Source of the DNA: an uncultured Lentisphaeria bacterium
Lineage (GTDB): Bacteria; Verrucomicrobiota; Lentisphaeria; Victivallales; UBA1829
Direction of reading: 5' to 3'
Assembly: GCA_905197955.1 (NCBI GenBank)
Contig: CAJKAR010000013.1
Location: forward strand, 9,090 to 73,089
DNA length: 64,000 bases
Of this stretch, positions 1 to 64,000 are shown piece by piece (within the stretch, counting starts at the first letter, position 1; the number at the start of each line of letters is the position of its first letter). The position numbers were made by a program, and so were the translations under genes. The notes under the pieces were generated by a model, which saw only the letters and a program-made list of their open reading frames with translations, searched no databases and was not told the origin of the DNA.

Positions 1-248
1 CCTGTGAGAACTTGAGAGTGGAGAAGTAGTTTCGCTGGAGTCCGACCCCATATGCAGCATGCCCGGGATGTGATCCGTCCGACTGCTCCGGGCATGTTGC
101 TGTCTTTTCCTCCGGCTCGAAAGATGAATGGCGCCGGAAGAATCCGGGCAGACGCGACGGCTTCGTTCTCCGAAGACGCTGCCGTCAGCAGACAGGAGGC
201 TGTTTTTCCCGGTTTGCAGCCGGATTTCCTGGAAGGAACGTTGTCCGA

Positions 249-966
249 TCAATCTGGTTGTTCCGGCCTTGTTCCGCTCAAATAGACCGTCGGATAATTT
301 TCTGCATCAAGCCGGTTGCCCAATCCCGGAGCAATCGCGATATAGGACTTTCTGAGTTCCCCGTCATTATCATTGACCAGTAAATTAAAGCGGAAGCTAT
401 CCGTTTTCCGTGGATTCAGACCGATTGCCGAGAAGGGAATGTCCACTTCATACACCGTCTGTTTGGTCCTTTCGTTCCGCGCTTCGGAGATAGAGTTTCC
501 GGGCTGTCTGTTTCGCCTGAAAGCATTCTGGTGACGACCAGATGAAAAACGTGGATTTTTCAGTGTTTTCATGAAACAATCCGATTTTCCACGGAGTTTT
601 CTGCGGATTCAAAGCAATCGCAAATTGCACGCTGTCGCTTTTCCAGGAGACTTCCTTAAAATCTTTCACCACATGATGATCGTCTGTGGCATCAATGCGC
701 AATTTCAAATTGCTGGAATCATGGGCAAGTCGGATCTCTGCACTGAGAGCTTTGGGACCGGACCAAAACAAATGGGCATTCTGTAGGTCATGGGCGACCA
801 GAGAGCCCACCTGCTCTGCCTGTCGGAGATGAAGCTGGGCCGTTTCAGGGAACAGTCCCCAGGGAATTTGAATTTTGCATTGAAGAGGAAATCGCAATTC
901 CCGTCCGGAAATATTCAGAACAACGGACTCCCGGACCGCAGATCTGGAAAAGGTTGAACCCGGACG
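249..966 (-). pseudogene. Decayed CBM9/DOMON-like carbohydrate-binding module gene fragment (frameshifted)
   Basis: Two overlapping minus-strand frames (966-448 and 572-249) read together as one module: ...AEIRLAHDSSNLKLRIDATDDHHV..WKSDSVQFAIAL.. then ..TVYEVDIPFSAIGL..FRFNLLVNDNDGELRKS. This is collinear with the C-terminal module of the 7397-10903 protein (RDSVELFVDQDP..YVWTFDIPV..ALDLAVNDSDGDRQKS). Joining the frames needs a 1-nt frame change near 455-465. The upper frame opens just after a stop at 967-969. There is no signal peptide or catalytic domain. Confidence 0.5.
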
Positions 967-1090
967 CTAAATTTTTTCTTTTCCCCGGGAAAAAGATCAA
1001 TGTCAGATGTCCATAAGTGTACGGAAAGGGATTTCGGCAGTTCTGCAGAAAAGCTCCAATGCAACGCTTGCCCGGAGAAATTATGAAAGG

Positions 1091-1301
1091 TGGTACTGCA
1101 AGGGTATTTTGGATACTTTTTGTTGAAAAGTCCAAAATACTCTTTTATTTTTTTCTACCAAATTTCGTTCTGCTTCACTCGGAGTCAATATTCCTTCTCA
1201 TCTGATGCGAGCGCGTAAGAAGGACCTTCTGGATCGCCTTATCTTAAAAGCCGATTCGGAGTTGCTCAATTTCATCATCCAAATATTCTTGATTTGTAAT
1301 C
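1091..1301. repeat. Direct repeat copy A (partner at 4931-5177)
   Basis: 1091-1195 aligns without gaps to 4931-5035 at a constant 3840-bp offset. My hand count is about 91/105 identical, including the identical run tgttgaaaagtccaaaatactcttttatttt. A second conserved block ends in ...caaatattcttgatttgtaatca. Confidence 0.8.
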
Positions 1302-1471
1302 ATATTTCTTCATGCTATTTTATTCTCATCGACAGAACAAGATTTATTATTGCATCATATTGACTGTCAATTTATTAACATGGAGAAAAGAGTCTCCTGT
1401 TTTTTTTACTGAAAAACAGAACCATTTATTCTCGCTCATGACATTCAACCCGGAAGTTCTAAAAGGTGCTA

Positions 1472-3499
1472 ATGGTTATGAAAAATTTACAAATAATAGT
1501 TTTATCAATATTTTTTCTCTTCAATCTCTGGGCTACAGAAGAAATCCCATTTGAAGAAAGAATTTTAATTTTAGATTATCCGTCGATGGTAGAGCTTCAA
1601 TTACCGAAAGGGTTGGTCTTAAAGCGCGATAAAAATGTTTGGTCCGGCGAATTTGAAAATACCTCATTTTTATTTTTTATTGAGGCATCAAATGGCATTG
1701 CTGCTCCAAGTTTTGAACAGTTAATCCCTAAAGAATTTAAAATTAAAGAGCACGATCTTGATTTTTATAATATAAAGCCTGTACAAAACAATCAATGGAA
1801 AGGGTTTCAGGCTCAGGCAAGACAGAATAAGCAGGGAGAGTTCGGGCTTGCTCTTGCAGTGGAGAATGAAGGTCTAAAAATTTTTATTCTGGTATCCTCC
1901 CGTACAGCAACCCCAAACACTGTTTTTGATCGTATTTTTAAATCTCTTTTTTTCTTTCACGTCAGCAATAAAATCAATTTTTATGCAGGAGGAAACGAAT
2001 GGGAGCTGACATTGCCATACCCCATGCCGTACAGATTCCCTTATTACTACATAAAAGGAAGAGTATTCGTTAAACTTCTACCGGCGATGAACGAAGAGTT
2101 ATTGTTTGTTTTTTATCCGGAAGGGAGTTCCGAGGCCGCGAAATGGCGTTACACTGACAGTCAAAAATATTATCAAAAGCATTCACCTTTAGAATCCATT
2201 GGCATTCGGGATGAGAAGCTGGGACTATGGACAGCTTCAATATACAAGAGTATGGAGAAAATACCTGTTTTATTTATTTTTGGTCAATATGATAAATATG
2301 TAGCGTTCCTTGATTTTGCTCCAAAAAATCTTACGCAGTACGACATTCAAATGTGTAAATCCATCATGGAATCCTTAAAACTGCGCAACCAGATGAAAGA
2401 GAAAACTGCATTGGATCGTATGAATGACAAATATGGTACTGGAATAACATCCGGCGGCGTAAATCGGCCGGAGCTCCCTTGTATGAATGATAAATATGAT
2501 ACTAGAATAATATCTTCAGAGCAAGATGGAGTAAAATTTTCTCTATGTCTCCCGAAAAATATGATTTTCAAAAAAGATGGTTACCACACTTTTATGGGGA
2601 CAGATCCGAAAGATGAAGTAGGCATCGTACTATCTCTAGGATATGGGAAATCATCTATTCCAAGTGGCGGTTATCAATTAGGATATACAAAATTTTTTTT
2701 AAAAGATTATCATCATAAGATACTCTATCGGGACAAATTCCATTATAACAACTGGTATGGAGAAAAGATATTAAGCATCAACAAGGATAACGTGGATATT
2801 ACAATGTTATTTATCTATAACAAGAGTTATTTTCTTTTTTTGTCTGCGATATCAAATGATCGTAAAATGAATAAAAAAATATTAGACAATATTTTGCGTT
2901 CAATAAAAATAATTAGTCCGGAAATAGTAAATGCAGGGGGAAATAATATTATTAAATTTTACACAAGCAATGGTATATGGAAAACAAGTATACCATCTGA
3001 TGCAGATTTTATTATACACAAAAACAATTTGATCGTTGATTTACCAAATGGGAATAGTATTACTGTCACATTTAAAAAAGAACTTACAGAGATGCTCGCT
3101 CTACAAAGGTATCATTCGATAACGCAAAAACTCCCTGAATATCTTTCTCCGACGGGAGCTTTTTACTCTCCGCGAGCTGGATGGGAAAAAGAACTTACAG
3201 AAATGTTCGCTTTACAAGGGCATCATTCGATAACGCAAAAACGCTCTAAACACCTTTCTCCGATGGGATTTTTCTATTCTCCGCGAACTGCATGGAAAAT
3301 TAGTTCATACGAAGGGAAAAATCATCGGGAGGAGTATGAGTTATTTTCAGCAGCTTGCCATGATAAGTATGTTATTTTCTTATCTTATTCTTCGAACGCT
3401 TATATATCGCCCTATGAAAAAGAATTATGCAGCTCAATTTTACTGACACTCCTCTTAAGCGAGCCCATAGTCCCCCTATCAGAAGATAAGGAAACATGA
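1472..3499 (+). CDS. Orphan secreted protein of unknown function, internally duplicated (about 675 aa)
   Basis: Long ORF in strongly AT-rich DNA. N-terminal signal-like segment MKNLQIIVLSIFFLFNLWA. No family motif recognised. The start is ambiguous (GTG 1466, ATG 1472 or ATG 1478) after aaaagg. It has a two-fold module architecture plus a 37-aa tandem repeat. Confidence 0.7.
   Translation: MVMKNLQIIVLSIFFLFNLWATEEIPFEERILILDYPSMVELQLPKGLVLKRDKNVWSGEFENTSFLFFIEASNGIAAPSFEQLIPKEFKIKEHDLDFYNIKPVQNNQWKGFQAQARQNKQGEFGLALAVENEGLKIFILVSSRTATPNTVFDRIFKSLFFFHVSNKINFYAGGNEWELTLPYPMPYRFPYYYIKGRVFVKLLPAMNEELLFVFYPEGSSEAAKWRYTDSQKYYQKHSPLESIGIRDEKLGLWTASIYKSMEKIPVLFIFGQYDKYVAFLDFAPKNLTQYDIQMCKSIMESLKLRNQMKEKTALDRMNDKYGTGITSGGVNRPELPCMNDKYDTRIISSEQDGVKFSLCLPKNMIFKKDGYHTFMGTDPKDEVGIVLSLGYGKSSIPSGGYQLGYTKFFLKDYHHKILYRDKFHYNNWYGEKILSINKDNVDITMLFIYNKSYFLFLSAISNDRKMNKKILDNILRSIKIISPEIVNAGGNNIIKFYTSNGIWKTSIPSDADFIIHKNNLIVDLPNGNSITVTFKKELTEMLALQRYHSITQKLPEYLSPTGAFYSPRAGWEKELTEMFALQGHHSITQKRSKHLSPMGFFYSPRTAWKISSYEGKNHREEYELFSAACHDKYVIFLSYSSNAYISPYEKELCSSILLTLLLSEPIVPLSEDKET
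3077..3298 (+). repeat. In-frame tandem repeat, 2 x 111 bp, inside the orphan CDS
   Basis: KELTEMLALQRYHSITQKLPEYLSPTGAFYSPRAGWE (3077-3187) is followed directly by KELTEMFALQGHHSITQKRSKHLSPMGFFYSPRTAWK (3188-3298). Confidence 0.9.
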
Positions 3500-3510
3500 T
3501 GATAAGCGTA

Positions 3511-4674
3511 ACGTCATAAATAATTGAATAATAAATTCTGCCAGATACCAATGCCGATTTTAGGATTGACTGCCAGTTTTCCAAATGTCCATGCCCCGAT
3601 CACTTTTCGGATTCGGGAAATGATTTCTTCACAACCTCCTCTGATAGCTTTGGGCAAAGAGCAGACACGTGGCTTGAGCCATCTCCAAACTTGTTCTGTG
3701 GGATTATACTCAGGCGAATAGGCCGGAAGCGTAAAAAATCTTCAGGTTGGGATTTCGTTTTATAAACTCCTTGATATAACGACAGATATGTATGGATGCA
3801 TTATCCAGAACAAGGATCGTTTTTGAGTTTGAGCAATGTCCGATCAACTGATGCAGAAAGGCTTTGAAGGCCTGACTGTTACTTTTTTCTGCACTCTTCC
3901 AATAAAAAGATTTTGTCTGCGGTCTGTATGCGCCAAAAATTGTGATGGACTTCCTGTTGCGACTTGTCTCGAGGGAAAAAATCTTCGCCTCTGCGATACC
4001 AGCCACGAACAACATATGGCTCTGTTGAAAAGTGTGATTCATCGACAAAAAATACATCCACATCCGAATCCTTTTTCAATTTCAGGATTTCGGCGGCTAT
4101 TTCCTGAACCCGAGCAAGTTTTTCTTCTTTTGAAGGTGCTGTTGCCGGGACTCCCTTCCAAGGGCGCTTGTAGGAATAACCGCAATCTTTCAGCAATCTC
4201 TCAAGAGTGGATATTCCCACCGTTTTTTCTGTATCTTTTTCAGCTGCTCTTTCAACAGAGGCATTGTCCAGCAATCCTCATACCAGCCATATGTACACGG
4301 TGATCTGGACAGATACTCCTCAACTTTAGGACGGAGAACTGTGTTTCGACCACTCGGGCGTCCAGGGGAATAACTGCGCTCAAGACCGTGGATGCCATCC
4401 TTGCGATATCGCTCTATCCATGTACGGATCGTTAAAATACGCCGGTTCAGTGCGTTGGCGATCCAGGTAATCTTTTGACCGTTTGCACAGTGGAGTATTG
4501 CAAGGCTCCGCTCACGCATAAGACCAGAGCCATTATTCTGCAAATTCAATAATTCCCGTCTTGCGGATTCCGACAGCTCAAGCTTGACTATTTTCATACT
4601 GCTCCTTTGATTGCTTTTGTTTCACCAAAGGATAATATACATCATTTTATCTATTTATCAAATATATATGACGA
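3511..4674 (-). mobile_element. IS630-family insertion sequence (inactive copy), 1164 bp
   Basis: Imperfect terminal inverted repeats: 3511 acgtcataaataattgaataataa versus the reverse complement of 4651-4674, tcgtcatatatatttgataaatag (18/24 by hand). It is flanked by TA on both sides (3509-3510 and 4675-4676), consistent with the TA target duplication of IS630/Tc1-mariner elements. It encodes an IS630-type transposase. Confidence 0.8.
3514..4597 (-). pseudogene. IS630-family DDE transposase, broken by three frameshifts
   Basis: Four consecutive minus-strand frames hold the parts:
- the HTH part (4597-4190, ...ITWIANALNRRILTIRTWIERYRKDG..)
- ..TLERLLKDCGYSYKRP..VFFVDESHF.. (4274-3879)
- ..SITIFGAY..ILVLDNASIH.. 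(4063-3710)
- ..LPAYSPEYNPTEQVWRWLK.. (about 3728-3514)
All DD(E) blocks are present but no single frame is open. Confidence 0.8.
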
Positions 4675-4930
4675 TAAACTTAAAGCGTAAAAGATAAGAC
4701 TTCTTCTGATAAAATAAGAAAAAGATGCTATATTTAACGATAACGTCCGGAAAATGGCGTACATTTTGATCTAGGTACATGGAATCAGGAAAGAAGCTCT
4801 ACATGGATTTTAAAGGAGCTGGCGGAGAATTTTTCGAGAAGATGAATTTGCTACCCATTTGAGACTTAAAAAATTCGCCGTTTTGAGGTGGAGAGAAAAG
4901 TTAGTTCAAAGTCCCCTTACCACCACCATT

Positions 4931-5177
4931 TGATACTGTAAGGGTATTTTGGAGATTTTTTGTTGAAAAGTCCAAAATACTCTTTTATTTTTATCTGCAA
5001 AATTCTGTTCTGCTTCTCTCGAAGTCGCCATTCCTAACTTTTACTATGGGTGTGCATGGCTGGAGAATCGTGATACAGCGTTATCTGAAAAGAGCCTTCC
5101 GAATTGCTTTTTTTTAAAAGGCTACCCAGAAACATCCGCTCAAATCCATCATTCAAATATTTTTGATTTGTAATCAG
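4931..5177. repeat. Direct repeat copy B (partner at 1091-1301)
   Basis: See copy A. Copy B carries an extra stretch of about 31 bp (about 5108-5138) in the second block and ends in ...caaatatttttgatttgtaatca. Confidence 0.8.
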
Positions 5178-5414
5178 ATTCAGGAAAAAACAGGCTTCTG
5201 TTTCAGCAAACTTCTGATTCGGACATGTCTTATTCAATCGGAAAGACTTCTCCGCGAAGTGGATCTTCCGGTATCCGTAGTTTCCCGGAAAACAGTTTTG
5301 GAAATCCATCCCACTTTTTTCCGAGCGTTCCGGAAACATTTTCACATGCCTCCTGCCAACTACTGGAGAATAAAAGAGTCTGGAAAAGAAAATGAAAGTG
5401 ATCAGAAATTCTAA
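5118..5414 (+). pseudogene. Truncated AraC/XylS-type HTH domain remnant
   Basis: The frame opens after a stop at 5115-5117 and reads ..TGFCFSKLLIRTCLIQSERLLREVDLPVSVVSRKTVLEIHPTFFRAFRKHFHMPPANYWRI. This matches the second HTH and tail pattern of AraC regulators (compare ..RMQFAVEMLEHTEEPISRIAEKCGYTDPFVFSRAFKRQTGISPQKHRK at 18141-19037). There is no N-terminal sensor domain. Confidence 0.45.
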
Positions 5415-5567
5415 AACGAACTTCTGAAAAGTCTTTCAGGTTACATTGCTCCTGGGCTTCTTTTGGGGCAGATACGTAATTTTCGTTGTTTTATTTATAC
5501 ATGGGAACTCCCCCCTTTCTTGTCACATTTACGCCAATTTTTCCTGAAAAAAGCAGATTGAAACAGA

Positions 5568-5595
5568 TTGACTTTTCAGACGGATATCGTAAAAT
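5568..5595 (+). promoter_or_regulatory. Candidate sigma70-type promoter of the LacI-headed operon
   Basis: TTGACT, 16 nt, TAAAAT, about 40 nt upstream of the ATG at 5635. A short direct repeat cagattga x2 overlaps the -35. Confidence 0.35.
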
Positions 5596-5634
5596 TATAA
5601 AAAGAAGAAGCAGTGGAAGGACCGGAGCAGGACT

Positions 5635-6606
5635 ATGAGAAAGATTCTGTTAAAGGAGATCGCGGAAAAAGCGGAAGTTTCCGTTCGGACCGTTCTGCGC
5701 GTCCTGAACGGAGAAGAACATGTTAGAACATCTACAAGACGACACGTCTCTGCGGTCCTCTCCCGGTATGGTTATCTGCTTCGTCAAGGGTCCCGACGGG
5801 AAAAGCTGCTGGTCTACGGGCGGAAGAACAATCCCATGATAGAACTTCTCCTGAAAGGGCTTTTTCAGGAAGAGTATGAAGTCCGGTGCCTTTCCTATTC
5901 CGATTCCCCCAAAGTTCAGCGGGAGGCTTTTGAAAATGCGGATATCGCCGTACTCTTTTCGAATCCGATGGAATCCGATATGGAGCGCATCCGGGAGTGG
6001 AACCCCGATGTGTTCCGGATCGTCTGCAGCTATGGATACGTGCATGACGCGGAACTGCTGATTACTCCCAACAACCAGGGAATCGGTTCTTTTGCCGCGG
6101 ATTATCTTTGCGGGGAGATGGGATACCGAACCGTTTTTGCGATTCTGCCGGAAACGGGCATTGATTTTGCAGAGCGGATCAAGGCATTTGCAGGTCAGGT
6201 GCTGATTCAGTATCCTTCGGTGGAACTGAAGGTGTTCCCATCGCTTCTATCTGAAGAAACGTTCGACACCTTTTTCCGGGAGTTCCCGTTCCGCGGTGCC
6301 GGAGTGTTCATTCCAGGCTGCGTGCTGACTAGAAATTTTGTCCTGGCGGCGGAAAGACATGATGTCCGGATCCCGGATGACATCGGATTGATCTCCTGCG
6401 ACAATCCCGAACACTATATGACTGGAGAACGGAGAACTGGATGGAAATTCCCAAGCTTTATTGAATTTCATGAAGAACAGGTCGTTGAATGGGTTCTATA
6501 TTATTTGAAATATCGTCCAAGGACCATTCTGACTCCTGCTGTGACTTATCTTCCATTTACCCTGGTGGAAAACAATTCAACAATCAAACATTGGAAAGGA
6601 CTCTGA
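5635..6606 (+). CDS. LacI-family transcriptional regulator
   Basis: N-terminal LacI HTH (ILLKEIAEKAEVSVRTVLRVLNGEEHVRTSTRRHV) followed by a periplasmic-binding-protein-like sugar-sensor fold of typical length. Confidence 0.85.
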   Translation: MRKILLKEIAEKAEVSVRTVLRVLNGEEHVRTSTRRHVSAVLSRYGYLLRQGSRREKLLVYGRKNNPMIELLLKGLFQEEYEVRCLSYSDSPKVQREAFENADIAVLFSNPMESDMERIREWNPDVFRIVCSYGYVHDAELLITPNNQGIGSFAADYLCGEMGYRTVFAILPETGIDFAERIKAFAGQVLIQYPSVELKVFPSLLSEETFDTFFREFPFRGAGVFIPGCVLTRNFVLAAERHDVRIPDDIGLISCDNPEHYMTGERRTGWKFPSFIEFHEEQVVEWVLYYLKYRPRTILTPAVTYLPFTLVENNSTIKHWKGL

Positions 6607-6608
6607 GT

Positions 6609-7373
6609 ATGTGCGGAAATGACGGCATTCCCATCTGCAGGAAATTTACTTTGCTGGAACTTTTGATTGTGATTGCAATAATTGCGATTCTTGCATCGAT
6701 GCTTCTTCCGGCCTTGAACCGGGCGAGAACAAGCGCACAGACAGCCGCATGCACCGGACAGGTAAAACAACTGGTAACAGCGAATGCCATGTACATGGGG
6801 GATTTCGATGACTGGATCTATCCTTTTTACACGGACTTTTACGGGCAGACCTGGGTACGTGCGCTGGAGCCGTATCTGTTCTCCGGGAAACTGGAGGAGG
6901 ATCGTTTCCGGTTTTCCTCGGAGAGAACAGCGAAACTGTTTCTTTGTCCGGGAGATGTTCACACGTTCCGGGGACGCAAGGATAATGTCGCCTGTTCCGA
7001 AGAGAGTTGCGGAGGTCTTCTGCCAAACCGCCAGTCTTATGGAATCAACTATTTTTTCCAGAAAGGGGTCTCGCCGGACAGAATCGGCAAACGGGTGAAT
7101 GAACTGATGGTGAAGGATTCCCATGAGAATTTCACGATCCGGGCGGGAGGTTTTGCCGTTTATCTTACGGAAGTCAAGTGGAACACGTCGAACCACTACC
7201 ATGCGACGGGAATGGAACGGATGGATCTTCTCCGTCATGACGGGCGGAACAATATCGCTTTTCTGGACTGCAGTGTCCGCGCTTATGTTACAAGCGGCTG
7301 GCTTGCGGTTTCCGGCGCGCCCGGAACCTATTTCGACCAGAGAAGTTTTTATTCAAACTTTTTAAAACGATAA
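6609..7373 (+). CDS. Prepilin-type N-terminal leader / H-X9-D(G) (DUF1559-like) protein
   Basis: FTLLELLIVIAIIAILASMLLPALNRAR pilin-like hydrophobic N-terminus. C-terminal HDGRNNIAFLDCSV is an H-x9-DC variant of the H-X9-DG motif. The ATG at 6609 lies 2 nt after the lacI-family stop. The longer ORF-track start at 6489 overlaps lacI and is rejected. Confidence 0.8.
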   Translation: MCGNDGIPICRKFTLLELLIVIAIIAILASMLLPALNRARTSAQTAACTGQVKQLVTANAMYMGDFDDWIYPFYTDFYGQTWVRALEPYLFSGKLEEDRFRFSSERTAKLFLCPGDVHTFRGRKDNVACSEESCGGLLPNRQSYGINYFFQKGVSPDRIGKRVNELMVKDSHENFTIRAGGFAVYLTEVKWNTSNHYHATGMERMDLLRHDGRNNIAFLDCSVRAYVTSGWLAVSGAPGTYFDQRSFYSNFLKR

Positions 7374-7396
7374 ATACACGAAAGGAAATATATCGC

Positions 7397-10300
7397 ATGA
7401 AAGTTCTTTGGATCACAGCGGTCTGTGCCGCACTGCCTGTGCTGGGCGGCAATCTGGTTTTCAACTCCTCCTTTGAACTGGGTGAGAAAGGATGGAACGG
7501 ATTCTGCGAGCGGCAGGCTCCGGAAAATTTTGAACGGAAAATTCCAGAAAAACTCTGGGAAATCGACTCATCCACGGCGCATTCCGGAAAGAACTCTCTG
7601 AAAGTCAGTCTGAAGGGAAACGCGCGGAGAACAGCGGTTTTCTCGCATGATATTCCGGTGGAATTCGGAAAAACATACACGATCTCTTTCTTTGCAAAAG
7701 GAGATAAAACGGTTCGCTGTCCAGTCCGGATGCGTTCGTGCATGGTGCCCCCTAACCGCGCACAGGACGATTCCATTATCCATCCGACCGCCTGGGGAAA
7801 AGACGTCCCACAGGTGCAGACAAGGTTCGGAATGCCGAAAGAACAGGCCAATATGACTCTCACTCCGGAATGGAAACGGTATTCCTTCCAGTTTACGCCG
7901 GAACGCGATTTTACCGCCTATACCTTTTCAGTCGATTCGGGGTATCGGGAGTGCACAGTCTGGATCGACGATGTACAGGTCGAAGAGGGAAACACATTGT
8001 CGCCTTACAAGCCTTCGTCTCCGATTGAAATTGCGCTCTATCTGCCGGATCGGACGGTCGGGGTCGGAAAGGCCGCGGGGAAGGCCGTCGCTCTTTCCTA
8101 CAATCCCCCCGGAAAAAAGGAGTCTGTGACTCTTTCCCTCTATAATCTTTATACGGATCAGGTGGAAAAACAACAGGAACTCTCTTTTGATCTGCCCCCC
8201 GGAATCCCGCAGGAAAAGAGTTTTGCTTTCGACGGACTGAAGTTCGGAATGTACACCGTATACCATTCGCTGCAGCCGAGAATTACAACCAGAGACTACG
8301 AACTTTCACCGGAAAAACCTGCCGCACAGCGCAGTACAAAGCTGAAAGACGGCGATCTTTCGTATCAGTCGGCGGCTTTTATTGCCAGTGTTCCGAAAGC
8401 TCCCGCATCGCCGAAGGAAGGATACCGGATGGGACCGTGCCTGCATTTCGGCGGCGACCTCCGGAACAGCCTCTATCGCGACGGAATGGGACTGGGCGAT
8501 GAATTCGCGGAAACGCTCCGGGATTCCGGTGCAACCATCACCAGGGTCTGGAATGCATTCCCCTGGAGTTTTCTGGAACCGGAACAGGGAAAATTCAATT
8601 TTACGCATTCCGATTCCATCATCCGGGCGATGAGCAAATACAAACTGGCGGGAGTTTATACGGTGATGGCTGCCACATTCGGCGATCGGAACAATCCGTG
8701 GTCGCGCGTCAGCTGGGTTCTTCCGAAGTGGGTGATGGATCGTGATCCCGCGGGACCGCAGGGGGTGAAAAATCCATTTGTGACCAATCCCCGCTTCTCG
8801 CCGCTGTGGCGTCCGCGGCAGGAGGACTGGGAACACTTCCTGACAGCTGTGCTTCAGCGTTACAAAGGGCAGATTGACTCCTATGAAATCTTCAACGAAC
8901 CGCAGCTGATGATGAATGCCGCATCCTATTTCCCATATCTGAAAACGGCGTATCAGACAATCAAGCGGATAGATCCCGCCGCAGATGTGGTTGGAATCTG
9001 TGCAACAAGCGACTTCGGGGTCAATGCCGATTCCTTCATTGCCCAGGTGATCCGGATGGGCGGTGGAAAATTCTCCGATGTAATCTCCTATCATCCGTAC
9101 ATGAAACTGGATGATTCAACTCCGAGTCAGATGGAACAGTATGCCGGAATCTATAAAAATTTCCGGGCTTACGGAGTAAACAGGCCGCTGGCGAATACGG
9201 AAAATTACTTTTTCGAAAATGGCGATGCGTTTCATTTCTGGTGGAACAAGGCTCCGGATTACGACATTTCCCGCTATATCCGGCATCACCTCATCGATAT
9301 GGGCGAGGGAATCGCATTTTCCACCACGGTGGAATACGACAGTGCCTTTTTCTCCAGTTTCATTCATCCGGCGCAGGTGTATCATAACGGGAGCCGGCAT
9401 GGAAAACCGCAGCCGAATCTGCGTTATGTGGTTCAGGCGGGAACATCGCAGATGATTTCCGGAGCAAAACCGCTGGGAAAGATTGATCTTCCCTCCGGAG
9501 CGCTCGGCTATACTTATCGGAAAGGCGAAGGGATCTTCACGGTTCTCTGGAATGCCCGTGCAAAACAGAAATCATGGATCACGCTGGAACTTCCAGCGGG
9601 AGTCTCGTTTACGGAGTATGATATTTTCTCGAATCTGCTTTCGTCGCAGAACGGAACTCTTACGCTGGAATTGAATTCGATTCCCCGCTATTTCCAGTGG
9701 AAGAATGCATCTGCGGAAACTGTCGCGGCGATTTTCAGGAATCCGAAGGAACGCTGCGAGAATCCGATCCGGGTTCGCAACGCAAATCTCCTTCGAAGTC
9801 TTGACAGCAACGGGGGAGAACTGCATGTGCAGGTGGAAAATCTCAGTGGAAAGGTCCTGAAAAATCCGGTGTTTCAGATAAGTTCTCCGGCGTTGAAAGA
9901 GCCGGTCCGGCTGACAGCAAAGGAGATCGGATATTTTCGGACCGCCGATCTTTCCGGGACCGTCCGTCTCGCAGAAAAATGCGGAACAGAGGAGACGATG
10001 GAAATCTCTTCTGAGGGACTCCGCCCGCTTCGGATCACACTACCGGTCCGCAGACGTGAAGTGATCGGTTATCGCCCCCGGTCGTTTGAAATAAGAAATG
10101 TCATTTTCGGAAAGGTGGAGTCGAGGACGGATCTTTCCGCAGTGATGGAGCTTGCGATGAAGGACATATCCACTCTGCGTGTGACAGTGAGGGTCATGGA
10201 TGACAAACCGTCGCAGAATCCTCATCTTCCGCCGTATCAGCGAGACAGTGTTGAGCTGTTTGTGGATCAGGATCCGTTCGGCGGATCGGGTGAAAAATAC

Positions 10301-10903
10301 AACCGGTTCTGCAAACAGTACATCGCGCCTCGCGGCGGGACTCCGGAAAACGCCGGAATCAAATCCTCGTTTACGGATCGGAAAGACGGGTATGTCTGGA
10401 CCTTCGATATTCCGGTCGTCTACCGGAACAACTTCATTGCCCTGGATCTTGCGGTCAATGACTCGGATGGCGACCGGCAGAAATCCAAGCTCTCCTGGTC
10501 AGGCTGTTCCGACAGCTATCGCAACCGCCGCAATTTCATTGTCCTGGAACTGAACCGGGGAGATGGCGCAGTCATCAGCGCGGCTGTCCGGGATGCCGGA
10601 GGAAAGATTCTTCAGCTCCGAAGCAATGAGAACACGCCGTTTCTCCCGACCGATCAATGGGTGAAACAGGAGTTCCGGTTTGTCCCCGATTACGATGGTT
10701 CCGGCAACATTGTATTCCGCTCGTCGCTTGGCACGAAGTCCGCCGGAGATCTGCGGTTCCGGAAGCTCTCCGTATCGGGAGCGGATGCGGTTCTTCCCCC
10801 TCCGGAAAAAGAACAGAGTCACGCATGGATTGCGGCAAAATTCCGGAAAGGTGTTCCTGTGACCATTTCCTGTGAACTGAAAATGAGCGGAGTTAGAAAA
10901 TGA
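7397..10903 (+). CDS. Secreted multidomain glycoside hydrolase (CBM4/9-like N-terminus, clan GH-A TIM barrel, C-terminal CBM9-like module)
   Basis: Signal peptide MKVLWITAVCAALPVLG. NLVFNSSFELGEKGWNG is a CBM-type beta-sandwich start. The barrel has WSFLEPEQGKFNF and the acid/base-type motif SYEIFNEPQ. The C-terminal part has the CBM9-like motif DSVELFVDQDP..LAVNDSDGD. The GH family is not assignable by eye. Confidence 0.75.
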   Translation: MKVLWITAVCAALPVLGGNLVFNSSFELGEKGWNGFCERQAPENFERKIPEKLWEIDSSTAHSGKNSLKVSLKGNARRTAVFSHDIPVEFGKTYTISFFAKGDKTVRCPVRMRSCMVPPNRAQDDSIIHPTAWGKDVPQVQTRFGMPKEQANMTLTPEWKRYSFQFTPERDFTAYTFSVDSGYRECTVWIDDVQVEEGNTLSPYKPSSPIEIALYLPDRTVGVGKAAGKAVALSYNPPGKKESVTLSLYNLYTDQVEKQQELSFDLPPGIPQEKSFAFDGLKFGMYTVYHSLQPRITTRDYELSPEKPAAQRSTKLKDGDLSYQSAAFIASVPKAPASPKEGYRMGPCLHFGGDLRNSLYRDGMGLGDEFAETLRDSGATITRVWNAFPWSFLEPEQGKFNFTHSDSIIRAMSKYKLAGVYTVMAATFGDRNNPWSRVSWVLPKWVMDRDPAGPQGVKNPFVTNPRFSPLWRPRQEDWEHFLTAVLQRYKGQIDSYEIFNEPQLMMNAASYFPYLKTAYQTIKRIDPAADVVGICATSDFGVNADSFIAQVIRMGGGKFSDVISYHPYMKLDDSTPSQMEQYAGIYKNFRAYGVNRPLANTENYFFENGDAFHFWWNKAPDYDISRYIRHHLIDMGEGIAFSTTVEYDSAFFSSFIHPAQVYHNGSRHGKPQPNLRYVVQAGTSQMISGAKPLGKIDLPSGALGYTYRKGEGIFTVLWNARAKQKSWITLELPAGVSFTEYDIFSNLLSSQNGTLTLELNSIPRYFQWKNASAETVAAIFRNPKERCENPIRVRNANLLRSLDSNGGELHVQVENLSGKVLKNPVFQISSPALKEPVRLTAKEIGYFRTADLSGTVRLAEKCGTEETMEISSEGLRPLRITLPVRRREVIGYRPRSFEIRNVIFGKVESRTDLSAVMELAMKDISTLRVTVRVMDDKPSQNPHLPPYQRDSVELFVDQDPFGGSGEKYNRFCKQYIAPRGGTPENAGIKSSFTDRKDGYVWTFDIPVVYRNNFIALDLAVNDSDGDRQKSKLSWSGCSDSYRNRRNFIVLELNRGDGAVISAAVRDAGGKILQLRSNENTPFLPTDQWVKQEFRFVPDYDGSGNIVFRSSLGTKSAGDLRFRKLSVSGADAVLPPPEKEQSHAWIAAKFRKGVPVTISCELKMSGVRK

Positions 10904-12912
10904 AATACTTCGGCTGCGCCTACTATCCGGAGGCCTGGGAAAAAACACGCTGGGAAACCGATTTCCGGATGATGCGGGATCTCGGATTCAACATGGTCCG
11001 GCTCGGGGAATTCAACTGGGGAAAGTTTGAACCGGAAGAAGGAGTTTTCCACTTTGATGAGTATCTTGAAATACTGGATCTTGCGGATCGGTATGGAATC
11101 CGCGTGATGATGTGCACGCCGACTGCGGCAGTGCCCCGCTGGATGGCGGCTCGTTATCCCGAAACGCAGAAACGAAGAGCCGATGGGACCCGGCCGGAGA
11201 ATGATGCCCGGCAGAGTTACTGTCCCTCTTCCCCGAAGTTCCGCTTTTTTGCTGATCGGATTGTGACGGAGATGGCTCATGCGTTCCGGAATCATCCGGC
11301 AGTTGTCATGTGGCAGCTCGATAATGAATTGAGTGTGGGAGCCGCCACCGGACTTTGTGTCTGCGACGAGTGTACAAAACGCTTTCAGTCCGCCATGCGG
11401 GAGAAGTATCGGACACTGGAAGCGTTCAACCGGGCGTGGAACGGAGCATTCTGGTCCGGAGATTTCCAGTCCTGGGAGGACCTGAAGCCGCCGTTCCGCT
11501 TCCGCCGGGGATGGAAAAAGGAGTATATTCGGGTTCAGGGAGAACTTTTCTCAGAACTGATTCTCCGTCATCGGGATATCCTGAAGAGTGCGAATCCGGA
11601 ATGGGTGGTGACGACGAACAATCCGGCGATGACCTATTCAGACATCCGCCTGGACCATCTTTTTGCCGAACTCGGCTATGCCGCGTGCGACACCTATGTT
11701 TCCTGCGATAATATTTTCCGTTTCCGCGCCTTCTGGGATTTCTACCGGGGAGTCACCGGCAGACAGCAGAAGTTCATGGTCGCGGAGACCGGTGCGTTCA
11801 ATCAGGTCACCACGGAGCCGAATTCCTGGGGAGCTCTGAAACCATGGCTTTGGGAAATGGTTGTCCGGGGAGCGGAGTCGGTTCTGTATTTCCGCTGGCG
11901 GCAGTCCGTGATGGGCGAGGAGACGCATCCGGCGATTCTCCCCTGGTGCGGCAGGCCCGGAAATGCCTATCGGATGATCCGGCAAATCAGAAAGGAAATG
12001 GACGCTCTGCCGATGGATGTTTCGAAACTTCCGCTTCCCGAAACGGAAATCGCGATCGTTCATGACGCCGCTTCCGGTCAGTACCATATGTCGAAAAAAA
12101 GCGATGCGCTTTATCTTGCCACGAACCGGATTCATCTGGCGCTGACCGCACTTGGGAAAAATCCGGATTTCCTGATGCTGAATGAACAGATGGATCTTTC
12201 ACCGTACCGGGTGGTTTTCCTGCCGCTCTGCGAACGGGTATCACCGCGGATTGTCGAGCGGTGGAAGGAGTATGTCCGCAACGGAGGATGCCTCGTGGCA
12301 GTGACCCGTCTGAATCTGATGGAAGAGTCGGGCAGCTATTGCCGGGAACCGTATCCGTGCGGCATGACGGAACTGTTCGGACTCGAAATCGCGGAAAACC
12401 GGGAACTTCTGAATTCTCAGACAGATGCCAATATGGGGGTATTCGATATCTCCAGCCTGCCGAAAAGTTCAGTTCGCCTTTCCTGTTTCGGGGGCACGGC
12501 CGATGCGGAACGTTATGTTGAGGAGATCCTTCCGCAGAGCTGTACCGTTCTGGAGAAACTCTCCTCGACCTGTTTTGCCTCCTCCCCTTTGCTGACCCGG
12601 AATTACTACGGAAAAGGAACGGCATTGTATGTATCGGCATTCCTGGATGTCCCCGGAGTGCGGAAAATGGTTCGCCGTGTTCTGGAGGAGTGCGGCATCT
12701 CTCTTCCGGCTGCGGAACTGCCGCCGGAGGTCTCCCGGATCGAACGGGGAGGATATCTCTTCTACATCAACTCCTCGTCGCGGAAGGGGAGTCTGGAGGA
12801 AGAGATCAGCGGAGAAATCCTGCTCGGAGACGCGGATCCCGGTGAGAAACAGACAATAACATTGAAGCCTTATGAGGTTCTGATGATTCGGCCTTCCGGA
12901 AAATCAGAATAG
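10900..12912 (+). CDS. GH42 beta-galactosidase
   Basis: YYPEAWEKTRWETDFRMMRDLGFNMVRLGEFNWGKFEPEEGVFHF..MMCTPTAAVPRWM..WQLDNELS, and a length of 670 aa typical of GH42. Its ATGA overlaps the upstream stop. Confidence 0.9.
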   Translation: MKYFGCAYYPEAWEKTRWETDFRMMRDLGFNMVRLGEFNWGKFEPEEGVFHFDEYLEILDLADRYGIRVMMCTPTAAVPRWMAARYPETQKRRADGTRPENDARQSYCPSSPKFRFFADRIVTEMAHAFRNHPAVVMWQLDNELSVGAATGLCVCDECTKRFQSAMREKYRTLEAFNRAWNGAFWSGDFQSWEDLKPPFRFRRGWKKEYIRVQGELFSELILRHRDILKSANPEWVVTTNNPAMTYSDIRLDHLFAELGYAACDTYVSCDNIFRFRAFWDFYRGVTGRQQKFMVAETGAFNQVTTEPNSWGALKPWLWEMVVRGAESVLYFRWRQSVMGEETHPAILPWCGRPGNAYRMIRQIRKEMDALPMDVSKLPLPETEIAIVHDAASGQYHMSKKSDALYLATNRIHLALTALGKNPDFLMLNEQMDLSPYRVVFLPLCERVSPRIVERWKEYVRNGGCLVAVTRLNLMEESGSYCREPYPCGMTELFGLEIAENRELLNSQTDANMGVFDISSLPKSSVRLSCFGGTADAERYVEEILPQSCTVLEKLSSTCFASSPLLTRNYYGKGTALYVSAFLDVPGVRKMVRRVLEECGISLPAAELPPEVSRIERGGYLFYINSSSRKGSLEEEISGEILLGDADPGEKQTITLKPYEVLMIRPSGKSE

Positions 12913-12921
12913 TAAGGGGGG

Positions 12922-12959
12922 AATCTCCGATTTGTTCTGACAAATCGGAGATTTTTTTT
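12922..12959 (+). terminator. Rho-independent terminator after the GH42 gene
   Basis: Perfect 13-bp stem aatctccgatttg/caaatcggagatt, 6-nt loop, then T8. Confidence 0.75.
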
Positions 12960-13720
12960 CAATGACGGATGAGACGGGCAAGTTTCCGCTGTACGCCACC
13001 GTCGATGACGAGATCCGCTCCGTTGATGAAGGAAGAATCTTCCGATGCCAGAAACAGGCAGAGAGCGGCGACATCATCCGGTGTTCCGTAACGACCGAGC
13101 GGAATCCCCGTGAACTCCTCCGGAGCCGGACTCCGGCCGCTGACGTTGATGCAGCCGGGAAGGATGTTGTTGATCCGGATTCCCGAAGGTCCGATTTCAA
13201 CGGCAAGCTGTCCGGTCATCGCGTGAATTGCTCCTTTGCTTGCGGCGTAAAGGGTGCGTCCCGGAACGGAAGTGTCCTGATGAACCGAACCGATGTTGAT
13301 GATGCTTCCGGGATGCCCTTTCATCAGCCGGATCTCGTTCAGACAGCAGAAGAGCGTTCCCTTGAGATTGAGATTCATCAGCTGATCGTAAAGTTCAAAG
13401 TTGATTTCCTCCAGCGGACGCGGAGTATGATTCCAGCCGGCATTGTTCACAGCGCAATCGAGACCTCCGAAAACCCGTTCGATCTCTTCAAACATTGCAC
13501 CGAGCTGTCCCGGTTCGCTCAGATCCGCCCGGAAAAGATGGGATTCGCACGGCAGTTCCGCAACAATGCGCGCAGCAAGTTCCGGATCGGAACGGTAATG
13601 AAAAAAAACTCTTGCTCCCGCCTCGGCAAATGCACGGACGATCCCTTCGCCGATTCCGCGGGATGCGCCAGTGACAAGAACCCGTTTTCCTTTTAAATCA
13701 TCATAATGTCCCATATTCAT
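12959..13720 (-). CDS. SDR-family (short-chain) oxidoreductase
   Basis: KGKRVLVTGASRGIGEGI Rossmann motif, NNAG, and the catalytic Y-x3-K (YAASKGAI). The start is ATG 13720 or 13714. The longer ORF-track start is unlikely. Confidence 0.85.
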   Translation of the reverse strand: MNMGHYDDLKGKRVLVTGASRGIGEGIVRAFAEAGARVFFHYRSDPELAARIVAELPCESHLFRADLSEPGQLGAMFEEIERVFGGLDCAVNNAGWNHTPRPLEEINFELYDQLMNLNLKGTLFCCLNEIRLMKGHPGSIINIGSVHQDTSVPGRTLYAASKGAIHAMTGQLAVEIGPSGIRINNILPGCINVSGRSPAPEEFTGIPLGRYGTPDDVAALCLFLASEDSSFINGADLVIDGGVQRKLARLIRH

Positions 13721-13831
13721 TCTCCAGTTTCTCATTCTGATTTGGCTGGAACAGATCGGAAAAAGAGTCTGCTCCGCCGGAGGATGATCCACGATTTCCT
13801 TTTCTTGATTTGCTGTGAGGGTGGACTTTTT

Positions 13832-15391
13832 TCATTGTCCTCTGCGAAGAGGTCGTCCCGCCCGGATTCCTGTCGGCTTTCCGTTCCGCACGGCGATTTG
13901 ACCGTTGACTGTGACAAGACGCATTCCTTCCGCAGTCCGGCGAGGATGCGCAAATGTGGCACGGTCCGCAATTTCCGCATGATGGAATACGCAGAGATCG
14001 GCAAAGTTCTGTTCCGCTATGACTCCTCTTCCACGCAGTCCGAACAGTTCACATGGACGCGCAGAAGCATGAAACACAAATTCGGAAAGCGTCACCCCGT
14101 GACGGAATGCCAGATGCAGAAGCCTTGCAAAAGCCCCGAAACTTCGAGGATGGAGATGATCCAGTCCGGGAAGCGTGTCCGATCCAAAAAGATAGCAGGG
14201 ATGGCGCATCAGTTCGATAAAATCGCGTTCAAGCGTATCCGAAAGACCTTCTTCGCTCTCCCTGGTTTCCGGACGGTAGGAGAGTTGAAGCTCCTCTTCC
14301 GCAAGCAATTCCAACAGCATTTCCGGAATTTCCTGCCCGCGCATCCGTGCGATATCCCGATACGTCCGATTCCGGTAATCGGGATGGTGCGGCGCATGCA
14401 GAAGGACGGCATTCGACGGACTGATCTCGGGATGCCGTTCCCATTCCTTCTGAATCCACTGTTTCCATTCCGGATTTCGCAGTCGTTCCATGATGGAGGA
14501 AAAACCGCCCTCCATCACCCGCATCGGCAGATGAACTGCCGCGTAACCAGCTCCGACAGAATAGGGATAAAAGTCCGCCGTGACACGCAGTCCTTCCTCA
14601 AGACCGCGTTCGATCGGTTCCAGAAGTTTGTCGAGATGTCCCGCTGTTTTCGGATTGGTCCGGTAATGGGAAAAATGGACGCGAGCTCCGCTTCTCCGCG
14701 CAAATTCGAGCACTTCTTCGCGCGAATCGAATTTTTCGGTATGATCCCTCAGCGCTGTTCGCTGATGAACACACACCGGAACATCAAATTCCGCGGCGAC
14801 TCTGCAAATCGCAGCAACCTCTTCCGTATCTCCGAAGGAGGCCGGATAGTAGGCCAAACCGGTGGAAAAGGCACATGCACCTTCTTCAAATGCCTGTCGT
14901 GCAAGATCCTGGGCTTTTTGCACCGGCAGCGGCGCATCGCGAAATCCGCACAGGGCACAACGCAGCGGCGAGTGTGCCAGATGAACTGCCGCATTGACTC
15001 CGGTCGGAGGAAGCGAAGCCAGATATTCCGCACAGGAACCGAAAAGCTGCGGTTCCGCACCGAAAATCCCGGTCATGACCTGTCCATAATCTGAGTGGAA
15101 AAGCGGAAAGAGCCCAATTCCACAGGCTCCGGCGATTTCCGTCGTGATTCCCTGACAGAGCGCCTCGGCCCTGTCGGGAGCTAGGAAAAACTGCCAGTCG
15201 GAGTGAGTATGAACATCAATGAATCCGGGAGTGACAGCCATCCCGGATGCGTCAAACGTCTCCTTCGCCTCACACCGATCCAATCTCCCGACCGCAGCGA
15301 TCCGGTCCCCCCTGACTGCGAGATCCGCCTGGAACGGAGCTCCTCCGAGTCCATCATAAATGGTACCGCCGGCGATCAGAAGGTCGAACAT
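13832..15391 (-). CDS. N-acyl-D-amino-acid deacylase (D-aminoacylase) family amidohydrolase
   Basis: MFDLLIAGGTIYDGLGGAPFQADLAVRGDRIAAVG..VTPGFIDVHTHSD..QGITTE is the canonical D-aminoacylase N-terminus. The start at 15391 lies 4 nt after the RidA stop. Confidence 0.85.
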   Translation of the reverse strand: MFDLLIAGGTIYDGLGGAPFQADLAVRGDRIAAVGRLDRCEAKETFDASGMAVTPGFIDVHTHSDWQFFLAPDRAEALCQGITTEIAGACGIGLFPLFHSDYGQVMTGIFGAEPQLFGSCAEYLASLPPTGVNAAVHLAHSPLRCALCGFRDAPLPVQKAQDLARQAFEEGACAFSTGLAYYPASFGDTEEVAAICRVAAEFDVPVCVHQRTALRDHTEKFDSREEVLEFARRSGARVHFSHYRTNPKTAGHLDKLLEPIERGLEEGLRVTADFYPYSVGAGYAAVHLPMRVMEGGFSSIMERLRNPEWKQWIQKEWERHPEISPSNAVLLHAPHHPDYRNRTYRDIARMRGQEIPEMLLELLAEEELQLSYRPETRESEEGLSDTLERDFIELMRHPCYLFGSDTLPGLDHLHPRSFGAFARLLHLAFRHGVTLSEFVFHASARPCELFGLRGRGVIAEQNFADLCVFHHAEIADRATFAHPRRTAEGMRLVTVNGQIAVRNGKPTGIRAGRPLRRGQ

Positions 15392-15395
15392 CGCG

Positions 15396-15842
15396 TTACT
15401 CCGCCATTTCAACGACCATTTCCACTTCAACAGCAATTCCGTTCGGAAGCGATCCCATCCCGACCGCGGAACGCGCATGGCTTCCGATTTCTTCTCCGAA
15501 GGCTTCCAGAAGAAGTTCGGAAACGCCGTTCATGACAAACGGATGTTCCGTAAAAGATTCGGTTGCATTGACCATGCCGAACACCTTGACAAAACTGCGG
15601 ATTTTATCCAGATCACCGCAGTGGAGTTTGATTGCTTCAAGACAGTGAATGGCAGCTTCCCGTGCAGCGGCATAGCCGTCGGCGGCAGTCAGCGAGGAAC
15701 CGACCTTCCCTTTGATCTTTGTCCCGTGCCCGGAAACAAACAGGAGATTTCCTGTCTGTTTGCTGTGCAGAATAGGGTGACTGCACGGACCCGGAAGGAC
15801 AAGTTCGATTCCCATTTCCGAAAGTTTTGTTTCGATCTTCAT
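15396..15842 (-). CDS. RidA/YjgF-family reactive-intermediate (enamine/imine) deaminase
   Basis: LSEMGIELVLPG..QTGNLLFVSGHG..ARSAVGMGSLPNGIAVEVEMV is the family pattern. Its ATGA overlaps the upstream gene. Confidence 0.8.
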   Translation of the reverse strand: MKIETKLSEMGIELVLPGPCSHPILHSKQTGNLLFVSGHGTKIKGKVGSSLTAADGYAAAREAAIHCLEAIKLHCGDLDKIRSFVKVFGMVNATESFTEHPFVMNGVSELLLEAFGEEIGSHARSAVGMGSLPNGIAVEVEMVVEMAE

Positions 15843-16990
15843 TTTGTGTTTCCTCCTTGTTCCAATATGAGATCCAGTTCCTGAAATCGTTTGATGATCT
15901 GTTCCATTTCGCCGTCTGCCAGGCACATCGGGTTCACATAAACTCCGGGCCGGTTCTCCGAATAGCAGACGATGGAAGGATTTCCTTCTTCCAGCATTCT
16001 GCGGAGTTCCGATGAGCGAATAGAGGTATTTTTCAGAGAGACAAACGCGCGCGGCAGAGGCTGTCCCGCCTGATTCGGCCAGGTGCGTTCCGCAGAAAAA
16101 TGCTTTGCCTCCCCAAGAGCGGAAATCAGTTTCCGGACCTCAGATTCGCACCACTGAAGACGTGCCTCCTCATCCGACTCGACGTACTGCCGGATCGCCG
16201 TGTAGAGAGCAATCATCTCCTCCCTTCCGATTTTCATGATTCTTCCGCATCCGTAGTTCGGAAATCCAAGCAAATTAACAATCTCCAGATACTCCTTTTT
16301 CCCCACCAGCAGTCCGCTTGCCTGAGGTCCCGCAAGGTCTTTGCCTCCGGAGAAACATGCCATATCGCATCCCATATCTTGGGTAAAGTGCCAGAGATTC
16401 GACTTCGGCGGCAACTGCGCGGCGCCATCCACGAGTATGGGAAGACCGAACCGATGAGCAGCATCCCGGAAAGTTTCGAGATTCATACATCCTTCGCCGT
16501 AATAGCCGGAAGGGGTCCGAGAGGCAAAATAACAACAGACCGTATGTTCGTGAAACGCATTCTCCAGCAGTCTTTTATCGAATTGAGCCTCCATGTTCGG
16601 ATACCCGGCAAAACGGAGTTTGACACCGAGCTGTTCAATCGCGTGATCGTAGGGAATGTGCTGCCCCCAGAGAGCAAGAACTTCGCACCGGGCGATCTCT
16701 TCCGATGAAAGGCTCCCGAACTCTCTACCGTAGTGCCTGGCGACGCAAGCCGCAATCGCAAGATAGATCGCCGTACTGCAGGAGTTGCAGATGTATGCCG
16801 CTTCATTGCGGGTCAGTTCCGCCACGCGCCTGTGAAGTGCGTTCTGAAGGCGTTCAATGGAAACATAACTCCGGGCGGCATCGCACATCGCTTCAAGAGT
16901 TGCTTCCGACATTCTGGATGCCCCGACGACCGTATAGGTTCCGACCGCATTGATCAGAGTCGGCACTCCCAGTTCCTCATAAATACTCAT
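15839..16990 (-). CDS. DgaE/SelA-like PLP-dependent enzyme (putative amino-sugar-acid ammonia-lyase)
   Basis: MSIYEELGVPTLINAVGTYTVVGASRMSEATLEAM.. N-terminus and the PLP-lysine block FSGGKDLAGPQASGLLVG, both typical of the SelA/DgaE family. Its ATGA overlaps the upstream gene. Confidence 0.75.
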   Translation of the reverse strand: MSIYEELGVPTLINAVGTYTVVGASRMSEATLEAMCDAARSYVSIERLQNALHRRVAELTRNEAAYICNSCSTAIYLAIAACVARHYGREFGSLSSEEIARCEVLALWGQHIPYDHAIEQLGVKLRFAGYPNMEAQFDKRLLENAFHEHTVCCYFASRTPSGYYGEGCMNLETFRDAAHRFGLPILVDGAAQLPPKSNLWHFTQDMGCDMACFSGGKDLAGPQASGLLVGKKEYLEIVNLLGFPNYGCGRIMKIGREEMIALYTAIRQYVESDEEARLQWCESEVRKLISALGEAKHFSAERTWPNQAGQPLPRAFVSLKNTSIRSSELRRMLEEGNPSIVCYSENRPGVYVNPMCLADGEMEQIIKRFQELDLILEQGGNTK

Positions 16991-18051
16991 TTCTGATTCT
17001 CTCTGATCCCGGTAACGGCCCGATACCATTTTCCCGTTTCCACCAGCTGCTTTTCGAGCGCCGCCAGCGGCACCATTACACTGGAGAGAATACGTTCCGG
17101 CCAGCGTGCTTTCCGTTCTCTGGAATCGACGTAATCCAGAAAATCGCGAAGAGTAACAAGATCCGCTCCGTTGTGACCTCCGTCGGAAAGGTTCGGTGCA
17201 GGAATCACTTCACTTTGACCATTCGAATAACGGATTCGGATTTCGGAACCATGAATTTCCGCAAGGATTTCCCCTTTGGTTCCGAAAATATGGAGATTGC
17301 GCTCATAGGAGCTGCCGCAGCTGGTCAGAGTCTGTGTAAACATGGTTCCATTGTGGAGCACGCCGGCAATGACGGCGGTATCATCGGTCATGGGAGCTTC
17401 TCCATGTCTGTGCCACAGGAAATTTGCCCCGCTCCCCCAGACCGTTTCCGCATAGGAACCGGCAAGATGCTGAAGGAGATCGGTGTCATGTGTCAGCTTG
17501 GCCGTGATGAAACTGCCGCGTTTGCGTGAGAATTTATTGATGAGAAATGCACGGGCGAAATTCTGTCCGACATCACAGGCACTTCGGATCATGACGGGCT
17601 TCCCGATGATTCCGGAGTCAAGAAGCTCTTTCAGCTTCAGCGCAACAGGAAAATTCGGTAAATTCAGCCCGATCTGAAAACAACATTCGCGCGATGTGAC
17701 AAATCGGTAAAGTTCTTCCGCCTGTTCCAGCGTGGGAACAACAGGTTTTTCGCAGTAAACCGCCTTTCCGGCGTCAATCGCATCCTTGACAACCTGGAGA
17801 TGCGTGTCTTCGTAGGTGGAAATGATGACGGTGTCAATCTCCGGCATTTTCAGCAGATCGCGGTAATCCGTGAAGTACGGGATATCCGGACAGCGGAAGG
17901 AAAAAAGCGGTGAAACCACCGGTCTTTCCCGCAGATCCGCCACCGCGGCTGGATATCCGTATTCGGGAAGTTGATTGATTAATGTTTCGGCGAGCTGCTG
18001 CCCGCGCTGTCCGAACGCAATGAATCCGATCCGATGACAGGTTTGCTGCAT
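16987..18051 (-). CDS. Gfo/Idh/MocA-family NAD(P)-dependent oxidoreductase
   Basis: IGFIAFGQRGQQ Rossmann start, DTVIISTYEDTHLQVVKDAIDAGKAVYCEKPV signature. The ATG at 18051 is preceded by gaaaggaag. The ORF-track start at 18078 would swallow the divergent promoter. Confidence 0.85.
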   Translation of the reverse strand: MQQTCHRIGFIAFGQRGQQLAETLINQLPEYGYPAAVADLRERPVVSPLFSFRCPDIPYFTDYRDLLKMPEIDTVIISTYEDTHLQVVKDAIDAGKAVYCEKPVVPTLEQAEELYRFVTSRECCFQIGLNLPNFPVALKLKELLDSGIIGKPVMIRSACDVGQNFARAFLINKFSRKRGSFITAKLTHDTDLLQHLAGSYAETVWGSGANFLWHRHGEAPMTDDTAVIAGVLHNGTMFTQTLTSCGSSYERNLHIFGTKGEILAEIHGSEIRIRYSNGQSEVIPAPNLSDGGHNGADLVTLRDFLDYVDSRERKARWPERILSSVMVPLAALEKQLVETGKWYRAVTGIRENQK

Positions 18052-18066
18052 TTTGCTTCCTTTCTC

Positions 18067-18095
18067 TTGACTGCTCAATTCAGATGCCTTATATT
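18067..18095 (+). promoter_or_regulatory. Candidate promoter of the divergent AraC regulator
   Basis: TTGACT, 17 nt, TATATT, about 45 nt upstream of the ATG at 18141, in the 89-bp divergent intergenic region. Confidence 0.35.
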
Positions 18096-18140
18096 ATAAT
18101 CGGATCAGGGATGAAATAGAATGGCAGAAAAAGATAAAAT

Positions 18141-19037
18141 ATGGCTTTATCCCACATCAGGGATGCAATCGGAAAAAATGCGTTAAGGCCCCCGCGCACG
18201 TTGTTTTCCGGAGGATATTCCTGCGAGGCTCCGTTTTTCCCGGAGGATATCCTGGTGTGGAAATCGTCATCGGAGCAGACGGTTACCGATGTATCAATTC
18301 ACCAGAGGATGATCCTGAAAATCATACTTTCCGGTGATGTCGTAACGGTTGTGGACGGACTGAGAATTCCCATGAAAGCAGCGGATATGATTCTGTTTTT
18401 TCCCTATCAGTTTCACGCCACCCGGCTGCTCTGTCCCCGTTCGGAATATTCATTTCTTGCCATCACTTTTACAGAGCGGACACGGAACTATTCTTCACTT
18501 CTGCCTTTGAAAAATCATCTTCTTGCTCCGGACGCCGCTGATGCACGGAATCTTGCGTGTATCATTCGAACCTGTTTGCACAAAAAACGCTGTGAGCCGG
18601 AAAAGGGGGTGCTGGCTTTGATGGAACTTCTGTTTGCACAACGGAGAAAGGTGCTTCGCCGTGCACAGGAAGGACACCCATCCAATCTTGTCCCCCGGGA
18701 GACCGCGGATCGAATCTCTGATTATTTCCGCAACAATTTCAATAAACCAATTTCGCTGAAATCCGTTGCTGCCGAATTCGGAATGAGCGAGGAAACCATA
18801 CGGAGGATTTTTCATAAAACGTATGGAGAAATCACTCCGGGCAGATTGATCAGCCGTCTGCGGATGCAATTTGCCGTTGAAATGCTGGAACATACGGAGG
18901 AACCTATCTCACGGATCGCGGAAAAGTGCGGATATACAGACCCGTTTGTATTCAGCAGAGCATTCAAACGCCAGACTGGAATTTCTCCACAGAAACACCG
19001 GAAACTTTATTTCTCTTCTCTTGAGAGATCGGAATAA
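18141..19037 (+). CDS. AraC-family transcriptional regulator
   Basis: C-terminal double HTH: ISLKSVAAEFGMSEETIRRIFHKTYG..RMQFAVEMLEHTEEPISRIAEKCGYTDPFVFSRAFKRQTGISP. Cupin-like N-terminal half. Confidence 0.9.
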   Translation: MALSHIRDAIGKNALRPPRTLFSGGYSCEAPFFPEDILVWKSSSEQTVTDVSIHQRMILKIILSGDVVTVVDGLRIPMKAADMILFFPYQFHATRLLCPRSEYSFLAITFTERTRNYSSLLPLKNHLLAPDAADARNLACIIRTCLHKKRCEPEKGVLALMELLFAQRRKVLRRAQEGHPSNLVPRETADRISDYFRNNFNKPISLKSVAAEFGMSEETIRRIFHKTYGEITPGRLISRLRMQFAVEMLEHTEEPISRIAEKCGYTDPFVFSRAFKRQTGISPQKHRKLYFSSLERSE

Positions 19038-19447
19038 CTCCAGAAAAAAAAAGACTGAGGTACGAAGCTTTTCCGCCGCTTCAAAAATCATCTTCGCCAT
19101 TGAACCGTGAGTCCGGCTTTGGAAAAGAGAAGAAGCATCGGAACGCAATTCGTTGCATAGCAATCGGCGGAATGAACGGAATATGATCTTTACGGCAACC
19201 GGATTCAATTTCCGATAACGGATGCGGTCATTGACCTGTCTTATGCAGATTTTTCAAACTGGCATTGAGGCTGTTGGCATTCCGGAAGGATGGATTGTAA
19301 TACTCAAACAGACTTGAAAAAGGAAGAACACGAGAAGGGACAAACCTTTTCTCTGAAGGGTTGTCCTTCCCGCATCCGTCTTTTGCATAAGGAACTGTCG
19401 ATTTTCCGTTTGCACATTGTCTGCTTTTCCCTGCAGAAGCCAGGGCA

Positions 19448-20725
19448 CTACTTCAGAAAAAGCTCAACGACAGGAATCACTGTTCCCCGCGGCTGTCCCA
19501 GAAACTGCAATGCGGCATACCCTTCCGGAATTCTCGGATTGGGATCGTCGGCATTACTTTCAGCGCTCTCGATAATACGCACAAACGCCCCGTCATGAAG
19601 TGTTTGTGCATAACGAATCCGGCCTTTCATCTTCGGCAGGAAAAGCATTCTCTGCCAGCGCATAACATGAACGTAAAGACGGTTGGTTACGGGGTTGTAA
19701 GTGTATCGGCAATCCCGTGGTTCCGGGAACTCCTCCGGAGCGGCTCCGCATCCGTAAATCGAACGGGAATGATACTTCATCCATTTTGCCAGCAGTTCCA
19801 GACATTGCTCCTCATGTTCATCAATACAGCCTCGTGCGGTGGGACCGATATTGAAAAGGGAATTGCCGTTCATGGATGTCTGATTTATCAGGATGTAAAG
19901 GAACTCCACAGGCGATTTCAAATAGGCAAGCTCATCCCGGTTATATCCCCAGGATGCGCCGAAACAATGACAACCCTCCCAGGCGGCCGGGAAGCCGTTT
20001 TCATCCAGACACTCCCTCTCCCGCAGATAATTTTCCGGTGTCACGATATCGTGCGCCCCCTTCAGTCCGTGACGAGAATTGAGAATGATTTCCGGCTGCA
20101 GCTGGCGCACAAGAGCAACTAATTTTTCTGCTTCGTTACTTGCTGCCCCCTGCTGAAAAGAGATGTCAAACCAGAGTTCTGTGATCTCTCCGTAGCCGGT
20201 AAGCAGTTCGGTAATCTGATTGCGGACATATTCATTATAGATGTGGTTGTCCCGGACCGCATTGAGGCGCTCCTGTTCCTCCTGCGGAAGAGCCGCCTGC
20301 GGGCTGTTCGGACTGATTTTATAATGCGGATGATGCCAGTCTGTAATGGAATAATAGAGGCCGATCCGAATCCCTTCGGCACGAAACGCATCCACGATCT
20401 GCCGCAGGACATCGCATCCATACGGAGTATTCGTAACCTTATAATCCGTGAAGCGGGTATCCCACATGCAGAAACCATCATGATGTTTTGTGGTAAAAAT
20501 CACATATTTCATTCCAGCCGCCCTGGCCCGCCGCGCCCAATCTGCGGGATCAAACAAATCGGGATTGAAGTGTTCGATCATATACTGATATTCTTCTTCC
20601 GAAATCCGGGAGAAGACGCGGCACCATTCATGGGTTCCGGACATTGCATAGATTCCCCAATGAATAAACATACCCAGACGATCATGCTTGAATTGTGTAA
20701 GATCCGGATGATAATACGCTTGCAT
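19448..20725 (-). CDS. GH29 alpha-L-fucosidase
   Basis: RLGMFIHWGIYAM..MKYVIFTTKHHDGFCMWDT..GIRIGLYYS. The ATG at 20725 is preceded by gaggaggag. The ORF-track TTG start merely translates the RBS. Confidence 0.9.
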   Translation of the reverse strand: MQAYYHPDLTQFKHDRLGMFIHWGIYAMSGTHEWCRVFSRISEEEYQYMIEHFNPDLFDPADWARRARAAGMKYVIFTTKHHDGFCMWDTRFTDYKVTNTPYGCDVLRQIVDAFRAEGIRIGLYYSITDWHHPHYKISPNSPQAALPQEEQERLNAVRDNHIYNEYVRNQITELLTGYGEITELWFDISFQQGAASNEAEKLVALVRQLQPEIILNSRHGLKGAHDIVTPENYLRERECLDENGFPAAWEGCHCFGASWGYNRDELAYLKSPVEFLYILINQTSMNGNSLFNIGPTARGCIDEHEEQCLELLAKWMKYHSRSIYGCGAAPEEFPEPRDCRYTYNPVTNRLYVHVMRWQRMLFLPKMKGRIRYAQTLHDGAFVRIIESAESNADDPNPRIPEGYAALQFLGQPRGTVIPVVELFLK

Positions 20726-20782
20726 GATTTTCTCCTCCTCTTCCAATGTAAAATGGGAATTCAGTACTTTTCTTTGGAAAGA

Positions 20783-22108
20783 TCAGTGCTTGAAAATATA
20801 GTTCCGGATTCTTCGGGAGGCTTCGGCATTCCCGGTCATGTGCCCATCCAGCGGGTTGGTGTAGAGGGCTTTCCGTGTGGTTTCCGGAAGATTGTGGAAT
20901 ACGGTATAAACTGAGGTCGGAGGACAGACAAAATCCGAAAATCCGGTCAGCATGATGATTTCACATCGAATTCTCCGTGCGAAATTGTTATTGTCGTAAT
21001 AGGCGGCGGTTTTCAGAATTTTCTGATCTCCCTTCGGATTGTTGAAGAGTCCCGGCCAGCCGGGTCTTCGTCCTGCAAGGATTCCGGCATGATCGCCCAT
21101 TGCGGGAACGCTGGACCAGCAGAAAGTGACTGCAGGATCCAATGCCGCCCCAGCCAGAGATTGCGCACCGCCTTGACTTCCGCCCATGGAAATCAGACGT
21201 TTCCCATCCCATTCCGGCAAGGCTTTCAGATAGTCGAACGCCCGCATGACACGAAGGTACATTCCGTTGAAATAAAATTTTTCCCGATCTGTTTTATTCT
21301 GATGGGCATAATTTTTCAGTTCGTTCTGGTTGAGAGCGGTATAAAATTCCGGTTTTTCAAGAGGCGGAATCCCATGCGCGTTGACATGCAGAATAATCGC
21401 ACCTTCCACATATTGACGGTTGAAGCTGGATCGGTAAACGCCCGCCCCTTGAAAAATTGCAATCGCAGGAAGGGAATGCGGTTTTGCATTTTTCGGAATG
21501 GAAAGAATCCCGGTAAGCGGTTTGGAACCGGCGCAGGCAACTGTAACAATAAAATGGTCCGCCCTGTTGTTCAGCCCCTGCGGAGCTTCCACCGGAATCC
21601 GTGATATTTCCCTGACAGGGACCTGATCAAGCTTTTTGCGCTGAGCACTCCAGAAGGCATCGAAATCAGCTGGCTCCGAATCATTCTGACGCAGTTTTTC
21701 CGGCTCAACCATTGCCCCGGCAAACGAGTTGACAAACCATCCGCGTACTTTTTTGATTCTTTCTCCTTTTTCGTTCAGGGCAAAGACTCGAACCCAAACC
21801 CATCCGGGTTTGTCGAGAGAGGTTTGGATCTTCAGCGTCTGATCTCCGGGAGCACGTTTCGTTTCTACCGGAAAACCGTTTTTATGAAGCGTATATTCCA
21901 TGATTTTACCGGAAGCCGGAACTCCGTTTTCGAAAAGTCTGAATTGAAAGCCAATCGCTTCTCCGCAACGGAAAATGCCATCTTTTCTGCTGACTTCCGC
22001 AGAGAAGACAAGTGGTTCCTTTTGCGGTGCTTGTGCCGCTTGAGCCTGAAGGAAACCGGGAGTGAATAGGATCATGCACAGGATTGCTGACAGAGAAAAG
22101 ATTTTCAT
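20783..22108 (-). CDS. CE7-type acetyl esterase (acetylxylan esterase / deacetylase family), secreted
   Basis: Signal peptide MKIFSLSAILCMILFTPGFLQA. Nucleophile elbow GGSQGG, characteristic of CE7 (AXE1). C-terminal ..DGH.. region. Confidence 0.75.
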   Translation of the reverse strand: MKIFSLSAILCMILFTPGFLQAQAAQAPQKEPLVFSAEVSRKDGIFRCGEAIGFQFRLFENGVPASGKIMEYTLHKNGFPVETKRAPGDQTLKIQTSLDKPGWVWVRVFALNEKGERIKKVRGWFVNSFAGAMVEPEKLRQNDSEPADFDAFWSAQRKKLDQVPVREISRIPVEAPQGLNNRADHFIVTVACAGSKPLTGILSIPKNAKPHSLPAIAIFQGAGVYRSSFNRQYVEGAIILHVNAHGIPPLEKPEFYTALNQNELKNYAHQNKTDREKFYFNGMYLRVMRAFDYLKALPEWDGKRLISMGGSQGGAQSLAGAALDPAVTFCWSSVPAMGDHAGILAGRRPGWPGLFNNPKGDQKILKTAAYYDNNNFARRIRCEIIMLTGFSDFVCPPTSVYTVFHNLPETTRKALYTNPLDGHMTGNAEASRRIRNYIFKH

Positions 22109-22329
22109 AAAAGTTGACTCCTTATGTTTTTTATTCCGAAAAAGTTGAATTTCATTTTGTAATGAGCTTTGCCGCAGAAGAATTCAAAGCGGGCAAAAAC
22201 AGAACTGCCGGGATCGCAATCAATGGTTCGATCATCAGAAGTTCCAGAAGTGTGAATTCTTCTTTTATCTTCCTCATTCTCACTGTTCTCTGTTAAAATT
22301 CTGTTGTTTTCGTCCGACTCCCCTGCATA

Positions 22330-23844
22330 CTACGGCTGTTTTTTCAGAATCTGATCAATTTCCGAACAAATTGCAAGAGCAAAATCATCGGCACATGCCC
22401 GATCCCAGTGAACAGGATCTTTCCAGTGTTTTTTTACTTTGGGGAGGTGCCGGAGAGCGATTGAATAGAGATCCACAGATGGAATTTTATTCTTTGCGAC
22501 GACTTTGTCGCAAATGTTGTTGAATTTTCGAATTCTGCGATCCTCATCATTGTCTACCGAGCTTGATCCATCCGGGAGAAGCGATCGGTGAGGAGTACAG
22601 CGGATCCAGATGATTTTAGCATTCGGCATCGATTTCCGAATGCAGTCAAAATAGAATTGAAGAGTATCGGCAAGATACGTTTCGCTGCAGCGGTTTTTAA
22701 ATTTCAGGGACCACCAGTGAAGCGTCTGAGGATTGAACGTTACAATATCATACGGCCCATGGGAAGCGACTCCTTTCCATGCGATTGCCGGTTTGCTTTT
22801 TTCTCCGTCTTTGGTTACCCCTGGACCGAACCATGTTCCCCCCATCCAGTAATCGACATACGCGCGATCTTTAACATGTTCGGCGATCTGCCCCCGATAA
22901 CTCATGGAAATGGAATCCCCGACCACGAGAATGCGTTTTTTCTTCGGATCCTTGACCGCCTCCCTCATGAGGCTGTATTCGGGACCGGAATAGTTCATGC
23001 GCTTCCTGATGGAAGGATCGTATCCAGTTGGAAACACACTGCCGTCATAGATTTTCAGATTGCGGATCTCCAAAGCAGACTTGAGTTTGGCCGGAGCATT
23101 TTTCTTTCCTCGAAGCTGTCCGAAACGAAGGACGGCTCCGGGAGCTGGAGGCGGAAAGGAGTCTGTTATCAGAAGAATCAGACCATCCCGGAAATAATAG
23201 AGTTTCCCGTCTTTGACGAGAAAGGTCTGTTTCAGATAGACATTGTCTTTGCCCCATGGAATCGGACAGGTCCCTTCATTCACACTCATGGAGGTCTGGG
23301 AGGAATTCGCATACAGCATTCCCGCTCCGAAAGCATAATAAGCAAATGCGAATCCGTTTGGTACAATCATCCGAAAGGAACCTTTTTCATAATCGCAATC
23401 CTGCATGGAGAAAATAAAAAGGTTGATTTCTTTCCGGTTCTGTGTCTTCAGTTCGAATTCGATAGTATATTCTTTACTCTTGAGGATTCCGGGAGGGAGA
23501 CGGAGCACATTGGTTCCGTCAAGAAAGAAAGAGGTCCCGCTGATTTTCAAATCCCCTGTGATCTGTTCCGGAGAAATCTTGTCCTTTCCAAATTCCCAGA
23601 TGCATTTCGGGGACTCCCGGGCATTCAAAAAGATGGAAATTCCTGTCAACAGAAGAACAAGAAGTGTTTTCTCTTTCCTCAAAGAAAACTTTTTCTGAAT
23701 GGAAGAAGCAATCCGCCAGAGGCTTAAATTCGGCCTGCAACCATTCCGCAGAAATGCATTCGTCCGGCAGCAATTATCTGTCTTCTGCATATTCTTTTCC
23801 TTTCTTTTAATGAACAGGGAAATATTGGTACATACTTTGATCAT
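22330..23844 (-). CDS. SGNH/GDSL-family esterase with N-terminal LamG/concanavalin-like domain
   Basis: Block I ILVVGDSISMSY and block V DPVHWD. There is one N-terminal hydrophobic anchor (TLLVLLLTGISIFLNA). The alternative start ATG at 23793 (MQKTD) has a better RBS. The DNA is visibly lower in GC. Confidence 0.7.
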   Translation of the reverse strand: MIKVCTNISLFIKRKEKNMQKTDNCCRTNAFLRNGCRPNLSLWRIASSIQKKFSLRKEKTLLVLLLTGISIFLNARESPKCIWEFGKDKISPEQITGDLKISGTSFFLDGTNVLRLPPGILKSKEYTIEFELKTQNRKEINLFIFSMQDCDYEKGSFRMIVPNGFAFAYYAFGAGMLYANSSQTSMSVNEGTCPIPWGKDNVYLKQTFLVKDGKLYYFRDGLILLITDSFPPPAPGAVLRFGQLRGKKNAPAKLKSALEIRNLKIYDGSVFPTGYDPSIRKRMNYSGPEYSLMREAVKDPKKKRILVVGDSISMSYRGQIAEHVKDRAYVDYWMGGTWFGPGVTKDGEKSKPAIAWKGVASHGPYDIVTFNPQTLHWWSLKFKNRCSETYLADTLQFYFDCIRKSMPNAKIIWIRCTPHRSLLPDGSSSVDNDEDRRIRKFNNICDKVVAKNKIPSVDLYSIALRHLPKVKKHWKDPVHWDRACADDFALAICSEIDQILKKQP

Positions 23845-24427
23845 AGTTCTCTTCTTTTAGACATTATAATATAGGAAAGGATGTTTGAAAATGTCGTGAT
23901 TGCTCTTTTTCATGTCATAATTGACCAAATTGGAAAACCTTCCGGAAGTGAACTCTATCTTTATTTTGTATATTCAAGGATAAGACTTTCTCTGAAAAAA
24001 CAGGTAACAGATACTATGCGAAACGAACATCGGAAAAAGAAAGGAAGATCCAATGATCTGGAACCAGCCCCCCCCCTGCTCTGAAACCGGGATTTCTGAA
24101 ATCGGCTTCTACGCTTGGCAACGTAACACAAGCATATCAAGTTTTCGACGGCCAGTTCCGGAGAGAGTCTTTCCCGTTTCAACAAGCTTTTCAATGAAAG
24201 CTTGTTTCCTGCTCCCGAAGGGATCCGGTTCGTTTGGCGGCTGTTGATCTTACAAACTTTCAAAATCAAAAGAGTCCTTTTCATAAAAAAGATCCATCCA
24301 GATTTTCTGTTTCCATTTTATGAAAAAACCGCAAGAAATTGGTTTTCCCTGGAAAAAAAATGTTGATTCCTGTCATTTTGAATGTATTGTATGAACGTGA
24401 GTCAACCAGCAAGAAGGAGAATGCATC

Positions 24428-25783
24428 ATGAGAACGTCAGTACTTGGAATGATCCTAGCAGGCGGAGAGGGGACACGCCTCGCTCCATTGACCGATCAGA
24501 GAGCTAAACCTGCCGTCCCGTTCGGAGGAAAATACAGAATCATTGACTTTGTTCTGAGCAATTTTGTCAACAGCGGCATCAACAGCATTTTTGTTCTGAC
24601 ACAGTTTAAATCGCAAAGTCTGATGGAACACATCATCAACGGATGGAACATCTCCTCAACGCAGGTCCGCGGCAGCTTCATCATTCCGGTTCCCGCACAG
24701 ATGCAGACGACCGACCGCACATGGTATCGCGGAACCGCCGATGCCATCTATCAGAACGCCTCGCTGATCGAGGACTTCAAACCCGATCTGGTTGCAGTCT
24801 TCGGCGGCGATCACATCTATAAAATGGATATCAGCCAGATGGTCGATTTCCATGCCTGCCACAACGCCATTGCCACCGTGGCGGCAATTCCGGTTCCCAT
24901 TCAGGAGGCAAGCCAGTTCGGTATTATTCAGGTTGACAAAGACTGGCGGATCATCGGATTCCAGGAAAAACCGAAAGACCCGACTCCTCTGCCCAATGAC
25001 AAAAACATGGCTCTGGCTTCCATGGGAAACTACATTTTCAACGCCAACGACATGCTGAGCCTGCTCAAAAACGATTACGATAAAAAAGGCAGTTCCCATG
25101 ACTTCGGCAAAGATATCATTCCGAGTCTTGTCGATACCAAACGGCTCTATGCCTACAACTTCTACGCCAACAAGATTCCCGGACAGGCGATCAACGAAAA
25201 ACCCTACTGGCGCGATGTCGGAACTCTCAAAGCCTTTTTCGAAGCCAACATGGATCTGCGCTCCACTCAGCCGCAGCTCGATCTCTACAACGACAAATGG
25301 CCGATCTACAACTACCATTTCAGTCTGCCGCCCGCAAAGTTCGTCCACAATGAGGATGTCGATACCTACGGACTGCCGCGCATCGGAAAGGCCATCAACT
25401 CCATCGTCTGCGACGGCTGCATCGTATCCGGCAGCACTGTCACAAACTCGATTCTCTTCAACTCGGTATTCGTCCACAGCTACGCCACCGTTCACAACAG
25501 CATTCTGCTGAATGATGTCGATATCGGCGAACACAGCAGAATCCGCAATGCCATCATCGACAAGCACAACATCATCCCCCGCAATACCACGATCGGTTAC
25601 GACCGCGAGGAAGATGCCAAACATTATCATGTTGTCGATCTGGACAACGGCCAGTGGCTCACAGTCATTCCGAAAGCCCGTCACAGCAATCCTCTCCAGG
25701 AACTGCCGAAAGTCCTCTTCACGCACGAGGCTTCCGGAGAAGCGGAAGGAACTCCGGCAGATCCGGAAACGAAACAGGAATAA
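24428..25783 (+). CDS. glgC: Glucose-1-phosphate adenylyltransferase
   Basis: LGMILAGGEGTRLAPLTDQRAKPAVPFGGKYRIIDFVLSNFVNSGI..VLTQFKSQSL, with left-handed beta-helix hexapeptide repeats in the C-terminal part. Confidence 0.95.
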   Translation: MRTSVLGMILAGGEGTRLAPLTDQRAKPAVPFGGKYRIIDFVLSNFVNSGINSIFVLTQFKSQSLMEHIINGWNISSTQVRGSFIIPVPAQMQTTDRTWYRGTADAIYQNASLIEDFKPDLVAVFGGDHIYKMDISQMVDFHACHNAIATVAAIPVPIQEASQFGIIQVDKDWRIIGFQEKPKDPTPLPNDKNMALASMGNYIFNANDMLSLLKNDYDKKGSSHDFGKDIIPSLVDTKRLYAYNFYANKIPGQAINEKPYWRDVGTLKAFFEANMDLRSTQPQLDLYNDKWPIYNYHFSLPPAKFVHNEDVDTYGLPRIGKAINSIVCDGCIVSGSTVTNSILFNSVFVHSYATVHNSILLNDVDIGEHSRIRNAIIDKHNIIPRNTTIGYDREEDAKHYHVVDLDNGQWLTVIPKARHSNPLQELPKVLFTHEASGEAEGTPADPETKQE

Positions 25784-25808
25784 AATCCTGTTTCCGAGTC
25801 ATCGACTG

Positions 25809-25846
25809 AAATCAATTCCGGTATTGCACCGGAATTGATTTTTTTT
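25809..25846 (+). terminator. Rho-independent terminator after glgC
   Basis: Perfect 13-bp stem aaatcaattccgg/ccggaattgattt, 7-nt loop, then a T-run. Confidence 0.8.
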
Positions 25847-25872
25847 GCAGAACAACGGGAGATCAGCAGCAA

Positions 25873-26535
25873 ATGAGTTCTTGCCTGTTTCAAAACGTCT
25901 ATAAAAAAGTCCGCTCCATTCTGGAGTTTGCACCGGGATGTCATGACTTCGATCACACGCTCCGGGTGCTCAATAATGCAAGGGCCATCGCGAAAAACGA
26001 ACTTGGCACGGAAGAGGAAAAACAGATGGCCGCCGTGGAACTGGCAGCGCTGCTTCATGATGTGGCTCGACCGGAAGAGTTGGAATCCGATGGAAAGATC
26101 TGCCATGCGGAGGCCGGAGCGCCAAAGGCCGCAGAAATCCTGCGTGAATGCGGCTGTTCCGATGAAACACTCATCAGGACGGTTTCCGACAGCGTTCTGA
26201 GGCATCGCTTCCGCGGGAAAAATGCGCCGGTGACCCTTATCGACAAAATTGTTTACGATGCGGATAAACTGGATTCCATCGGGGCGGTCGGAATCGGACG
26301 ATCCTTCCATTTTGCCGGACGGGTCGGTGCGCGTCTGCACAACACGGAACAGGAGGCGCTTTCCGGGAAAGAATACGGAAGAGAAGATTCCGCATACAGG
26401 GAGTATCTCGTCAAACTCCGCTACGTCCCGGAACGGATGCTGACGGAAACAGGACGAGCCCTGGCGCGGGAGCGGGCGGATTTCATGCATGAATTTTTCC
26501 GCCGCATGAACCGGGAATCCGGACTGGATGCCTGA
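25873..26535 (+). CDS. HD-domain metal-dependent phosphohydrolase
   Basis: H..HD motif (DHTLRV..LLHDVARPE) and DADKLDSIGAVGIGR. Confidence 0.8.
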   Translation: MSSCLFQNVYKKVRSILEFAPGCHDFDHTLRVLNNARAIAKNELGTEEEKQMAAVELAALLHDVARPEELESDGKICHAEAGAPKAAEILRECGCSDETLIRTVSDSVLRHRFRGKNAPVTLIDKIVYDADKLDSIGAVGIGRSFHFAGRVGARLHNTEQEALSGKEYGREDSAYREYLVKLRYVPERMLTETGRALARERADFMHEFFRRMNRESGLDA

Positions 26536-26586
26536 TCCTGCAAAAACAGATTGAACGGAAATCTTACATACAGAAAAGGACCCACG

Positions 26587-27207
26587 ATGTTTATTGAAGT
26601 CGATCACCCATGCATCAAAGCGAAAATGACCGTTTTAAGGAATAAAAACACAAACCCGAAAGAGTTTCGGGAACGGGCGGAGGAGATTACATGCTTTCTT
26701 GCCTATGAAGCGCTGAAGAATCTGCATTTGACGGAAACAACGGTGGAGACACCTCTGGAAACGACCGTCGGCTATACGGTGGAAAATGATATCGTCGTAG
26801 TTCCCGTTCTGCGCGCCGGAGTCGGAATGCTGGGAGGAATCCAGAGTCTCATTCCAACCGTCAAGGTCGGATTTGTCGGCCTCCAGCGCGATCACGACAC
26901 CAAACATCCGGTGAAATACTATCTGAATCTTCCGAAACCTTCCGCAGAAGCCTTTGCCATCATCATTGATCCCATGCTGGCAACCGGAGGATCGCTTTCC
27001 GCCGCAGTTTCCGCGGTCAAGGAGAGCGGATTCCGTCATATTGTCGTCCTCACCATCGTCAGCGCACCAGAAGGAGTTCAGGTCATGGAGAAGAATCATC
27101 CCGATGTCAAAATCTACTCTGCCGCCCTCGACCGAGAACTCAACGCAAGCAAATATATTCTTCCCGGCCTCGGCGACGCGGGGGACCGCCTCTTCGGGAC
27201 TCTGTAA
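26587..27207 (+). CDS. upp: Uracil phosphoribosyltransferase
   Basis: VPVLRAGVGMLGG..IIDPMLATGGS (PRPP loop)..YILPGLGDAGDRLFGT. The ATG at 26587 follows aaaagga. The ORF-track TTG start at 26551 is rejected. Confidence 0.9.
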   Translation: MFIEVDHPCIKAKMTVLRNKNTNPKEFRERAEEITCFLAYEALKNLHLTETTVETPLETTVGYTVENDIVVVPVLRAGVGMLGGIQSLIPTVKVGFVGLQRDHDTKHPVKYYLNLPKPSAEAFAIIIDPMLATGGSLSAAVSAVKESGFRHIVVLTIVSAPEGVQVMEKNHPDVKIYSAALDRELNASKYILPGLGDAGDRLFGTL

Positions 27208-27327
27208 AAAGAAGACTCGAAAAAGAGGCTCCTTCGAAAACTCCCGATGGATGAAAAACCTCAGCGTCGGGAAATGAAAAAGTCAGCTTCATCGGAACGT
27301 TCCGAAATCAAACTGCGGCAATCCTGT

Positions 27328-28425
27328 TCAGGGTCGCAGTTCCAGTCCGGGAACCTTTTCTGCCAGATAGTCGCACATCGTCCGGCGGAACGCATCATTG
27401 CTGAATGAATCCGTATGGGAGCGCAGAACTGCCGGATCAAATGTTCTGGATTCAAACTCTTCGATTGCGGCGCAGAGACTTTCGACGGTCGGTTCCGGGA
27501 AAAAGAGTCCCGTCTGTTCCGTCACGGTTTCAAGCGCCCCGCCTTTGCCAAGCGCAATGACCGGAGTTCCAGCCGCCTGCGCCTCCAGCGGAACGATCCC
27601 GAAATCTTCGATTCCCGGAAATAAAAGGGCTTTGGCCTCCGCATATGCACGGCGCAGAGGTTCGCCGTCAAGTCGGCCCAGAAAACGGACGTTCTTTCCC
27701 GCCCGCCTCTTCAGAGCGGCAAGCATGGACCCCTCCCCGACAATCAGTAGATTCCGGTTCATTTTCAGGCATGCCTCCAGAGCAAGATCCGCCCGTTTAT
27801 AACCAATCAGCTGTCCGACAAACAGATAGTAATCTTTCTTTTCATACTTCCCCTTCTTGAAAAACTCCACGTTTGCCGGAGGATGAATCACCGTCGATTC
27901 CCGTCCATAGATCCGCTTGATCCGTTCCGCGACAAAATGACTGTTTGCAATAAAATGGTCCACCGAATCCGCGGACCGCAGATCATAGCGCCGGAGAAAA
28001 TCCCGAAAAACGCGCATCGCTATTTTTCCTGGAATCCCGGTCTCCCTGTAATACTCCTCATACATATCCCAAAGATACCGCATCGGCGTATGACAATAGC
28101 AGATATGAACGGCCGAATGCGGCTTGCGGATCCCCTTCGCCGGTCCCGATTCACTCGAAAGGATCAGATCGTAAGCCGAAAAATCGAACCGCCGCAGCGC
28201 ATACGGCATGAGGGGCAGATATTTCTGGCAATTTCTGCGAGCTCCCGGCAAATGCGCAATCATGGATTCCGTAATATGATGCCCGCGGAAAAAACGATCC
28301 GCCATCTCCCTGCTGCACGCATGGGTGAACAGATCCGCATCCGGGAAAAGAGACGCAAGCTCCGCAAGAACCTTTTCCCCGCCCCGGAGATTCGTGAGCC
28401 AATAGTGTACCAGCGCTGTCTTCAT
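27328..28425 (-). CDS. GT4-family (GT-B) glycosyltransferase
   Basis: The C-terminal half has the EX7E-type block FPGIEDFGIVPLEAQAAGTPVIALGKGGALETV. Confidence 0.8.
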   Translation of the reverse strand: MKTALVHYWLTNLRGGEKVLAELASLFPDADLFTHACSREMADRFFRGHHITESMIAHLPGARRNCQKYLPLMPYALRRFDFSAYDLILSSESGPAKGIRKPHSAVHICYCHTPMRYLWDMYEEYYRETGIPGKIAMRVFRDFLRRYDLRSADSVDHFIANSHFVAERIKRIYGRESTVIHPPANVEFFKKGKYEKKDYYLFVGQLIGYKRADLALEACLKMNRNLLIVGEGSMLAALKRRAGKNVRFLGRLDGEPLRRAYAEAKALLFPGIEDFGIVPLEAQAAGTPVIALGKGGALETVTEQTGLFFPEPTVESLCAAIEEFESRTFDPAVLRSHTDSFSNDAFRRTMCDYLAEKVPGLELRP

Positions 28426-28440
28426 ACGGAGAACCCCCTC

Positions 28441-29850
28441 TTATTTGGCCCCGCGGCCGATCAGAACTTCAATCACGGTGCGAAGGAGAATGTAATAGTC
28501 AAGCCAGATGGACCAGTTGACCACATAATTCACATCCAGACGGACCCGTGTTTCATAATCAAGATTGCTCCGGCCGGAGACCTGCCAGAGTCCCGTGATT
28601 CCGGGTTTGACCCGGCTCAGAAGCTCCTGATTGTCCTTGTAGTAGTGGAGTTCCGCCTTGACAATCGGGCGCGGACCGATCAGCGACATATCGCCACGAA
28701 GCACATTCAGCAGCTGAGGAAGCTCATCCAGACTGCTTTTCCGCAAGAAACGTCCGAACGGCGTAACCCTGGGATCGTGTTCCAGTTTGAATTTCTCCTG
28801 CCACTCCTTCTGCATCTCCGGATTCTCCGCGAGAAGGGATGCCAGACGCTTGTCCGCATTGATATACATGGTTCTGAATTTCAGCACCCGGATCGGTTTT
28901 CCTCCGAGCCCGATACGCTTAGCCCGGTAAAAGACCGGTCCGCGACTCGTCAGTTTCACCAGAAGAGCAAGAATGCCGAGCAGCGGACTCAGCGTCAGAA
29001 TCGCAAATCCGGAAAGACAGGCCTCAAACAGAATCTTCCAGATCCGCGGGACTTTCAGCAGAAGCTGATTGCAGATCTCCACCGAAGCATAGCTGTTCAG
29101 AAGATTCACCGGAAATGCCCAGGAGATCGGAAGAATATGATTGTCGGGAATAATGGAAATATGACGGAAAAAACGGCAGAACTGGTTGACCACATCCCGG
29201 ACAATGGCGATCGGCAGAGCACAGATCACATAATCGGCATTGGTTTCCGCGGCGACTCGTCCCGCATCGGAAAGTTTTCCCAGGACCTTCACGTTCAATT
29301 CCGGCGCGATCTCCTTCGGAAAATCATCCAGAAAGCCGACCACTCTGAAACCGAAATGGGAATCCTTGTCCAGTTCTTTCGCAATGCGCTGTCCTGTGGC
29401 GCTAGCTCCGGCGATCAGCACGGGAATCTGTCCGATGTTCAGGACTTTCAAGATCCGCCGCACCACAATCCGGAACATGGGCAGAAGAAACACGGTAGCC
29501 CCCCAGCTCGAAACCAGAATCAGACGGGAATAACCGCCGGTCTGCCGCGTCATGAACATCCAGAAGAAAATGACAAAATAGGTCAGCGAAACCGAATAGA
29601 AAATCTTTCTCAGTTCCTCCACCGGATCCAGCGCCGATCCCGGATAAAAAATATTCCCGTGATAAAGATGTCCGACCGTACAGAAACAGAGCAGCGCGAA
29701 ACAGCACGGCCAGAGCCGTGTGTAAAGAGACATCCCCTCCTCATTCACTCCGAGGAGGATATAAAAATAGGACATCGCAAACAAAACCAGCAGAAAGCAG
29801 AAAACATCGGACAGCATCAGACAGAACACCCGCAGCCGAACCTGATTCAT
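28441..29850 (-). CDS. Polyprenyl-phosphate sugar-phosphotransferase (WbaP/EpsB-type EPS initiating enzyme)
   Basis: Multiple N-terminal TM segments, a Rossmann-like linker, and the C-terminal catalytic block PVFYRAKRIGLGGKPIRVLKFRTM..DELPQLLNVLRGDMSLIGPRP. The ATG at 29850 is preceded by ggaaggag. Confidence 0.85.
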   Translation of the reverse strand: MNQVRLRVFCLMLSDVFCFLLVLFAMSYFYILLGVNEEGMSLYTRLWPCCFALLCFCTVGHLYHGNIFYPGSALDPVEELRKIFYSVSLTYFVIFFWMFMTRQTGGYSRLILVSSWGATVFLLPMFRIVVRRILKVLNIGQIPVLIAGASATGQRIAKELDKDSHFGFRVVGFLDDFPKEIAPELNVKVLGKLSDAGRVAAETNADYVICALPIAIVRDVVNQFCRFFRHISIIPDNHILPISWAFPVNLLNSYASVEICNQLLLKVPRIWKILFEACLSGFAILTLSPLLGILALLVKLTSRGPVFYRAKRIGLGGKPIRVLKFRTMYINADKRLASLLAENPEMQKEWQEKFKLEHDPRVTPFGRFLRKSSLDELPQLLNVLRGDMSLIGPRPIVKAELHYYKDNQELLSRVKPGITGLWQVSGRSNLDYETRVRLDVNYVVNWSIWLDYYILLRTVIEVLIGRGAK

Positions 29851-30174
29851 CTGATATTCTCCTTCCTGTGATTCTCGTAATGGCAGAAGAAACCCCACCA
29901 GACCGATCTGGTCTCCAGAAACCCACTCATACAACCCTCCAATCCTTAATATACCTCCGTACTCTTCTCTTTTCAATAAATGCAGAGGAAACTTCCCGCT
30001 GTTATTCCAGGTATTTTTCCCGGAGACGCGGAACGCTTCCGTTTTTCAAAAAAGCAAAAACCGTGATAATTCAAGAAAAAAAAGAGAAAAATCAAAGGTT
30101 TTCCAACAAAGCGGCATTAGATTAACTCCAGAAAACCGGGAAAGCACAAATCAATCAAAACAGGAGGAAATCTC

Positions 30175-31482
30175 ATGGATTACTATGTGGAACCGGAACG
30201 GAAAATCGAAATTGCGGAACAGGCGGATGTCCTGGTTGTCGGCAGCGGGCCGGCCGGTTTTGCGGCAGCACTCGCGGCGGCACGAAACGGAATGAAAACC
30301 GTGCTTGTCGAACAATTCAACTGTATCGGAGGCATGGCCACCAGCGGTATGATGTCGCACTTCACCGGAGCAACAGACTGCCCTGTTTTTGAAGAAGCCA
30401 TGGATCGCTGCCACAAAGAAAAAGCCGGTATCTTCATCGATGGTCAGGGAGCGGGAAGACAGCAGATCAATCATGAAATTCTGAAAAAAGTCATGCTGGA
30501 CATGATCGTGGAAGCAGGGATCATCCTGAAGCTCTACACCTTTGCCTGCGATGCAATCATGGAAGGAAACCGGATCAAAGGTATTGTCATTGAAAGCAAA
30601 ACCGGCAGACAGGCCATCATGGCGAAGGTCGTCATCGACGCCACCGGCGACGGCGACATCGCGGCAAAAACCGGCGCTGAATTCCAGCTCGGACGCGAAG
30701 GCGACTCCAAATGTCAGCCGGTCACCCTGATGTTCCGGATCGGCGGAGTTGACTACTCCCGAGCCATTCTGCCCCCCAGCTTCGAAACCACCGTGCAGGT
30801 TCCAAAAGGAGAAATTCAAGCTCTTGCCAGAAAGCATCTGAAGGCTCCCGCCGGACATGTGCTTCTTTATCCCACCTGGATCCCCGGCGAAGTCTGCGTC
30901 AACATGACGAACGTGACTGACGTCAACGGAGCCAACGCCGATGATATGACAAAAGCGGAAATCATCACCCGTCAGCAGATGTGCGACATTGTTCTCTTCC
31001 TGCGTGAATTCGCCCCCGGATACGAGCACTGCTACCTCGTCACATCCGCCCAGAACGTTGGAGTGCGTGAAACCCGCCATTTCAAGGGACTCTACACGAT
31101 CACACCGGAAGACATCGTCGAAGCGCGCGTCTTCGACGACTGGATCGCCACCCGCAACCGCTTCAATTTCGACATTCACAACGTCGAAGGCTCCGGCCTC
31201 GACAAGAACGGCGCACAGAAACATTTCCGCGACAAGGGTCAGTACACCATTCCCTATCGTGCCTGCGTTCCGGAAAAAATTGACGGCCTCCTTCTCTCCG
31301 GCAGAAATATTTCCGGCACTCACAAGGCGCACTCCAATTTCCGCGTCATGCCGATCTGCATGAATGTCGGACTCGGAGTCGGAACTGCAGCCGCAGTCGC
31401 CGTGAAAGAGAACGTCCTGCCCAGAAATGTCGATGTGAAAACGGTTCAGGCACTTCTCGAAAAACAGGGTGTTCGTCTCTGA
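30175..31482 (+). CDS. FAD-dependent oxidoreductase (PF12831/GidA-like fold), function unknown
   Basis: DVLVVGSGPAGFAAALAAARNGMKTVLVE dinucleotide-binding motif, and DATGDGDIAAKTG. It is a paralogue of the 55952-57223 gene. Confidence 0.75.
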   Translation: MDYYVEPERKIEIAEQADVLVVGSGPAGFAAALAAARNGMKTVLVEQFNCIGGMATSGMMSHFTGATDCPVFEEAMDRCHKEKAGIFIDGQGAGRQQINHEILKKVMLDMIVEAGIILKLYTFACDAIMEGNRIKGIVIESKTGRQAIMAKVVIDATGDGDIAAKTGAEFQLGREGDSKCQPVTLMFRIGGVDYSRAILPPSFETTVQVPKGEIQALARKHLKAPAGHVLLYPTWIPGEVCVNMTNVTDVNGANADDMTKAEIITRQQMCDIVLFLREFAPGYEHCYLVTSAQNVGVRETRHFKGLYTITPEDIVEARVFDDWIATRNRFNFDIHNVEGSGLDKNGAQKHFRDKGQYTIPYRACVPEKIDGLLLSGRNISGTHKAHSNFRVMPICMNVGLGVGTAAAVAVKENVLPRNVDVKTVQALLEKQGVRL

Positions 31483-31515
31483 ACCGGAGACTTCCCCTCT
31501 TATTTTCCGATCAGG

Positions 31516-31552
31516 CCGCATCCGGAGCTTCCGGATGCGGTTTCTTCTTTTT
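31516..31552 (+). terminator. Rho-independent terminator
   Basis: ccgcatccgg agctt ccggatgcgg, followed by tttcttcttttt. Confidence 0.75.
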
Positions 31553-31670
31553 CCGCAGAAGACTCTTTTCCCGGAATGACTCACTCTCCTGTTTGTTTTC
31601 CTTAAAAGGAAGGCTATATTAGCCGGTGGTTCCAAAAGAAAACCATTCACAAAAACAAAGGGGAAACATC

Positions 31671-32885
31671 ATGCAGAAACGGTCAAAATGGTTCAATGAG
31701 GCCCGATACGGACTCTTTATCCACTGGGGAGCTTATTCAAAGGCGGCGCGCGGAGAATGGGTCATGAACAGAGAACGCATCCCGCTGGAAGAATACCGGG
31801 AGTGTTATGTAAAGCAGTTCAAGGCGGAACACTACGACCCCGCGGACTGGATGAAAAAACCAGTCCGATGGGGCATGAAGTACACGGTTCTCACCACACG
31901 TCATCACGACGGATTCGCTCTGTGGAGTTCGAAAGTCAACCCCTACAACGCTGCAAAACTGGGACCTGGCCGCGACCTTGTCGCTCCGTATGTCAAAGCA
32001 GTTCGGGAAGCCGGACTCAAGGTCGGACTCTACTACTCCCCCGCCTCCTGGGCGCATCCGGACTATCCCGGTGCCTGCTTCCGCGACTGGCCCGGTGAAA
32101 AAGACTGGAAAAGCGAAGCACACCGTAAACGCTTCATCGACTATTACCGTGCGGAATTGAAAGAACTCATGACCGGATACGGCAAAATTGATTATCTCTG
32201 GTTCGACGGCTGCATTCCGGAAAACATCGAAGGCGAAGAAACCATCGCCATGCTCCGGGAACTGCAGCCTGAAATGCTGATCAACAACCGGCTCGGAACT
32301 CCGTTTGACATCAAGGTCAGCGAACAGACCATCAATCCCGCAGCCCCCGGACAGGACTGGGAAGCCTGCATGACCCTCAATGAAAACTGGGGTTATCACT
32401 CCGGCGACCATTCGTGGAAAAATCCCGCCGCTGTGGTTTCCATGCTCATGACCTGTGCAAAAAGCTCCGGCAATCTTCTTCTGAACATTGGCCCGAAAGC
32501 CGACGGCACCATTCCGGAAGAATCCGTCAAAATTCTGGACGCAGCAGGCGAATGGCTCAAACACAACCGGGAAGCAATCACCGACTCCGAACGCAGTCCG
32601 TTCACCTGGAACAACACGGCACGTCTCATCACCGTGAAAGGGAACCGGATCTATATCACATTCGAGCACGAACCCGGAGGACAATTCTGCTGGAGCGAAC
32701 TGAAAAACCGTCTCTGCCGCGCCTGGTGGCTCGATGACGGCACCCCGATTCAGTTCCGTCAGGAGCCGGATCGGCTGTTCCTGCTGAATCTGCCGCCGAA
32801 TCTTCCGCTCCGGACCGCGGTTCTCGAAGTCGAGGGGAAGCCAGAGGCCCTGACCGCCCAGACCACGTTCTGGATCCCGGAATGA
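31671..32885 (+). CDS. GH29 alpha-L-fucosidase (second copy)
   Basis: WFNEARYGLFIHWGAYS..MKYTVLTTRHHDGFALWSS..GLKVGLYYS. The ATG at 31671 follows gggga. The ORF-track GTG start is rejected. Confidence 0.9.
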   Translation: MQKRSKWFNEARYGLFIHWGAYSKAARGEWVMNRERIPLEEYRECYVKQFKAEHYDPADWMKKPVRWGMKYTVLTTRHHDGFALWSSKVNPYNAAKLGPGRDLVAPYVKAVREAGLKVGLYYSPASWAHPDYPGACFRDWPGEKDWKSEAHRKRFIDYYRAELKELMTGYGKIDYLWFDGCIPENIEGEETIAMLRELQPEMLINNRLGTPFDIKVSEQTINPAAPGQDWEACMTLNENWGYHSGDHSWKNPAAVVSMLMTCAKSSGNLLLNIGPKADGTIPEESVKILDAAGEWLKHNREAITDSERSPFTWNNTARLITVKGNRIYITFEHEPGGQFCWSELKNRLCRAWWLDDGTPIQFRQEPDRLFLLNLPPNLPLRTAVLEVEGKPEALTAQTTFWIPE

Positions 32886-32917
32886 TTCCCGAAAAAAATC
32901 AGTCTCTTCACAAAGAC

Positions 32918-32960
32918 CTCCTCCCCGCATCCGACAGGCCATCCGGGGAGGAGTTTTTTT
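32918..32960 (+). terminator. Rho-independent terminator
   Basis: 10-bp GC-rich stem ctcctccccg/cggggaggag, 16-nt loop, then T7. Confidence 0.7.
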
Positions 32961-33200
32961 CGTGAAACGGGTCACAGCAGAACAACAGAACCCCCTGACC
33001 CTCCCGTGAAAAAAAACAGGGGCCGACGATTTGTTCCTCAAACAATTTCACAGCAGCGTCACGGCTGTGAAAAAGCGAAAAATCAAGCGTAAATAAATCC
33101 CTGCAACTCCTTGATTTTTCCGTACAGCCGGACTAAATTAAGGGATATTTATTCATATCTTTGATCATCATACATAACAACCCCAAAGGAGAGATATGGT

Positions 33201-33818
33201 ATGAGCCTGAACGAATGGCTGGTCATCACCATCGGCGCCATCCTTGTGAACAACATGGTACTGGCGAGAATCCTTGGAATCTGTCCGTTTCTCGGCGTTT
33301 CCAAAAAACTGTCAACGGCACTCGGGATGTCCGGCGCACTGATTTTCGTCATGACGCTTGCCTCGTTTGCCGCCTCGGTCCTCTACAACTGCCTGATCTC
33401 GGTCAAGCACAGCGTGCCCGCGCTGGGACTGCAGAATGTGGACATCAGCTTCACAAGAATTCTGCTGTTCATCGTTGTGATTGCCGCACTCGTGCAGCTT
33501 GTGGAGATCATCATGCAGAAGTTCAGCCCGACTCTTTACGGAGCGCTCGGCATCTACCTGCCGCTGATCACAACCAACTGCTGCGTGCTGGGTGCCGCCG
33601 AACTCAACGTCAACGCGAACCGGACGGTGCTCGGCTCCACGGTGTTCGGACTCTGTTCGGGAATCGGTTTTTCGATCGCGGTCATTCTTTTTGCGAGCTT
33701 GCGCGAACGGCTGGAACTCTCCAAAATTCCGCGTCCTTTCCAGGGCGCTGCGATTGCGCTGATCACGGCGGGCATTCTCGCGATGGCCTTCATGGGCTTC
33801 TCCGGACTCGTCAAATAA
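33201..33818 (+). CDS. rnfA: Rnf electron-transport complex subunit A
   Basis: VNNMVLARILGICPFLGVSKKL.., six TM segments, and its position at the head of the rnf operon. Confidence 0.9.
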   Translation: MSLNEWLVITIGAILVNNMVLARILGICPFLGVSKKLSTALGMSGALIFVMTLASFAASVLYNCLISVKHSVPALGLQNVDISFTRILLFIVVIAALVQLVEIIMQKFSPTLYGALGIYLPLITTNCCVLGAAELNVNANRTVLGSTVFGLCSGIGFSIAVILFASLRERLELSKIPRPFQGAAIALITAGILAMAFMGFSGLVK

Positions 33819-33830
33819 GAAAGGATTGAA

Positions 33831-34673
33831 ATGGATACCATTATCTTATCGGTCATTGTAGTGGGAATCACGGGAATGGTGCTGGGAGCATTCATTGCCG
33901 TAGCCGCGAAGAAGTTTGCGGTGGAACTCGATCCCAGAATTGATGAAGTGGCAGGAATGCTCCCCGGAGCAAACTGCGGAGGATGCGGATTCGCCGGATG
34001 TTCCGATCTGGCAAAGAATATTGTCGAAGGCAAGGCGCCCGCCGGAAGATGCCCTGTCTGCACAGCGGAAACGGTGGAAAAGATCGCCGCTTTTCTCGGC
34101 CAGGCCGCGGAAAAGAAGGAGAAAATGGTTGCCGTGGTGCTTTGCAGCGGCACACTTTCCAATTCCAAAGTGGCAGCCGGCTATAACGGTGTGCTTGACT
34201 GCCGTTCCGCAAACATCATGAACGGAGGCGGAAAAGCCTGTCGGTTCGGATGCATCGGATTCGGAACCTGCGCCCGCACCTGCAAGTTCGGTGCTATTGA
34301 AGTGATCGACGGACTTGCCGTGGTGCATCCGGAACTCTGCGTCGGCTGCGGCCAGTGCGCGGAGGTCTGCCCGCGGAAAATGATCAAACTCGTACCGGCC
34401 TCAACCCAGGTACATGTCTACTGCAACTCGCTGGAAAAACCGGTTCAGCGCCGGAAAAAATGCGCCGGAGCCTGTATCTCCTGCCGCAAATGCATCAAAG
34501 CCGAACCGGAAAAGATGTCCAGCCAGGGATTCATGGTGCGGGTCAATTATTCAAATGCGCCGGATGCGTCGATCGTGGAAAAGGCGCAGTGTCCTGCGAA
34601 ATGTCTGCTTACTCCCGAAGAACACCTCAAAGCTGTCCGGGATGGAATCAAAAAGAACGAAGGTGCGGCATGA
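33831..34673 (+). CDS. rnfB: Rnf complex subunit B (polyferredoxin type)
   Basis: N-terminal TM segment, LPGANCGGCGFAGC motif, and several CxxCxxCxxxCP ferredoxin clusters. Confidence 0.9.
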   Translation: MDTIILSVIVVGITGMVLGAFIAVAAKKFAVELDPRIDEVAGMLPGANCGGCGFAGCSDLAKNIVEGKAPAGRCPVCTAETVEKIAAFLGQAAEKKEKMVAVVLCSGTLSNSKVAAGYNGVLDCRSANIMNGGGKACRFGCIGFGTCARTCKFGAIEVIDGLAVVHPELCVGCGQCAEVCPRKMIKLVPASTQVHVYCNSLEKPVQRRKKCAGACISCRKCIKAEPEKMSSQGFMVRVNYSNAPDASIVEKAQCPAKCLLTPEEHLKAVRDGIKKNEGAA

Positions 34674-36001
34674 ACTCAACACAGAAAGTCGTAAAGTTCC
34701 GCGGAGGCGTGCATCCGCGGGAAGGCAAGGAGCTCACGGCGTCCAAGGAACTGCGGATTGCGCCCCTGCTTGAAAAATACATTGTCCCGATCCGCCAGAG
34801 CATCGGCGCGCCGCCGACCCTCTGCGTCAAAAAGGGTGATACGGTCAAAAAAGGACAGCGCATTGCGGAACCAGGAGGATTTGTTTCGGTTCCCCTGCAC
34901 TCCCCCACCAGCGGAACCGTCGGAGATGTGGTTGAAATCATCGGCGTAACCGGCGCGGCGGAACAGGCGGTCGAAATCATCGCCGACGGCAATGACGAAT
35001 GGGGCGCCGGACTCGATCCCATCCCGAACTGGGAAAATACCGACAGGGATCTTCTGAAAAAACGCATCCTCGATGCCGGAATCGTCGGCATGGGCGGAGC
35101 CGCGTTCCCGACCCATGTCAAACTCTCTCCGCCGCCGGAAAAGAACATCGACACCCTCATCATCAACGGTGCCGAATGCGAACCGTTCCTGACGGCCGAC
35201 CATCGTCTCATGCTCGAAAAGGGCGAAGCCGCCCTGATCGGTGCTTCGATCGCCGCCAAGATCCTGAAGGTCAGCCGCATCTTCATCGGCATCGAGGAGA
35301 ACAAGCCCGATGCAATTCAGAAATTGACGGAACTGGCTCCGAAATATAAAATCAATGTGGTTCCCCTTCGTGTTCGCTATCCGCAGGGAGCGGAAAAGCA
35401 GCTGATCTACGCGCTGACCGGACGGAAAGTGCTGGAAGGCGGACTGCCGATGGATGTCGGCTGTGTCGTCATGAACATCGGAACCGCGACGGCCGTTCAC
35501 AACGCGGTCGTACTCGGTGAACCGCTGATCGAACGCATCACCACGGTGACGGGCAGTCCGGTTGCCGATCCGGCAAACTGGCTTTTCCGCATCGGAACGC
35601 CGATCAGCAAGGCTCTGGAACTCTGCGGAGGCGTGACAACGGCTCCCGCAAAGGTCATCATGGGCGGCCCGATGATGGGTTTTGCTCAGTCGAACATTGA
35701 TGTGCCGATTACGAAAAACTCCTCGGGCGTTCTGCTGATGGCTCCGGAGGAGGTGGAACAGTTCTCCGGAAATCCGTGCATCCGGTGCGGACGCTGTGTG
35801 GTGTCCTGTCCGATGAATCTGCTGATCCCGCAGCTGAGCGTGATGGTGGAGTCGGAAAAATTCGATCTGGCGGAACAGAACTATGTCATGGACTGCATGG
35901 AATGCGGAATCTGCGCATATGTCTGTCCGGCGAAACGTCCGCTGGTCCAGCACTTCCGCAGAGCCAAAGCTGAAATCCTCGCCAAACGGCGCAAAAAATA
36001 A
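34670..36001 (+). CDS. rnfC: Rnf complex subunit C
   Basis: MNSTQKVVKFRGGVHPREGKELT.., GMGGAAFPTHVKL, and two C-terminal 4Fe-4S motifs (CIRCGRCVVSCP, CMECGICAYVCP). Its ATGA overlaps rnfB. The ORF-track start at 34355 is rejected. Confidence 0.9.
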   Translation: MNSTQKVVKFRGGVHPREGKELTASKELRIAPLLEKYIVPIRQSIGAPPTLCVKKGDTVKKGQRIAEPGGFVSVPLHSPTSGTVGDVVEIIGVTGAAEQAVEIIADGNDEWGAGLDPIPNWENTDRDLLKKRILDAGIVGMGGAAFPTHVKLSPPPEKNIDTLIINGAECEPFLTADHRLMLEKGEAALIGASIAAKILKVSRIFIGIEENKPDAIQKLTELAPKYKINVVPLRVRYPQGAEKQLIYALTGRKVLEGGLPMDVGCVVMNIGTATAVHNAVVLGEPLIERITTVTGSPVADPANWLFRIGTPISKALELCGGVTTAPAKVIMGGPMMGFAQSNIDVPITKNSSGVLLMAPEEVEQFSGNPCIRCGRCVVSCPMNLLIPQLSVMVESEKFDLAEQNYVMDCMECGICAYVCPAKRPLVQHFRRAKAEILAKRRKK

Positions 36002-36016
36002 TTAAGGTGTAAGAGA

Positions 36017-37060
36017 ATGAGTGAAGAAAACAATACGGTCAAACTGCCGGCGCCGGGGAGCCTCATTGTAAGTTCCTCTCCGCACCTGCATGAAAATTCA
36101 AGCATCTCGAAGATCATGCTTCAGGTTCTGCTGTGCCTTCTGCCGGCGGTGCTTGCGGCGATCTGGTTCTTCGGACTCCCCGCACTGAAGGTCATGGTCT
36201 ACTGCGTGGCATTCTGCATGCTGTTTGAATATCTCTGGTGCAGACTGATGAAACAGAAATCCACACTCCGTGACTACAGTGCGGCGGTGACAGGACTGAT
36301 TCTGGCTCTGAACATTTCAGCCCATTCGCAGTGGTGGCTCTGCATGGTCGGCTCGTTTGTGGCGATCATCATTGCCAAGCAGGTGTTCGGCGGACTCGGA
36401 CAGAATCCGTTCAATCCGGCGGCGGTGGGACGAGTCGCTCTGCTGGTCGGATTCACGGGCCCGATGACAACCCAGTGGGTCACTCCGACTCCCGGAGCGT
36501 TTGTCGGAGCCATTGATGCAACCACAACGGCAACCCCGCTGACCCTCGCCAAAGGCTGCGTCGGAAACGTCGACCAGATGGCGGCTCTGGAAACGGTGGA
36601 CCATTACTGGAACTATTTTCTCGGCAATATGGGGGGATCTCTTGGTGAGACCTCCGCGCTGGCGATTCTGATCGGCGCGGTCGGGCTGTTCGCCTTCCGC
36701 CTGATCAAGTGGGAAATCCCGGTGGCGATTCTCGGAACGATGGCAGTCTTCACCTGGATCGTCCATGTAACCTCCCCGGCGACAACGCCGGGACCGCTCT
36801 TCCACCTTCTCACCGGAGGAGCAATGATCGGCGCGTTCTTCATGGCGACCGATATGGTGACCTCGCCCATGACGCGGCGCGGATGCCTGCTCTTCGGCGC
36901 AGGAATCGGAATTATCACCTGCGTCATCCGCATCTGGGGCGGGTTCCCGGAAGGAATGAGTTTTGCGATCGTCATCATGAACGCCCTGGTGCCGCTGATC
37001 GACCGCTTCTGTTTCAAACGTCCGTTCGGATGGACACACGCTTCCGGAGGTGCAAGATGA
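36017..37060 (+). CDS. rnfD: Rnf complex subunit D
   Basis: SSPHLH.. start, polytopic, and the FMN-attachment region GAFFMATDMVTSP. Confidence 0.9.
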   Translation: MSEENNTVKLPAPGSLIVSSSPHLHENSSISKIMLQVLLCLLPAVLAAIWFFGLPALKVMVYCVAFCMLFEYLWCRLMKQKSTLRDYSAAVTGLILALNISAHSQWWLCMVGSFVAIIIAKQVFGGLGQNPFNPAAVGRVALLVGFTGPMTTQWVTPTPGAFVGAIDATTTATPLTLAKGCVGNVDQMAALETVDHYWNYFLGNMGGSLGETSALAILIGAVGLFAFRLIKWEIPVAILGTMAVFTWIVHVTSPATTPGPLFHLLTGGAMIGAFFMATDMVTSPMTRRGCLLFGAGIGIITCVIRIWGGFPEGMSFAIVIMNALVPLIDRFCFKRPFGWTHASGGAR

Positions 37061-37734
37061 GTGCTCCGAAAAAAATCAGTATTGTATATCTGGCCTTTTT
37101 TCTCTGCGTGATCTGCGCGGTTGCAACCGCGGCGCTCGCGTTTGTCGCCAATACGACGGCGGCGCCGATCGCCAAAGCAAAAGAGGCGAAAGTCTTCAAC
37201 GGGCTGAAAACGGTTCTTCCCGCTTTCGACAACGACCTCGTGAAAACTAAAAAGACCTACAAGAGCGCCAACGGTGCCAATGTCGATATCTACACCGCAA
37301 AGAAAAACGGCAAGGTGGTCGGCTACGCGGCACAGGCGTTCGTCACAACCGGATACGGAGGAAGAGTCGAAGGACTCATCGGACTCTCTCCCGAAGGGAA
37401 AATCACAAACTACATCATCTCCTCGCACAGTGAAACGCCGGGACTCGGAACCCGCGTCACCGATCGCAAGGAGACTAAAACCATCTTCAATCTCGGCAGA
37501 AAAAAGGATGACTCCAAACTGCCGCCGAATGCTATTCTCGACCAGTATGTCGGCCACTCTCTCGCCAAAGGCGATTCCTGGAAGGCTCGTCCGTGGGCTC
37601 TGAAAAAGAACGGCGGCGAAGCGGAACACATCACCGGCGCAACGATCAGTTCGAACGCCGCCTGCGGCATCGCCTGGGAGGCAGTCTCCGCATTCGACAA
37701 AAACAAAGCTGAAATTCTGAAGGGAGGGAAATAA
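37057..37734 (+). CDS. rnfG: Rnf complex subunit G
   Basis: A single N-terminal TM segment and the FMN-binding motif SHSETPGLG. Its ATGA overlaps rnfD. The ORF-track start at 36709 is rejected. Confidence 0.9.
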   Translation: MSAPKKISIVYLAFFLCVICAVATAALAFVANTTAAPIAKAKEAKVFNGLKTVLPAFDNDLVKTKKTYKSANGANVDIYTAKKNGKVVGYAAQAFVTTGYGGRVEGLIGLSPEGKITNYIISSHSETPGLGTRVTDRKETKTIFNLGRKKDDSKLPPNAILDQYVGHSLAKGDSWKARPWALKKNGGEAEHITGATISSNAACGIAWEAVSAFDKNKAEILKGGK

Positions 37735-37736
37735 CC

Positions 37737-38408
37737 ATGTGGAAGGATTTCATCAACGGCATCTGGAAGGAGAACCCCGTTCTGGTTCTCATGCTCGGAA
37801 TGTGCCCGACATTGGCAACCACATCCAACGCGCCGAATGCGCTCGGAATGGGACTCGCCACAACGTTTGTGCTGGCATGCAGCAACGTCGTAATTTCGGC
37901 GATCCGCAGCATCGTCCCGGCCAAGATCCGTATTCCCTGCTACATCGTGGTCATCGCCACGTTCGTGACGATTGTCGATCTGCTGATGCAGGCGTATGCA
38001 CCGTCGTCGATCTATGATGCGCTCGGAATCTTCATTCCGCTGATCGTGGTCAACTGCATCGTGCTCGGCCGCGCGGAAGCGTTCGCATCGAAGCACGGAA
38101 TCTTCCGCTCCCTGCTCGACGGACTCGGCATGGGCTGTGGATTCACGCTGGCGCTGGTGATGCTCGGACTCGCCCGCGAGTTCTGCACCGGAGGAACCCT
38201 CTTCCAGATCAAGGTCATCACTCCGTGGACTGTTGATTTCAACCTGATGAGCATGGCTCCGGGCGGATTCATCATGCTCGGCATGTTCCTCGCGGGAATG
38301 AACATCTACAACAAGCGCAAGGCCGAAAAAGAAGGCCGAAAATGCGATCCCCCGATGGATATGGATTGCAGACACTGCAACATCTGTACCATCGAACGCG
38401 AAAAATAA
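37737..38408 (+). CDS. rnfE: Rnf complex subunit E, with an unusual Cys4 C-terminal tail
   Basis: NGIWKENPVLVLMLGMCPTLATTS.. is the family N-terminus. The tail is ..KCDPPMDMDCRHCNICTIEREK. Confidence 0.9.
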   Translation: MWKDFINGIWKENPVLVLMLGMCPTLATTSNAPNALGMGLATTFVLACSNVVISAIRSIVPAKIRIPCYIVVIATFVTIVDLLMQAYAPSSIYDALGIFIPLIVVNCIVLGRAEAFASKHGIFRSLLDGLGMGCGFTLALVMLGLAREFCTGGTLFQIKVITPWTVDFNLMSMAPGGFIMLGMFLAGMNIYNKRKAEKEGRKCDPPMDMDCRHCNICTIEREK

Positions 38409-38414
38409 GCGTAC

Positions 38415-38449
38415 AGGACCGGGCAGGAAAGCCCGGTCCTTTTCTTTCT
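38415..38449 (+). terminator. Rho-independent terminator after the rnf operon
   Basis: aggaccgggc aggaaa gcccggtcct, followed by tttctttct. Confidence 0.8.
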
Positions 38450-38465
38450 CAGGAGGATCTGCCCG

Positions 38466-40364
38466 ATGAAAAAGTGTTTCCGTTTTCTGTTGCTGATTCC
38501 GCTGGCGGCGATGCTGTCGGGATGTTTTTATGCACGCGAAATCGGGATCTCCGAAGCGTCGGAATCGGAGGCGAGAGAATACTACGGCATCTCGGGTTCC
38601 ACCTCGGAAGGGCTCTCCTTCGAATCGCGAAACTATCTGCAGAGCAATCTGCTGATGCCGCTCTGCCGGACCAGTCCGGATGAACTGATCCGGCTGCTCT
38701 CGGAAGAGTTCCAGAAAACAGGAAACCGGGAGATCCTCGGTACAAAGGCCGATGTCTGCTACAACTGCGCCGTCGAAACCGATGACCCCGACTCCGCAAA
38801 CCGCTATTATCTTGCCGCCGCATACGCCTATTACACTCTCCTGTTCGACCGGAATTTCCGGAAGGCGGAAGAATCCGGACGTTTCGATCCGCTCGTGATC
38901 CGCGCGGCCATCCGCTACAATGCTGCCACCGGACAGATCTTCAAATATCTGAAATCACGGGGTCTGCTGGAAAAAAAGGCCTTTCATCTGCCGTCCGCCG
39001 ACGGGGACACCATCTCGTTCCCGGCCTTTCCTGTCTCCGAACTGCCAAAGCTCAGGGACGGATATGAGGATTTTCTTCTCTGTTCCGATTTCAAGACGGA
39101 AAAACTGACTCATTTCTCGTACCGCTTCGGAATCGGTGCTCCTCTGATTGCCGTCACACGGGATGCCTCAGGCAGTGACAAAACACTCAAACTGGCAAAG
39201 GATCTGGCGCTTTCCGCCACCTGCGTCCTGCGCTTCCATACCGGAAAAAACGGAGAACGCACCGCAACCATCGAATTCCACGACACAGTAAAAAGCGATT
39301 CCCTGCGCATCCTCGGAGAACCGGTACCGCTGACTCAGGATTTCTCCACGCCGATCGCTTATTTCGTCAACCATCGCGACGACCTGAATCTGCTTACCTA
39401 CATGCTGAATCCCGATCACGACAGCTTCAGCGGACTTTATGCGATGTCGCCTTACGATCCGGACAAAATCCCCGTCATTTTCGTCCACGGCCTGATGTCG
39501 AGTCCGCAGACCTGGATTCAAATGATCAATACCCTCTCAAGCGATCCCGGAATCCGAAGCCATTATCAGTTCTGGTTTTACACCTACTCCAGCGGCAATC
39601 CGGTGCTTGTTTCCGCGGAGAAAATGCGCGAGGCGGTCGATGCCGTCTGGAAACAGTACGGACGGAACAGGAATTTCAATCGGATGGTCATCGTCGGTCA
39701 CAGCATGGGCGGACTGCTGGCAAAGACCTTCGCTCTCGATTCGGGAGATGCTCTCCTGACAAAGCTGATCGGACGGGAGTGGAGCGAAGTCAAACAGGGA
39801 CTGCGGCCGGAAGAAATTCAGCAGATGGAAAAACTTGCCGTCTTTCATCAGCGGGAATATGTCTCGCGAATCGTCTTCATGGCGGTTCCCCACAAGGGGT
39901 CGGAAATGGCCGACTGGAGCATCGCCCGCTGGGGAGCTTCCCTGATTTCACTACCAGTCAAAATGGTCCGGAACGCCGCCGCCCTTGCCGCTAAACTGAT
40001 CCCGGGCGGAAATGCAGAGGAAATCACAAAGAAACATCTCCAGACCGGAATCGACAATCTCAGTCCGGATAATCCCGTGATGAAAGGTCTCGCCGAAATG
40101 CCGCTCTCCAAACGGATCGTCTACCATTCCATCATCGGCAACAATCGGAAAGCCGGAGTACCGGGCGGAACCGACGGCGTCGTGAAATACGAAAGCTCTC
40201 ATCTCGATCAGGCCGAAAGCGAACGGATCGTCAAAAGCGGACACAGCGTCCAGACCAATCCGGAAACCATCCGCGAACTCGTCCGCATCCTGAATGAACA
40301 TCTTGCGCAAAAAACGCCCTCCTCTCCGGATTCCGCCGCAAGCCGGCACACTTCCGAGAACTGA
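38466..40364 (+). CDS. Lipoprotein, alpha/beta-hydrolase (lipase/esterase-like)
   Basis: Lipobox LAAMLSGC, VIFVHGLMSSPQTW, and the nucleophile elbow VGHSMGG. Confidence 0.75.
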   Translation: MKKCFRFLLLIPLAAMLSGCFYAREIGISEASESEAREYYGISGSTSEGLSFESRNYLQSNLLMPLCRTSPDELIRLLSEEFQKTGNREILGTKADVCYNCAVETDDPDSANRYYLAAAYAYYTLLFDRNFRKAEESGRFDPLVIRAAIRYNAATGQIFKYLKSRGLLEKKAFHLPSADGDTISFPAFPVSELPKLRDGYEDFLLCSDFKTEKLTHFSYRFGIGAPLIAVTRDASGSDKTLKLAKDLALSATCVLRFHTGKNGERTATIEFHDTVKSDSLRILGEPVPLTQDFSTPIAYFVNHRDDLNLLTYMLNPDHDSFSGLYAMSPYDPDKIPVIFVHGLMSSPQTWIQMINTLSSDPGIRSHYQFWFYTYSSGNPVLVSAEKMREAVDAVWKQYGRNRNFNRMVIVGHSMGGLLAKTFALDSGDALLTKLIGREWSEVKQGLRPEEIQQMEKLAVFHQREYVSRIVFMAVPHKGSEMADWSIARWGASLISLPVKMVRNAAALAAKLIPGGNAEEITKKHLQTGIDNLSPDNPVMKGLAEMPLSKRIVYHSIIGNNRKAGVPGGTDGVVKYESSHLDQAESERIVKSGHSVQTNPETIRELVRILNEHLAQKTPSSPDSAASRHTSEN

Positions 40365-40466
40365 GCGGGAGATTTTAACGATTTTTCTTGATTTTTCCGT
40401 TTTCCGGAGTACTTTTATAGTGGTACTGATTTGGAATCACCAATAAAATACGAAGGATCATCAATT

Positions 40467-42467
40467 ATGTATAAACTCCGTTTTCGACAGGTTCACCTTG
40501 ACTTCCATACCTCTCCGGATATTCCCGAGATCGGTGTCAAATTCGACAAGAAGCAGTGGCAGGACCGCCTGAAAAAAGCACATGTCAATTCCATCACCTG
40601 CTTCTCTTCCTGTCACCACGGAATGAGCTATCATCCGACCAAGGTCGGCATGATGCACCCCAATCTCAAATTCAATCTGCTTCGCGCCCAGATGGACGCA
40701 AGCAAGGAGATCAATGTCAACGTTCCGGTCTACATGACCGCCGGAGTCAACAACTACGCAGCCGCAATTCATCCCGAATGGCGCGAAATCAACAGCGACG
40801 GCACCTATGCAGGATGGGTGAAGAGCCCTCTCAAACCCGGTTTCATGAAGATGTGCTTCAATACGCCGTACCTGGATTATCTCTGCGACATGATCCGGGA
40901 GACGGTCTCCATGTTCCCGGAAGCCAACGGAATCTTCCTTGACATCATCTCGCAGGGTCCCTGCTGCTGTCCGTGGTGCCTCAAAAGCATGTACCGCGAA
41001 GGATTTGATCCTCAGCTGGAAGCCGATCGCATCGCACATGCACGTAAAGTCCTGCTGAACTACTACAAACGAACCTTCGAAGCGGTTCGCAGCGTCGATC
41101 CGAAAATGCCGATCTTCCATAACAGCGGAGACATCCGCATCGGAGATCACGAGATTCTCCCCTACTTCAGCCATCTGGAACTCGAATCCCTCCCGACCGG
41201 AGGCTGGGGATACGATCATTACCCGATGTCCGCAGCCTACAGCCGAAATCTCGGACTCGATTTCCTCGGCATGACCGGAAAATTCCACAAAACCTGGGGC
41301 GAATTCGGCGGATTCAAACATCCCAACGCTCTCCGCTATGAGTGCGCGGCGATGATTGCAAACAATTCCAAATGCAGCGTCGGAGATCAGCTGCATCCTT
41401 CCGGGGAACTCGATGAGAGCACCTATGAAATCATCGGAGAAGCCTACTCGCATGTCGAGCAGTGCGAACCCTGGTGCACAGATGCGGAAAGCGCCGCGGA
41501 AATCGCCGTGGTCGCAGATGAAAATACCGAGCACAAACAGAACAGCAATGTCGGGGCATCCCGTCTTCTGCTGGAACTCCATCTGCCGTTTGATTTCGTC
41601 GACTCCGGAATGGAATTCGGCAAATACAAATGCCTCGTCGTGGCGGATGAGACGGAACTCACAGAAACGCTTCAGCTGAAACTGAAAATGTTCCTTTCCA
41701 ACGGCGGAAAAGTCGTTTTCGCCGGCGACAGTCTCTTCGACAAGGAAACTGGAAAACCGGTCTTCGACATCGGTGCGGAATTCGGCGCGCGTTCTCCCTT
41801 CTGTCCCGATTTCGTCAAATGCGCGGACGATATGGTCTCATTCGTCAAAACGCCGTTTGTCATGCGGATGCCCTCGCGCAGAATGAAAGTCACAACCGGG
41901 CACTCCCTCGGAAAAGTCTACGATCCGTATTTCAACCGTGACGTCCGCCATTTCTGCTCGCATCAGTACACCCCGTATGAGACAACGCCATCCGGATATG
42001 ATGCCGCAGTCATCAGCGGAAACATTCTGTACTTTGCTCATCCGGTCTTCTCGCTCTACCGCGCAACCGGTGCAGTTGTGCTTCAGAAATATGTCGAAAA
42101 GGCTCTGGAACTCTTCCTCGGAGACAGCAGACAGGTCATCTCGGAAAACTTCCCCTCAACCGGACGTGTCACCCTCATGCATCAGCCTGCGGAAAAACGC
42201 CATATCCTGCATGTCCTCTACGCGAACACCATTCTCCGAGGCGGTGACCAGGAACTCATCAACTTCCAGCACGATGCTACACCGACGGAAGTCATCGAAG
42301 AGCTCCTCCCGCTTCGCAATGTTTCGTTCACCGTCCGCGTGCCGGGACCGGTGACTTCCGTCACCCGCGAACCGGAAGGAACACCCATCCCGTTCGAATA
42401 TCAGGATGGAAAACTCCGCTTCTCCATCGACGAATTCACCTGCCACACCATGGTCGTGATTCGCTGA
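40467..42467 (+). CDS. Putative glycoside hydrolase (GHL6/GH42-like TIM barrel plus beta-galactosidase-trimerisation-like domain)
   Basis: N-terminal LRFRQVHLDFHTSPDI.., as I recall for the GHL6 family. The mid-region KCLVVADETELTETLQLKLKMFLSNGGKVVFAG resembles the GATase-like middle domain of GH42 enzymes. The family assignment is from memory, not a search. Confidence 0.55.
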   Translation: MYKLRFRQVHLDFHTSPDIPEIGVKFDKKQWQDRLKKAHVNSITCFSSCHHGMSYHPTKVGMMHPNLKFNLLRAQMDASKEINVNVPVYMTAGVNNYAAAIHPEWREINSDGTYAGWVKSPLKPGFMKMCFNTPYLDYLCDMIRETVSMFPEANGIFLDIISQGPCCCPWCLKSMYREGFDPQLEADRIAHARKVLLNYYKRTFEAVRSVDPKMPIFHNSGDIRIGDHEILPYFSHLELESLPTGGWGYDHYPMSAAYSRNLGLDFLGMTGKFHKTWGEFGGFKHPNALRYECAAMIANNSKCSVGDQLHPSGELDESTYEIIGEAYSHVEQCEPWCTDAESAAEIAVVADENTEHKQNSNVGASRLLLELHLPFDFVDSGMEFGKYKCLVVADETELTETLQLKLKMFLSNGGKVVFAGDSLFDKETGKPVFDIGAEFGARSPFCPDFVKCADDMVSFVKTPFVMRMPSRRMKVTTGHSLGKVYDPYFNRDVRHFCSHQYTPYETTPSGYDAAVISGNILYFAHPVFSLYRATGAVVLQKYVEKALELFLGDSRQVISENFPSTGRVTLMHQPAEKRHILHVLYANTILRGGDQELINFQHDATPTEVIEELLPLRNVSFTVRVPGPVTSVTREPEGTPIPFEYQDGKLRFSIDEFTCHTMVVIR

Positions 42468-42524
42468 CCGGTACACAGCCAGGGGATAATTTAATCTCCC
42501 CTGATTCCAAATTCCGGCAAAACG

Positions 42525-42570
42525 GCTCTCTGATTCCGCTGACAACGTGGAGTCAGAGAGCTTTTCTTTC
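42525..42570 (+). terminator. Rho-independent terminator
   Basis: gctctctgattcc...ggagtcagagagc (13 bp, 1 mismatch), followed by ttttctttc. Confidence 0.6.
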
Positions 42571-42875
42571 CATTGTCACCGACTTCTCTCGTACCGTCTT
42601 CTCCGAATCCCCGTTTTTCCCGCAAAGAGAAGCGGAGCAGGAAAAAATTTACCCGGAAAAAGAATCGTTCTTCACAACAACACTCTTCTCCAGCAAAAAT
42701 GAATTTGCCTCAGCATTCCGATCCGGAGAAAAACGCCGTCAGGAAAAACTTTACTGATCCGCAGGAGCGCAGCATGAAATCCTTCCGGAAAAATTTTGCA
42801 AAGACGGAATTGAAAAATATCGGGTATGCGCGTATCTTAAAAGAACATTTTCCAACAGGAGTGAGAGGTGCGAGT

Positions 42876-44423
42876 ATGGCGAGTGGCGAATACAGATGGC
42901 GCGGCGGATTCTGTCTTGAAGTAAAGCCGGTTCCGAATACGATCGTGATCTTCGGGGCATCCGGAGACCTCGCATGCAGGAAACTGATTCCGGCGCTGTT
43001 CCATCTCTGGAAACGCGGACTGCTGCATGAGAAATCCCGGATTGTCGGCTGTGCACGGACCTCGATGGACGACAACGCCTACCACACCCTGATCCGGAAA
43101 TGGATCGGAGATTCCGACGGAGAACTGGAAGAGTTTCTTTCCCGTCTCAGCTACCTGCACGGAGACTATGGCGATCCGGAATTCTACCGGAGACTTTCCG
43201 GCAAACTCGATGAAGTGGAAAAAGAGGCCGATGCCGATCCCGCCATCACAGGACGCATTTTCTACCTTTCCATGCCGTCCGCCCTGTATGAAACCATCGT
43301 GGACCACCTTGGAGAATCGGGTCTGACCAGAGAGGATCCCTCCGGCGTACCGTGGCGGCACGTCATCCTGGAAAAACCGTTCGGACGCGATCTCGACAGC
43401 GCCCGGGAACTGGACAATCATCTGCACCGGACTCTTCAGGAACACCAGATCTACCGCATCGACCACTATCTGGGCAAGGAAACGGTTCAGAATATTCTGG
43501 TGCTCCGGTTCGCAAACACGATCTTTGAACCGGTCTGGAACGCAAATTACATCGACAATATTCAGATCACCGTTGCGGAAACGGTCGGAGTGGAACACCG
43601 AGCCGGCTACTTCGACTCCGCCGGACTCCTCCGCGATATGTTCCAGAACCATATTCTCGAAATGCTTTCCCTGGTGGCAATGGAAATCCCAAGCTCTTCC
43701 GCCGCAGACAGCATCCGCGATGAAAAACTCAAACTGCTGAAAAGCATCCGTCCGTTCGAACGGAAAACTCTTGCAGAATCCATCATCCGCGGACAGTACA
43801 CAGCTGGAACCGTCAACGGAACCCCGTGCCCCGGCTATCGGGAAGAACCCGGCATCTCACCGGATTCCCGCACGGAAACCTTTGTCGCCATGCGTCTTTT
43901 CATCGACAACTGGCGCTGGCGCGGCGTTCCATTCTATCTGCGCAGTGGAAAACGCATGCCGCGGAAGACTAGCAATATTGTCATCAACTTCAAGCCGGTC
44001 CCACATTCCATCTTCTCGCCGCTCAAAGCGGAGGATCTGACTCCGAACCAGCTGATCCTCAACGTTCAGCCGCAGGAAGGACTGGCTCTCACCATTCAGG
44101 CAAAACAGCCGGGACCAAAACTCTGCATGGGAGCTCTGAGCATGGACTTCAAATACGCAAGCATTCTGGAGGACGGATCCGGTATGCCGGACGCCTATGA
44201 ACGGCTGCTTCTCGACTGCATGCTCGGTGATCAGACCCTCTTCATCCGCAACGATACCATCGAATATGCCTGGTCCCTCCTGACCCCGATTCTCCGCGAA
44301 TGGGAGGAAAATACCGGAAACGCAGGACCGATTCATCCCTATGCCGCGGGAACGTGGGGCCCCAAAGCTGCGGAAGACCTCACCGCCCGCGACAATGTCT
44401 TCTGGCGCAATGAAACAAATTGA
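42876..44423 (+). CDS. zwf: Glucose-6-phosphate 1-dehydrogenase
   Basis: IVIFGASGDLACRKLIPALF, RIDHYLGKETVQNILVLRFAN and EKP motifs. The ATG at 42876 follows ggagtgagagg. The 100-aa ORF-track extension is low-complexity and rejected. Confidence 0.9.
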   Translation: MASGEYRWRGGFCLEVKPVPNTIVIFGASGDLACRKLIPALFHLWKRGLLHEKSRIVGCARTSMDDNAYHTLIRKWIGDSDGELEEFLSRLSYLHGDYGDPEFYRRLSGKLDEVEKEADADPAITGRIFYLSMPSALYETIVDHLGESGLTREDPSGVPWRHVILEKPFGRDLDSARELDNHLHRTLQEHQIYRIDHYLGKETVQNILVLRFANTIFEPVWNANYIDNIQITVAETVGVEHRAGYFDSAGLLRDMFQNHILEMLSLVAMEIPSSSAADSIRDEKLKLLKSIRPFERKTLAESIIRGQYTAGTVNGTPCPGYREEPGISPDSRTETFVAMRLFIDNWRWRGVPFYLRSGKRMPRKTSNIVINFKPVPHSIFSPLKAEDLTPNQLILNVQPQEGLALTIQAKQPGPKLCMGALSMDFKYASILEDGSGMPDAYERLLLDCMLGDQTLFIRNDTIEYAWSLLTPILREWEENTGNAGPIHPYAAGTWGPKAAEDLTARDNVFWRNETN

Positions 44424-45879
44424 CCGGAACAATATGCTGAAATGGAAAAGATGGATTCCCGCGGCATCGGCGGTGATCCTTCTTCTTTCCGCGATCCCGT
44501 TTCTCGGACGGCTTCCATGGTTCGATGAAGTGCTTACCATCGGCTGGCTCCGGTTCGATCTCAGCCGGATCCCGTTCCTTTACAATATCCCGAACAATCA
44601 TATCGTTTATACCATGCTGCTCTGGATCTGGAGCGAAGGGTTTGCCGCATTCGGGAACGATACACTTCCTGTGTTGCGCAGTCTCTCCCTGATCGGCGGA
44701 TGCGGTGCGCTTTTCCTGATCAGCCGTTATCTGCTCGCGCACTGCGGACTTCTCGCCGGACTCTGCTGTTCCTTTCTGCTGGCGGTCTCCGGGACGATGA
44801 GTCTTTTTTCCACGGCTCTCCGGGGATACGCGTTTGCGCTGCTCTTCTGCTTTGCAGCATTTCTGGCGGCCGGACGATGGAGCAAACGACGGATCCTGGA
44901 TTGGAACGGGCTCCTCTATTTTCTCTTCTGCTATCTCGCAGTGGGAGTCATGCCGACGGATCTGTTTGCTCTGGAAGCCGGAGTTCTCTTTTTCCTGCCC
45001 CTGCTCTTCCGCTCGCGGAAGGATCTGCTTCATCTGCTTCTCCTTGCGGCGATTCCAGTCGCAGCCCTGCTGCTGTTCTACGCTCATATTTTTGATAAGC
45101 TGCTGAAGGCTTCCCAACTTCGCGAAGGGTGGTTTTCATGGACAGACACCTATTGGAATCTCTATGGAACGTGGTGTTTCCTCTTCCTGCCGGTTCTGTG
45201 TTTTTCCCTCCGGGGAGCGGTGATTCTGTGGAGAAAGCACCGGAATCTCCGATTGCGGCTGCTCTGTTTTCTGGGGATTTTTCTTATGCCGCTTCTGCTG
45301 GGGATCGCGGCTCAGGTACCGCCGTTTCCAAGAGTGTTTTTCCCGTTTTTCGGGATCTGGAGTGTCATTCTCGGAATCTGCCTGATCCCGCTGGGCCGCA
45401 TGAAGAAGCCGTGTCTGCATGCGATTCTGCTGCTGATTTCACTGTTGTGGATCGTTCTGGCGGCGAGCATTACACCGGAGGTTTCGCAAAGGATGTTCGG
45501 AGCGCATCGTTTTGATGATCTGCTGCATTCCTATCCGGTCTCCGGAGAATTCCGTCCGGACAAAACAGCAGAGGCGATCCGGAAAATCATCGGAGAACGT
45601 TCCGTATTTATTGATTTTGATGCGGATCCGCCTTCCCTTTCCATGGTTCTGGTGGCGGGGGAATTTCCAGAGGACCGGATTTTGTACGACAGGCCGGATT
45701 TCGGCCGGGTGATCCGTCTGGAGCCTTCGGACCTGATTGTCTGCGGAGATGAAAACGCGCTGGAACGGCTCCGGGAACGCTTCTCCCTGAAAGGAGAATA
45801 TGTGCTTGTTTTTGACAAGGCTATGCAGAAAATCTATCAGCGGAAAGATGAGGCTGATGGGAAAGGAATGACCCCATGA
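44410..45879 (+). CDS. Polytopic membrane protein, GT-C (ArnT/PMT-like) glycosyltransferase candidate
   Basis: About 11 hydrophobic segments. It has an early loop Asp-Glu (LPWFDEVLT), as in GT-C enzymes, and a soluble C-terminal domain of about 120 aa. It overlaps zwf by 14 nt and sbcC by ATGA. The alternative start is ATG 44434. Confidence 0.5.
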   Translation: MKQIDRNNMLKWKRWIPAASAVILLLSAIPFLGRLPWFDEVLTIGWLRFDLSRIPFLYNIPNNHIVYTMLLWIWSEGFAAFGNDTLPVLRSLSLIGGCGALFLISRYLLAHCGLLAGLCCSFLLAVSGTMSLFSTALRGYAFALLFCFAAFLAAGRWSKRRILDWNGLLYFLFCYLAVGVMPTDLFALEAGVLFFLPLLFRSRKDLLHLLLLAAIPVAALLLFYAHIFDKLLKASQLREGWFSWTDTYWNLYGTWCFLFLPVLCFSLRGAVILWRKHRNLRLRLLCFLGIFLMPLLLGIAAQVPPFPRVFFPFFGIWSVILGICLIPLGRMKKPCLHAILLLISLLWIVLAASITPEVSQRMFGAHRFDDLLHSYPVSGEFRPDKTAEAIRKIIGERSVFIDFDADPPSLSMVLVAGEFPEDRILYDRPDFGRVIRLEPSDLIVCGDENALERLRERFSLKGEYVLVFDKAMQKIYQRKDEADGKGMTP

Positions 45880-48800
45880 AGCTGGAAAAGATCCGTTTCC
45901 GCAATCTGGCGTCCCTGCACGGAGAGTGGACGATTGATCTGACGGAGAATGTCTTCTCCGATGCGGGGATTTTCGCACTTTCCGGACCTGTCGGTTCCGG
46001 GAAAACAACGGTATTCGATGCGGTACGCCTCGCGCTCTTCGGACGGACCTCCCGTCTGGACCGGATCAATCAGAACGACAACGAAATCATGACCCGCGGA
46101 ACCAAGGACTGTTTCGCGGAACTCATCTTCTCCAATGACAAAGGACGTTTCCTCTGCCGCTGGTCCCAGCGGCGCGCACAGCGTTCCGGAAATCTCCAGA
46201 TGGCGGAACACTCGCTTGCCGAATTCAGGGATGGATCGGAAACAGCCGTCATCCTGACCTCAAAACTGGAGGAGACCCGAAAACGCATCCGGGAGATCAT
46301 CCGGATGGATTTCAAACACTTCTCCCGTGCCATGATTCTGCCGCAGGGACAGTTCGCCGATTTTCTACAGGCTCCGCCCGAAGAGCGCGCGCCTGTCCTC
46401 GAACAGATCACCGGAACAGAGATCTATACCGAAATCTCCAAAAAAGTCCATGAAACGTGCCGGACGCTTGAAAGTGAACTGAAATCTCTGCGCGATACCG
46501 TGCAGGGTATCGAATTTCTGGATCCGGATCAAAGCGAAGAGCTGAAAAAAACAATCGCGACCAATCAGGATGAGGTCAAGCACATCAGGACGGAATACGA
46601 CCGCTGTGCCGCTCTTCTTCAAAACTGCAACGCTCTTGCCCTGGAAACAGAGGGGCTTAACGCGCTTCTGCTCGAACTGCCGGATGCGGAACGTTCTGTG
46701 CAGGACGCGAAAGACACGCTCCAGGATGCCGCAAATGCACTCAATGCCGCCAAGGAAGAGTCTACACTACTGGCACCGCTCCTTCTGAAAGTCCGCGAAC
46801 TGGACACAAAAATGGCTCTCGAATCGGAACATCTGAAACAGGCAGAGGATGAATTTTCCACTCATTCCGCCGGACATGCCGCGGAAATGCAGAAACAGGA
46901 ATCCGGAAAACAACGCCTTGCGGACCTCAATAAAAAGCTCTCCGATCTCCGGAACTATCTGGAGACCCATGCGCCGGATAAGAATCTGAACAGCGATCTC
47001 GGAAGCATTGAACTGCTTGCTTCCCGTGAAAAAGCCCTCGATAAAGCGGGAAGGGATCTGACAGCCGGTCTACGGAAAAATGCGGAAGAACTCGAAAAAA
47101 AAGAGCGCGAAATCGAATTGCTCTCCAGCGACCGCGAAAAGGCATTGAAAGAACGGAACCAGGCGGAAGAATCTCTCAGAGAGAAAAAAGCGTCCGGCAA
47201 AAAACTGCTGGGAGAAGAGGGATCCATCGCCGGATTCTATGAGACGCTGAATCAGGCAAAACAGCAGACTGCGCTCCTGAAGGAGATGCTCTCGCTCTGC
47301 GAATCGGAATGGAAACTGCGGACCCGGAAAACCGAAGCGGAAAATCTTCTCTCCCGGAACAGGGACAAACAAAAACAGAATGAAGAACTGATCGCCGCCA
47401 GACGCGAAGTCCGAAAACAACTGGCAGAACAGCTGGCTCTCCTGGAGCGCCAGAGATTGTTCGAGGCAAAAATTGCAGCCTATGAAAAGGATCGCAACGC
47501 TCTGGAGGAAGGAGTTCCATGTCCGCTCTGCGGTTCAAAAAATCATCCTTATGCGGAACAGCTTCCGGAAACGCTTCCGGAAGATCGTGTGGATGCCGTC
47601 CGCCGCGATACAGAATCCGCAGCGGAAGAGATCTCCGTTCTGGAAAAACATGGTGCCGAACTGAATGTCCTTGCAAAAAACACGCAGCAGGAGCTCCTTC
47701 AGATCGAGACGGAACTCCGTTCTCTTCTCTCCGACCGGGAAAAATATGACTGGACCTCATTCGAATCGCTCCATTCCCCCTTCGAACTTTCCGGAGAGAT
47801 TCGAGCCAGACTTGCCGTACAGGAACACCTGACCGCTCAACAGGAACAGAAGGCAAAATCCATCGAACAGATGCTTGCGGAAACAGCGAATGCCGAAAAA
47901 CATCTGCAAAACGCGGAAGAAATGGCACGACGTTCCATCGGAGCGCTGGAACATGCGGAAATGGAAAAAAAATCTTTTCAAGCTCTGCGGAATAAAAGTC
48001 TGGAAGAACTTGAAACTCGAAAGCAGGAACGCGAAGAATCTCTTCTTGCTCTGAACAGCATTCTCGCACGATATGGAGTTTCCGCAGAGGAGAAGAGTTA
48101 TCTGGAGCAGTTGAAGAATCGGGCGGCGGCATTTGAACAGAACGTCCGGAAAGAGCAGACTCTCGGACTGGAAACGGTTCGTCTCTCCGCAGATCTCGCC
48201 TCCGGGGAGGAACGTTTGCGGAACAACGTTCAGAAGCTGGAAACGGAAGCTCAGGCATTGAAAATGCGGCGACTCCATCTGGAAAACCTGCAAAAGGCCC
48301 GAACGGAACTTTTCGGAGAACGGAATCCGGCGAATGAAGAGCGGATCGCCACGGAAAAAACAGCAGCGGCGGAACAGCTTCTCCGGCAAAGGAACGAAGA
48401 ACTGGCAAAACAGACGGACCGTTTGCGCGTACTCAAAACACGGAAAGATGAAACTCTTGCGCGAATCGAAAAATATCAAAAACAGATCGAAGAGCAGAAT
48501 CCGGACCATTTCTCAAAAACGGAACTGGAATCGCGACAGATGGAACTGGATGGGAAACGACAGGAGAAAATGCGTCTGATCGGAGAATGTCTTGCCCGGC
48601 TCAAGACGTCCGATCAGAACCGGGAAAAGGCATCCGCCCTGGTCGCGGAAATAGAATCGAAATGCGCCGTCCAGCGGAAATGGGAGTTCCTGAATGATCT
48701 GATCGGCTCCAGCGACGGGAAAAAATATCGAACCTTTGTCCAGTCGCTCACACTGGAAACACTCATTGAAAACGCCAACGGACAGCTTGCAAAATTCAGC

Positions 48801-49214
48801 GACCGCTACACTCTGACAGCCGATTCCGGCAACGGACTCGAATTCAATGTAAAAGATGCCTACCGCGGAAATGAAATCCGTTCGACCCGGAATCTTTCCG
48901 GCGGAGAGACCTTTCTCATCAGTCTGGCTCTTGCGCTCGGACTTTCCCGCATGGCACGCAACCGGGTACGGATCGACACTCTTTTCCTCGACGAGGGGTT
49001 CGGAACCCTTGATGAAGAAACTCTCCAGCATGCACTCGAACAGCTCGCCGGACTCAAACAGAACGGAAAACTGATCGGCATTATCTCTCATGCCCACGGC
49101 ATTGAAGATATCGTTCCCGTGGTTCTTCATTTCGAAAACCATGCAGGATACAGCACCATTTCCGGGCCCGGAGTCAGCGGAGATACCCGAAAAGTGCAAA
49201 TTCCCGGAAAATAA
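45876..49214 (+). CDS. sbcC: SbcC (Rad50-like) nuclease ATPase subunit
   Basis: The N-terminus is collinear with E. coli SbcC as I remember it (..FRNLASLHGEWTIDLTE..GIFALSGPVGSGKTTVFDAVRLALFG..ILPQGQFADFL..ITGTEIY). It has long coiled coils, a zinc hook CPLCGS, the signature LSGGETFLISLALALGLS, and Walker B TLFLDEGFGTLD. Confidence 0.9.
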   Translation: MKLEKIRFRNLASLHGEWTIDLTENVFSDAGIFALSGPVGSGKTTVFDAVRLALFGRTSRLDRINQNDNEIMTRGTKDCFAELIFSNDKGRFLCRWSQRRAQRSGNLQMAEHSLAEFRDGSETAVILTSKLEETRKRIREIIRMDFKHFSRAMILPQGQFADFLQAPPEERAPVLEQITGTEIYTEISKKVHETCRTLESELKSLRDTVQGIEFLDPDQSEELKKTIATNQDEVKHIRTEYDRCAALLQNCNALALETEGLNALLLELPDAERSVQDAKDTLQDAANALNAAKEESTLLAPLLLKVRELDTKMALESEHLKQAEDEFSTHSAGHAAEMQKQESGKQRLADLNKKLSDLRNYLETHAPDKNLNSDLGSIELLASREKALDKAGRDLTAGLRKNAEELEKKEREIELLSSDREKALKERNQAEESLREKKASGKKLLGEEGSIAGFYETLNQAKQQTALLKEMLSLCESEWKLRTRKTEAENLLSRNRDKQKQNEELIAARREVRKQLAEQLALLERQRLFEAKIAAYEKDRNALEEGVPCPLCGSKNHPYAEQLPETLPEDRVDAVRRDTESAAEEISVLEKHGAELNVLAKNTQQELLQIETELRSLLSDREKYDWTSFESLHSPFELSGEIRARLAVQEHLTAQQEQKAKSIEQMLAETANAEKHLQNAEEMARRSIGALEHAEMEKKSFQALRNKSLEELETRKQEREESLLALNSILARYGVSAEEKSYLEQLKNRAAAFEQNVRKEQTLGLETVRLSADLASGEERLRNNVQKLETEAQALKMRRLHLENLQKARTELFGERNPANEERIATEKTAAAEQLLRQRNEELAKQTDRLRVLKTRKDETLARIEKYQKQIEEQNPDHFSKTELESRQMELDGKRQEKMRLIGECLARLKTSDQNREKASALVAEIESKCAVQRKWEFLNDLIGSSDGKKYRTFVQSLTLETLIENANGQLAKFSDRYTLTADSGNGLEFNVKDAYRGNEIRSTRNLSGGETFLISLALALGLSRMARNRVRIDTLFLDEGFGTLDEETLQHALEQLAGLKQNGKLIGIISHAHGIEDIVPVVLHFENHAGYSTISGPGVSGDTRKVQIPGK

Positions 49215-49368
49215 CCACATCCTGTCCCCCTCCACTCTTCCGGAAGAAAACAGAAGTGATTGCATTTTCTGAAAATCATGCTATCATATTGAAACGGAAA
49301 AAGAAGAGACGTCCAGTCTTCGTTTCTTCTGTTAACTCATGAGCTCATCAATAGAGGAGGATCGTATA

Positions 49369-49845
49369 ATGAAAAAACTTCTCACCATCTCAGCTTTGTC
49401 CCTTGCAACTTTATTCGCAGCCGGCATTCTTTCTTCCGGCTGCTGTTCCGATGGAACCTGCGTACAGACAAAAAAACAGCAGGCAAGTTCCATCACCGGC
49501 ACAGTCTGGAAATTAAGAACCGATTCTCTTTCCGGAATCAGCAAAACAACGGAAAAACCGGATCGTGCAGTCACATTCCGAATTGAGAAAACGGGTATGG
49601 TCTCCGGTTGCGCCGGAATCAACCGCTACTTCGGATCCGCCGTATTGGATCAGGAGAAAAACAACCTGAAGTTCGGTGCCGGACTCGGTGCTACAAAAAT
49701 GGCAGGCAAAGGAATGGCGTTTGAAGATGCTTATCTGAAAATGCTTTCCCAGGTGACTTCTTACGACAGCACGGGAAAGATCCTGCGCTTCCTGGATAAA
49801 AACGGAAAGGTTCTCGCCGTTTTTGATCTCTCGGCTGAAAAATAA
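49369..49845 (+). CDS. META-domain (HslJ-like) lipoprotein
   Basis: Lipobox ILSSGC. ITGTVWKL..VSGCAGINRYFGS..LKFGAGLGATKMAG..EDAYLKML is the META-domain pattern. The ATG at 49369 follows agaggagga. Confidence 0.75.
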   Translation: MKKLLTISALSLATLFAAGILSSGCCSDGTCVQTKKQQASSITGTVWKLRTDSLSGISKTTEKPDRAVTFRIEKTGMVSGCAGINRYFGSAVLDQEKNNLKFGAGLGATKMAGKGMAFEDAYLKMLSQVTSYDSTGKILRFLDKNGKVLAVFDLSAEK

Positions 49846-49868
49846 CGCGAAAAACATATTTTTTCCAA

Positions 49869-49900
49869 CCCCATCGGGCTCCGAAGTCCGATGGGGTTTT
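49869..49900 (+). terminator. Rho-independent terminator between convergent genes
   Basis: ccccatcgg gctccgaagt ccgatgggg, followed by tttt. Confidence 0.65.
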
Positions 49901-50001
49901 CTTATTGTTCTCCTCAGATCCGGATCAGAAAATACATCTTTGCAAACATCATTCATGTCTGCCGGAACGCTCCTTCCGATCAGCTGCCAAATGCAAGAGA
50001 T

Positions 50002-53000
50002 TTAAATGCGAACCGCATCCCATTTCCGTTTCAGGACTTCGGGACCGCACTTTTCCAGAGTCCGGATCTCCGGAGCATACCGATTGATATTGGCCTCTTC
50101 AAAGAGCAGATAAAATTCGCAAAGCTCTTCGTTTCTTTCCAGATCGGGTTCCACGTCCAGCGCCAGTTTGAGCTTAGAAACATAGAGTTCCAGATCGGCT
50201 CCTTTCTGAGCATCCTTTGCCGGAGCGGTCAAGGCGCGCTCGACGCGGATTTTCAGCGCTTTCAGATATCGATCGTAACGGGAAAAAGCAGCGCGGCAGC
50301 GCAAGAACCCCTTGCGGAACAGAAATTCGAGCCGTTCTTCAATCGCATAAGCGCAGTCCGATTCGCGAGGCAGACGGCGTTTCAGCGACACGACCTCCTC
50401 GTAAAGCGCAAACACGCTTTTCAACTCCGCAAGTTTTCCTGCAAGCAGTTCCGCCGCGCAGTCCCGGGAATGTTCCACGCTCTGCGCGAAATCCCCTGCG
50501 GAGCGGATATCCCAGCAATCGACCGGAAACGACTCCCGGACCGCACTGTCAATCAGCTCGTCCCTCCACTGCGGATCGTTCAGAAAGAAGCTCAGTTCCA
50601 GATCATGCGGCACCTTCAAAGCCGATCTCATATGCTTGATCAGAACCGGCATCTCCATTCGATAGAGCATCAGGAGTCCGCGCTCGTGATTGAGTTTTGC
50701 CTCGCGTTCCTTCAGGAAGACTTTCCGTCCGACACTCTCCTCCTCCGCAACCACCGCCGGATATCCGAGCGTCCCCGCCTCCTTCGATACCGTAATCGAA
50801 TACGGCAGCGTCTCGGAAATGCCCGGCCAGCAGCGGCAATGCTCCATATCCCATTTCTTCACGGCAGGAATATTGGTGCTCAGGCAGGAATCCAGACGAT
50901 GCACATCCGGGAAGGTCCGCGTAATCTCCCGGACTTTCCCATGTTCGTTCAGAATGGAAAGTTTCATCTGAAGATACTCCGGCAGATCGGCTCGATCAAA
51001 CGCATCTTGTTCAATTTCAACACCATACTCCTCCAGCAGAAAGTCCGTCAGAGCCAATGCCAGCGGCTGTTCCGTGAAAATCTCTCCGGCGCGGTACCGT
51101 TCCATAAAGGAATCGACCGCATCCGCAATCGGCATCAGTTCCACACGGATACTCTTCGGCAGGGAGCGGATCATCAGTTCAATTTTCTGCGGGAGATAGC
51201 CCGGCACCAGGTAGTCAAGCACATAGGGACTGAGAAGATTCAGGGAATCCTCGCGCGCAAGCAGCGTAATGCCGTCGTGCTTCTCCCCGGGATCGTAACG
51301 GTAGGAAAGAGAAAAACGCTGACCGGCAAAGATGAGAAAATCCGGATAATCGCTCTCCCTCAATTCAGAATAGGATTCGGTTGTAAACTCTTCCGGCGGA
51401 GGAGCATAACTCTTTTTCTCCGCATTCCAGAGACGCTTCACGGCATCGACGGAACAGATCTCCGGCGGAAGAGAGCGGTCGAACCAGTCATACAACGCCA
51501 CCTCGTCGATCAGGGAGTCCGGACGGCGGATTTTCAGTTCCAGCAGCCGCAGTTCCCGAATCAGGTAGCTGCTCTCCTCCAGCCATGATCCGCGCAGATT
51601 CGCCGCGCCGGATACAAGTCCTTCCCGGAGAAAGACTTCGCGAGTCTCCTTCGGATGTGTCTTGGCATAATGGCACCGCCGGCCCGGATGGATCACAAGC
51701 TGTCCGGCAGTCACCCGTTCCCGGGCATAGACAAATCCCGAACGGTCGTCCCAGTAAACATTGTCATAAACATAGGCACAGAGATGCGGCGCAATCTGTT
51801 CCAGCCACTCCGTACGCGCCTCCGCATTGCACCGGGCAAACACACGCGTTGTCTCGACCAGCGCAAACGAAAGAACACAGTCGGGCGGAGATTTCCGTTT
51901 TGCCAGTCCGGAACCGGGAAACAGCAGAAATTTCTTCCCGCCCATATCGGAATACAGACGTGTCTCCCGGTTATAACACCCCAGCTGACGCGGCAGTCCG
52001 CTCAGCAGAACCTTGTGAAAAACATCGTAAGGAAGACGTTCCAGATTAATCTCATTTTTCGATGTGCATCCTGCTTCCGCACAGATCTCCCGGAGATCAT
52101 CCGCCAGATTGCGCCATTCACGGATGCGCCGGTAATTCAGATAATTCTTCTGCGCAAAACGGCGGAGCGCCTGATTCGAATTCCGATTGTTCCGGAACTC
52201 CTCTTCCAGCGCGAGCCAGAGATTCAGGATGCCGATGAAATCGGATTTGTCGGAAGCGAACTTCCGATGGGCGGCATCGGCTTCGGAGGCCTTTTCAAAC
52301 GGGCGCTCCCGCGGATCCGGAATACTCAGGAATGCCACAATCACAAGGAGTTCGGAAAGGAGCCGATGACGATCCGCTTCCAGCAGCATCTTTCCGAGAT
52401 GCGGATCGAGCGGCATCGCCGCCAGCTTGCGTCCGATCGGCGTCAGACGCGTTCCGTTGAGTGCGCGAAGATCGTTCAGCGCGCGCATTCCCTCCCGCAC
52501 AAGCGCAGGCGACGGCTCATCCACCAGCGGGAACTCTCCCAGCGGCGGCAATCCCAGCGACGCCATCTGCAAAATCACTCCGGCCAGCGACGAACGCTGA
52601 ATCTCCGGCGGAGTAAACTCGGCACTTTCGTTCAGGACCTCTTCCGAATACAGATGGACGCAGACACCATCGCGAAGACGTCCGCAGCGTCCCCGTCTCT
52701 GCCGCGCGCTTGCCTGGGAGATCGTCTCCACGCGCAGCTCCTGAATCCGGGTGCGCGGATTGTAACGACTCAGCCGGACCAGTCCGGAATCCACCACATA
52801 ACGGATGCCGGGAATCGTCAGCGAGGTCTCCGCCACGTTTGTGGCCAGCACAATCCGTCGGAAACGCGAAGGACTGAACACCCGCTGCTGATCCCCCGCG
52901 GAAAGTCTTCCGAACAGCGGCAGAATTTCCGTATTCGGGAAATTCCGGCCTTTCAGCAGTTCCGCGCAGTCGCGAATCTCCCGCTCGCCGGGCAGAAACA

Positions 53001-53880
53001 CCAGAATATCGCCGCGCCGGTCGATCTCATCCAGAAAGGTGATACCGCGCGCAACGCTTTCCGCAAGTTCCTCATCCTCCTCCGGTTCCAGATAGCAGTC
53101 CTCAATGGGGAAAAGGCGCCCCTCAACTTCTTCCACCGGAGCGTGGTCAAAAAATGCAGAAATCCGTTCCGATTCCAAGGTGGCAGAAGAGATGATCAGT
53201 TTCAGATCCGTCCGCTTCTTCAGAAGAAGTTTCAGATACCCCAGCAGAAAATCAATGTTCAGAGAACGTTCGTGGACCTCGTCAAGAATGATGCAGTCGT
53301 ACTGGTAAAGCATGGGATCGTCGCGCGTCTCGGCAAGGAGGATGCCGTCGGTCATGAATTTGACGACCGTATTCTCCGCGGTCCGGTCATCGAACCGCAC
53401 TTTGTATCCAACCTGAGCGCCGCATTCACAGGAAAGCTCCCCCGCAACCCGTCGGGCAAGAGAAGATGCGGCAATTCTGCGAGGCTGGGTACAGCCGATC
53501 CGTCCGACCCGTCCGAGCCCGGCGGAAAGCGCAATCTTCGGAAGCTGAGTCGTCTTGCCGGACCCCGTCGAACCGCAGACAATCACCACCGAATGACTCT
53601 TCAGCTTTTCCCGGATTGCCTCTACATGTGATGAAATCGGCAGATCTTCAGGAAACTCGTACCGGAGATCATCCGCAATTCTGGCAATCGAGCGTTTCAA
53701 AGCGTTCCGCACCTGAAACGAAAGACTGTTGACCAGATGTTCCGCCGTCTCGGGCTTCCCGCCGAGCGCAGAGGCAGCACGATCCAGATCCCGCTTCAGA
53801 CGGATGGAATCACTCAGCCGGAGCACCGGAAAAAGAGCACGGAGCTCCGAAAGACGCTTTTTCAGATCCGGAACATTCAT
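50002..53880 (-). CDS. hrpA: ATP-dependent DEAH-box RNA helicase HrpA
   Basis: VVIVCGSTGSGKTTQLPK, ILDEVHERSLNIDFLLGYLK, SATL, a length of 1292 aa, and the HA2/OB and HrpA C-terminal region. Confidence 0.9.
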   Translation of the reverse strand: MNVPDLKKRLSELRALFPVLRLSDSIRLKRDLDRAASALGGKPETAEHLVNSLSFQVRNALKRSIARIADDLRYEFPEDLPISSHVEAIREKLKSHSVVIVCGSTGSGKTTQLPKIALSAGLGRVGRIGCTQPRRIAASSLARRVAGELSCECGAQVGYKVRFDDRTAENTVVKFMTDGILLAETRDDPMLYQYDCIILDEVHERSLNIDFLLGYLKLLLKKRTDLKLIISSATLESERISAFFDHAPVEEVEGRLFPIEDCYLEPEEDEELAESVARGITFLDEIDRRGDILVFLPGEREIRDCAELLKGRNFPNTEILPLFGRLSAGDQQRVFSPSRFRRIVLATNVAETSLTIPGIRYVVDSGLVRLSRYNPRTRIQELRVETISQASARQRRGRCGRLRDGVCVHLYSEEVLNESAEFTPPEIQRSSLAGVILQMASLGLPPLGEFPLVDEPSPALVREGMRALNDLRALNGTRLTPIGRKLAAMPLDPHLGKMLLEADRHRLLSELLVIVAFLSIPDPRERPFEKASEADAAHRKFASDKSDFIGILNLWLALEEEFRNNRNSNQALRRFAQKNYLNYRRIREWRNLADDLREICAEAGCTSKNEINLERLPYDVFHKVLLSGLPRQLGCYNRETRLYSDMGGKKFLLFPGSGLAKRKSPPDCVLSFALVETTRVFARCNAEARTEWLEQIAPHLCAYVYDNVYWDDRSGFVYARERVTAGQLVIHPGRRCHYAKTHPKETREVFLREGLVSGAANLRGSWLEESSYLIRELRLLELKIRRPDSLIDEVALYDWFDRSLPPEICSVDAVKRLWNAEKKSYAPPPEEFTTESYSELRESDYPDFLIFAGQRFSLSYRYDPGEKHDGITLLAREDSLNLLSPYVLDYLVPGYLPQKIELMIRSLPKSIRVELMPIADAVDSFMERYRAGEIFTEQPLALALTDFLLEEYGVEIEQDAFDRADLPEYLQMKLSILNEHGKVREITRTFPDVHRLDSCLSTNIPAVKKWDMEHCRCWPGISETLPYSITVSKEAGTLGYPAVVAEEESVGRKVFLKEREAKLNHERGLLMLYRMEMPVLIKHMRSALKVPHDLELSFFLNDPQWRDELIDSAVRESFPVDCWDIRSAGDFAQSVEHSRDCAAELLAGKLAELKSVFALYEEVVSLKRRLPRESDCAYAIEERLEFLFRKGFLRCRAAFSRYDRYLKALKIRVERALTAPAKDAQKGADLELYVSKLKLALDVEPDLERNEELCEFYLLFEEANINRYAPEIRTLEKCGPEVLKRKWDAVRI

Positions 53881-55706
53881 TATTCCACTGTAACGCTTTT
53901 TGCAAGATTTCTCGGATGGTCGATTTCACAACCTCTTGCCCGTGCGAAATAGTAGGCGAAGAGCTGAAGAGCGACCACGGTGGTCAGCGGAGCAATGAAA
54001 CGGGAAGAGGGCGGAACGCGTATGATATCGCCCGTGAACTTGTCGGCAGCGGTGTCGTCGCCCGTTACGACCGCGATCACGGAAGATTTGCGGGCAAGAC
54101 ACTCCTGAATATTGCCGATCATTTTCTCCTGTCCCGGAATCGCGTTCGCGAGCGCCAGAACCGGAACTTTTTCGTCCAACAGGGCAATCGGCCCGTGCTT
54201 CAGCTCCGCGGCATGATATCCTTCCGCATGAATGTAGCTGATCTCCTTGAGCTTGAGCGCTCCTTCCAGAGCGGTCGGATACAGACAGCCGCGGCCGATA
54301 TAGAAGAAATCTTCCGCATACGCATATTTCTCTGCAATCTTCTCAATCACCGGAGCCTGTTTCAGCGTTTCGCGGATAAGTTCGGGCAGTTTCTCAATTT
54401 CAAGCATGAGACGTTCCCCGTCATCGCGATTGAGCCGGCGGTTCCGTCCCAGCATAAGCGCCAGCATCAGCAGAACGGTCACCTGGCAGGTGAACGCCTT
54501 GGTGGAGGCAACACTGATCTCTGGACCGGCGTGCAGATAAATCCCGCGTCCGGCTTCACGCGCAATCGTCGATCCGACCACGTTGCAGAGAGCTGCCACA
54601 ATGGCGCCTTTGTTCATGGCCTCCCGAACGGCGGCGAGAGTATCGGCGGTCTCACCGGACTGGCTGATCGGCAGAACGAGCGTATCCGGATCGATAATCG
54701 GATTGCGGTAACGGAACTCGGCAGCCTGTTCGACCTCGGTCGGAATGCTGGCGATGTCCTCGAAGAAATACTCTCCGACCATGCCCGCGTGAAGACTCGT
54801 TCCACAGCCGGCAATCACGATACGCGAGATTTTCGCCAGCTCATGCGGAGAAAGTCCGAGTCCGGAAAGGATCGCGCTCTTGAGCCGGTGATCCAGACGG
54901 CCGCGAATCGTATTGGCAATGGAATCCGGCTGTTCAAAAATCTCCTTGAGCATAAAGTGCTCATACGAGCCCTTGCCCGACGCGGAAATATCCCAGTCGA
55001 TGCTGGAGACCTCACGTTCCACCGGAAGATTCTCAATGGTACGGAGCTCCACGTTTTTTGGAGTGAGAATTGCAAGATCACCGTCATCAAGATAGATGAC
55101 TTTCCGCGTATAGGCGGCTAGCGGGGTGACGTCACTGGCGACGATATTGCAGTCATCGCCGAGTCCCACGACAATCGGACTGCCATGCCGCGCCGCAATA
55201 ATCGTATCCGGATAATCCGAACAGAGCACCGCAATTCCGTATGTTCCGGAAATCCGGCGCAGCGCGGAAGCAACCGCCTGCACAAAATCGCCCTGATAGA
55301 ACTCCGCGATCAGATTCGGTATCACTTCGCTGTCGGTATCGGAAACAAATTTGTGCCCCTGCTGTTCGAGCTTCTGCTTGAGTTCCGCATAATTTTCAAT
55401 GATTCCATTGTGAACCACGGCGAAACGTCCGGAGGAATCCACATGCGGATGAGCGTTTTTAACGGAAGGAGCCCCATGGGTGGCCCATCTGGTATGTGCG
55501 ATTCCGGTTGAGTTCGGCAGAGAGCCGAGTTCGTTGACCGCAACTTCCAGATTCCTGACTTTGCCGACCGCTTTCACGGTAATCAATTTGTTCCCGGCCA
55601 GCGTGATTCCGGCGGAATCGTAACCACGGTATTCGAGGCGTTTGAGTCCGTCGATGAGAATCTGCGCAGCGGGCCTGTTTCCGGTAAATCCAACGATTCC
55701 GCACAT
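53880..55706 (-). CDS. glmS: Glutamine--fructose-6-phosphate aminotransferase (isomerising)
   Basis: MCGIVGF N-terminal nucleophile, two SIS domains, and the canonical ..KSVTVE C-terminus. Confidence 0.95.
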   Translation of the reverse strand: MCGIVGFTGNRPAAQILIDGLKRLEYRGYDSAGITLAGNKLITVKAVGKVRNLEVAVNELGSLPNSTGIAHTRWATHGAPSVKNAHPHVDSSGRFAVVHNGIIENYAELKQKLEQQGHKFVSDTDSEVIPNLIAEFYQGDFVQAVASALRRISGTYGIAVLCSDYPDTIIAARHGSPIVVGLGDDCNIVASDVTPLAAYTRKVIYLDDGDLAILTPKNVELRTIENLPVEREVSSIDWDISASGKGSYEHFMLKEIFEQPDSIANTIRGRLDHRLKSAILSGLGLSPHELAKISRIVIAGCGTSLHAGMVGEYFFEDIASIPTEVEQAAEFRYRNPIIDPDTLVLPISQSGETADTLAAVREAMNKGAIVAALCNVVGSTIAREAGRGIYLHAGPEISVASTKAFTCQVTVLLMLALMLGRNRRLNRDDGERLMLEIEKLPELIRETLKQAPVIEKIAEKYAYAEDFFYIGRGCLYPTALEGALKLKEISYIHAEGYHAAELKHGPIALLDEKVPVLALANAIPGQEKMIGNIQECLARKSSVIAVVTGDDTAADKFTGDIIRVPPSSRFIAPLTTVVALQLFAYYFARARGCEIDHPRNLAKSVTVE

Positions 55707-55951
55707 AGGTAGAGACTCCTGTTGGTTGACAATGAAAAAAACATCCCGTTACTATACACCGGATTTCAGAAAATGAAACTTCCGGGATCGGATTTTTTCA
55801 AACGTCTCCCGCTCAAAAAGATTACAATTCAGCAATCCGGAATCTCCGGCAGAACAAATCCGCCGGGAATGTCGGAGAAGAATTTCTCCAGACAATTCCT
55901 TTCAGCGAATCAGAGAAAAGGCACGCAAAAACACCAATTCTCCCTCTCTGC

Positions 55952-57223
55952 TCAAATGTGGCCGAAATCCTCTCCCTGCGCACCGGCATCCTTGCATTCA
56001 GCTCCGGGAATAAGCGCATCATCGAAATGGATCATGACATTGGCTTTTTCCAGCGATGACTGAAGACGGGCGATATCCACATTTACAATAGAACATCCCG
56101 CCTCCAGCGCCTGAGCCGCGGCGGTTCCGGCGGCCTGTCCGGTGATGATTGCTGGAGGAATCACGCGGACCACATCCCACGCATAGCCATCGGCAGAAGC
56201 GGAGCGTCCCGCGGTAATCAGATTGTCATATCCGGAACGGATCAGGGTCCGGTACGGAATCTCATACAGAAAATCCCGGCGCTCGAAATCACCGATGGCG
56301 CCAATGGAGTCTTCAAAATGGCGATACTTGTCGCTTTCCAGCAGAGTGTAATCGCCGTCGATCCGGCGGGTTGTGCGCAGCTGCGGCATCGTGGGCAGCG
56401 TGACAATATCGCGGGAAGTACGATTCTCCTTCTTGATCTTTTCCAGCAGAAGACGCTGATTGCGGATCAGGAAATCCGTTACATCCTCCACCGTGGTGCC
56501 GGAGAAGAACTTCATACCCTCCGGATGGTTGTGTCCGTACAGATTTGCCGTGCCGCCGGCACAGGAACCGAGCGCAAGACGGATATCGTTTGCCTCAAAA
56601 GCCTTTTTGCAGTTTTCCAGAGTGATGGTATGACCGACATAGGTGAAATAGTTTTTCCCCTGAACGGTCGGCATTCCGGAGCGGAACAGGAGATCGGCGT
56701 CGCCGGTAGTGTCAATGACGATTCCGGCCTTGTAGAACTCTCGGCCCGACTTGCTTTCCAGCAGAAGGCCTTCGCAGTGTCCGCCGTTCATGACGGGCCT
56801 GGCGGCAAGGCAGTCGAAAAGGATCTCCACCCCTTCCTCCTGAAGGAGCTCCGTCAGGGCGAGAGCAAAAATCTGCGGAGAATAGTTTGCAATATACCGG
56901 ACATTGGTCGGGTGTTTCGGCTCCCCGTTTTTCCACTCAGGCGGAATCGAATCGTACCCGTACTTCACAGAGAGCCGGAGTAACTCCTCCGCCATGCCGA
57001 AAATGATCTGTTTTCCGCGGCCGTTGCACATAGGCACAAAAAGATTGATCAGTCCGATGGTAGCCAATCCGCCGAGCAGATTGCTCTTCTCCAGCAGCAG
57101 AACTTTTTTACCAGCTCTTGCGACGGCAAGTGCCGCCGCGACCCCGGCGACTCCACCTCCTGCGACAATCACATCCCGGTATCCCTTCACCGGCACCGAT
57201 TCCTTCCACTCCAAAAATTCCAT
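55952..57223 (-). CDS. FAD-dependent oxidoreductase (PF12831-like), paralogue of the 30175-31482 gene
   Basis: DVIVAGGGVAGVAAALAVARAGKKVLLLE and DTTGDADL. The ATG at 57223 follows gggaggag. Longer starts (57259, 57355) are possible. Confidence 0.7.
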   Translation of the reverse strand: MEFLEWKESVPVKGYRDVIVAGGGVAGVAAALAVARAGKKVLLLEKSNLLGGLATIGLINLFVPMCNGRGKQIIFGMAEELLRLSVKYGYDSIPPEWKNGEPKHPTNVRYIANYSPQIFALALTELLQEEGVEILFDCLAARPVMNGGHCEGLLLESKSGREFYKAGIVIDTTGDADLLFRSGMPTVQGKNYFTYVGHTITLENCKKAFEANDIRLALGSCAGGTANLYGHNHPEGMKFFSGTTVEDVTDFLIRNQRLLLEKIKKENRTSRDIVTLPTMPQLRTTRRIDGDYTLLESDKYRHFEDSIGAIGDFERRDFLYEIPYRTLIRSGYDNLITAGRSASADGYAWDVVRVIPPAIITGQAAGTAAAQALEAGCSIVNVDIARLQSSLEKANVMIHFDDALIPGAECKDAGAQGEDFGHI

Positions 57224-57474
57224 TTCCGGAACTCCTCCCACTTGTTTCCATTGTTCCATTCTCTTTAATCTATCTGTTATTCCGGATATTTCAACAGGAT
57301 ATACAGATTCATTCTTTTTTTCACGTCTTTCCGTCCCCGCAGAATAAGATTCCAATATGGCAGACAGAATTGACTTATACAGAGTTTCGGCAAAGAATAA
57401 TTTTTGAAAATAAGAAACAATCTCCTTGGAAAAAATAAATGAAGCAGATATATTTCAAAAACAGGAGATTGGAA

Positions 57475-57978
57475 ATGCAACACCATTTTTACAGGAATAA
57501 GCAACAAAAATATCTGTGCATCCTGGCTCTTCTGGCAATGATTTCCGGACCGCTTCTGTTTTTATGCCAATCATCTGCCCGCACTAAAAAAGGAGTCCCG
57601 ACGGAACCCGTGTTGACCTCCGAAGAAGAACAATGGAAACGATATTCGGAAATGACCATGAATGCATTCTGGGGCAATGAGCAGGAGCTGAAAAATATCG
57701 CATTGGAACTGGCCAGGCGCGGAGACAGAATTTACGCAGAACACTGGTTACGTTACGGAGCTCTAGATCTTCAGCGGCTTTCCATTTTTCTTTTTTATGG
57801 GGATTTTCTGTATGCCACTCAGAAAAGAAGAGAAATGGCTCGCGCAGACTTCTGGTATCGCCAAGCAGAAGGAAAAGCTGTTCTGATTCAAGACAGCAAT
57901 CAGAGAAAGCTGTTTCAGAATATACTTGCCATACGAAGAGAAAACATCAGGAAACAGTTGAATCATGAAATCCGATAA
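57475..57978 (+). CDS. Hypothetical exported or membrane-anchored protein
   Basis: An ORF with aggag 7 nt upstream of the ATG at 57475 and one N-terminal hydrophobic segment (YLCILALLAMISGPLLFLC). It is helical and Trp/Tyr-rich, possibly Sel1/TPR-like. No firm family. Confidence 0.45.
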   Translation: MQHHFYRNKQQKYLCILALLAMISGPLLFLCQSSARTKKGVPTEPVLTSEEEQWKRYSEMTMNAFWGNEQELKNIALELARRGDRIYAEHWLRYGALDLQRLSIFLFYGDFLYATQKRREMARADFWYRQAEGKAVLIQDSNQRKLFQNILAIRRENIRKQLNHEIR

Positions 57979-59386
57979 CACGTTGCTCATATCTCTTCTT
58001 CTGACCCTTTCCGGTCTTCTGATTCTGGTTCTGGAAGCGCTTTATTCCGCAGGAGGCAGTCTGCATGTCGAATCGATATCCTTTTTGAACAATTATCTTG
58101 CAGACCGGTCCCTGCCGGCAATCATTTTCGACCCGGCAAGGAATGACTGGGGACTGTATCAGGCCAGGGAACTCAGTTATCTGATTGACTGGCTGGATGT
58201 TCAGTTCATCGCATTCTCCGCCCGGAAAGGAGTGATTCATTTTTACTCGCTTTCATCCATCATCTTTCTGACTTTATGTGTGTTTATCCAGCAATATGGA
58301 GGCAGACTGCTTTTCCCGAAACTGCAAAGTTGGATCATTACCATTCTTTCCCTCTTCTTCCTTCTGAATCCCTGTGTTTCAGGGAATATATTTTTCCGGT
58401 CCTCCAAACACGGATGTGCGTTATGTTTTACACTTGTCATATATCTGACACTGGCGATTCTTACCGGAAAAGGGAAAAAATACTGGAAATGGCAGATCGC
58501 CGGTATTGCACTCGGATTAATCACGGCAACTCTTTTTGATCGTCAGGGAGCATTTTTCACAGCAGCGTATACCTCCGCCGCCGGGTTGCTGCTTTTCGTC
58601 ATTTCCGGACAACAAGATGGCAAATACAGCAATATCCTCTCTATCAGAACTGTCACGACGGTAATTCTCTCAGGAATCGCAATTTTAATTTTCGGAACGA
58701 TTTACAATCTTTATATTGCCCCTGCCTGTATTCTCTCTCTGAATGGCTATACTCCCTCTTTTGATTATCAAAATATCTCCAATCTTTTCTCTCTGAAGAC
58801 TCTTTTCCCGGGACTCTTTTTCATGGCGGGAAATATCGGTTTTACGTTTAACAATTCAACAGGGAATACATCTTTTTTTCTTGGATTGCTCCTTCTTTCC
58901 GGCCTAATCTTTGTTTTCTGCAGAACCGCATATTTGCGAAAAGATTATTTCTGGACAGTGGCCGCAGGAGGTGTTCTGCTGCTTTTAGGAGGAATCTGGA
59001 TCTGTTCTTCCGGCATGTATGTCCGTCATCCGGCGATTCTTCAACCGGATGTCATGTACGGATACTACTTTTTGCCTGTCATGGCTCTTCTGATCCCTGT
59101 GTTCCTCCTTGCGGCGGAAGCGATCCGACAGACCGGTTTCCGCAGGAATCCCGTTGGAATCCTGCTTTCTCTGGCATTACTGATTCATACAGGAAAATAT
59201 ATAGGGCCTTATGAAGTCGGACTCTTTGAAGGATCTATGCGTCCTGTCAACTTGCGTCTTCCCATGCTGCGCAGAGCGATCCTTGAGCCGGATTACGATT
59301 ACAGAAACAGCACCATGCCGTATCAGATGGAACATTTCATTGAGTATATCCGGAAGGAGAGACGAACCGAAAAGAATTCTCCTTGA
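57965..59386 (+). CDS. Polytopic integral membrane protein, unknown function
   Basis: 473 aa with more than 10 hydrophobic segments. It overlaps the upstream ORF by 14 nt. The DNA is lower in GC. No recognisable motif. Confidence 0.6.
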   Translation: MKSDNTLLISLLLTLSGLLILVLEALYSAGGSLHVESISFLNNYLADRSLPAIIFDPARNDWGLYQARELSYLIDWLDVQFIAFSARKGVIHFYSLSSIIFLTLCVFIQQYGGRLLFPKLQSWIITILSLFFLLNPCVSGNIFFRSSKHGCALCFTLVIYLTLAILTGKGKKYWKWQIAGIALGLITATLFDRQGAFFTAAYTSAAGLLLFVISGQQDGKYSNILSIRTVTTVILSGIAILIFGTIYNLYIAPACILSLNGYTPSFDYQNISNLFSLKTLFPGLFFMAGNIGFTFNNSTGNTSFFLGLLLLSGLIFVFCRTAYLRKDYFWTVAAGGVLLLLGGIWICSSGMYVRHPAILQPDVMYGYYFLPVMALLIPVFLLAAEAIRQTGFRRNPVGILLSLALLIHTGKYIGPYEVGLFEGSMRPVNLRLPMLRRAILEPDYDYRNSTMPYQMEHFIEYIRKERRTEKNSP

Positions 59387-59708
59387 AATTGTTCCATAAA
59401 ATCCTTTTCACTATTTTTTCATAACTCCCTATTTGCCTGTAGACTGTGGAAAAAACTCCTGCGGCGAATAACGGAACTGGCGGCGTATCACCCGGGACAT
59501 CTTCGCGCCATCGAACCTTCCGAGCCCGGAAAATCTTTCGTTGCATATGCTTGTAAAAAAACAACATATATTCAGATAACACGGAAGATAATCCTCTCAG
59601 AATAAGTATTCGATTTGTCTTAAGCAGAATCGGCTTCTGTTCTTCTTACAGGAAGTTCTCTTATGAAATTCTCCGCTCAGAAAATTATCTGAAACTCAAA
59701 AAGAAGCA

Positions 59709-59737
59709 TTGACAAAAATACAATAATATTGTATAAT
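59709..59737 (+). promoter_or_regulatory. Consensus sigma70-type promoter
   Basis: TTGACA, 17 nt, TATAAT. Both hexamers are perfect, and the site lies 41 nt upstream of the ATG at 59778. Confidence 0.6.
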
Positions 59738-59777
59738 TAAAAAAGAAAAAAAACTATTTCTGCAAAGGAAAACAATC

Positions 59778-62060
59778 ATGCATGCAAACGAAGAAAATCC
59801 CCTGGTCCCGATGGGGGCGCTCACGGGGAAACCCGATCGAAAAATGATCTCGGAAACTCTCTCCGCCTTGAAAGAAGTCGGCATCACTCAGTATCTGCTC
59901 TATCCCCGTTCCGGCTGCGAGCTGGAATATCTCAGCAAGGAATGGTTCGACACCTGCCGCATTTTTCTGGAAGAGGGGAAACGTCTCGGCTTCACCTCCT
60001 TCTGGCTCTACGACGAGTTTAACTGGCCAAGCGGACAGTGCGGTGGAAAAATCATGAAGGAAAATCCTGATTACGCTCTGCATTATCTTCAGGTTCTGGA
60101 AAAGGACGGAACATACACGGTCCGCGAAGGGAGAAATCCTGACCGTCCAAATGTTCTGAATCCGGAAGCAGCGCGTTCCTTTCTCCGCTCCACACATGAA
60201 AAGTATGCGGAACACTTCGGAGATCTTTTTGGCGGACTGATCAAAGGGATTTTCAGTGACGAACCCTCCTTTCTCTATGTCTGGCACGGCGAAACACCCG
60301 GCGAAGAACGTCTCCGTATCGCCTGCTATCCGGGTCTGAAAGAGGAATACGCGGAACTGACGGGAAACGATCTTGAACAGGATCTGATTTTCTGTCTGAA
60401 GAACCATTGCGATCCGTTCTGGCAGCCCGCCGTCCGGAAACTTCTTGGAGAGCAGTTCCGGAAGGCGTTCATGCAGCCGATCCGCGACTGGTGTTCCGCG
60501 CACAATCTGTTCTTCACCGGACACCTGATGGACGAAAGCTCTCCCGCCGGAGCTCTCCGCGCCAGCGGACGCCCTCTGGAAATCATAGACACATTCTCTC
60601 TCCCCGGTATGGATGAAATTTTCACCCGGCGCCATATCGAAGACACCGAATGGCTCACGCTGGGAACGGTGGAACACGGAATCCGCAGAAACGGAAACGG
60701 TGGACTTGCGGAACTCTTCGCACTCGGTCCCTGCGACATGCCGATCGGACGCATGAAAAAAATGATCCGCACCGTTTCCATGTTCGGAGTCGATCACTAC
60801 GTTCTCGCGGTCGCGCAGCTCGACATGCGCGGCAATGTGGAAAAGAGTCTGTATTTCAATCCCTACTCGCGGACTCAGCCATGGTTCCGCGCCCTGAAAC
60901 TTCTTGGAGAAGACGCCCGCTCCGCCGCACAAACCGCGAAAAAAACCTTTCTACCGGAAATTCAGATCCGCTATCCGTCCACGGAACGCCCCCTCAATGA
61001 ACTGCTGATCCGTCTGACCGCCGCGCAGAGACAGTGGGCTCTTATCGGAGAAGATGAAACGGCCAGCGCTCCGTTTGTCCTCCGCCTGGAACGCGACAAT
61101 CTCGTCGAAGAGAATTCCCGAAAATCCTGGAACCGGATGGAACAGTTCATACGCGATCTGGAAAAAACATCCCCCCTTCAAACTTTTGTCACGGAACAGA
61201 ACGGCTCTCCTGTAAACGACATACTCCTGCGGAATTATGCGGATGGTTCCACGGAACTTGTCAGTCTCGCCGAATCCGCGGAAAAGAGATCTCTCATTCT
61301 CCACCGCAACGGACAAAAGATCCCGTTCCTGCTGGAAGCCGACGGCACCCGTGCCTTCCCCGGATGGGTGGTAAAAACGGATCGGCCGAATCTGAAGCGG
61401 CTCTCTTTTGAAAACGGACTCTGCCGTCTCACTCTGAAAGAAGCGCTTTCCGGAGTGACTCTTGTCCTCCGCTCCTACGGCGGGCGGGCAGAGCTCCGCA
61501 TGGATGGAACTCCCGTCTCCGCGGAAAAAGAGTGCAGTTCTCTCCCGCAGGGATTCCGGGAACTCTGCCGGGAAACAGAAGCGTTCGGTCTCTCTGCCGG
61601 AGAACATATCTTTGAACTGATCTCGAATGTTCCGGATTATCCCTATCTGCCTGCGGCATTTCTTACGGGGGACTTTGCAGCTTCCGGAAACGAGCTCTCG
61701 AAATACGCTGAAGACGGAATCGGACTCGAAGAGTACATCGGCGAACTGATTCAGACCGGAACGGTGGAACTTCCTGCCGATGCGCAGCTTCTGCGCATGG
61801 AAACCGACGGTCTCGATACGGAACTCTTTCTCAATGACGAAAGCCTCGGTGAACGTGCCTGGGCCCCCTTTGCCTGGCGAATTCCCGAACGCTTCGCTGG
61901 ACACACCGTTTCCGTAACAATCATCCGACGAACCTCCTGCGCCCCGATGTTCGGAACAGCATGTTTCGATCCCAATCCAAACGGACCGAACGGATGGCTT
62001 GTCCAATATCGTCCTCAGGGCGGAGTCGCGCATCCCGTCGCGGAAGTAATTCTGGAATAA
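59778..62060 (+). CDS. Putative glycoside hydrolase with C-terminal jelly-roll (GH2 sugar-binding-like) domain
   Basis: 760-aa cytoplasmic protein. The N-terminal barrel-like region has WLYDEFNWPSG. The C-terminal ..LRMETDGLDTELFLNDESLGERAWAPFAWRIPERFAGHTVSVTIIR resembles the jelly-roll of GH2/GH106-type enzymes. The family is uncertain. Confidence 0.5.
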   Translation: MHANEENPLVPMGALTGKPDRKMISETLSALKEVGITQYLLYPRSGCELEYLSKEWFDTCRIFLEEGKRLGFTSFWLYDEFNWPSGQCGGKIMKENPDYALHYLQVLEKDGTYTVREGRNPDRPNVLNPEAARSFLRSTHEKYAEHFGDLFGGLIKGIFSDEPSFLYVWHGETPGEERLRIACYPGLKEEYAELTGNDLEQDLIFCLKNHCDPFWQPAVRKLLGEQFRKAFMQPIRDWCSAHNLFFTGHLMDESSPAGALRASGRPLEIIDTFSLPGMDEIFTRRHIEDTEWLTLGTVEHGIRRNGNGGLAELFALGPCDMPIGRMKKMIRTVSMFGVDHYVLAVAQLDMRGNVEKSLYFNPYSRTQPWFRALKLLGEDARSAAQTAKKTFLPEIQIRYPSTERPLNELLIRLTAAQRQWALIGEDETASAPFVLRLERDNLVEENSRKSWNRMEQFIRDLEKTSPLQTFVTEQNGSPVNDILLRNYADGSTELVSLAESAEKRSLILHRNGQKIPFLLEADGTRAFPGWVVKTDRPNLKRLSFENGLCRLTLKEALSGVTLVLRSYGGRAELRMDGTPVSAEKECSSLPQGFRELCRETEAFGLSAGEHIFELISNVPDYPYLPAAFLTGDFAASGNELSKYAEDGIGLEEYIGELIQTGTVELPADAQLLRMETDGLDTELFLNDESLGERAWAPFAWRIPERFAGHTVSVTIIRRTSCAPMFGTACFDPNPNGPNGWLVQYRPQGGVAHPVAEVILE

Positions 62061-62221
62061 CACAGACAAACCGGACGCATCGGAGAAAATGCCCTCCCTC
62101 CGATGCGCTCCGGCGGCTTTACAGACTCTTATTTCTACGTGATTCGGAAGTTCACATCATTCTGCATCCCCTCGCACAGCTTCAAAAGCAGCCGGAAGAA
62201 CCGCAGGCATGTTCCCTCGGA

Positions 62222-62653
62222 TCAAGCGTCCGCTTGAAAACATGGCTTTCCTCCATCACTCCAAACGGTATCACCATTCTCACCACGGAAACAAGTTTCA
62301 CACTCATCCCCTCCGGTCATAGAGCCACCGATCGGGATGAAATCAAAGGGCAACCGCTCTTCGGAATAAAATCCATCCGCTGATTTCCGGAATTTGATAA
62401 ACGAAAATTCAAGGGTCTGGAACAAACCTTCCGACAATCCGGCACATGCAGTTGCAGCCATCAAAGCAACTCTCCCCCTCCGCAGGAATTCCGACGGGAA
62501 CTCGGTTTGAACATGATCCGTTTCAGACTCCTCCGAAAATCCTGAAATGAACGTTTCTCCGAACAGTATTCGATCCCGCTCTCCCCCGGGACAAACTGGA
62601 CCAAAGATCAAGAAACAGGGTGCTTCCAGAGGATTTTCAGGAAGAAATTCCAT
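62222..62653 (-). CDS. Small hypothetical cytoplasmic protein
   Basis: 143-aa ORF with plausible composition. The competing plus-strand ORFs are Arg-rich junk. There are only 44 bp to the divergent neighbouring gene, so the real start may be internal. Confidence 0.4.
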   Translation of the reverse strand: MEFLPENPLEAPCFLIFGPVCPGGERDRILFGETFISGFSEESETDHVQTEFPSEFLRRGRVALMAATACAGLSEGLFQTLEFSFIKFRKSADGFYSEERLPFDFIPIGGSMTGGDECETCFRGENGDTVWSDGGKPCFQADA

Positions 62654-62697
62654 TCCCGACTTGCCGAAAAGAGTTTGCGGATGTATAATATGTCATC

Positions 62698-63108
62698 ATG
62701 AAAAATTCACTCAGCAAAACATTTTTGATTGTATCCGCAGCGTCACTTCTGCCGCTGCTCTCCTCGTGCGCCCTCGTGGACCGGGACAAATCCATTCTCT
62801 CGCCGTCCATGTGGAGCGTGATCGACACCAACCGGACAAATCTTTCGAAACTCCGCGTCGGCATGACCAAAGAGGAGGTGCGGAAGATCATGGGCGAACC
62901 GATGAGCGAAGAGGTCTACAACACCTCGAACCACTGGTTCTACTACACTCGGACCCGCTGGAGCGACGGCATGGCGACCCGCGATGAATGCACCCCTCTG
63001 ATTTTTGATGAGTTCGGTATTCTGCGCGGATGGGGAATGCGCTTTTATAAAGACAATTACAATCTCTCCACCTGGTCCGAACGTTCGGTGGAAAAGGTTC
63101 TGGAATGA
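62698..63108 (+). CDS. SmpA/OmlA (BamE-like) lipoprotein
   Basis: Lipobox LLSSC, and LRVGMTKEEVRKIMGEPMSEEV is the BamE-type motif. Confidence 0.65.
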   Translation: MKNSLSKTFLIVSAASLLPLLSSCALVDRDKSILSPSMWSVIDTNRTNLSKLRVGMTKEEVRKIMGEPMSEEVYNTSNHWFYYTRTRWSDGMATRDECTPLIFDEFGILRGWGMRFYKDNYNLSTWSERSVEKVLE

Positions 63109-63662
63109 ATCTGATTCTGGCATCCGCATCGCCGCGCCGCAGGGAACTGCTTGCCACACTGGGGATTCCGTTTTCGGTCAGGACATCGACTGCGGAAGAG
63201 CTCAGAGAAGGCCCGTGGATGATGCTTGCTCTGGAAAATGCTCTCCGGAAAGCCGAAGAAGTTGCGGCTCGCTTTCCGGAAGATCTGGTCATCGGCGCGG
63301 ATACCGTAATCGAGTTTGAGAACCGGATTCTCGGCAAGCCCGAAAATATGGATGACGCCTTCCGGATGCTTTCGATATTTTCCGGTAAAACTCATTGTGT
63401 TACAACGGGTTGCGCAATCATCTGCCATTCACGCAGTATCCGGATCCGTTTTGCGGAGACCTCCCGCGTCACCTTCAAATCGCTGGATGCGGAGACGATC
63501 CGGCGCTATCTCTCTCTGGTTCCAGTTCTCGACAAGGCTGGTGCCTATGCCATTCAGGATCATGGAGAGATGCTGATCGAATCGCTGGAAGGAAGTCTGG
63601 ACAATGTAATCGGCTTCCCGACGGAACGGTTCCGGCTTCCGCTGAAATTTCTTTTGAACTAA
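63105..63662 (+). CDS. maf: Maf-family nucleoside-triphosphate pyrophosphatase
   Basis: LILASASPRRRELL, GADTVIEFENRILGKP, KAGAYAIQD. Its ATGA overlaps the upstream gene. Confidence 0.9.
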   Translation: MNLILASASPRRRELLATLGIPFSVRTSTAEELREGPWMMLALENALRKAEEVAARFPEDLVIGADTVIEFENRILGKPENMDDAFRMLSIFSGKTHCVTTGCAIICHSRSIRIRFAETSRVTFKSLDAETIRRYLSLVPVLDKAGAYAIQDHGEMLIESLEGSLDNVIGFPTERFRLPLKFLLN

Positions 63663-64000
63663 TTTTCCACCCCGGCTTTTTCCGGAAGCGTTCCGGTCAC
63701 ACAGAGCATTCCGGTTGCAGGATCGGAGTGGCACTCTATATTGACGAAACCTGCGCCGGAAAAGAACGCGGAAAGTTCCTCTGCGGAATAGACAGTCATG
63801 CCGCGGATATGATCCGTATATTTTTTTGCAGCGGTTTTATCCGCCGAATCACAGCAGACGGCAAACATGCCGCCCGGCTTCACCACCCGCGCAACCTCGC
63901 GGACATCCTTTGCCGGATCCGGCCAGAAATAGATCGTCTCCGATGCCGTGACCAGATCGAAAAACGCATCTTCAAACGGGAGCGAGGAGACGGATCCCTC
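63659..64000 (-). CDS. Class I SAM-dependent methyltransferase (5' end outside the window)
   Basis: The frame is open to the window edge: ..EGSVSSLPFEDAFFDLVTASETIYFWPDPAKDVREVARVVKPGGMF.. (Methyltransf_11-type post-I/II motifs). Confidence 0.7.
   Translation of the reverse strand, partial: EGSVSSLPFEDAFFDLVTASETIYFWPDPAKDVREVARVVKPGGMFAVCCDSADKTAAKKYTDHIRGMTVYSAEELSAFFSGAGFVNIECHSDPATGMLCVTGTLPEKAGVEN

Follow-up and report, generated by a model that had tools for sequence, protein, structure and literature searches.

A candidate operon for the oxidative catabolism of N-acetylated amino sugars in a Lentisphaerae gut bacterium

The locus described here raises the question of which substrate is served by an AraC-controlled operon that pairs a D-aminoacylase-family amidohydrolase with a SelA/DgaE-like PLP enzyme, a Rid-family protein and two dehydrogenases. 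On balance, we lean towards viewing it as an operon for the catabolism of an N-acetylated amino sugar, which is degraded via its aldonic acid, constituting a non-orthologous variant of the ong pathway for GlcNAc1A.

Operon architecture and conservation

The window, that is, the entire 64-kb stretch of DNA analysed, contains the six ORFs at the coordinates given in the initial annotation, namely five minus-strand genes and a divergent AraC gene (Table 1). The close packing claimed for them is borne out by direct reading of the sequence: the stop codon of the Gfo/Idh/MocA oxidoreductase (GFO) gene overlaps the start of the PLP-enzyme gene (cagaaATGAgt), the stop of the latter overlaps the Rid start (caaaATGAag), the Rid and amidohydrolase genes are separated by a 4-nt gap (gagTAAcgcgATG), and the distance to the SDR gene, previously put at about 110 bp, is 117 bp. 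Gene prediction on a nearly identical public contig (L080) yields the same product lengths (354/383/148/519/251 aa), and profile searches support the family assignments, with qualifications for the DgaE-like enzyme and for RidA.

Table 1. Features of the operon and of its surroundings (positions in the window)
Feature	Position	Strand	Evidence
AXE1 esterase	20783-22108
GH29	19448-20746
Second GH29	31626-32885
AraC-family transcriptional regulator	18141..19037	+	PF12833 70.9 bits, PF00165 61.9 bits
Divergent intergenic control region	18052..18140		89 bp between AraC and GFO genes
Gfo/Idh/MocA NAD(P) oxidoreductase, 354 aa, operon gene 1	16987..18051	-	PF01408, PF22725, PF02894 above cutoff
SelA/DgaE-like fold-type-I PLP enzyme, 383 aa	15839..16990	-	PF03841, PF00266 above cutoff
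Rid-family (Rid1-like) protein, 148 aa	15396..15842	-	PF14588 59.1 bits, PF01042 34.6 bits
D-aminoacylase-family (subtype V) amidohydrolase, 519 aa	13832..15391	-	PF07969; PRK09061 171 bits (cutoff 340)
Amidohydrolase-SDR gap, 117 bp, site of lost DHDPS-family gene	13715..13831		comparison with Lentisphaerae relatives
Classical SDR, 251 aa, last operon gene	12959..13714	-	PF13561 193 bits
Strong hairpin between convergent SDR and GH42 genes, likely terminator	12924..12951		folding energy
GH42	10900-12912

The block AraC<>GFO-PLP-Rid-amidohydrolase-(DHDPS)-SDR recurs, with 67–87% identity of the PLP enzyme, in L001-L004, L007, L009 and L011, and is thus kept in at least seven Lentisphaerae genomes as a conserved unit rather than a chance juxtaposition. 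An orthologue of the AraC regulator (39–86% identity) is likewise placed divergently in L001-L009 and L011. Between the amidohydrolase and SDR genes, L003 and L004 carry an intact DHDPS-family gene, L002 an internally deleted remnant and L011 fragments, while no trace is left at this position in the window, L001 or L007; a DHDPS-type gene once belonged to the operon and has since been deleted.

The control region contains blocks conserved in the window, L001, L002 and L003, including GCCATTCyATTTCA, a TATAATAT box ∼45 nt upstream of the GFO ATG, and the ribosome-binding region AGAGAAAGGAA. A promoter scan of this region found sites no more numerous than in shuffled sequence, and its function is thus inferred. 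At the other end, the hairpin has an MFE of -22.8 kcal/mol on the plus strand, where U8 follows, and of -19.0 kcal/mol on the minus strand (z-scores -5.7 and -6.5; none of 200 shuffled sequences folds as stably). The glycosidase neighbourhood is present as described earlier (GH42, two GH29 and an esterase), although its link to the operon consists only of synteny among close relatives. A GH42-like protein of 1168 aa with CBMs is also encoded nearby.

Candidate deacetylase, ammonia-lyase and imine deaminase

The best sequence matches of the amidohydrolase are N-acyl-D-glutamate deacylase from B. bronchiseptica (PDB 3gip; 204.6 bits) and D-aminoacylase from A. faecalis (1m7j; 190 bits), with which it shares ∼33% identity and an identical set of metal ligands (HxH, Cys, His, His, Asp); PpOngB (9kb1) follows with 159.7 bits. 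The metal and catalytic residues of the D-aminoacylase/OngB type are all kept, as are most of its acetamido and α-carboxylate anchors (H61, H63, C90, H209, H242, D405, Y181, Y275, L407 and R416 are conserved), and R244 stands in place of OngB Lys254. The enzyme differs from 1m7j and 3gip in (i) its longer insertion domain (residues about 283–392), whose specificity-determining residues are not reliably alignable at identities of 29% to OngB and 33% to AfDam, (ii) an Ala at the position of AfDam Phe191, as in OngB, and (iii) its gene context of sugar acids instead of D-amino acids; in the pairwise alignment, moreover, Asn stands opposite the hydrophobic Met254 of AfDam. An N-acetyl-D-hexosaminate is formally an N-acyl-D-α-amino acid, and based on homology, residue conservation and the precedent of OngB we propose that the amidohydrolase is an N-acetyl-D-hexosaminate deacetylase, which would take off the acetate.

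The closest characterised relative of the PLP enzyme is D-glucosaminate-6-P ammonia-lyase (DgaE/DGL of the dga operon), with which it shares the SelA-like fold, ∼24–28% identity and the PLP lysine (K217, invariant in the family alignment). HMMER matched it to PDB 7lc0 (DGL; 94.8 bits) and 8t7j, and for the AF2 model (pLDDT 84.5) Foldseek gave TM values of 0.77 and 0.81, respectively. The designation 'DgaE-like' stands for the SelA/DgaE-like family, but orthology with DgaE was rejected: the enzyme scores far under the DgaE equivalog and family cutoffs (123.4 bits against 600 for NF047797; 166.8 bits against 385.3 for TIGR01437 'DgaE family'), lacks both His162 and His163 (G162 replaces H163), and has lost two of three phosphate-binding arginines, R301/R332/R346 corresponding to R314/Y343/M355 in the alignment. 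In DGL, His163 prevents release of the enamine and the three arginines hold the 6-phosphate (PMC9529869). Among the 83 sequences of the family alignment, the His163 position is Gly or Ala in 74 and the R346 position Met in 74, with the R332 position variable and R301 kept.

DGL homology, loss of the two arginines and genomic context lead us to propose that the PLP enzyme is a D-hexosaminate ammonia-lyase acting on the non-phosphorylated substrate by α,β-elimination of the C3 hydroxyl; the reaction class, β-elimination on a D-configured 2-amino-aldonate to yield a 2-keto-3-deoxy acid, would be that of DGL. Since the C3-protonating histidine of DGL is missing from the window clade, the enamine/imine is probably released. 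A candidate for its hydrolysis is the Rid protein. The initial annotation called it RidA; it does belong to the Rid family, but is a Rid1-like PF14588 protein and not an archetypal RidA (TIGR00004 18.4 bits, cutoff 106). Its closest structures are 3d01, PA0814 and ACIAD3089, the latter two being Rid1 proteins for which imine deaminase activity has been demonstrated (PMC5619798), and the equivalent of RidA Arg105 is present (R124 in HARSAVG). This putative imine/enamine deaminase would convert the released imine into 2-keto-3-deoxy-gluconate or -galactonate and NH3.

The SelA-like family is functionally diverse, and the best structural neighbour of the window enzyme is Cap15 (8t7j), an O2- and PLP-dependent enzyme of capuramycin biosynthesis from the same family. 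Its substrate, like the one proposed here, is a sugar-borne β-hydroxy-α-amino acid. Cap15, however, retains a DGL-type His163 and all three arginines in the alignment, and its context is biosynthetic with no Rid partner, whereas that of the window enzyme is catabolic with Rid.

Gene neighbourhoods and the possible origin of the aldonate

More than 570 species genomes encode relatives of the PLP enzyme, and 79 loci from many phyla were surveyed. Of the loci outside the Lentisphaerae, 55 span 10 kb or more; a Rid gene is found in 30 of these, an amidohydrolase gene in 29, a PfkB, Eda, DHDPS or RraA gene in 20 and a transporter in 42. The PLP-family genes repeatedly have as neighbours amidohydrolases (of the D-aminoacylase type or others), Rid, kinases for KDG/KDGal, KDPG aldolases and transporters for acids or sugars. 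L042, the locus whose PLP enzyme (59%) and deacylase (51%) are the closest relatives outside the Lentisphaerae, carries IclR-Eda-PfkB-ABC, and a Clostridia locus (L034) reads RraA-deacylase-PLP-SDR-lactonase-RidA-Eda-KDG kinase. In a neighbour-joining tree, one supergroup comprises the window clade and every PLP enzyme associated with a D-aminoacylase-type deacylase, that of the Endozoicomonas locus L030 excepted. These neighbourhoods, along with residue conservation, uphold the initially suggested logic of deacylase, PLP ammonia-lyase and Rid acting in turn on a 2-acetamido-2-deoxy-aldonate. The predicted core, i.e., deacetylation, PLP-dependent elimination of NH3, Rid-assisted imine hydrolysis and a 2-keto-3-deoxy-hexonate product, has good support from comparative genomics.

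Some PLP-family neighbourhoods instead carry M20, M24, M81 or S8 peptidases, which suggests that these clades act on other amino-acid-like substrates. It is improbable, in our view, that the operon itself degrades ordinary N-acyl-D-amino acids (N-acetyl-D-serine, N-acetyl-D-threonine or other β-hydroxy D-amino acids), with the deacylase freeing the D-amino acid and the PLP enzyme and Rid yielding a 2-keto acid. Besides the peptidases, the ranking of deacylase scores and the deamination of D-Ser and D-Thr by OngC-type enzymes speak for such a role, but two sugar-type dehydrogenases would be left without one, glycoside hydrolases surround the operon, KDG/KDGal kinases, Eda aldolases and a lactonase accompany the D-aminoacylase-linked PLP clades closest to the window, and the residues at the AfDam Phe191 and Met254 positions point elsewhere. 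We consider it similarly doubtful that the SelA-like enzyme catalyses another PLP reaction on an amino-sugar-like β-hydroxy amino acid (retro-aldol cleavage, Cap15-like oxidative chemistry or transamination), in which case the cluster would handle an unrecognised metabolite. While the low identity to DGL, the missing histidines and an equally close structural neighbour in Cap15 would allow for this, the tight and widespread coupling to Rid is characteristic of eliminations that release an enamine or imine, KDG/KDGal kinase and Eda genes lie downstream in many loci, and O2-dependent chemistry is unlikely in a host that, with its Rnf complex and gut-MAG origin, is presumably an anaerobe.

For the favoured amino-sugar reading, it then remains to place the two dehydrogenases, neither of which resembles one specific characterised enzyme in NCBIfam and PDB profile comparisons. 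The Gfo/Idh/MocA protein (EKP motif at residues 101–103) has only generic best matches, to inositol and xylose dehydrogenases, and is a candidate HexNAc or hexosamine 1-dehydrogenase. The SDR (TGxxxGxG at residue 15, NNAG at 90, Y156/K160) best matches the 'glucose 1-dehydrogenase' subfamily PRK07231 (199.2 bits, cutoff 215) and is a candidate sugar 1-dehydrogenase or 2-keto-3-deoxy-acid dehydrogenase. Both genes are kept in the two Lentisphaerae cluster variants. Either enzyme could oxidise free GlcNAc and/or GalNAc at C1, these sugars perhaps being supplied by the glycosidases encoded nearby; the lactone would open by itself or with the help of an unlinked lactonase. The other dehydrogenase may use the keto-deoxy acid, or the aldehyde derived from it, as substrate. 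Such a front end is plausible because related operons add a lactonase (L034, L024, L005); in Caldilineaceae, loci of the type SBP-Amidohydro_2-PQQ aldose dehydrogenase-PLP-DHDPS provide a further analogue. A search of the 64-kb window revealed no kinase, aldolase, lactonase, or TRAP or SSF transporter gene, confirming the earlier statement on kinase, aldolase and transporter, and the keto-deoxy acid would be processed by genes elsewhere, i.e., by a kinase and a KDPG/KDPGal aldolase or by a DHDPS-type aldolase.

The same architecture is found in oxidative non- or semi-phosphorylative sugar routes (De Ley-Doudoroff, non-phosphorylative Entner-Doudoroff, L-fucose/L-rhamnose dehydrogenase), in which a sugar 1-dehydrogenase, optionally with a lactonase, leads to a 2-keto-3-deoxy acid for a DHDPS-type aldolase or a kinase plus Eda aldolase. 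There too, an SDR or Gfo/Idh/MocA protein is the first enzyme; in the window, the aldonate dehydratase step would be replaced by deacetylation and PLP-dependent ammonia elimination, because C2 bears an acetamido group.

A less favoured, but more serious, competitor than the two above retains the core and assumes that the acid is imported ready-made, as in ong, with the dehydrogenases either acting downstream, where the 2-keto-3-deoxy acid or glyceraldehyde formed by a DHDPS-type aldolase would be possible substrates, or serving another compound. Many related loci lack a dehydrogenase and encode TRAP or SSF transporters, which typically carry carboxylates, the SDR gene directly follows DHDPS wherever the latter is present, KduD and gluconate 5-dehydrogenase-type SDRs score similarly to glucose 1-dehydrogenase, and the close relative L001 appears to tolerate an in-frame stop codon in its GFO gene. 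However, an acid transporter is found neither in the window nor in any Lentisphaerae locus, free N-acetylhexosaminates would be expected mainly where LPMOs or oxidases act, so that an anoxic gut seems an unlikely source, and a lactonase next to a dehydrogenase, as in L034, L024 and L005, is sensible only after C1 oxidation.

Relation to characterised pathways

The initial annotation knew of no characterised pathway that combines these genes. The ong cluster for oxidative chitin/GlcNAc1A catabolism in Pseudoalteromonas prydzensis is, in fact, experimentally characterised (Jiang et al. 2022, Nat Commun, PMC9537276; OngB structure, PMC12017989), and the core chemistry is thus not new. In ong, the D-aminoacylase-family GlcNAc1A deacetylase OngB is followed by the PLP deaminase OngC, yielding KDG and NH3, the RidA protein OngD and KdgK (PMC9537276, PMC12017989); the route is known from marine chitin degraders, and ong clusters have been reported almost only in Gammaproteobacteria. 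The proposed pathway shares the order of deacetylation and PLP-dependent elimination, the Rid-family gene alongside and deamination without prior phosphorylation. A PLP relative even resides in an ong-like cluster, L030 (PLP-RidA-(OngB homologue)-SSF-DgoK-Eda-PfkB-Eda), whose OngB homologue is 51% identical to the characterised enzyme and has its A193/A256/Q298. In contrast to ong, the window has a deacylase of a separate clade, a Rid protein of the Rid1-like type, two dehydrogenases, an AraC instead of an RpiR regulator and a Lentisphaerae gut host, and it is devoid of GH20, TonB-dependent receptor, SSS transporter, KdgK and LPMO context. Compared with the dga operon, it lacks a PTS and an adjacent DgaF, and adds a deacylase and Rid. 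A route from GlcN via D-glucosaminate to a DgaE-like enzyme in haloarchaeal Natrarchaeobius, which is only a genome-based prediction (PMC12343721), likewise combines genes for a sugar 1-dehydrogenase, a DgaE homologue and a Rid/RutC-family protein in the vicinity of genes for glycan degradation, the amino sugar being oxidised and then deaminated, but assumes deacetylation of the sugar (CE14) and phosphorylation of glucosaminate, and has no D-aminoacylase-type deacylase.

What is new lies in the enzymes recruited. Where ong has the fold-type-III OngC, the window operon has a SelA/DgaE-like fold-type-I candidate lyase, which has lost the histidine proton donor of DgaE and two of its three phosphate-binding arginines; in three loci an OngC-like fold-III protein adjoins the SelA-like enzyme, so that the two are not always alternatives. 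Finally, the operon carries two cytoplasmic dehydrogenases, which may enable this bacterium to make the aldonate from free HexNAc.

Organization and surroundings of the operon

The five co-directional genes, their junctions and the divergently transcribed AraC gene that the initial annotation had described are all present in the ORF list and the raw sequence, and Pfam and NCBIfam searches confirm the assigned families. Read along the minus strand, successive genes meet at two ATGA overlaps and are then separated by 4 nt and 117 bp, and gene calls made independently on a near-identical public contig yield identical protein lengths. The specific NCBIfam cutoffs are all missed widely, namely (i) those of the DgaE family and the DgaE equivalog by the PLP enzyme (166.8 versus 385.3 bits and 123.4 versus 600 bits), (ii) that of PRK09061 by the amidohydrolase (171 versus 340 bits), and (iii) that of the RidA model TIGR00004 by the Rid protein (18.4 versus 106.25 bits). 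The encoded proteins are thus distant members of their families.

Genes of the operon and its divergent regulator (window coordinates)
Feature	Position	Strand or orientation	Source
Gfo/Idh/MocA oxidoreductase	16987-18051	-	ORF list and raw sequence, Pfam
SelA/DgaE-like PLP enzyme	15839-16990	-	ORF list and raw sequence, Pfam/NCBIfam
Rid-family protein	15396-15842	-	ORF list and raw sequence, Pfam
D-aminoacylase-like amidohydrolase	13832-15391	-	ORF list and raw sequence, Pfam/NCBIfam
SDR	12959-13714	-	ORF list and raw sequence, Pfam
AraC gene	18141-19037	divergent from operon, 89 bp off	ORF list

Within positions 12800-19200 only one hairpin stands out on folding (12924-12951; z about -6). Its perfect stem of 14-20 bp lies where the SDR and GH42 genes converge and is followed by U8 on the plus strand, and it probably represents a shared or bidirectional terminator. 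A promoter and terminator scan of the same region returned sites no more often than in shuffled sequence. Scans of the whole window revealed neither tRNA genes nor Rfam matches, and hence the operon contains neither a riboswitch nor another RNA element.

The GH42 gene, the two GH29 genes and the esterase (AXE1) previously reported as neighbours were all recovered, along with a gene for a large GH42-like protein with CBMs, and the remainder of the window is of housekeeping character (Rnf complex, G6PD, GlmS, SbcC, HrpA). The tie of the operon to the neighbouring glycosidases is one of synteny, and is confined to close relatives. Likewise, the reported lack of a kinase, an aldolase and a transporter was borne out: tblastn searches of the window with representatives of PfkB, Eda, DHDPS, RraA, TRAP, SSF, MR_MLE, sulfatase and 7-bladed lactonase families, drawn from related loci, gave no match, and the Pfam annotation of the ORFs concurs, so that the lower pathway is not concealed there.

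Two further features of the surroundings may be recorded. The Rnf-type ferredoxin:NAD oxidoreductase set at 33831-38408 (Fe-S subunit, RnfD, FMN-binding subunit and Rnf-Nqr membrane subunit) is consistent with an anaerobic lifestyle of the host. The AXE1 esterase gene (20783-22108) is located two genes from the operon, and in three of the loci that carry a relative of the PLP enzyme (L071, L075 and L077, from SAR324, Deltaproteobacteria and Caldilineaceae) two tandem AXE1-type acetyl esterase genes directly follow the PLP gene; this may reflect a link to O-acetylated substrates.

Predicted chemistry of the encoded enzymes

The initial annotation knew of no characterised pathway with this gene set. 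One exists, however, in the ong cluster of Pseudoalteromonas, where OngB, a member of the D-aminoacylase family, deacetylates GlcNAc1A, the fold-type III PLP enzyme OngC deaminates the resulting GlcN1A to KDG, a RidA gene (ongD) is present, and KdgK phosphorylates KDG (PMC9537276). The structure of OngB has been solved as well (PMC12017989). The best PDB matches of the window's deacylase are an N-acyl-D-Glu deacylase, a D-aminoacylase and OngB of P. prydzensis, and it shares 29-33% identity with D-aminoacylase/OngB-type references, the barrel positions being alignable. The metal ligands and the catalytic Asp are kept (H61, H63, C90, H209, H242 and D405, equivalent to H68, H70, C97, H222, H252 and D368 of OngB). 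The seven substrate anchor positions (I109, Y181, R244, Y275, A281, L407 and R416) comprise five that are identical or conservative and two that are substituted, with Lys to Arg at R244 and Ser to Ala at A281. The position of Phe191 of the A. faecalis D-aminoacylase (1m7j) is occupied by Ala, as in OngB. The small or polar OngB cavity residues A193, A256, Q298 and G348 accommodate the C3-C6 hydroxyls (PMC12017989); in the window's protein A193 is matched by A180, position 256 has no aligned residue (pairwise HMMER places an Asn there), and positions 298 and 348 lie in or beside the insertion domain, where no reliable alignment is obtained at 29% identity.

For the PLP enzyme, the AF2 model (pLDDT 84.5) exhibits the SelA-like fold-type I architecture, with Foldseek TM-scores of 0.81 to Cap15, a PLP enzyme of capuramycin biosynthesis (8t7j), 0.77 to D-glucosaminate-6-P ammonia-lyase (DgaE, here DGL; 7lc0) and about 0.62 to SelA. 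K217 is the counterpart of the Schiff-base lysine of DGL and is invariant in 83 family sequences. To this extent the earlier designation 'DgaE-like' stands, but DgaE itself can be dismissed on score, histidines, arginines and PTS context. First, His162 and His163 are described as strictly conserved in all DGL sequences, His163 being the C3 proton donor which may prevent release of a toxic enamine (PMC9529869); the window's enzyme has T159 and G162 instead (loop 160-166 of the AF2 model is of low confidence), and the His163 position is Gly or Ala in 74 of the 83 family members. Second, the cluster formed by Arg301, Arg332 and Arg346, which was proposed from manual docking to bind the 6-phosphate (PMC9529869), is not kept (R314, Y343 and M355 in the window); across the 83 sequences R301 is retained, R332 is variable and R346 is Met in 74. 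Third, neither a mannose-type PTS (dgaABCD) nor a DgaF aldolase is encoded in the window. From the loss of His163 and of two of the three docked-phosphate arginines we infer that the enzyme would act on an unphosphorylated substrate and release an enamine or imine. Such a release would explain the near-constant presence of a Rid partner, which the dga operon lacks.

The best structural neighbour, slightly ahead of DGL, is Cap15, which is O2- and PLP-dependent; in alignment it retains a DGL-type His163 together with the full arginine trio, whereas the window's clade does not. The SelA-like family takes in enzymes of other chemistry as well, Cap15 among them.

The Rid protein had been labelled RidA. 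It is not an archetypal RidA, given its TIGR00004 score, but it does belong to the Rid family: it matches PF14588, the structures nearest to it are those of Rid1 proteins, PA0814 and ACIAD3089, and its motif HARSAVGMGSLP, which includes R124, lines up with the conserved 3d01 motif HARAAVG, so that R124 is the equivalent of Arg105 of S. enterica RidA. This arginine is the criterion for imine-deaminase competence in the family, and the activity has been demonstrated for the Rid1 group (PA0814, ACIAD3089) (PMC5619798).

Both dehydrogenases have their motifs intact. The Gfo/Idh/MocA protein exceeds the Pfam cutoffs (PF01408, 61.2 bits; PF22725, 47.1 bits; PF02894, 46.8 bits) and carries EKP at residues 101-103, its best equivalog being IolG at 98 bits versus a cutoff of 355. 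The SDR (PF13561, 193 bits) contains TGASRGIG at residue 15, NNAG at residue 90 and Y156-x3-K160. Since NCBIfam and PDB searches gave only generic matches for either protein, pathway steps are not assignable between the two.

Occurrence of the PLP family and its gene neighbourhoods

A scan covering one genome per species recovered more than 570 loci with a relative of the PLP enzyme. The nearest (67-87% identity) are from Lentisphaerae/Victivallales MAGs, mainly of animal gut. Seven of these (L001-L004, L007, L009 and L011) share a block in which AraC diverges from Gfo/Idh/MocA-PLP-Rid-amidohydrolase-(DHDPS)-SDR, while L005, L006, L008 and L010 represent a variant devoid of the amidohydrolase, with AraC diverging from PLP-Rid-DHDPS-SDR-Gfo/Idh/MocA. 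Two sugar-type dehydrogenases are encoded in every Lentisphaerae version. The DHDPS-family gene between amidohydrolase and SDR is intact in L003 (8656-9576) and L004 (9624-10544), has an internal deletion in L002 (~11202-11714; residues 1-17 and 145-306 are left), is reduced to fragments in L011 (~11178-11615) and is wholly gone from L001, L007 and the window. Judging from this decay series at one and the same position, the 117-bp gap of the window (13715-13831) is the scar left by loss of a gene that likely encoded a 2-keto-3-deoxy-acid aldolase.

Some details of individual Lentisphaerae loci are worth adding. The Gfo/Idh/MocA orthologue of L001 (6940-8004) is interrupted at codon 113 by an in-frame stop (EQAE*LYRF versus EQAEELYRF in the window), reflecting either a pseudogene or an assembly error. 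Downstream of the Gfo/Idh/MocA gene, the deacylase-less variant continues in L005-L010 (e.g., L006 12393-17131) with three conserved genes, whose products are a 598-residue protein that matches no Pfam family, one bearing a prepilin-type N-terminal methylation motif, and one of roughly 700 residues with a weak DUF4350 match. Upstream of the cluster in L006, L008 and L009, only vitamin-biosynthesis and unrelated genes, and no transporter, were encountered.

To characterise neighbourhoods more broadly, all ORFs of 79 loci were clustered and the recurrent families annotated, with neighbours counted in the 55 loci from outside the Lentisphaerae that span 10 kb or more. An amidohydrolase, either of D-aminoacylase type or a 411-residue 'amidohydrolase/deacetylase' of PRK09237/EF_0837 type, is present in 29 of the 55, a Rid protein in 30, a PfkB KDG kinase, Eda KDPG aldolase, DHDPS or RraA-type aldolase in 20, and a TRAP, SSF or ABC transporter in 42. 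PTS components are absent from the recurrent families annotated across the 79 loci; peptidase neighbours occur in some clades. The co-occurrence of PLP enzyme, deacylase and Rid protein that the initial annotation proposed to look for elsewhere is found in the seven Lentisphaerae blocks and in L034.

Four kinds of loci are particularly informative. In L034 (401-7885; Clostridia MAG SUG1201) a tight eight-gene operon on one strand, RraA-deacylase-PLP-SDR-7-bladed lactonase-RidA-Eda-KDG/KDGal kinase, is the fullest version of the proposed oxidative HexNAc route, and a similar operon is found in L024 (4730-10588). Outside the Lentisphaerae, both the PLP enzyme (59%) and the deacylase (51%) have their nearest relative in the Treponemataceae locus L042, where the gene order is IclR-Eda-PfkB-ABC-PLP-deacylase. 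The Caldilineaceae loci L061-L063, L067, L068 and L074 show the order SBP-Amidohydro_2-PQQ glucose/sorbosone dehydrogenase (GSDH; an aldose dehydrogenase)-redoxin-PLP, followed in some by DHDPS, which looks like an independent way to oxidise an amino sugar ahead of PLP-dependent deamination. Finally, in the ong-like cluster of L030 (7992-16292; Endozoicomonas ascidiicola) PLP and RidA genes precede an amidohydrolase that is 51% identical to P. prydzensis OngB and carries its A193, A256 and Q298; next come genes for an SSF transporter, the KDGal kinase DgoK, a PfkB kinase and a pair of Eda-type aldolases, and no fold-type III OngC homologue was seen in the 17 kb covered. In an NJ tree, the PLP enzymes tied to a D-aminoacylase-type deacylase, except that of L030, form one supergroup which includes the window's clade. 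Taken together, the neighbour counts, the four kinds of loci and the tree say, at the level of sequence and gene context, that the family would convert a 2-amino-2-deoxy-aldonate to KDG and/or KDGal.

In marine Spirochaetia MAGs (L045, L046, L051, L052 and L078) a sulfatase gene with an N-sulphoglucosamine-sulphohydrolase-type C-terminal domain adjoins the PLP gene, which hints at sulfated amino-sugar catabolism in that clade.

Proposed route and implications

In the route that we propose, (i) one of the dehydrogenases would oxidise a HexNAc (GlcNAc and/or GalNAc) at C1, with the lactone then opening, (ii) the N-acetyl-D-hexosaminate would lose its acetyl group, (iii) the PLP enzyme would eliminate the C3 hydroxyl, (iv) the Rid protein would hydrolyse the imine to yield KDG or KDGal and NH3, and (v) genes outside the window would complete the breakdown of the keto-deoxy acid. 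Steps (ii) to (iv), the core, we consider probable: homology and conserved residues point to them, as do the experimentally characterised ong pathway and the gene context across phyla. Step (i) may take place, given the two dehydrogenases in every Lentisphaerae version and the relatives containing a lactonase or an aldose dehydrogenase, yet on balance we lean slightly against it. N-acetylmannosaminate, which sialic acid might have yielded through a NanA-like DHDPS protein, was set aside on stereochemical reasoning, because its L-configured C2 misfits both a D-aminoacylase and the D-specific DGL family.

The interpretation in the initial annotation is partly supported, alongside its confirmed layout; the core chemistry itself is already known. 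Reports of the ong pathway come almost exclusively from Gammaproteobacteria, and chitin oxidised by LPMOs supplies it. In contrast, the window's operon is from Lentisphaerae, its sole PLP enzyme is fold-type I and SelA-like rather than fold-type III, its deacylase is deep-branching, and it adds dehydrogenases; tblastn and Pfam annotation of the window reveal no KdgK, SSS transporter OngIT, GH20 OngA or TonB receptor of the kind that marks an ong cluster. A similar route, combining a dehydrogenase and a DgaE-like enzyme, is only a prediction for haloarchaea (PMC12343721). Beyond that prediction and the ong and DGL papers, the open-access literature yielded neither a characterised SelA-like ammonia-lyase for non-phosphorylated glucosaminate nor an N-acetylhexosamine 1-dehydrogenase pathway or N-acetylgalactosaminate catabolism.

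A broader picture is possible but in our view the less probable outcome: the SelA-like clade would constitute a widespread ammonia-lyase for unphosphorylated D-glucosaminate and/or D-galactosaminate (in more than 570 species-level genomes of Lentisphaerae, Clostridia, Spirochaetes, Planctomycetota, Chloroflexi and Proteobacteria) and a non-orthologous substitute for OngC, and in the gut anaerobes among Lentisphaerae and Clostridia it would receive its substrate from cytoplasmic HexNAc 1-dehydrogenases that use NAD(P), resulting in a complete oxidative GlcNAc/GalNAc route that bypasses the phosphorylative NagK/NagA/NagB (or Aga) route without LPMO or oxygen. A strict displacement of OngC had to be softened: in L025 (4458-5573), L026 and L054 a fold-type III protein of OngC/D-Ser dehydratase type (Ala_racemase_N and D-ser_dehydrat) is encoded beside the SelA-like enzyme, so that the two are not always alternatives.

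If true, these assignments would provide a function for a large uncharacterised 'SelA-like/DgaE-family' PLP clade that is routinely mis-annotated as selenocysteine synthase, as well as for a deep clade of D-aminoacylase-like amidohydrolases, and loss of the C3 proton-donor histidine would offer an explanation of why a Rid partner is nearly always present in this clade and absent for DGL. The range of hexosaminate catabolism would then extend beyond marine, aerobic Gammaproteobacteria and take in anaerobic phyla of gut and sediment. Finally, the findings hint at an oxygen-independent, dehydrogenase-initiated use of host-glycan GlcNAc or GalNAc in gut anaerobes, and such a route would alter metabolic reconstructions of the poorly known gut Lentisphaerae.
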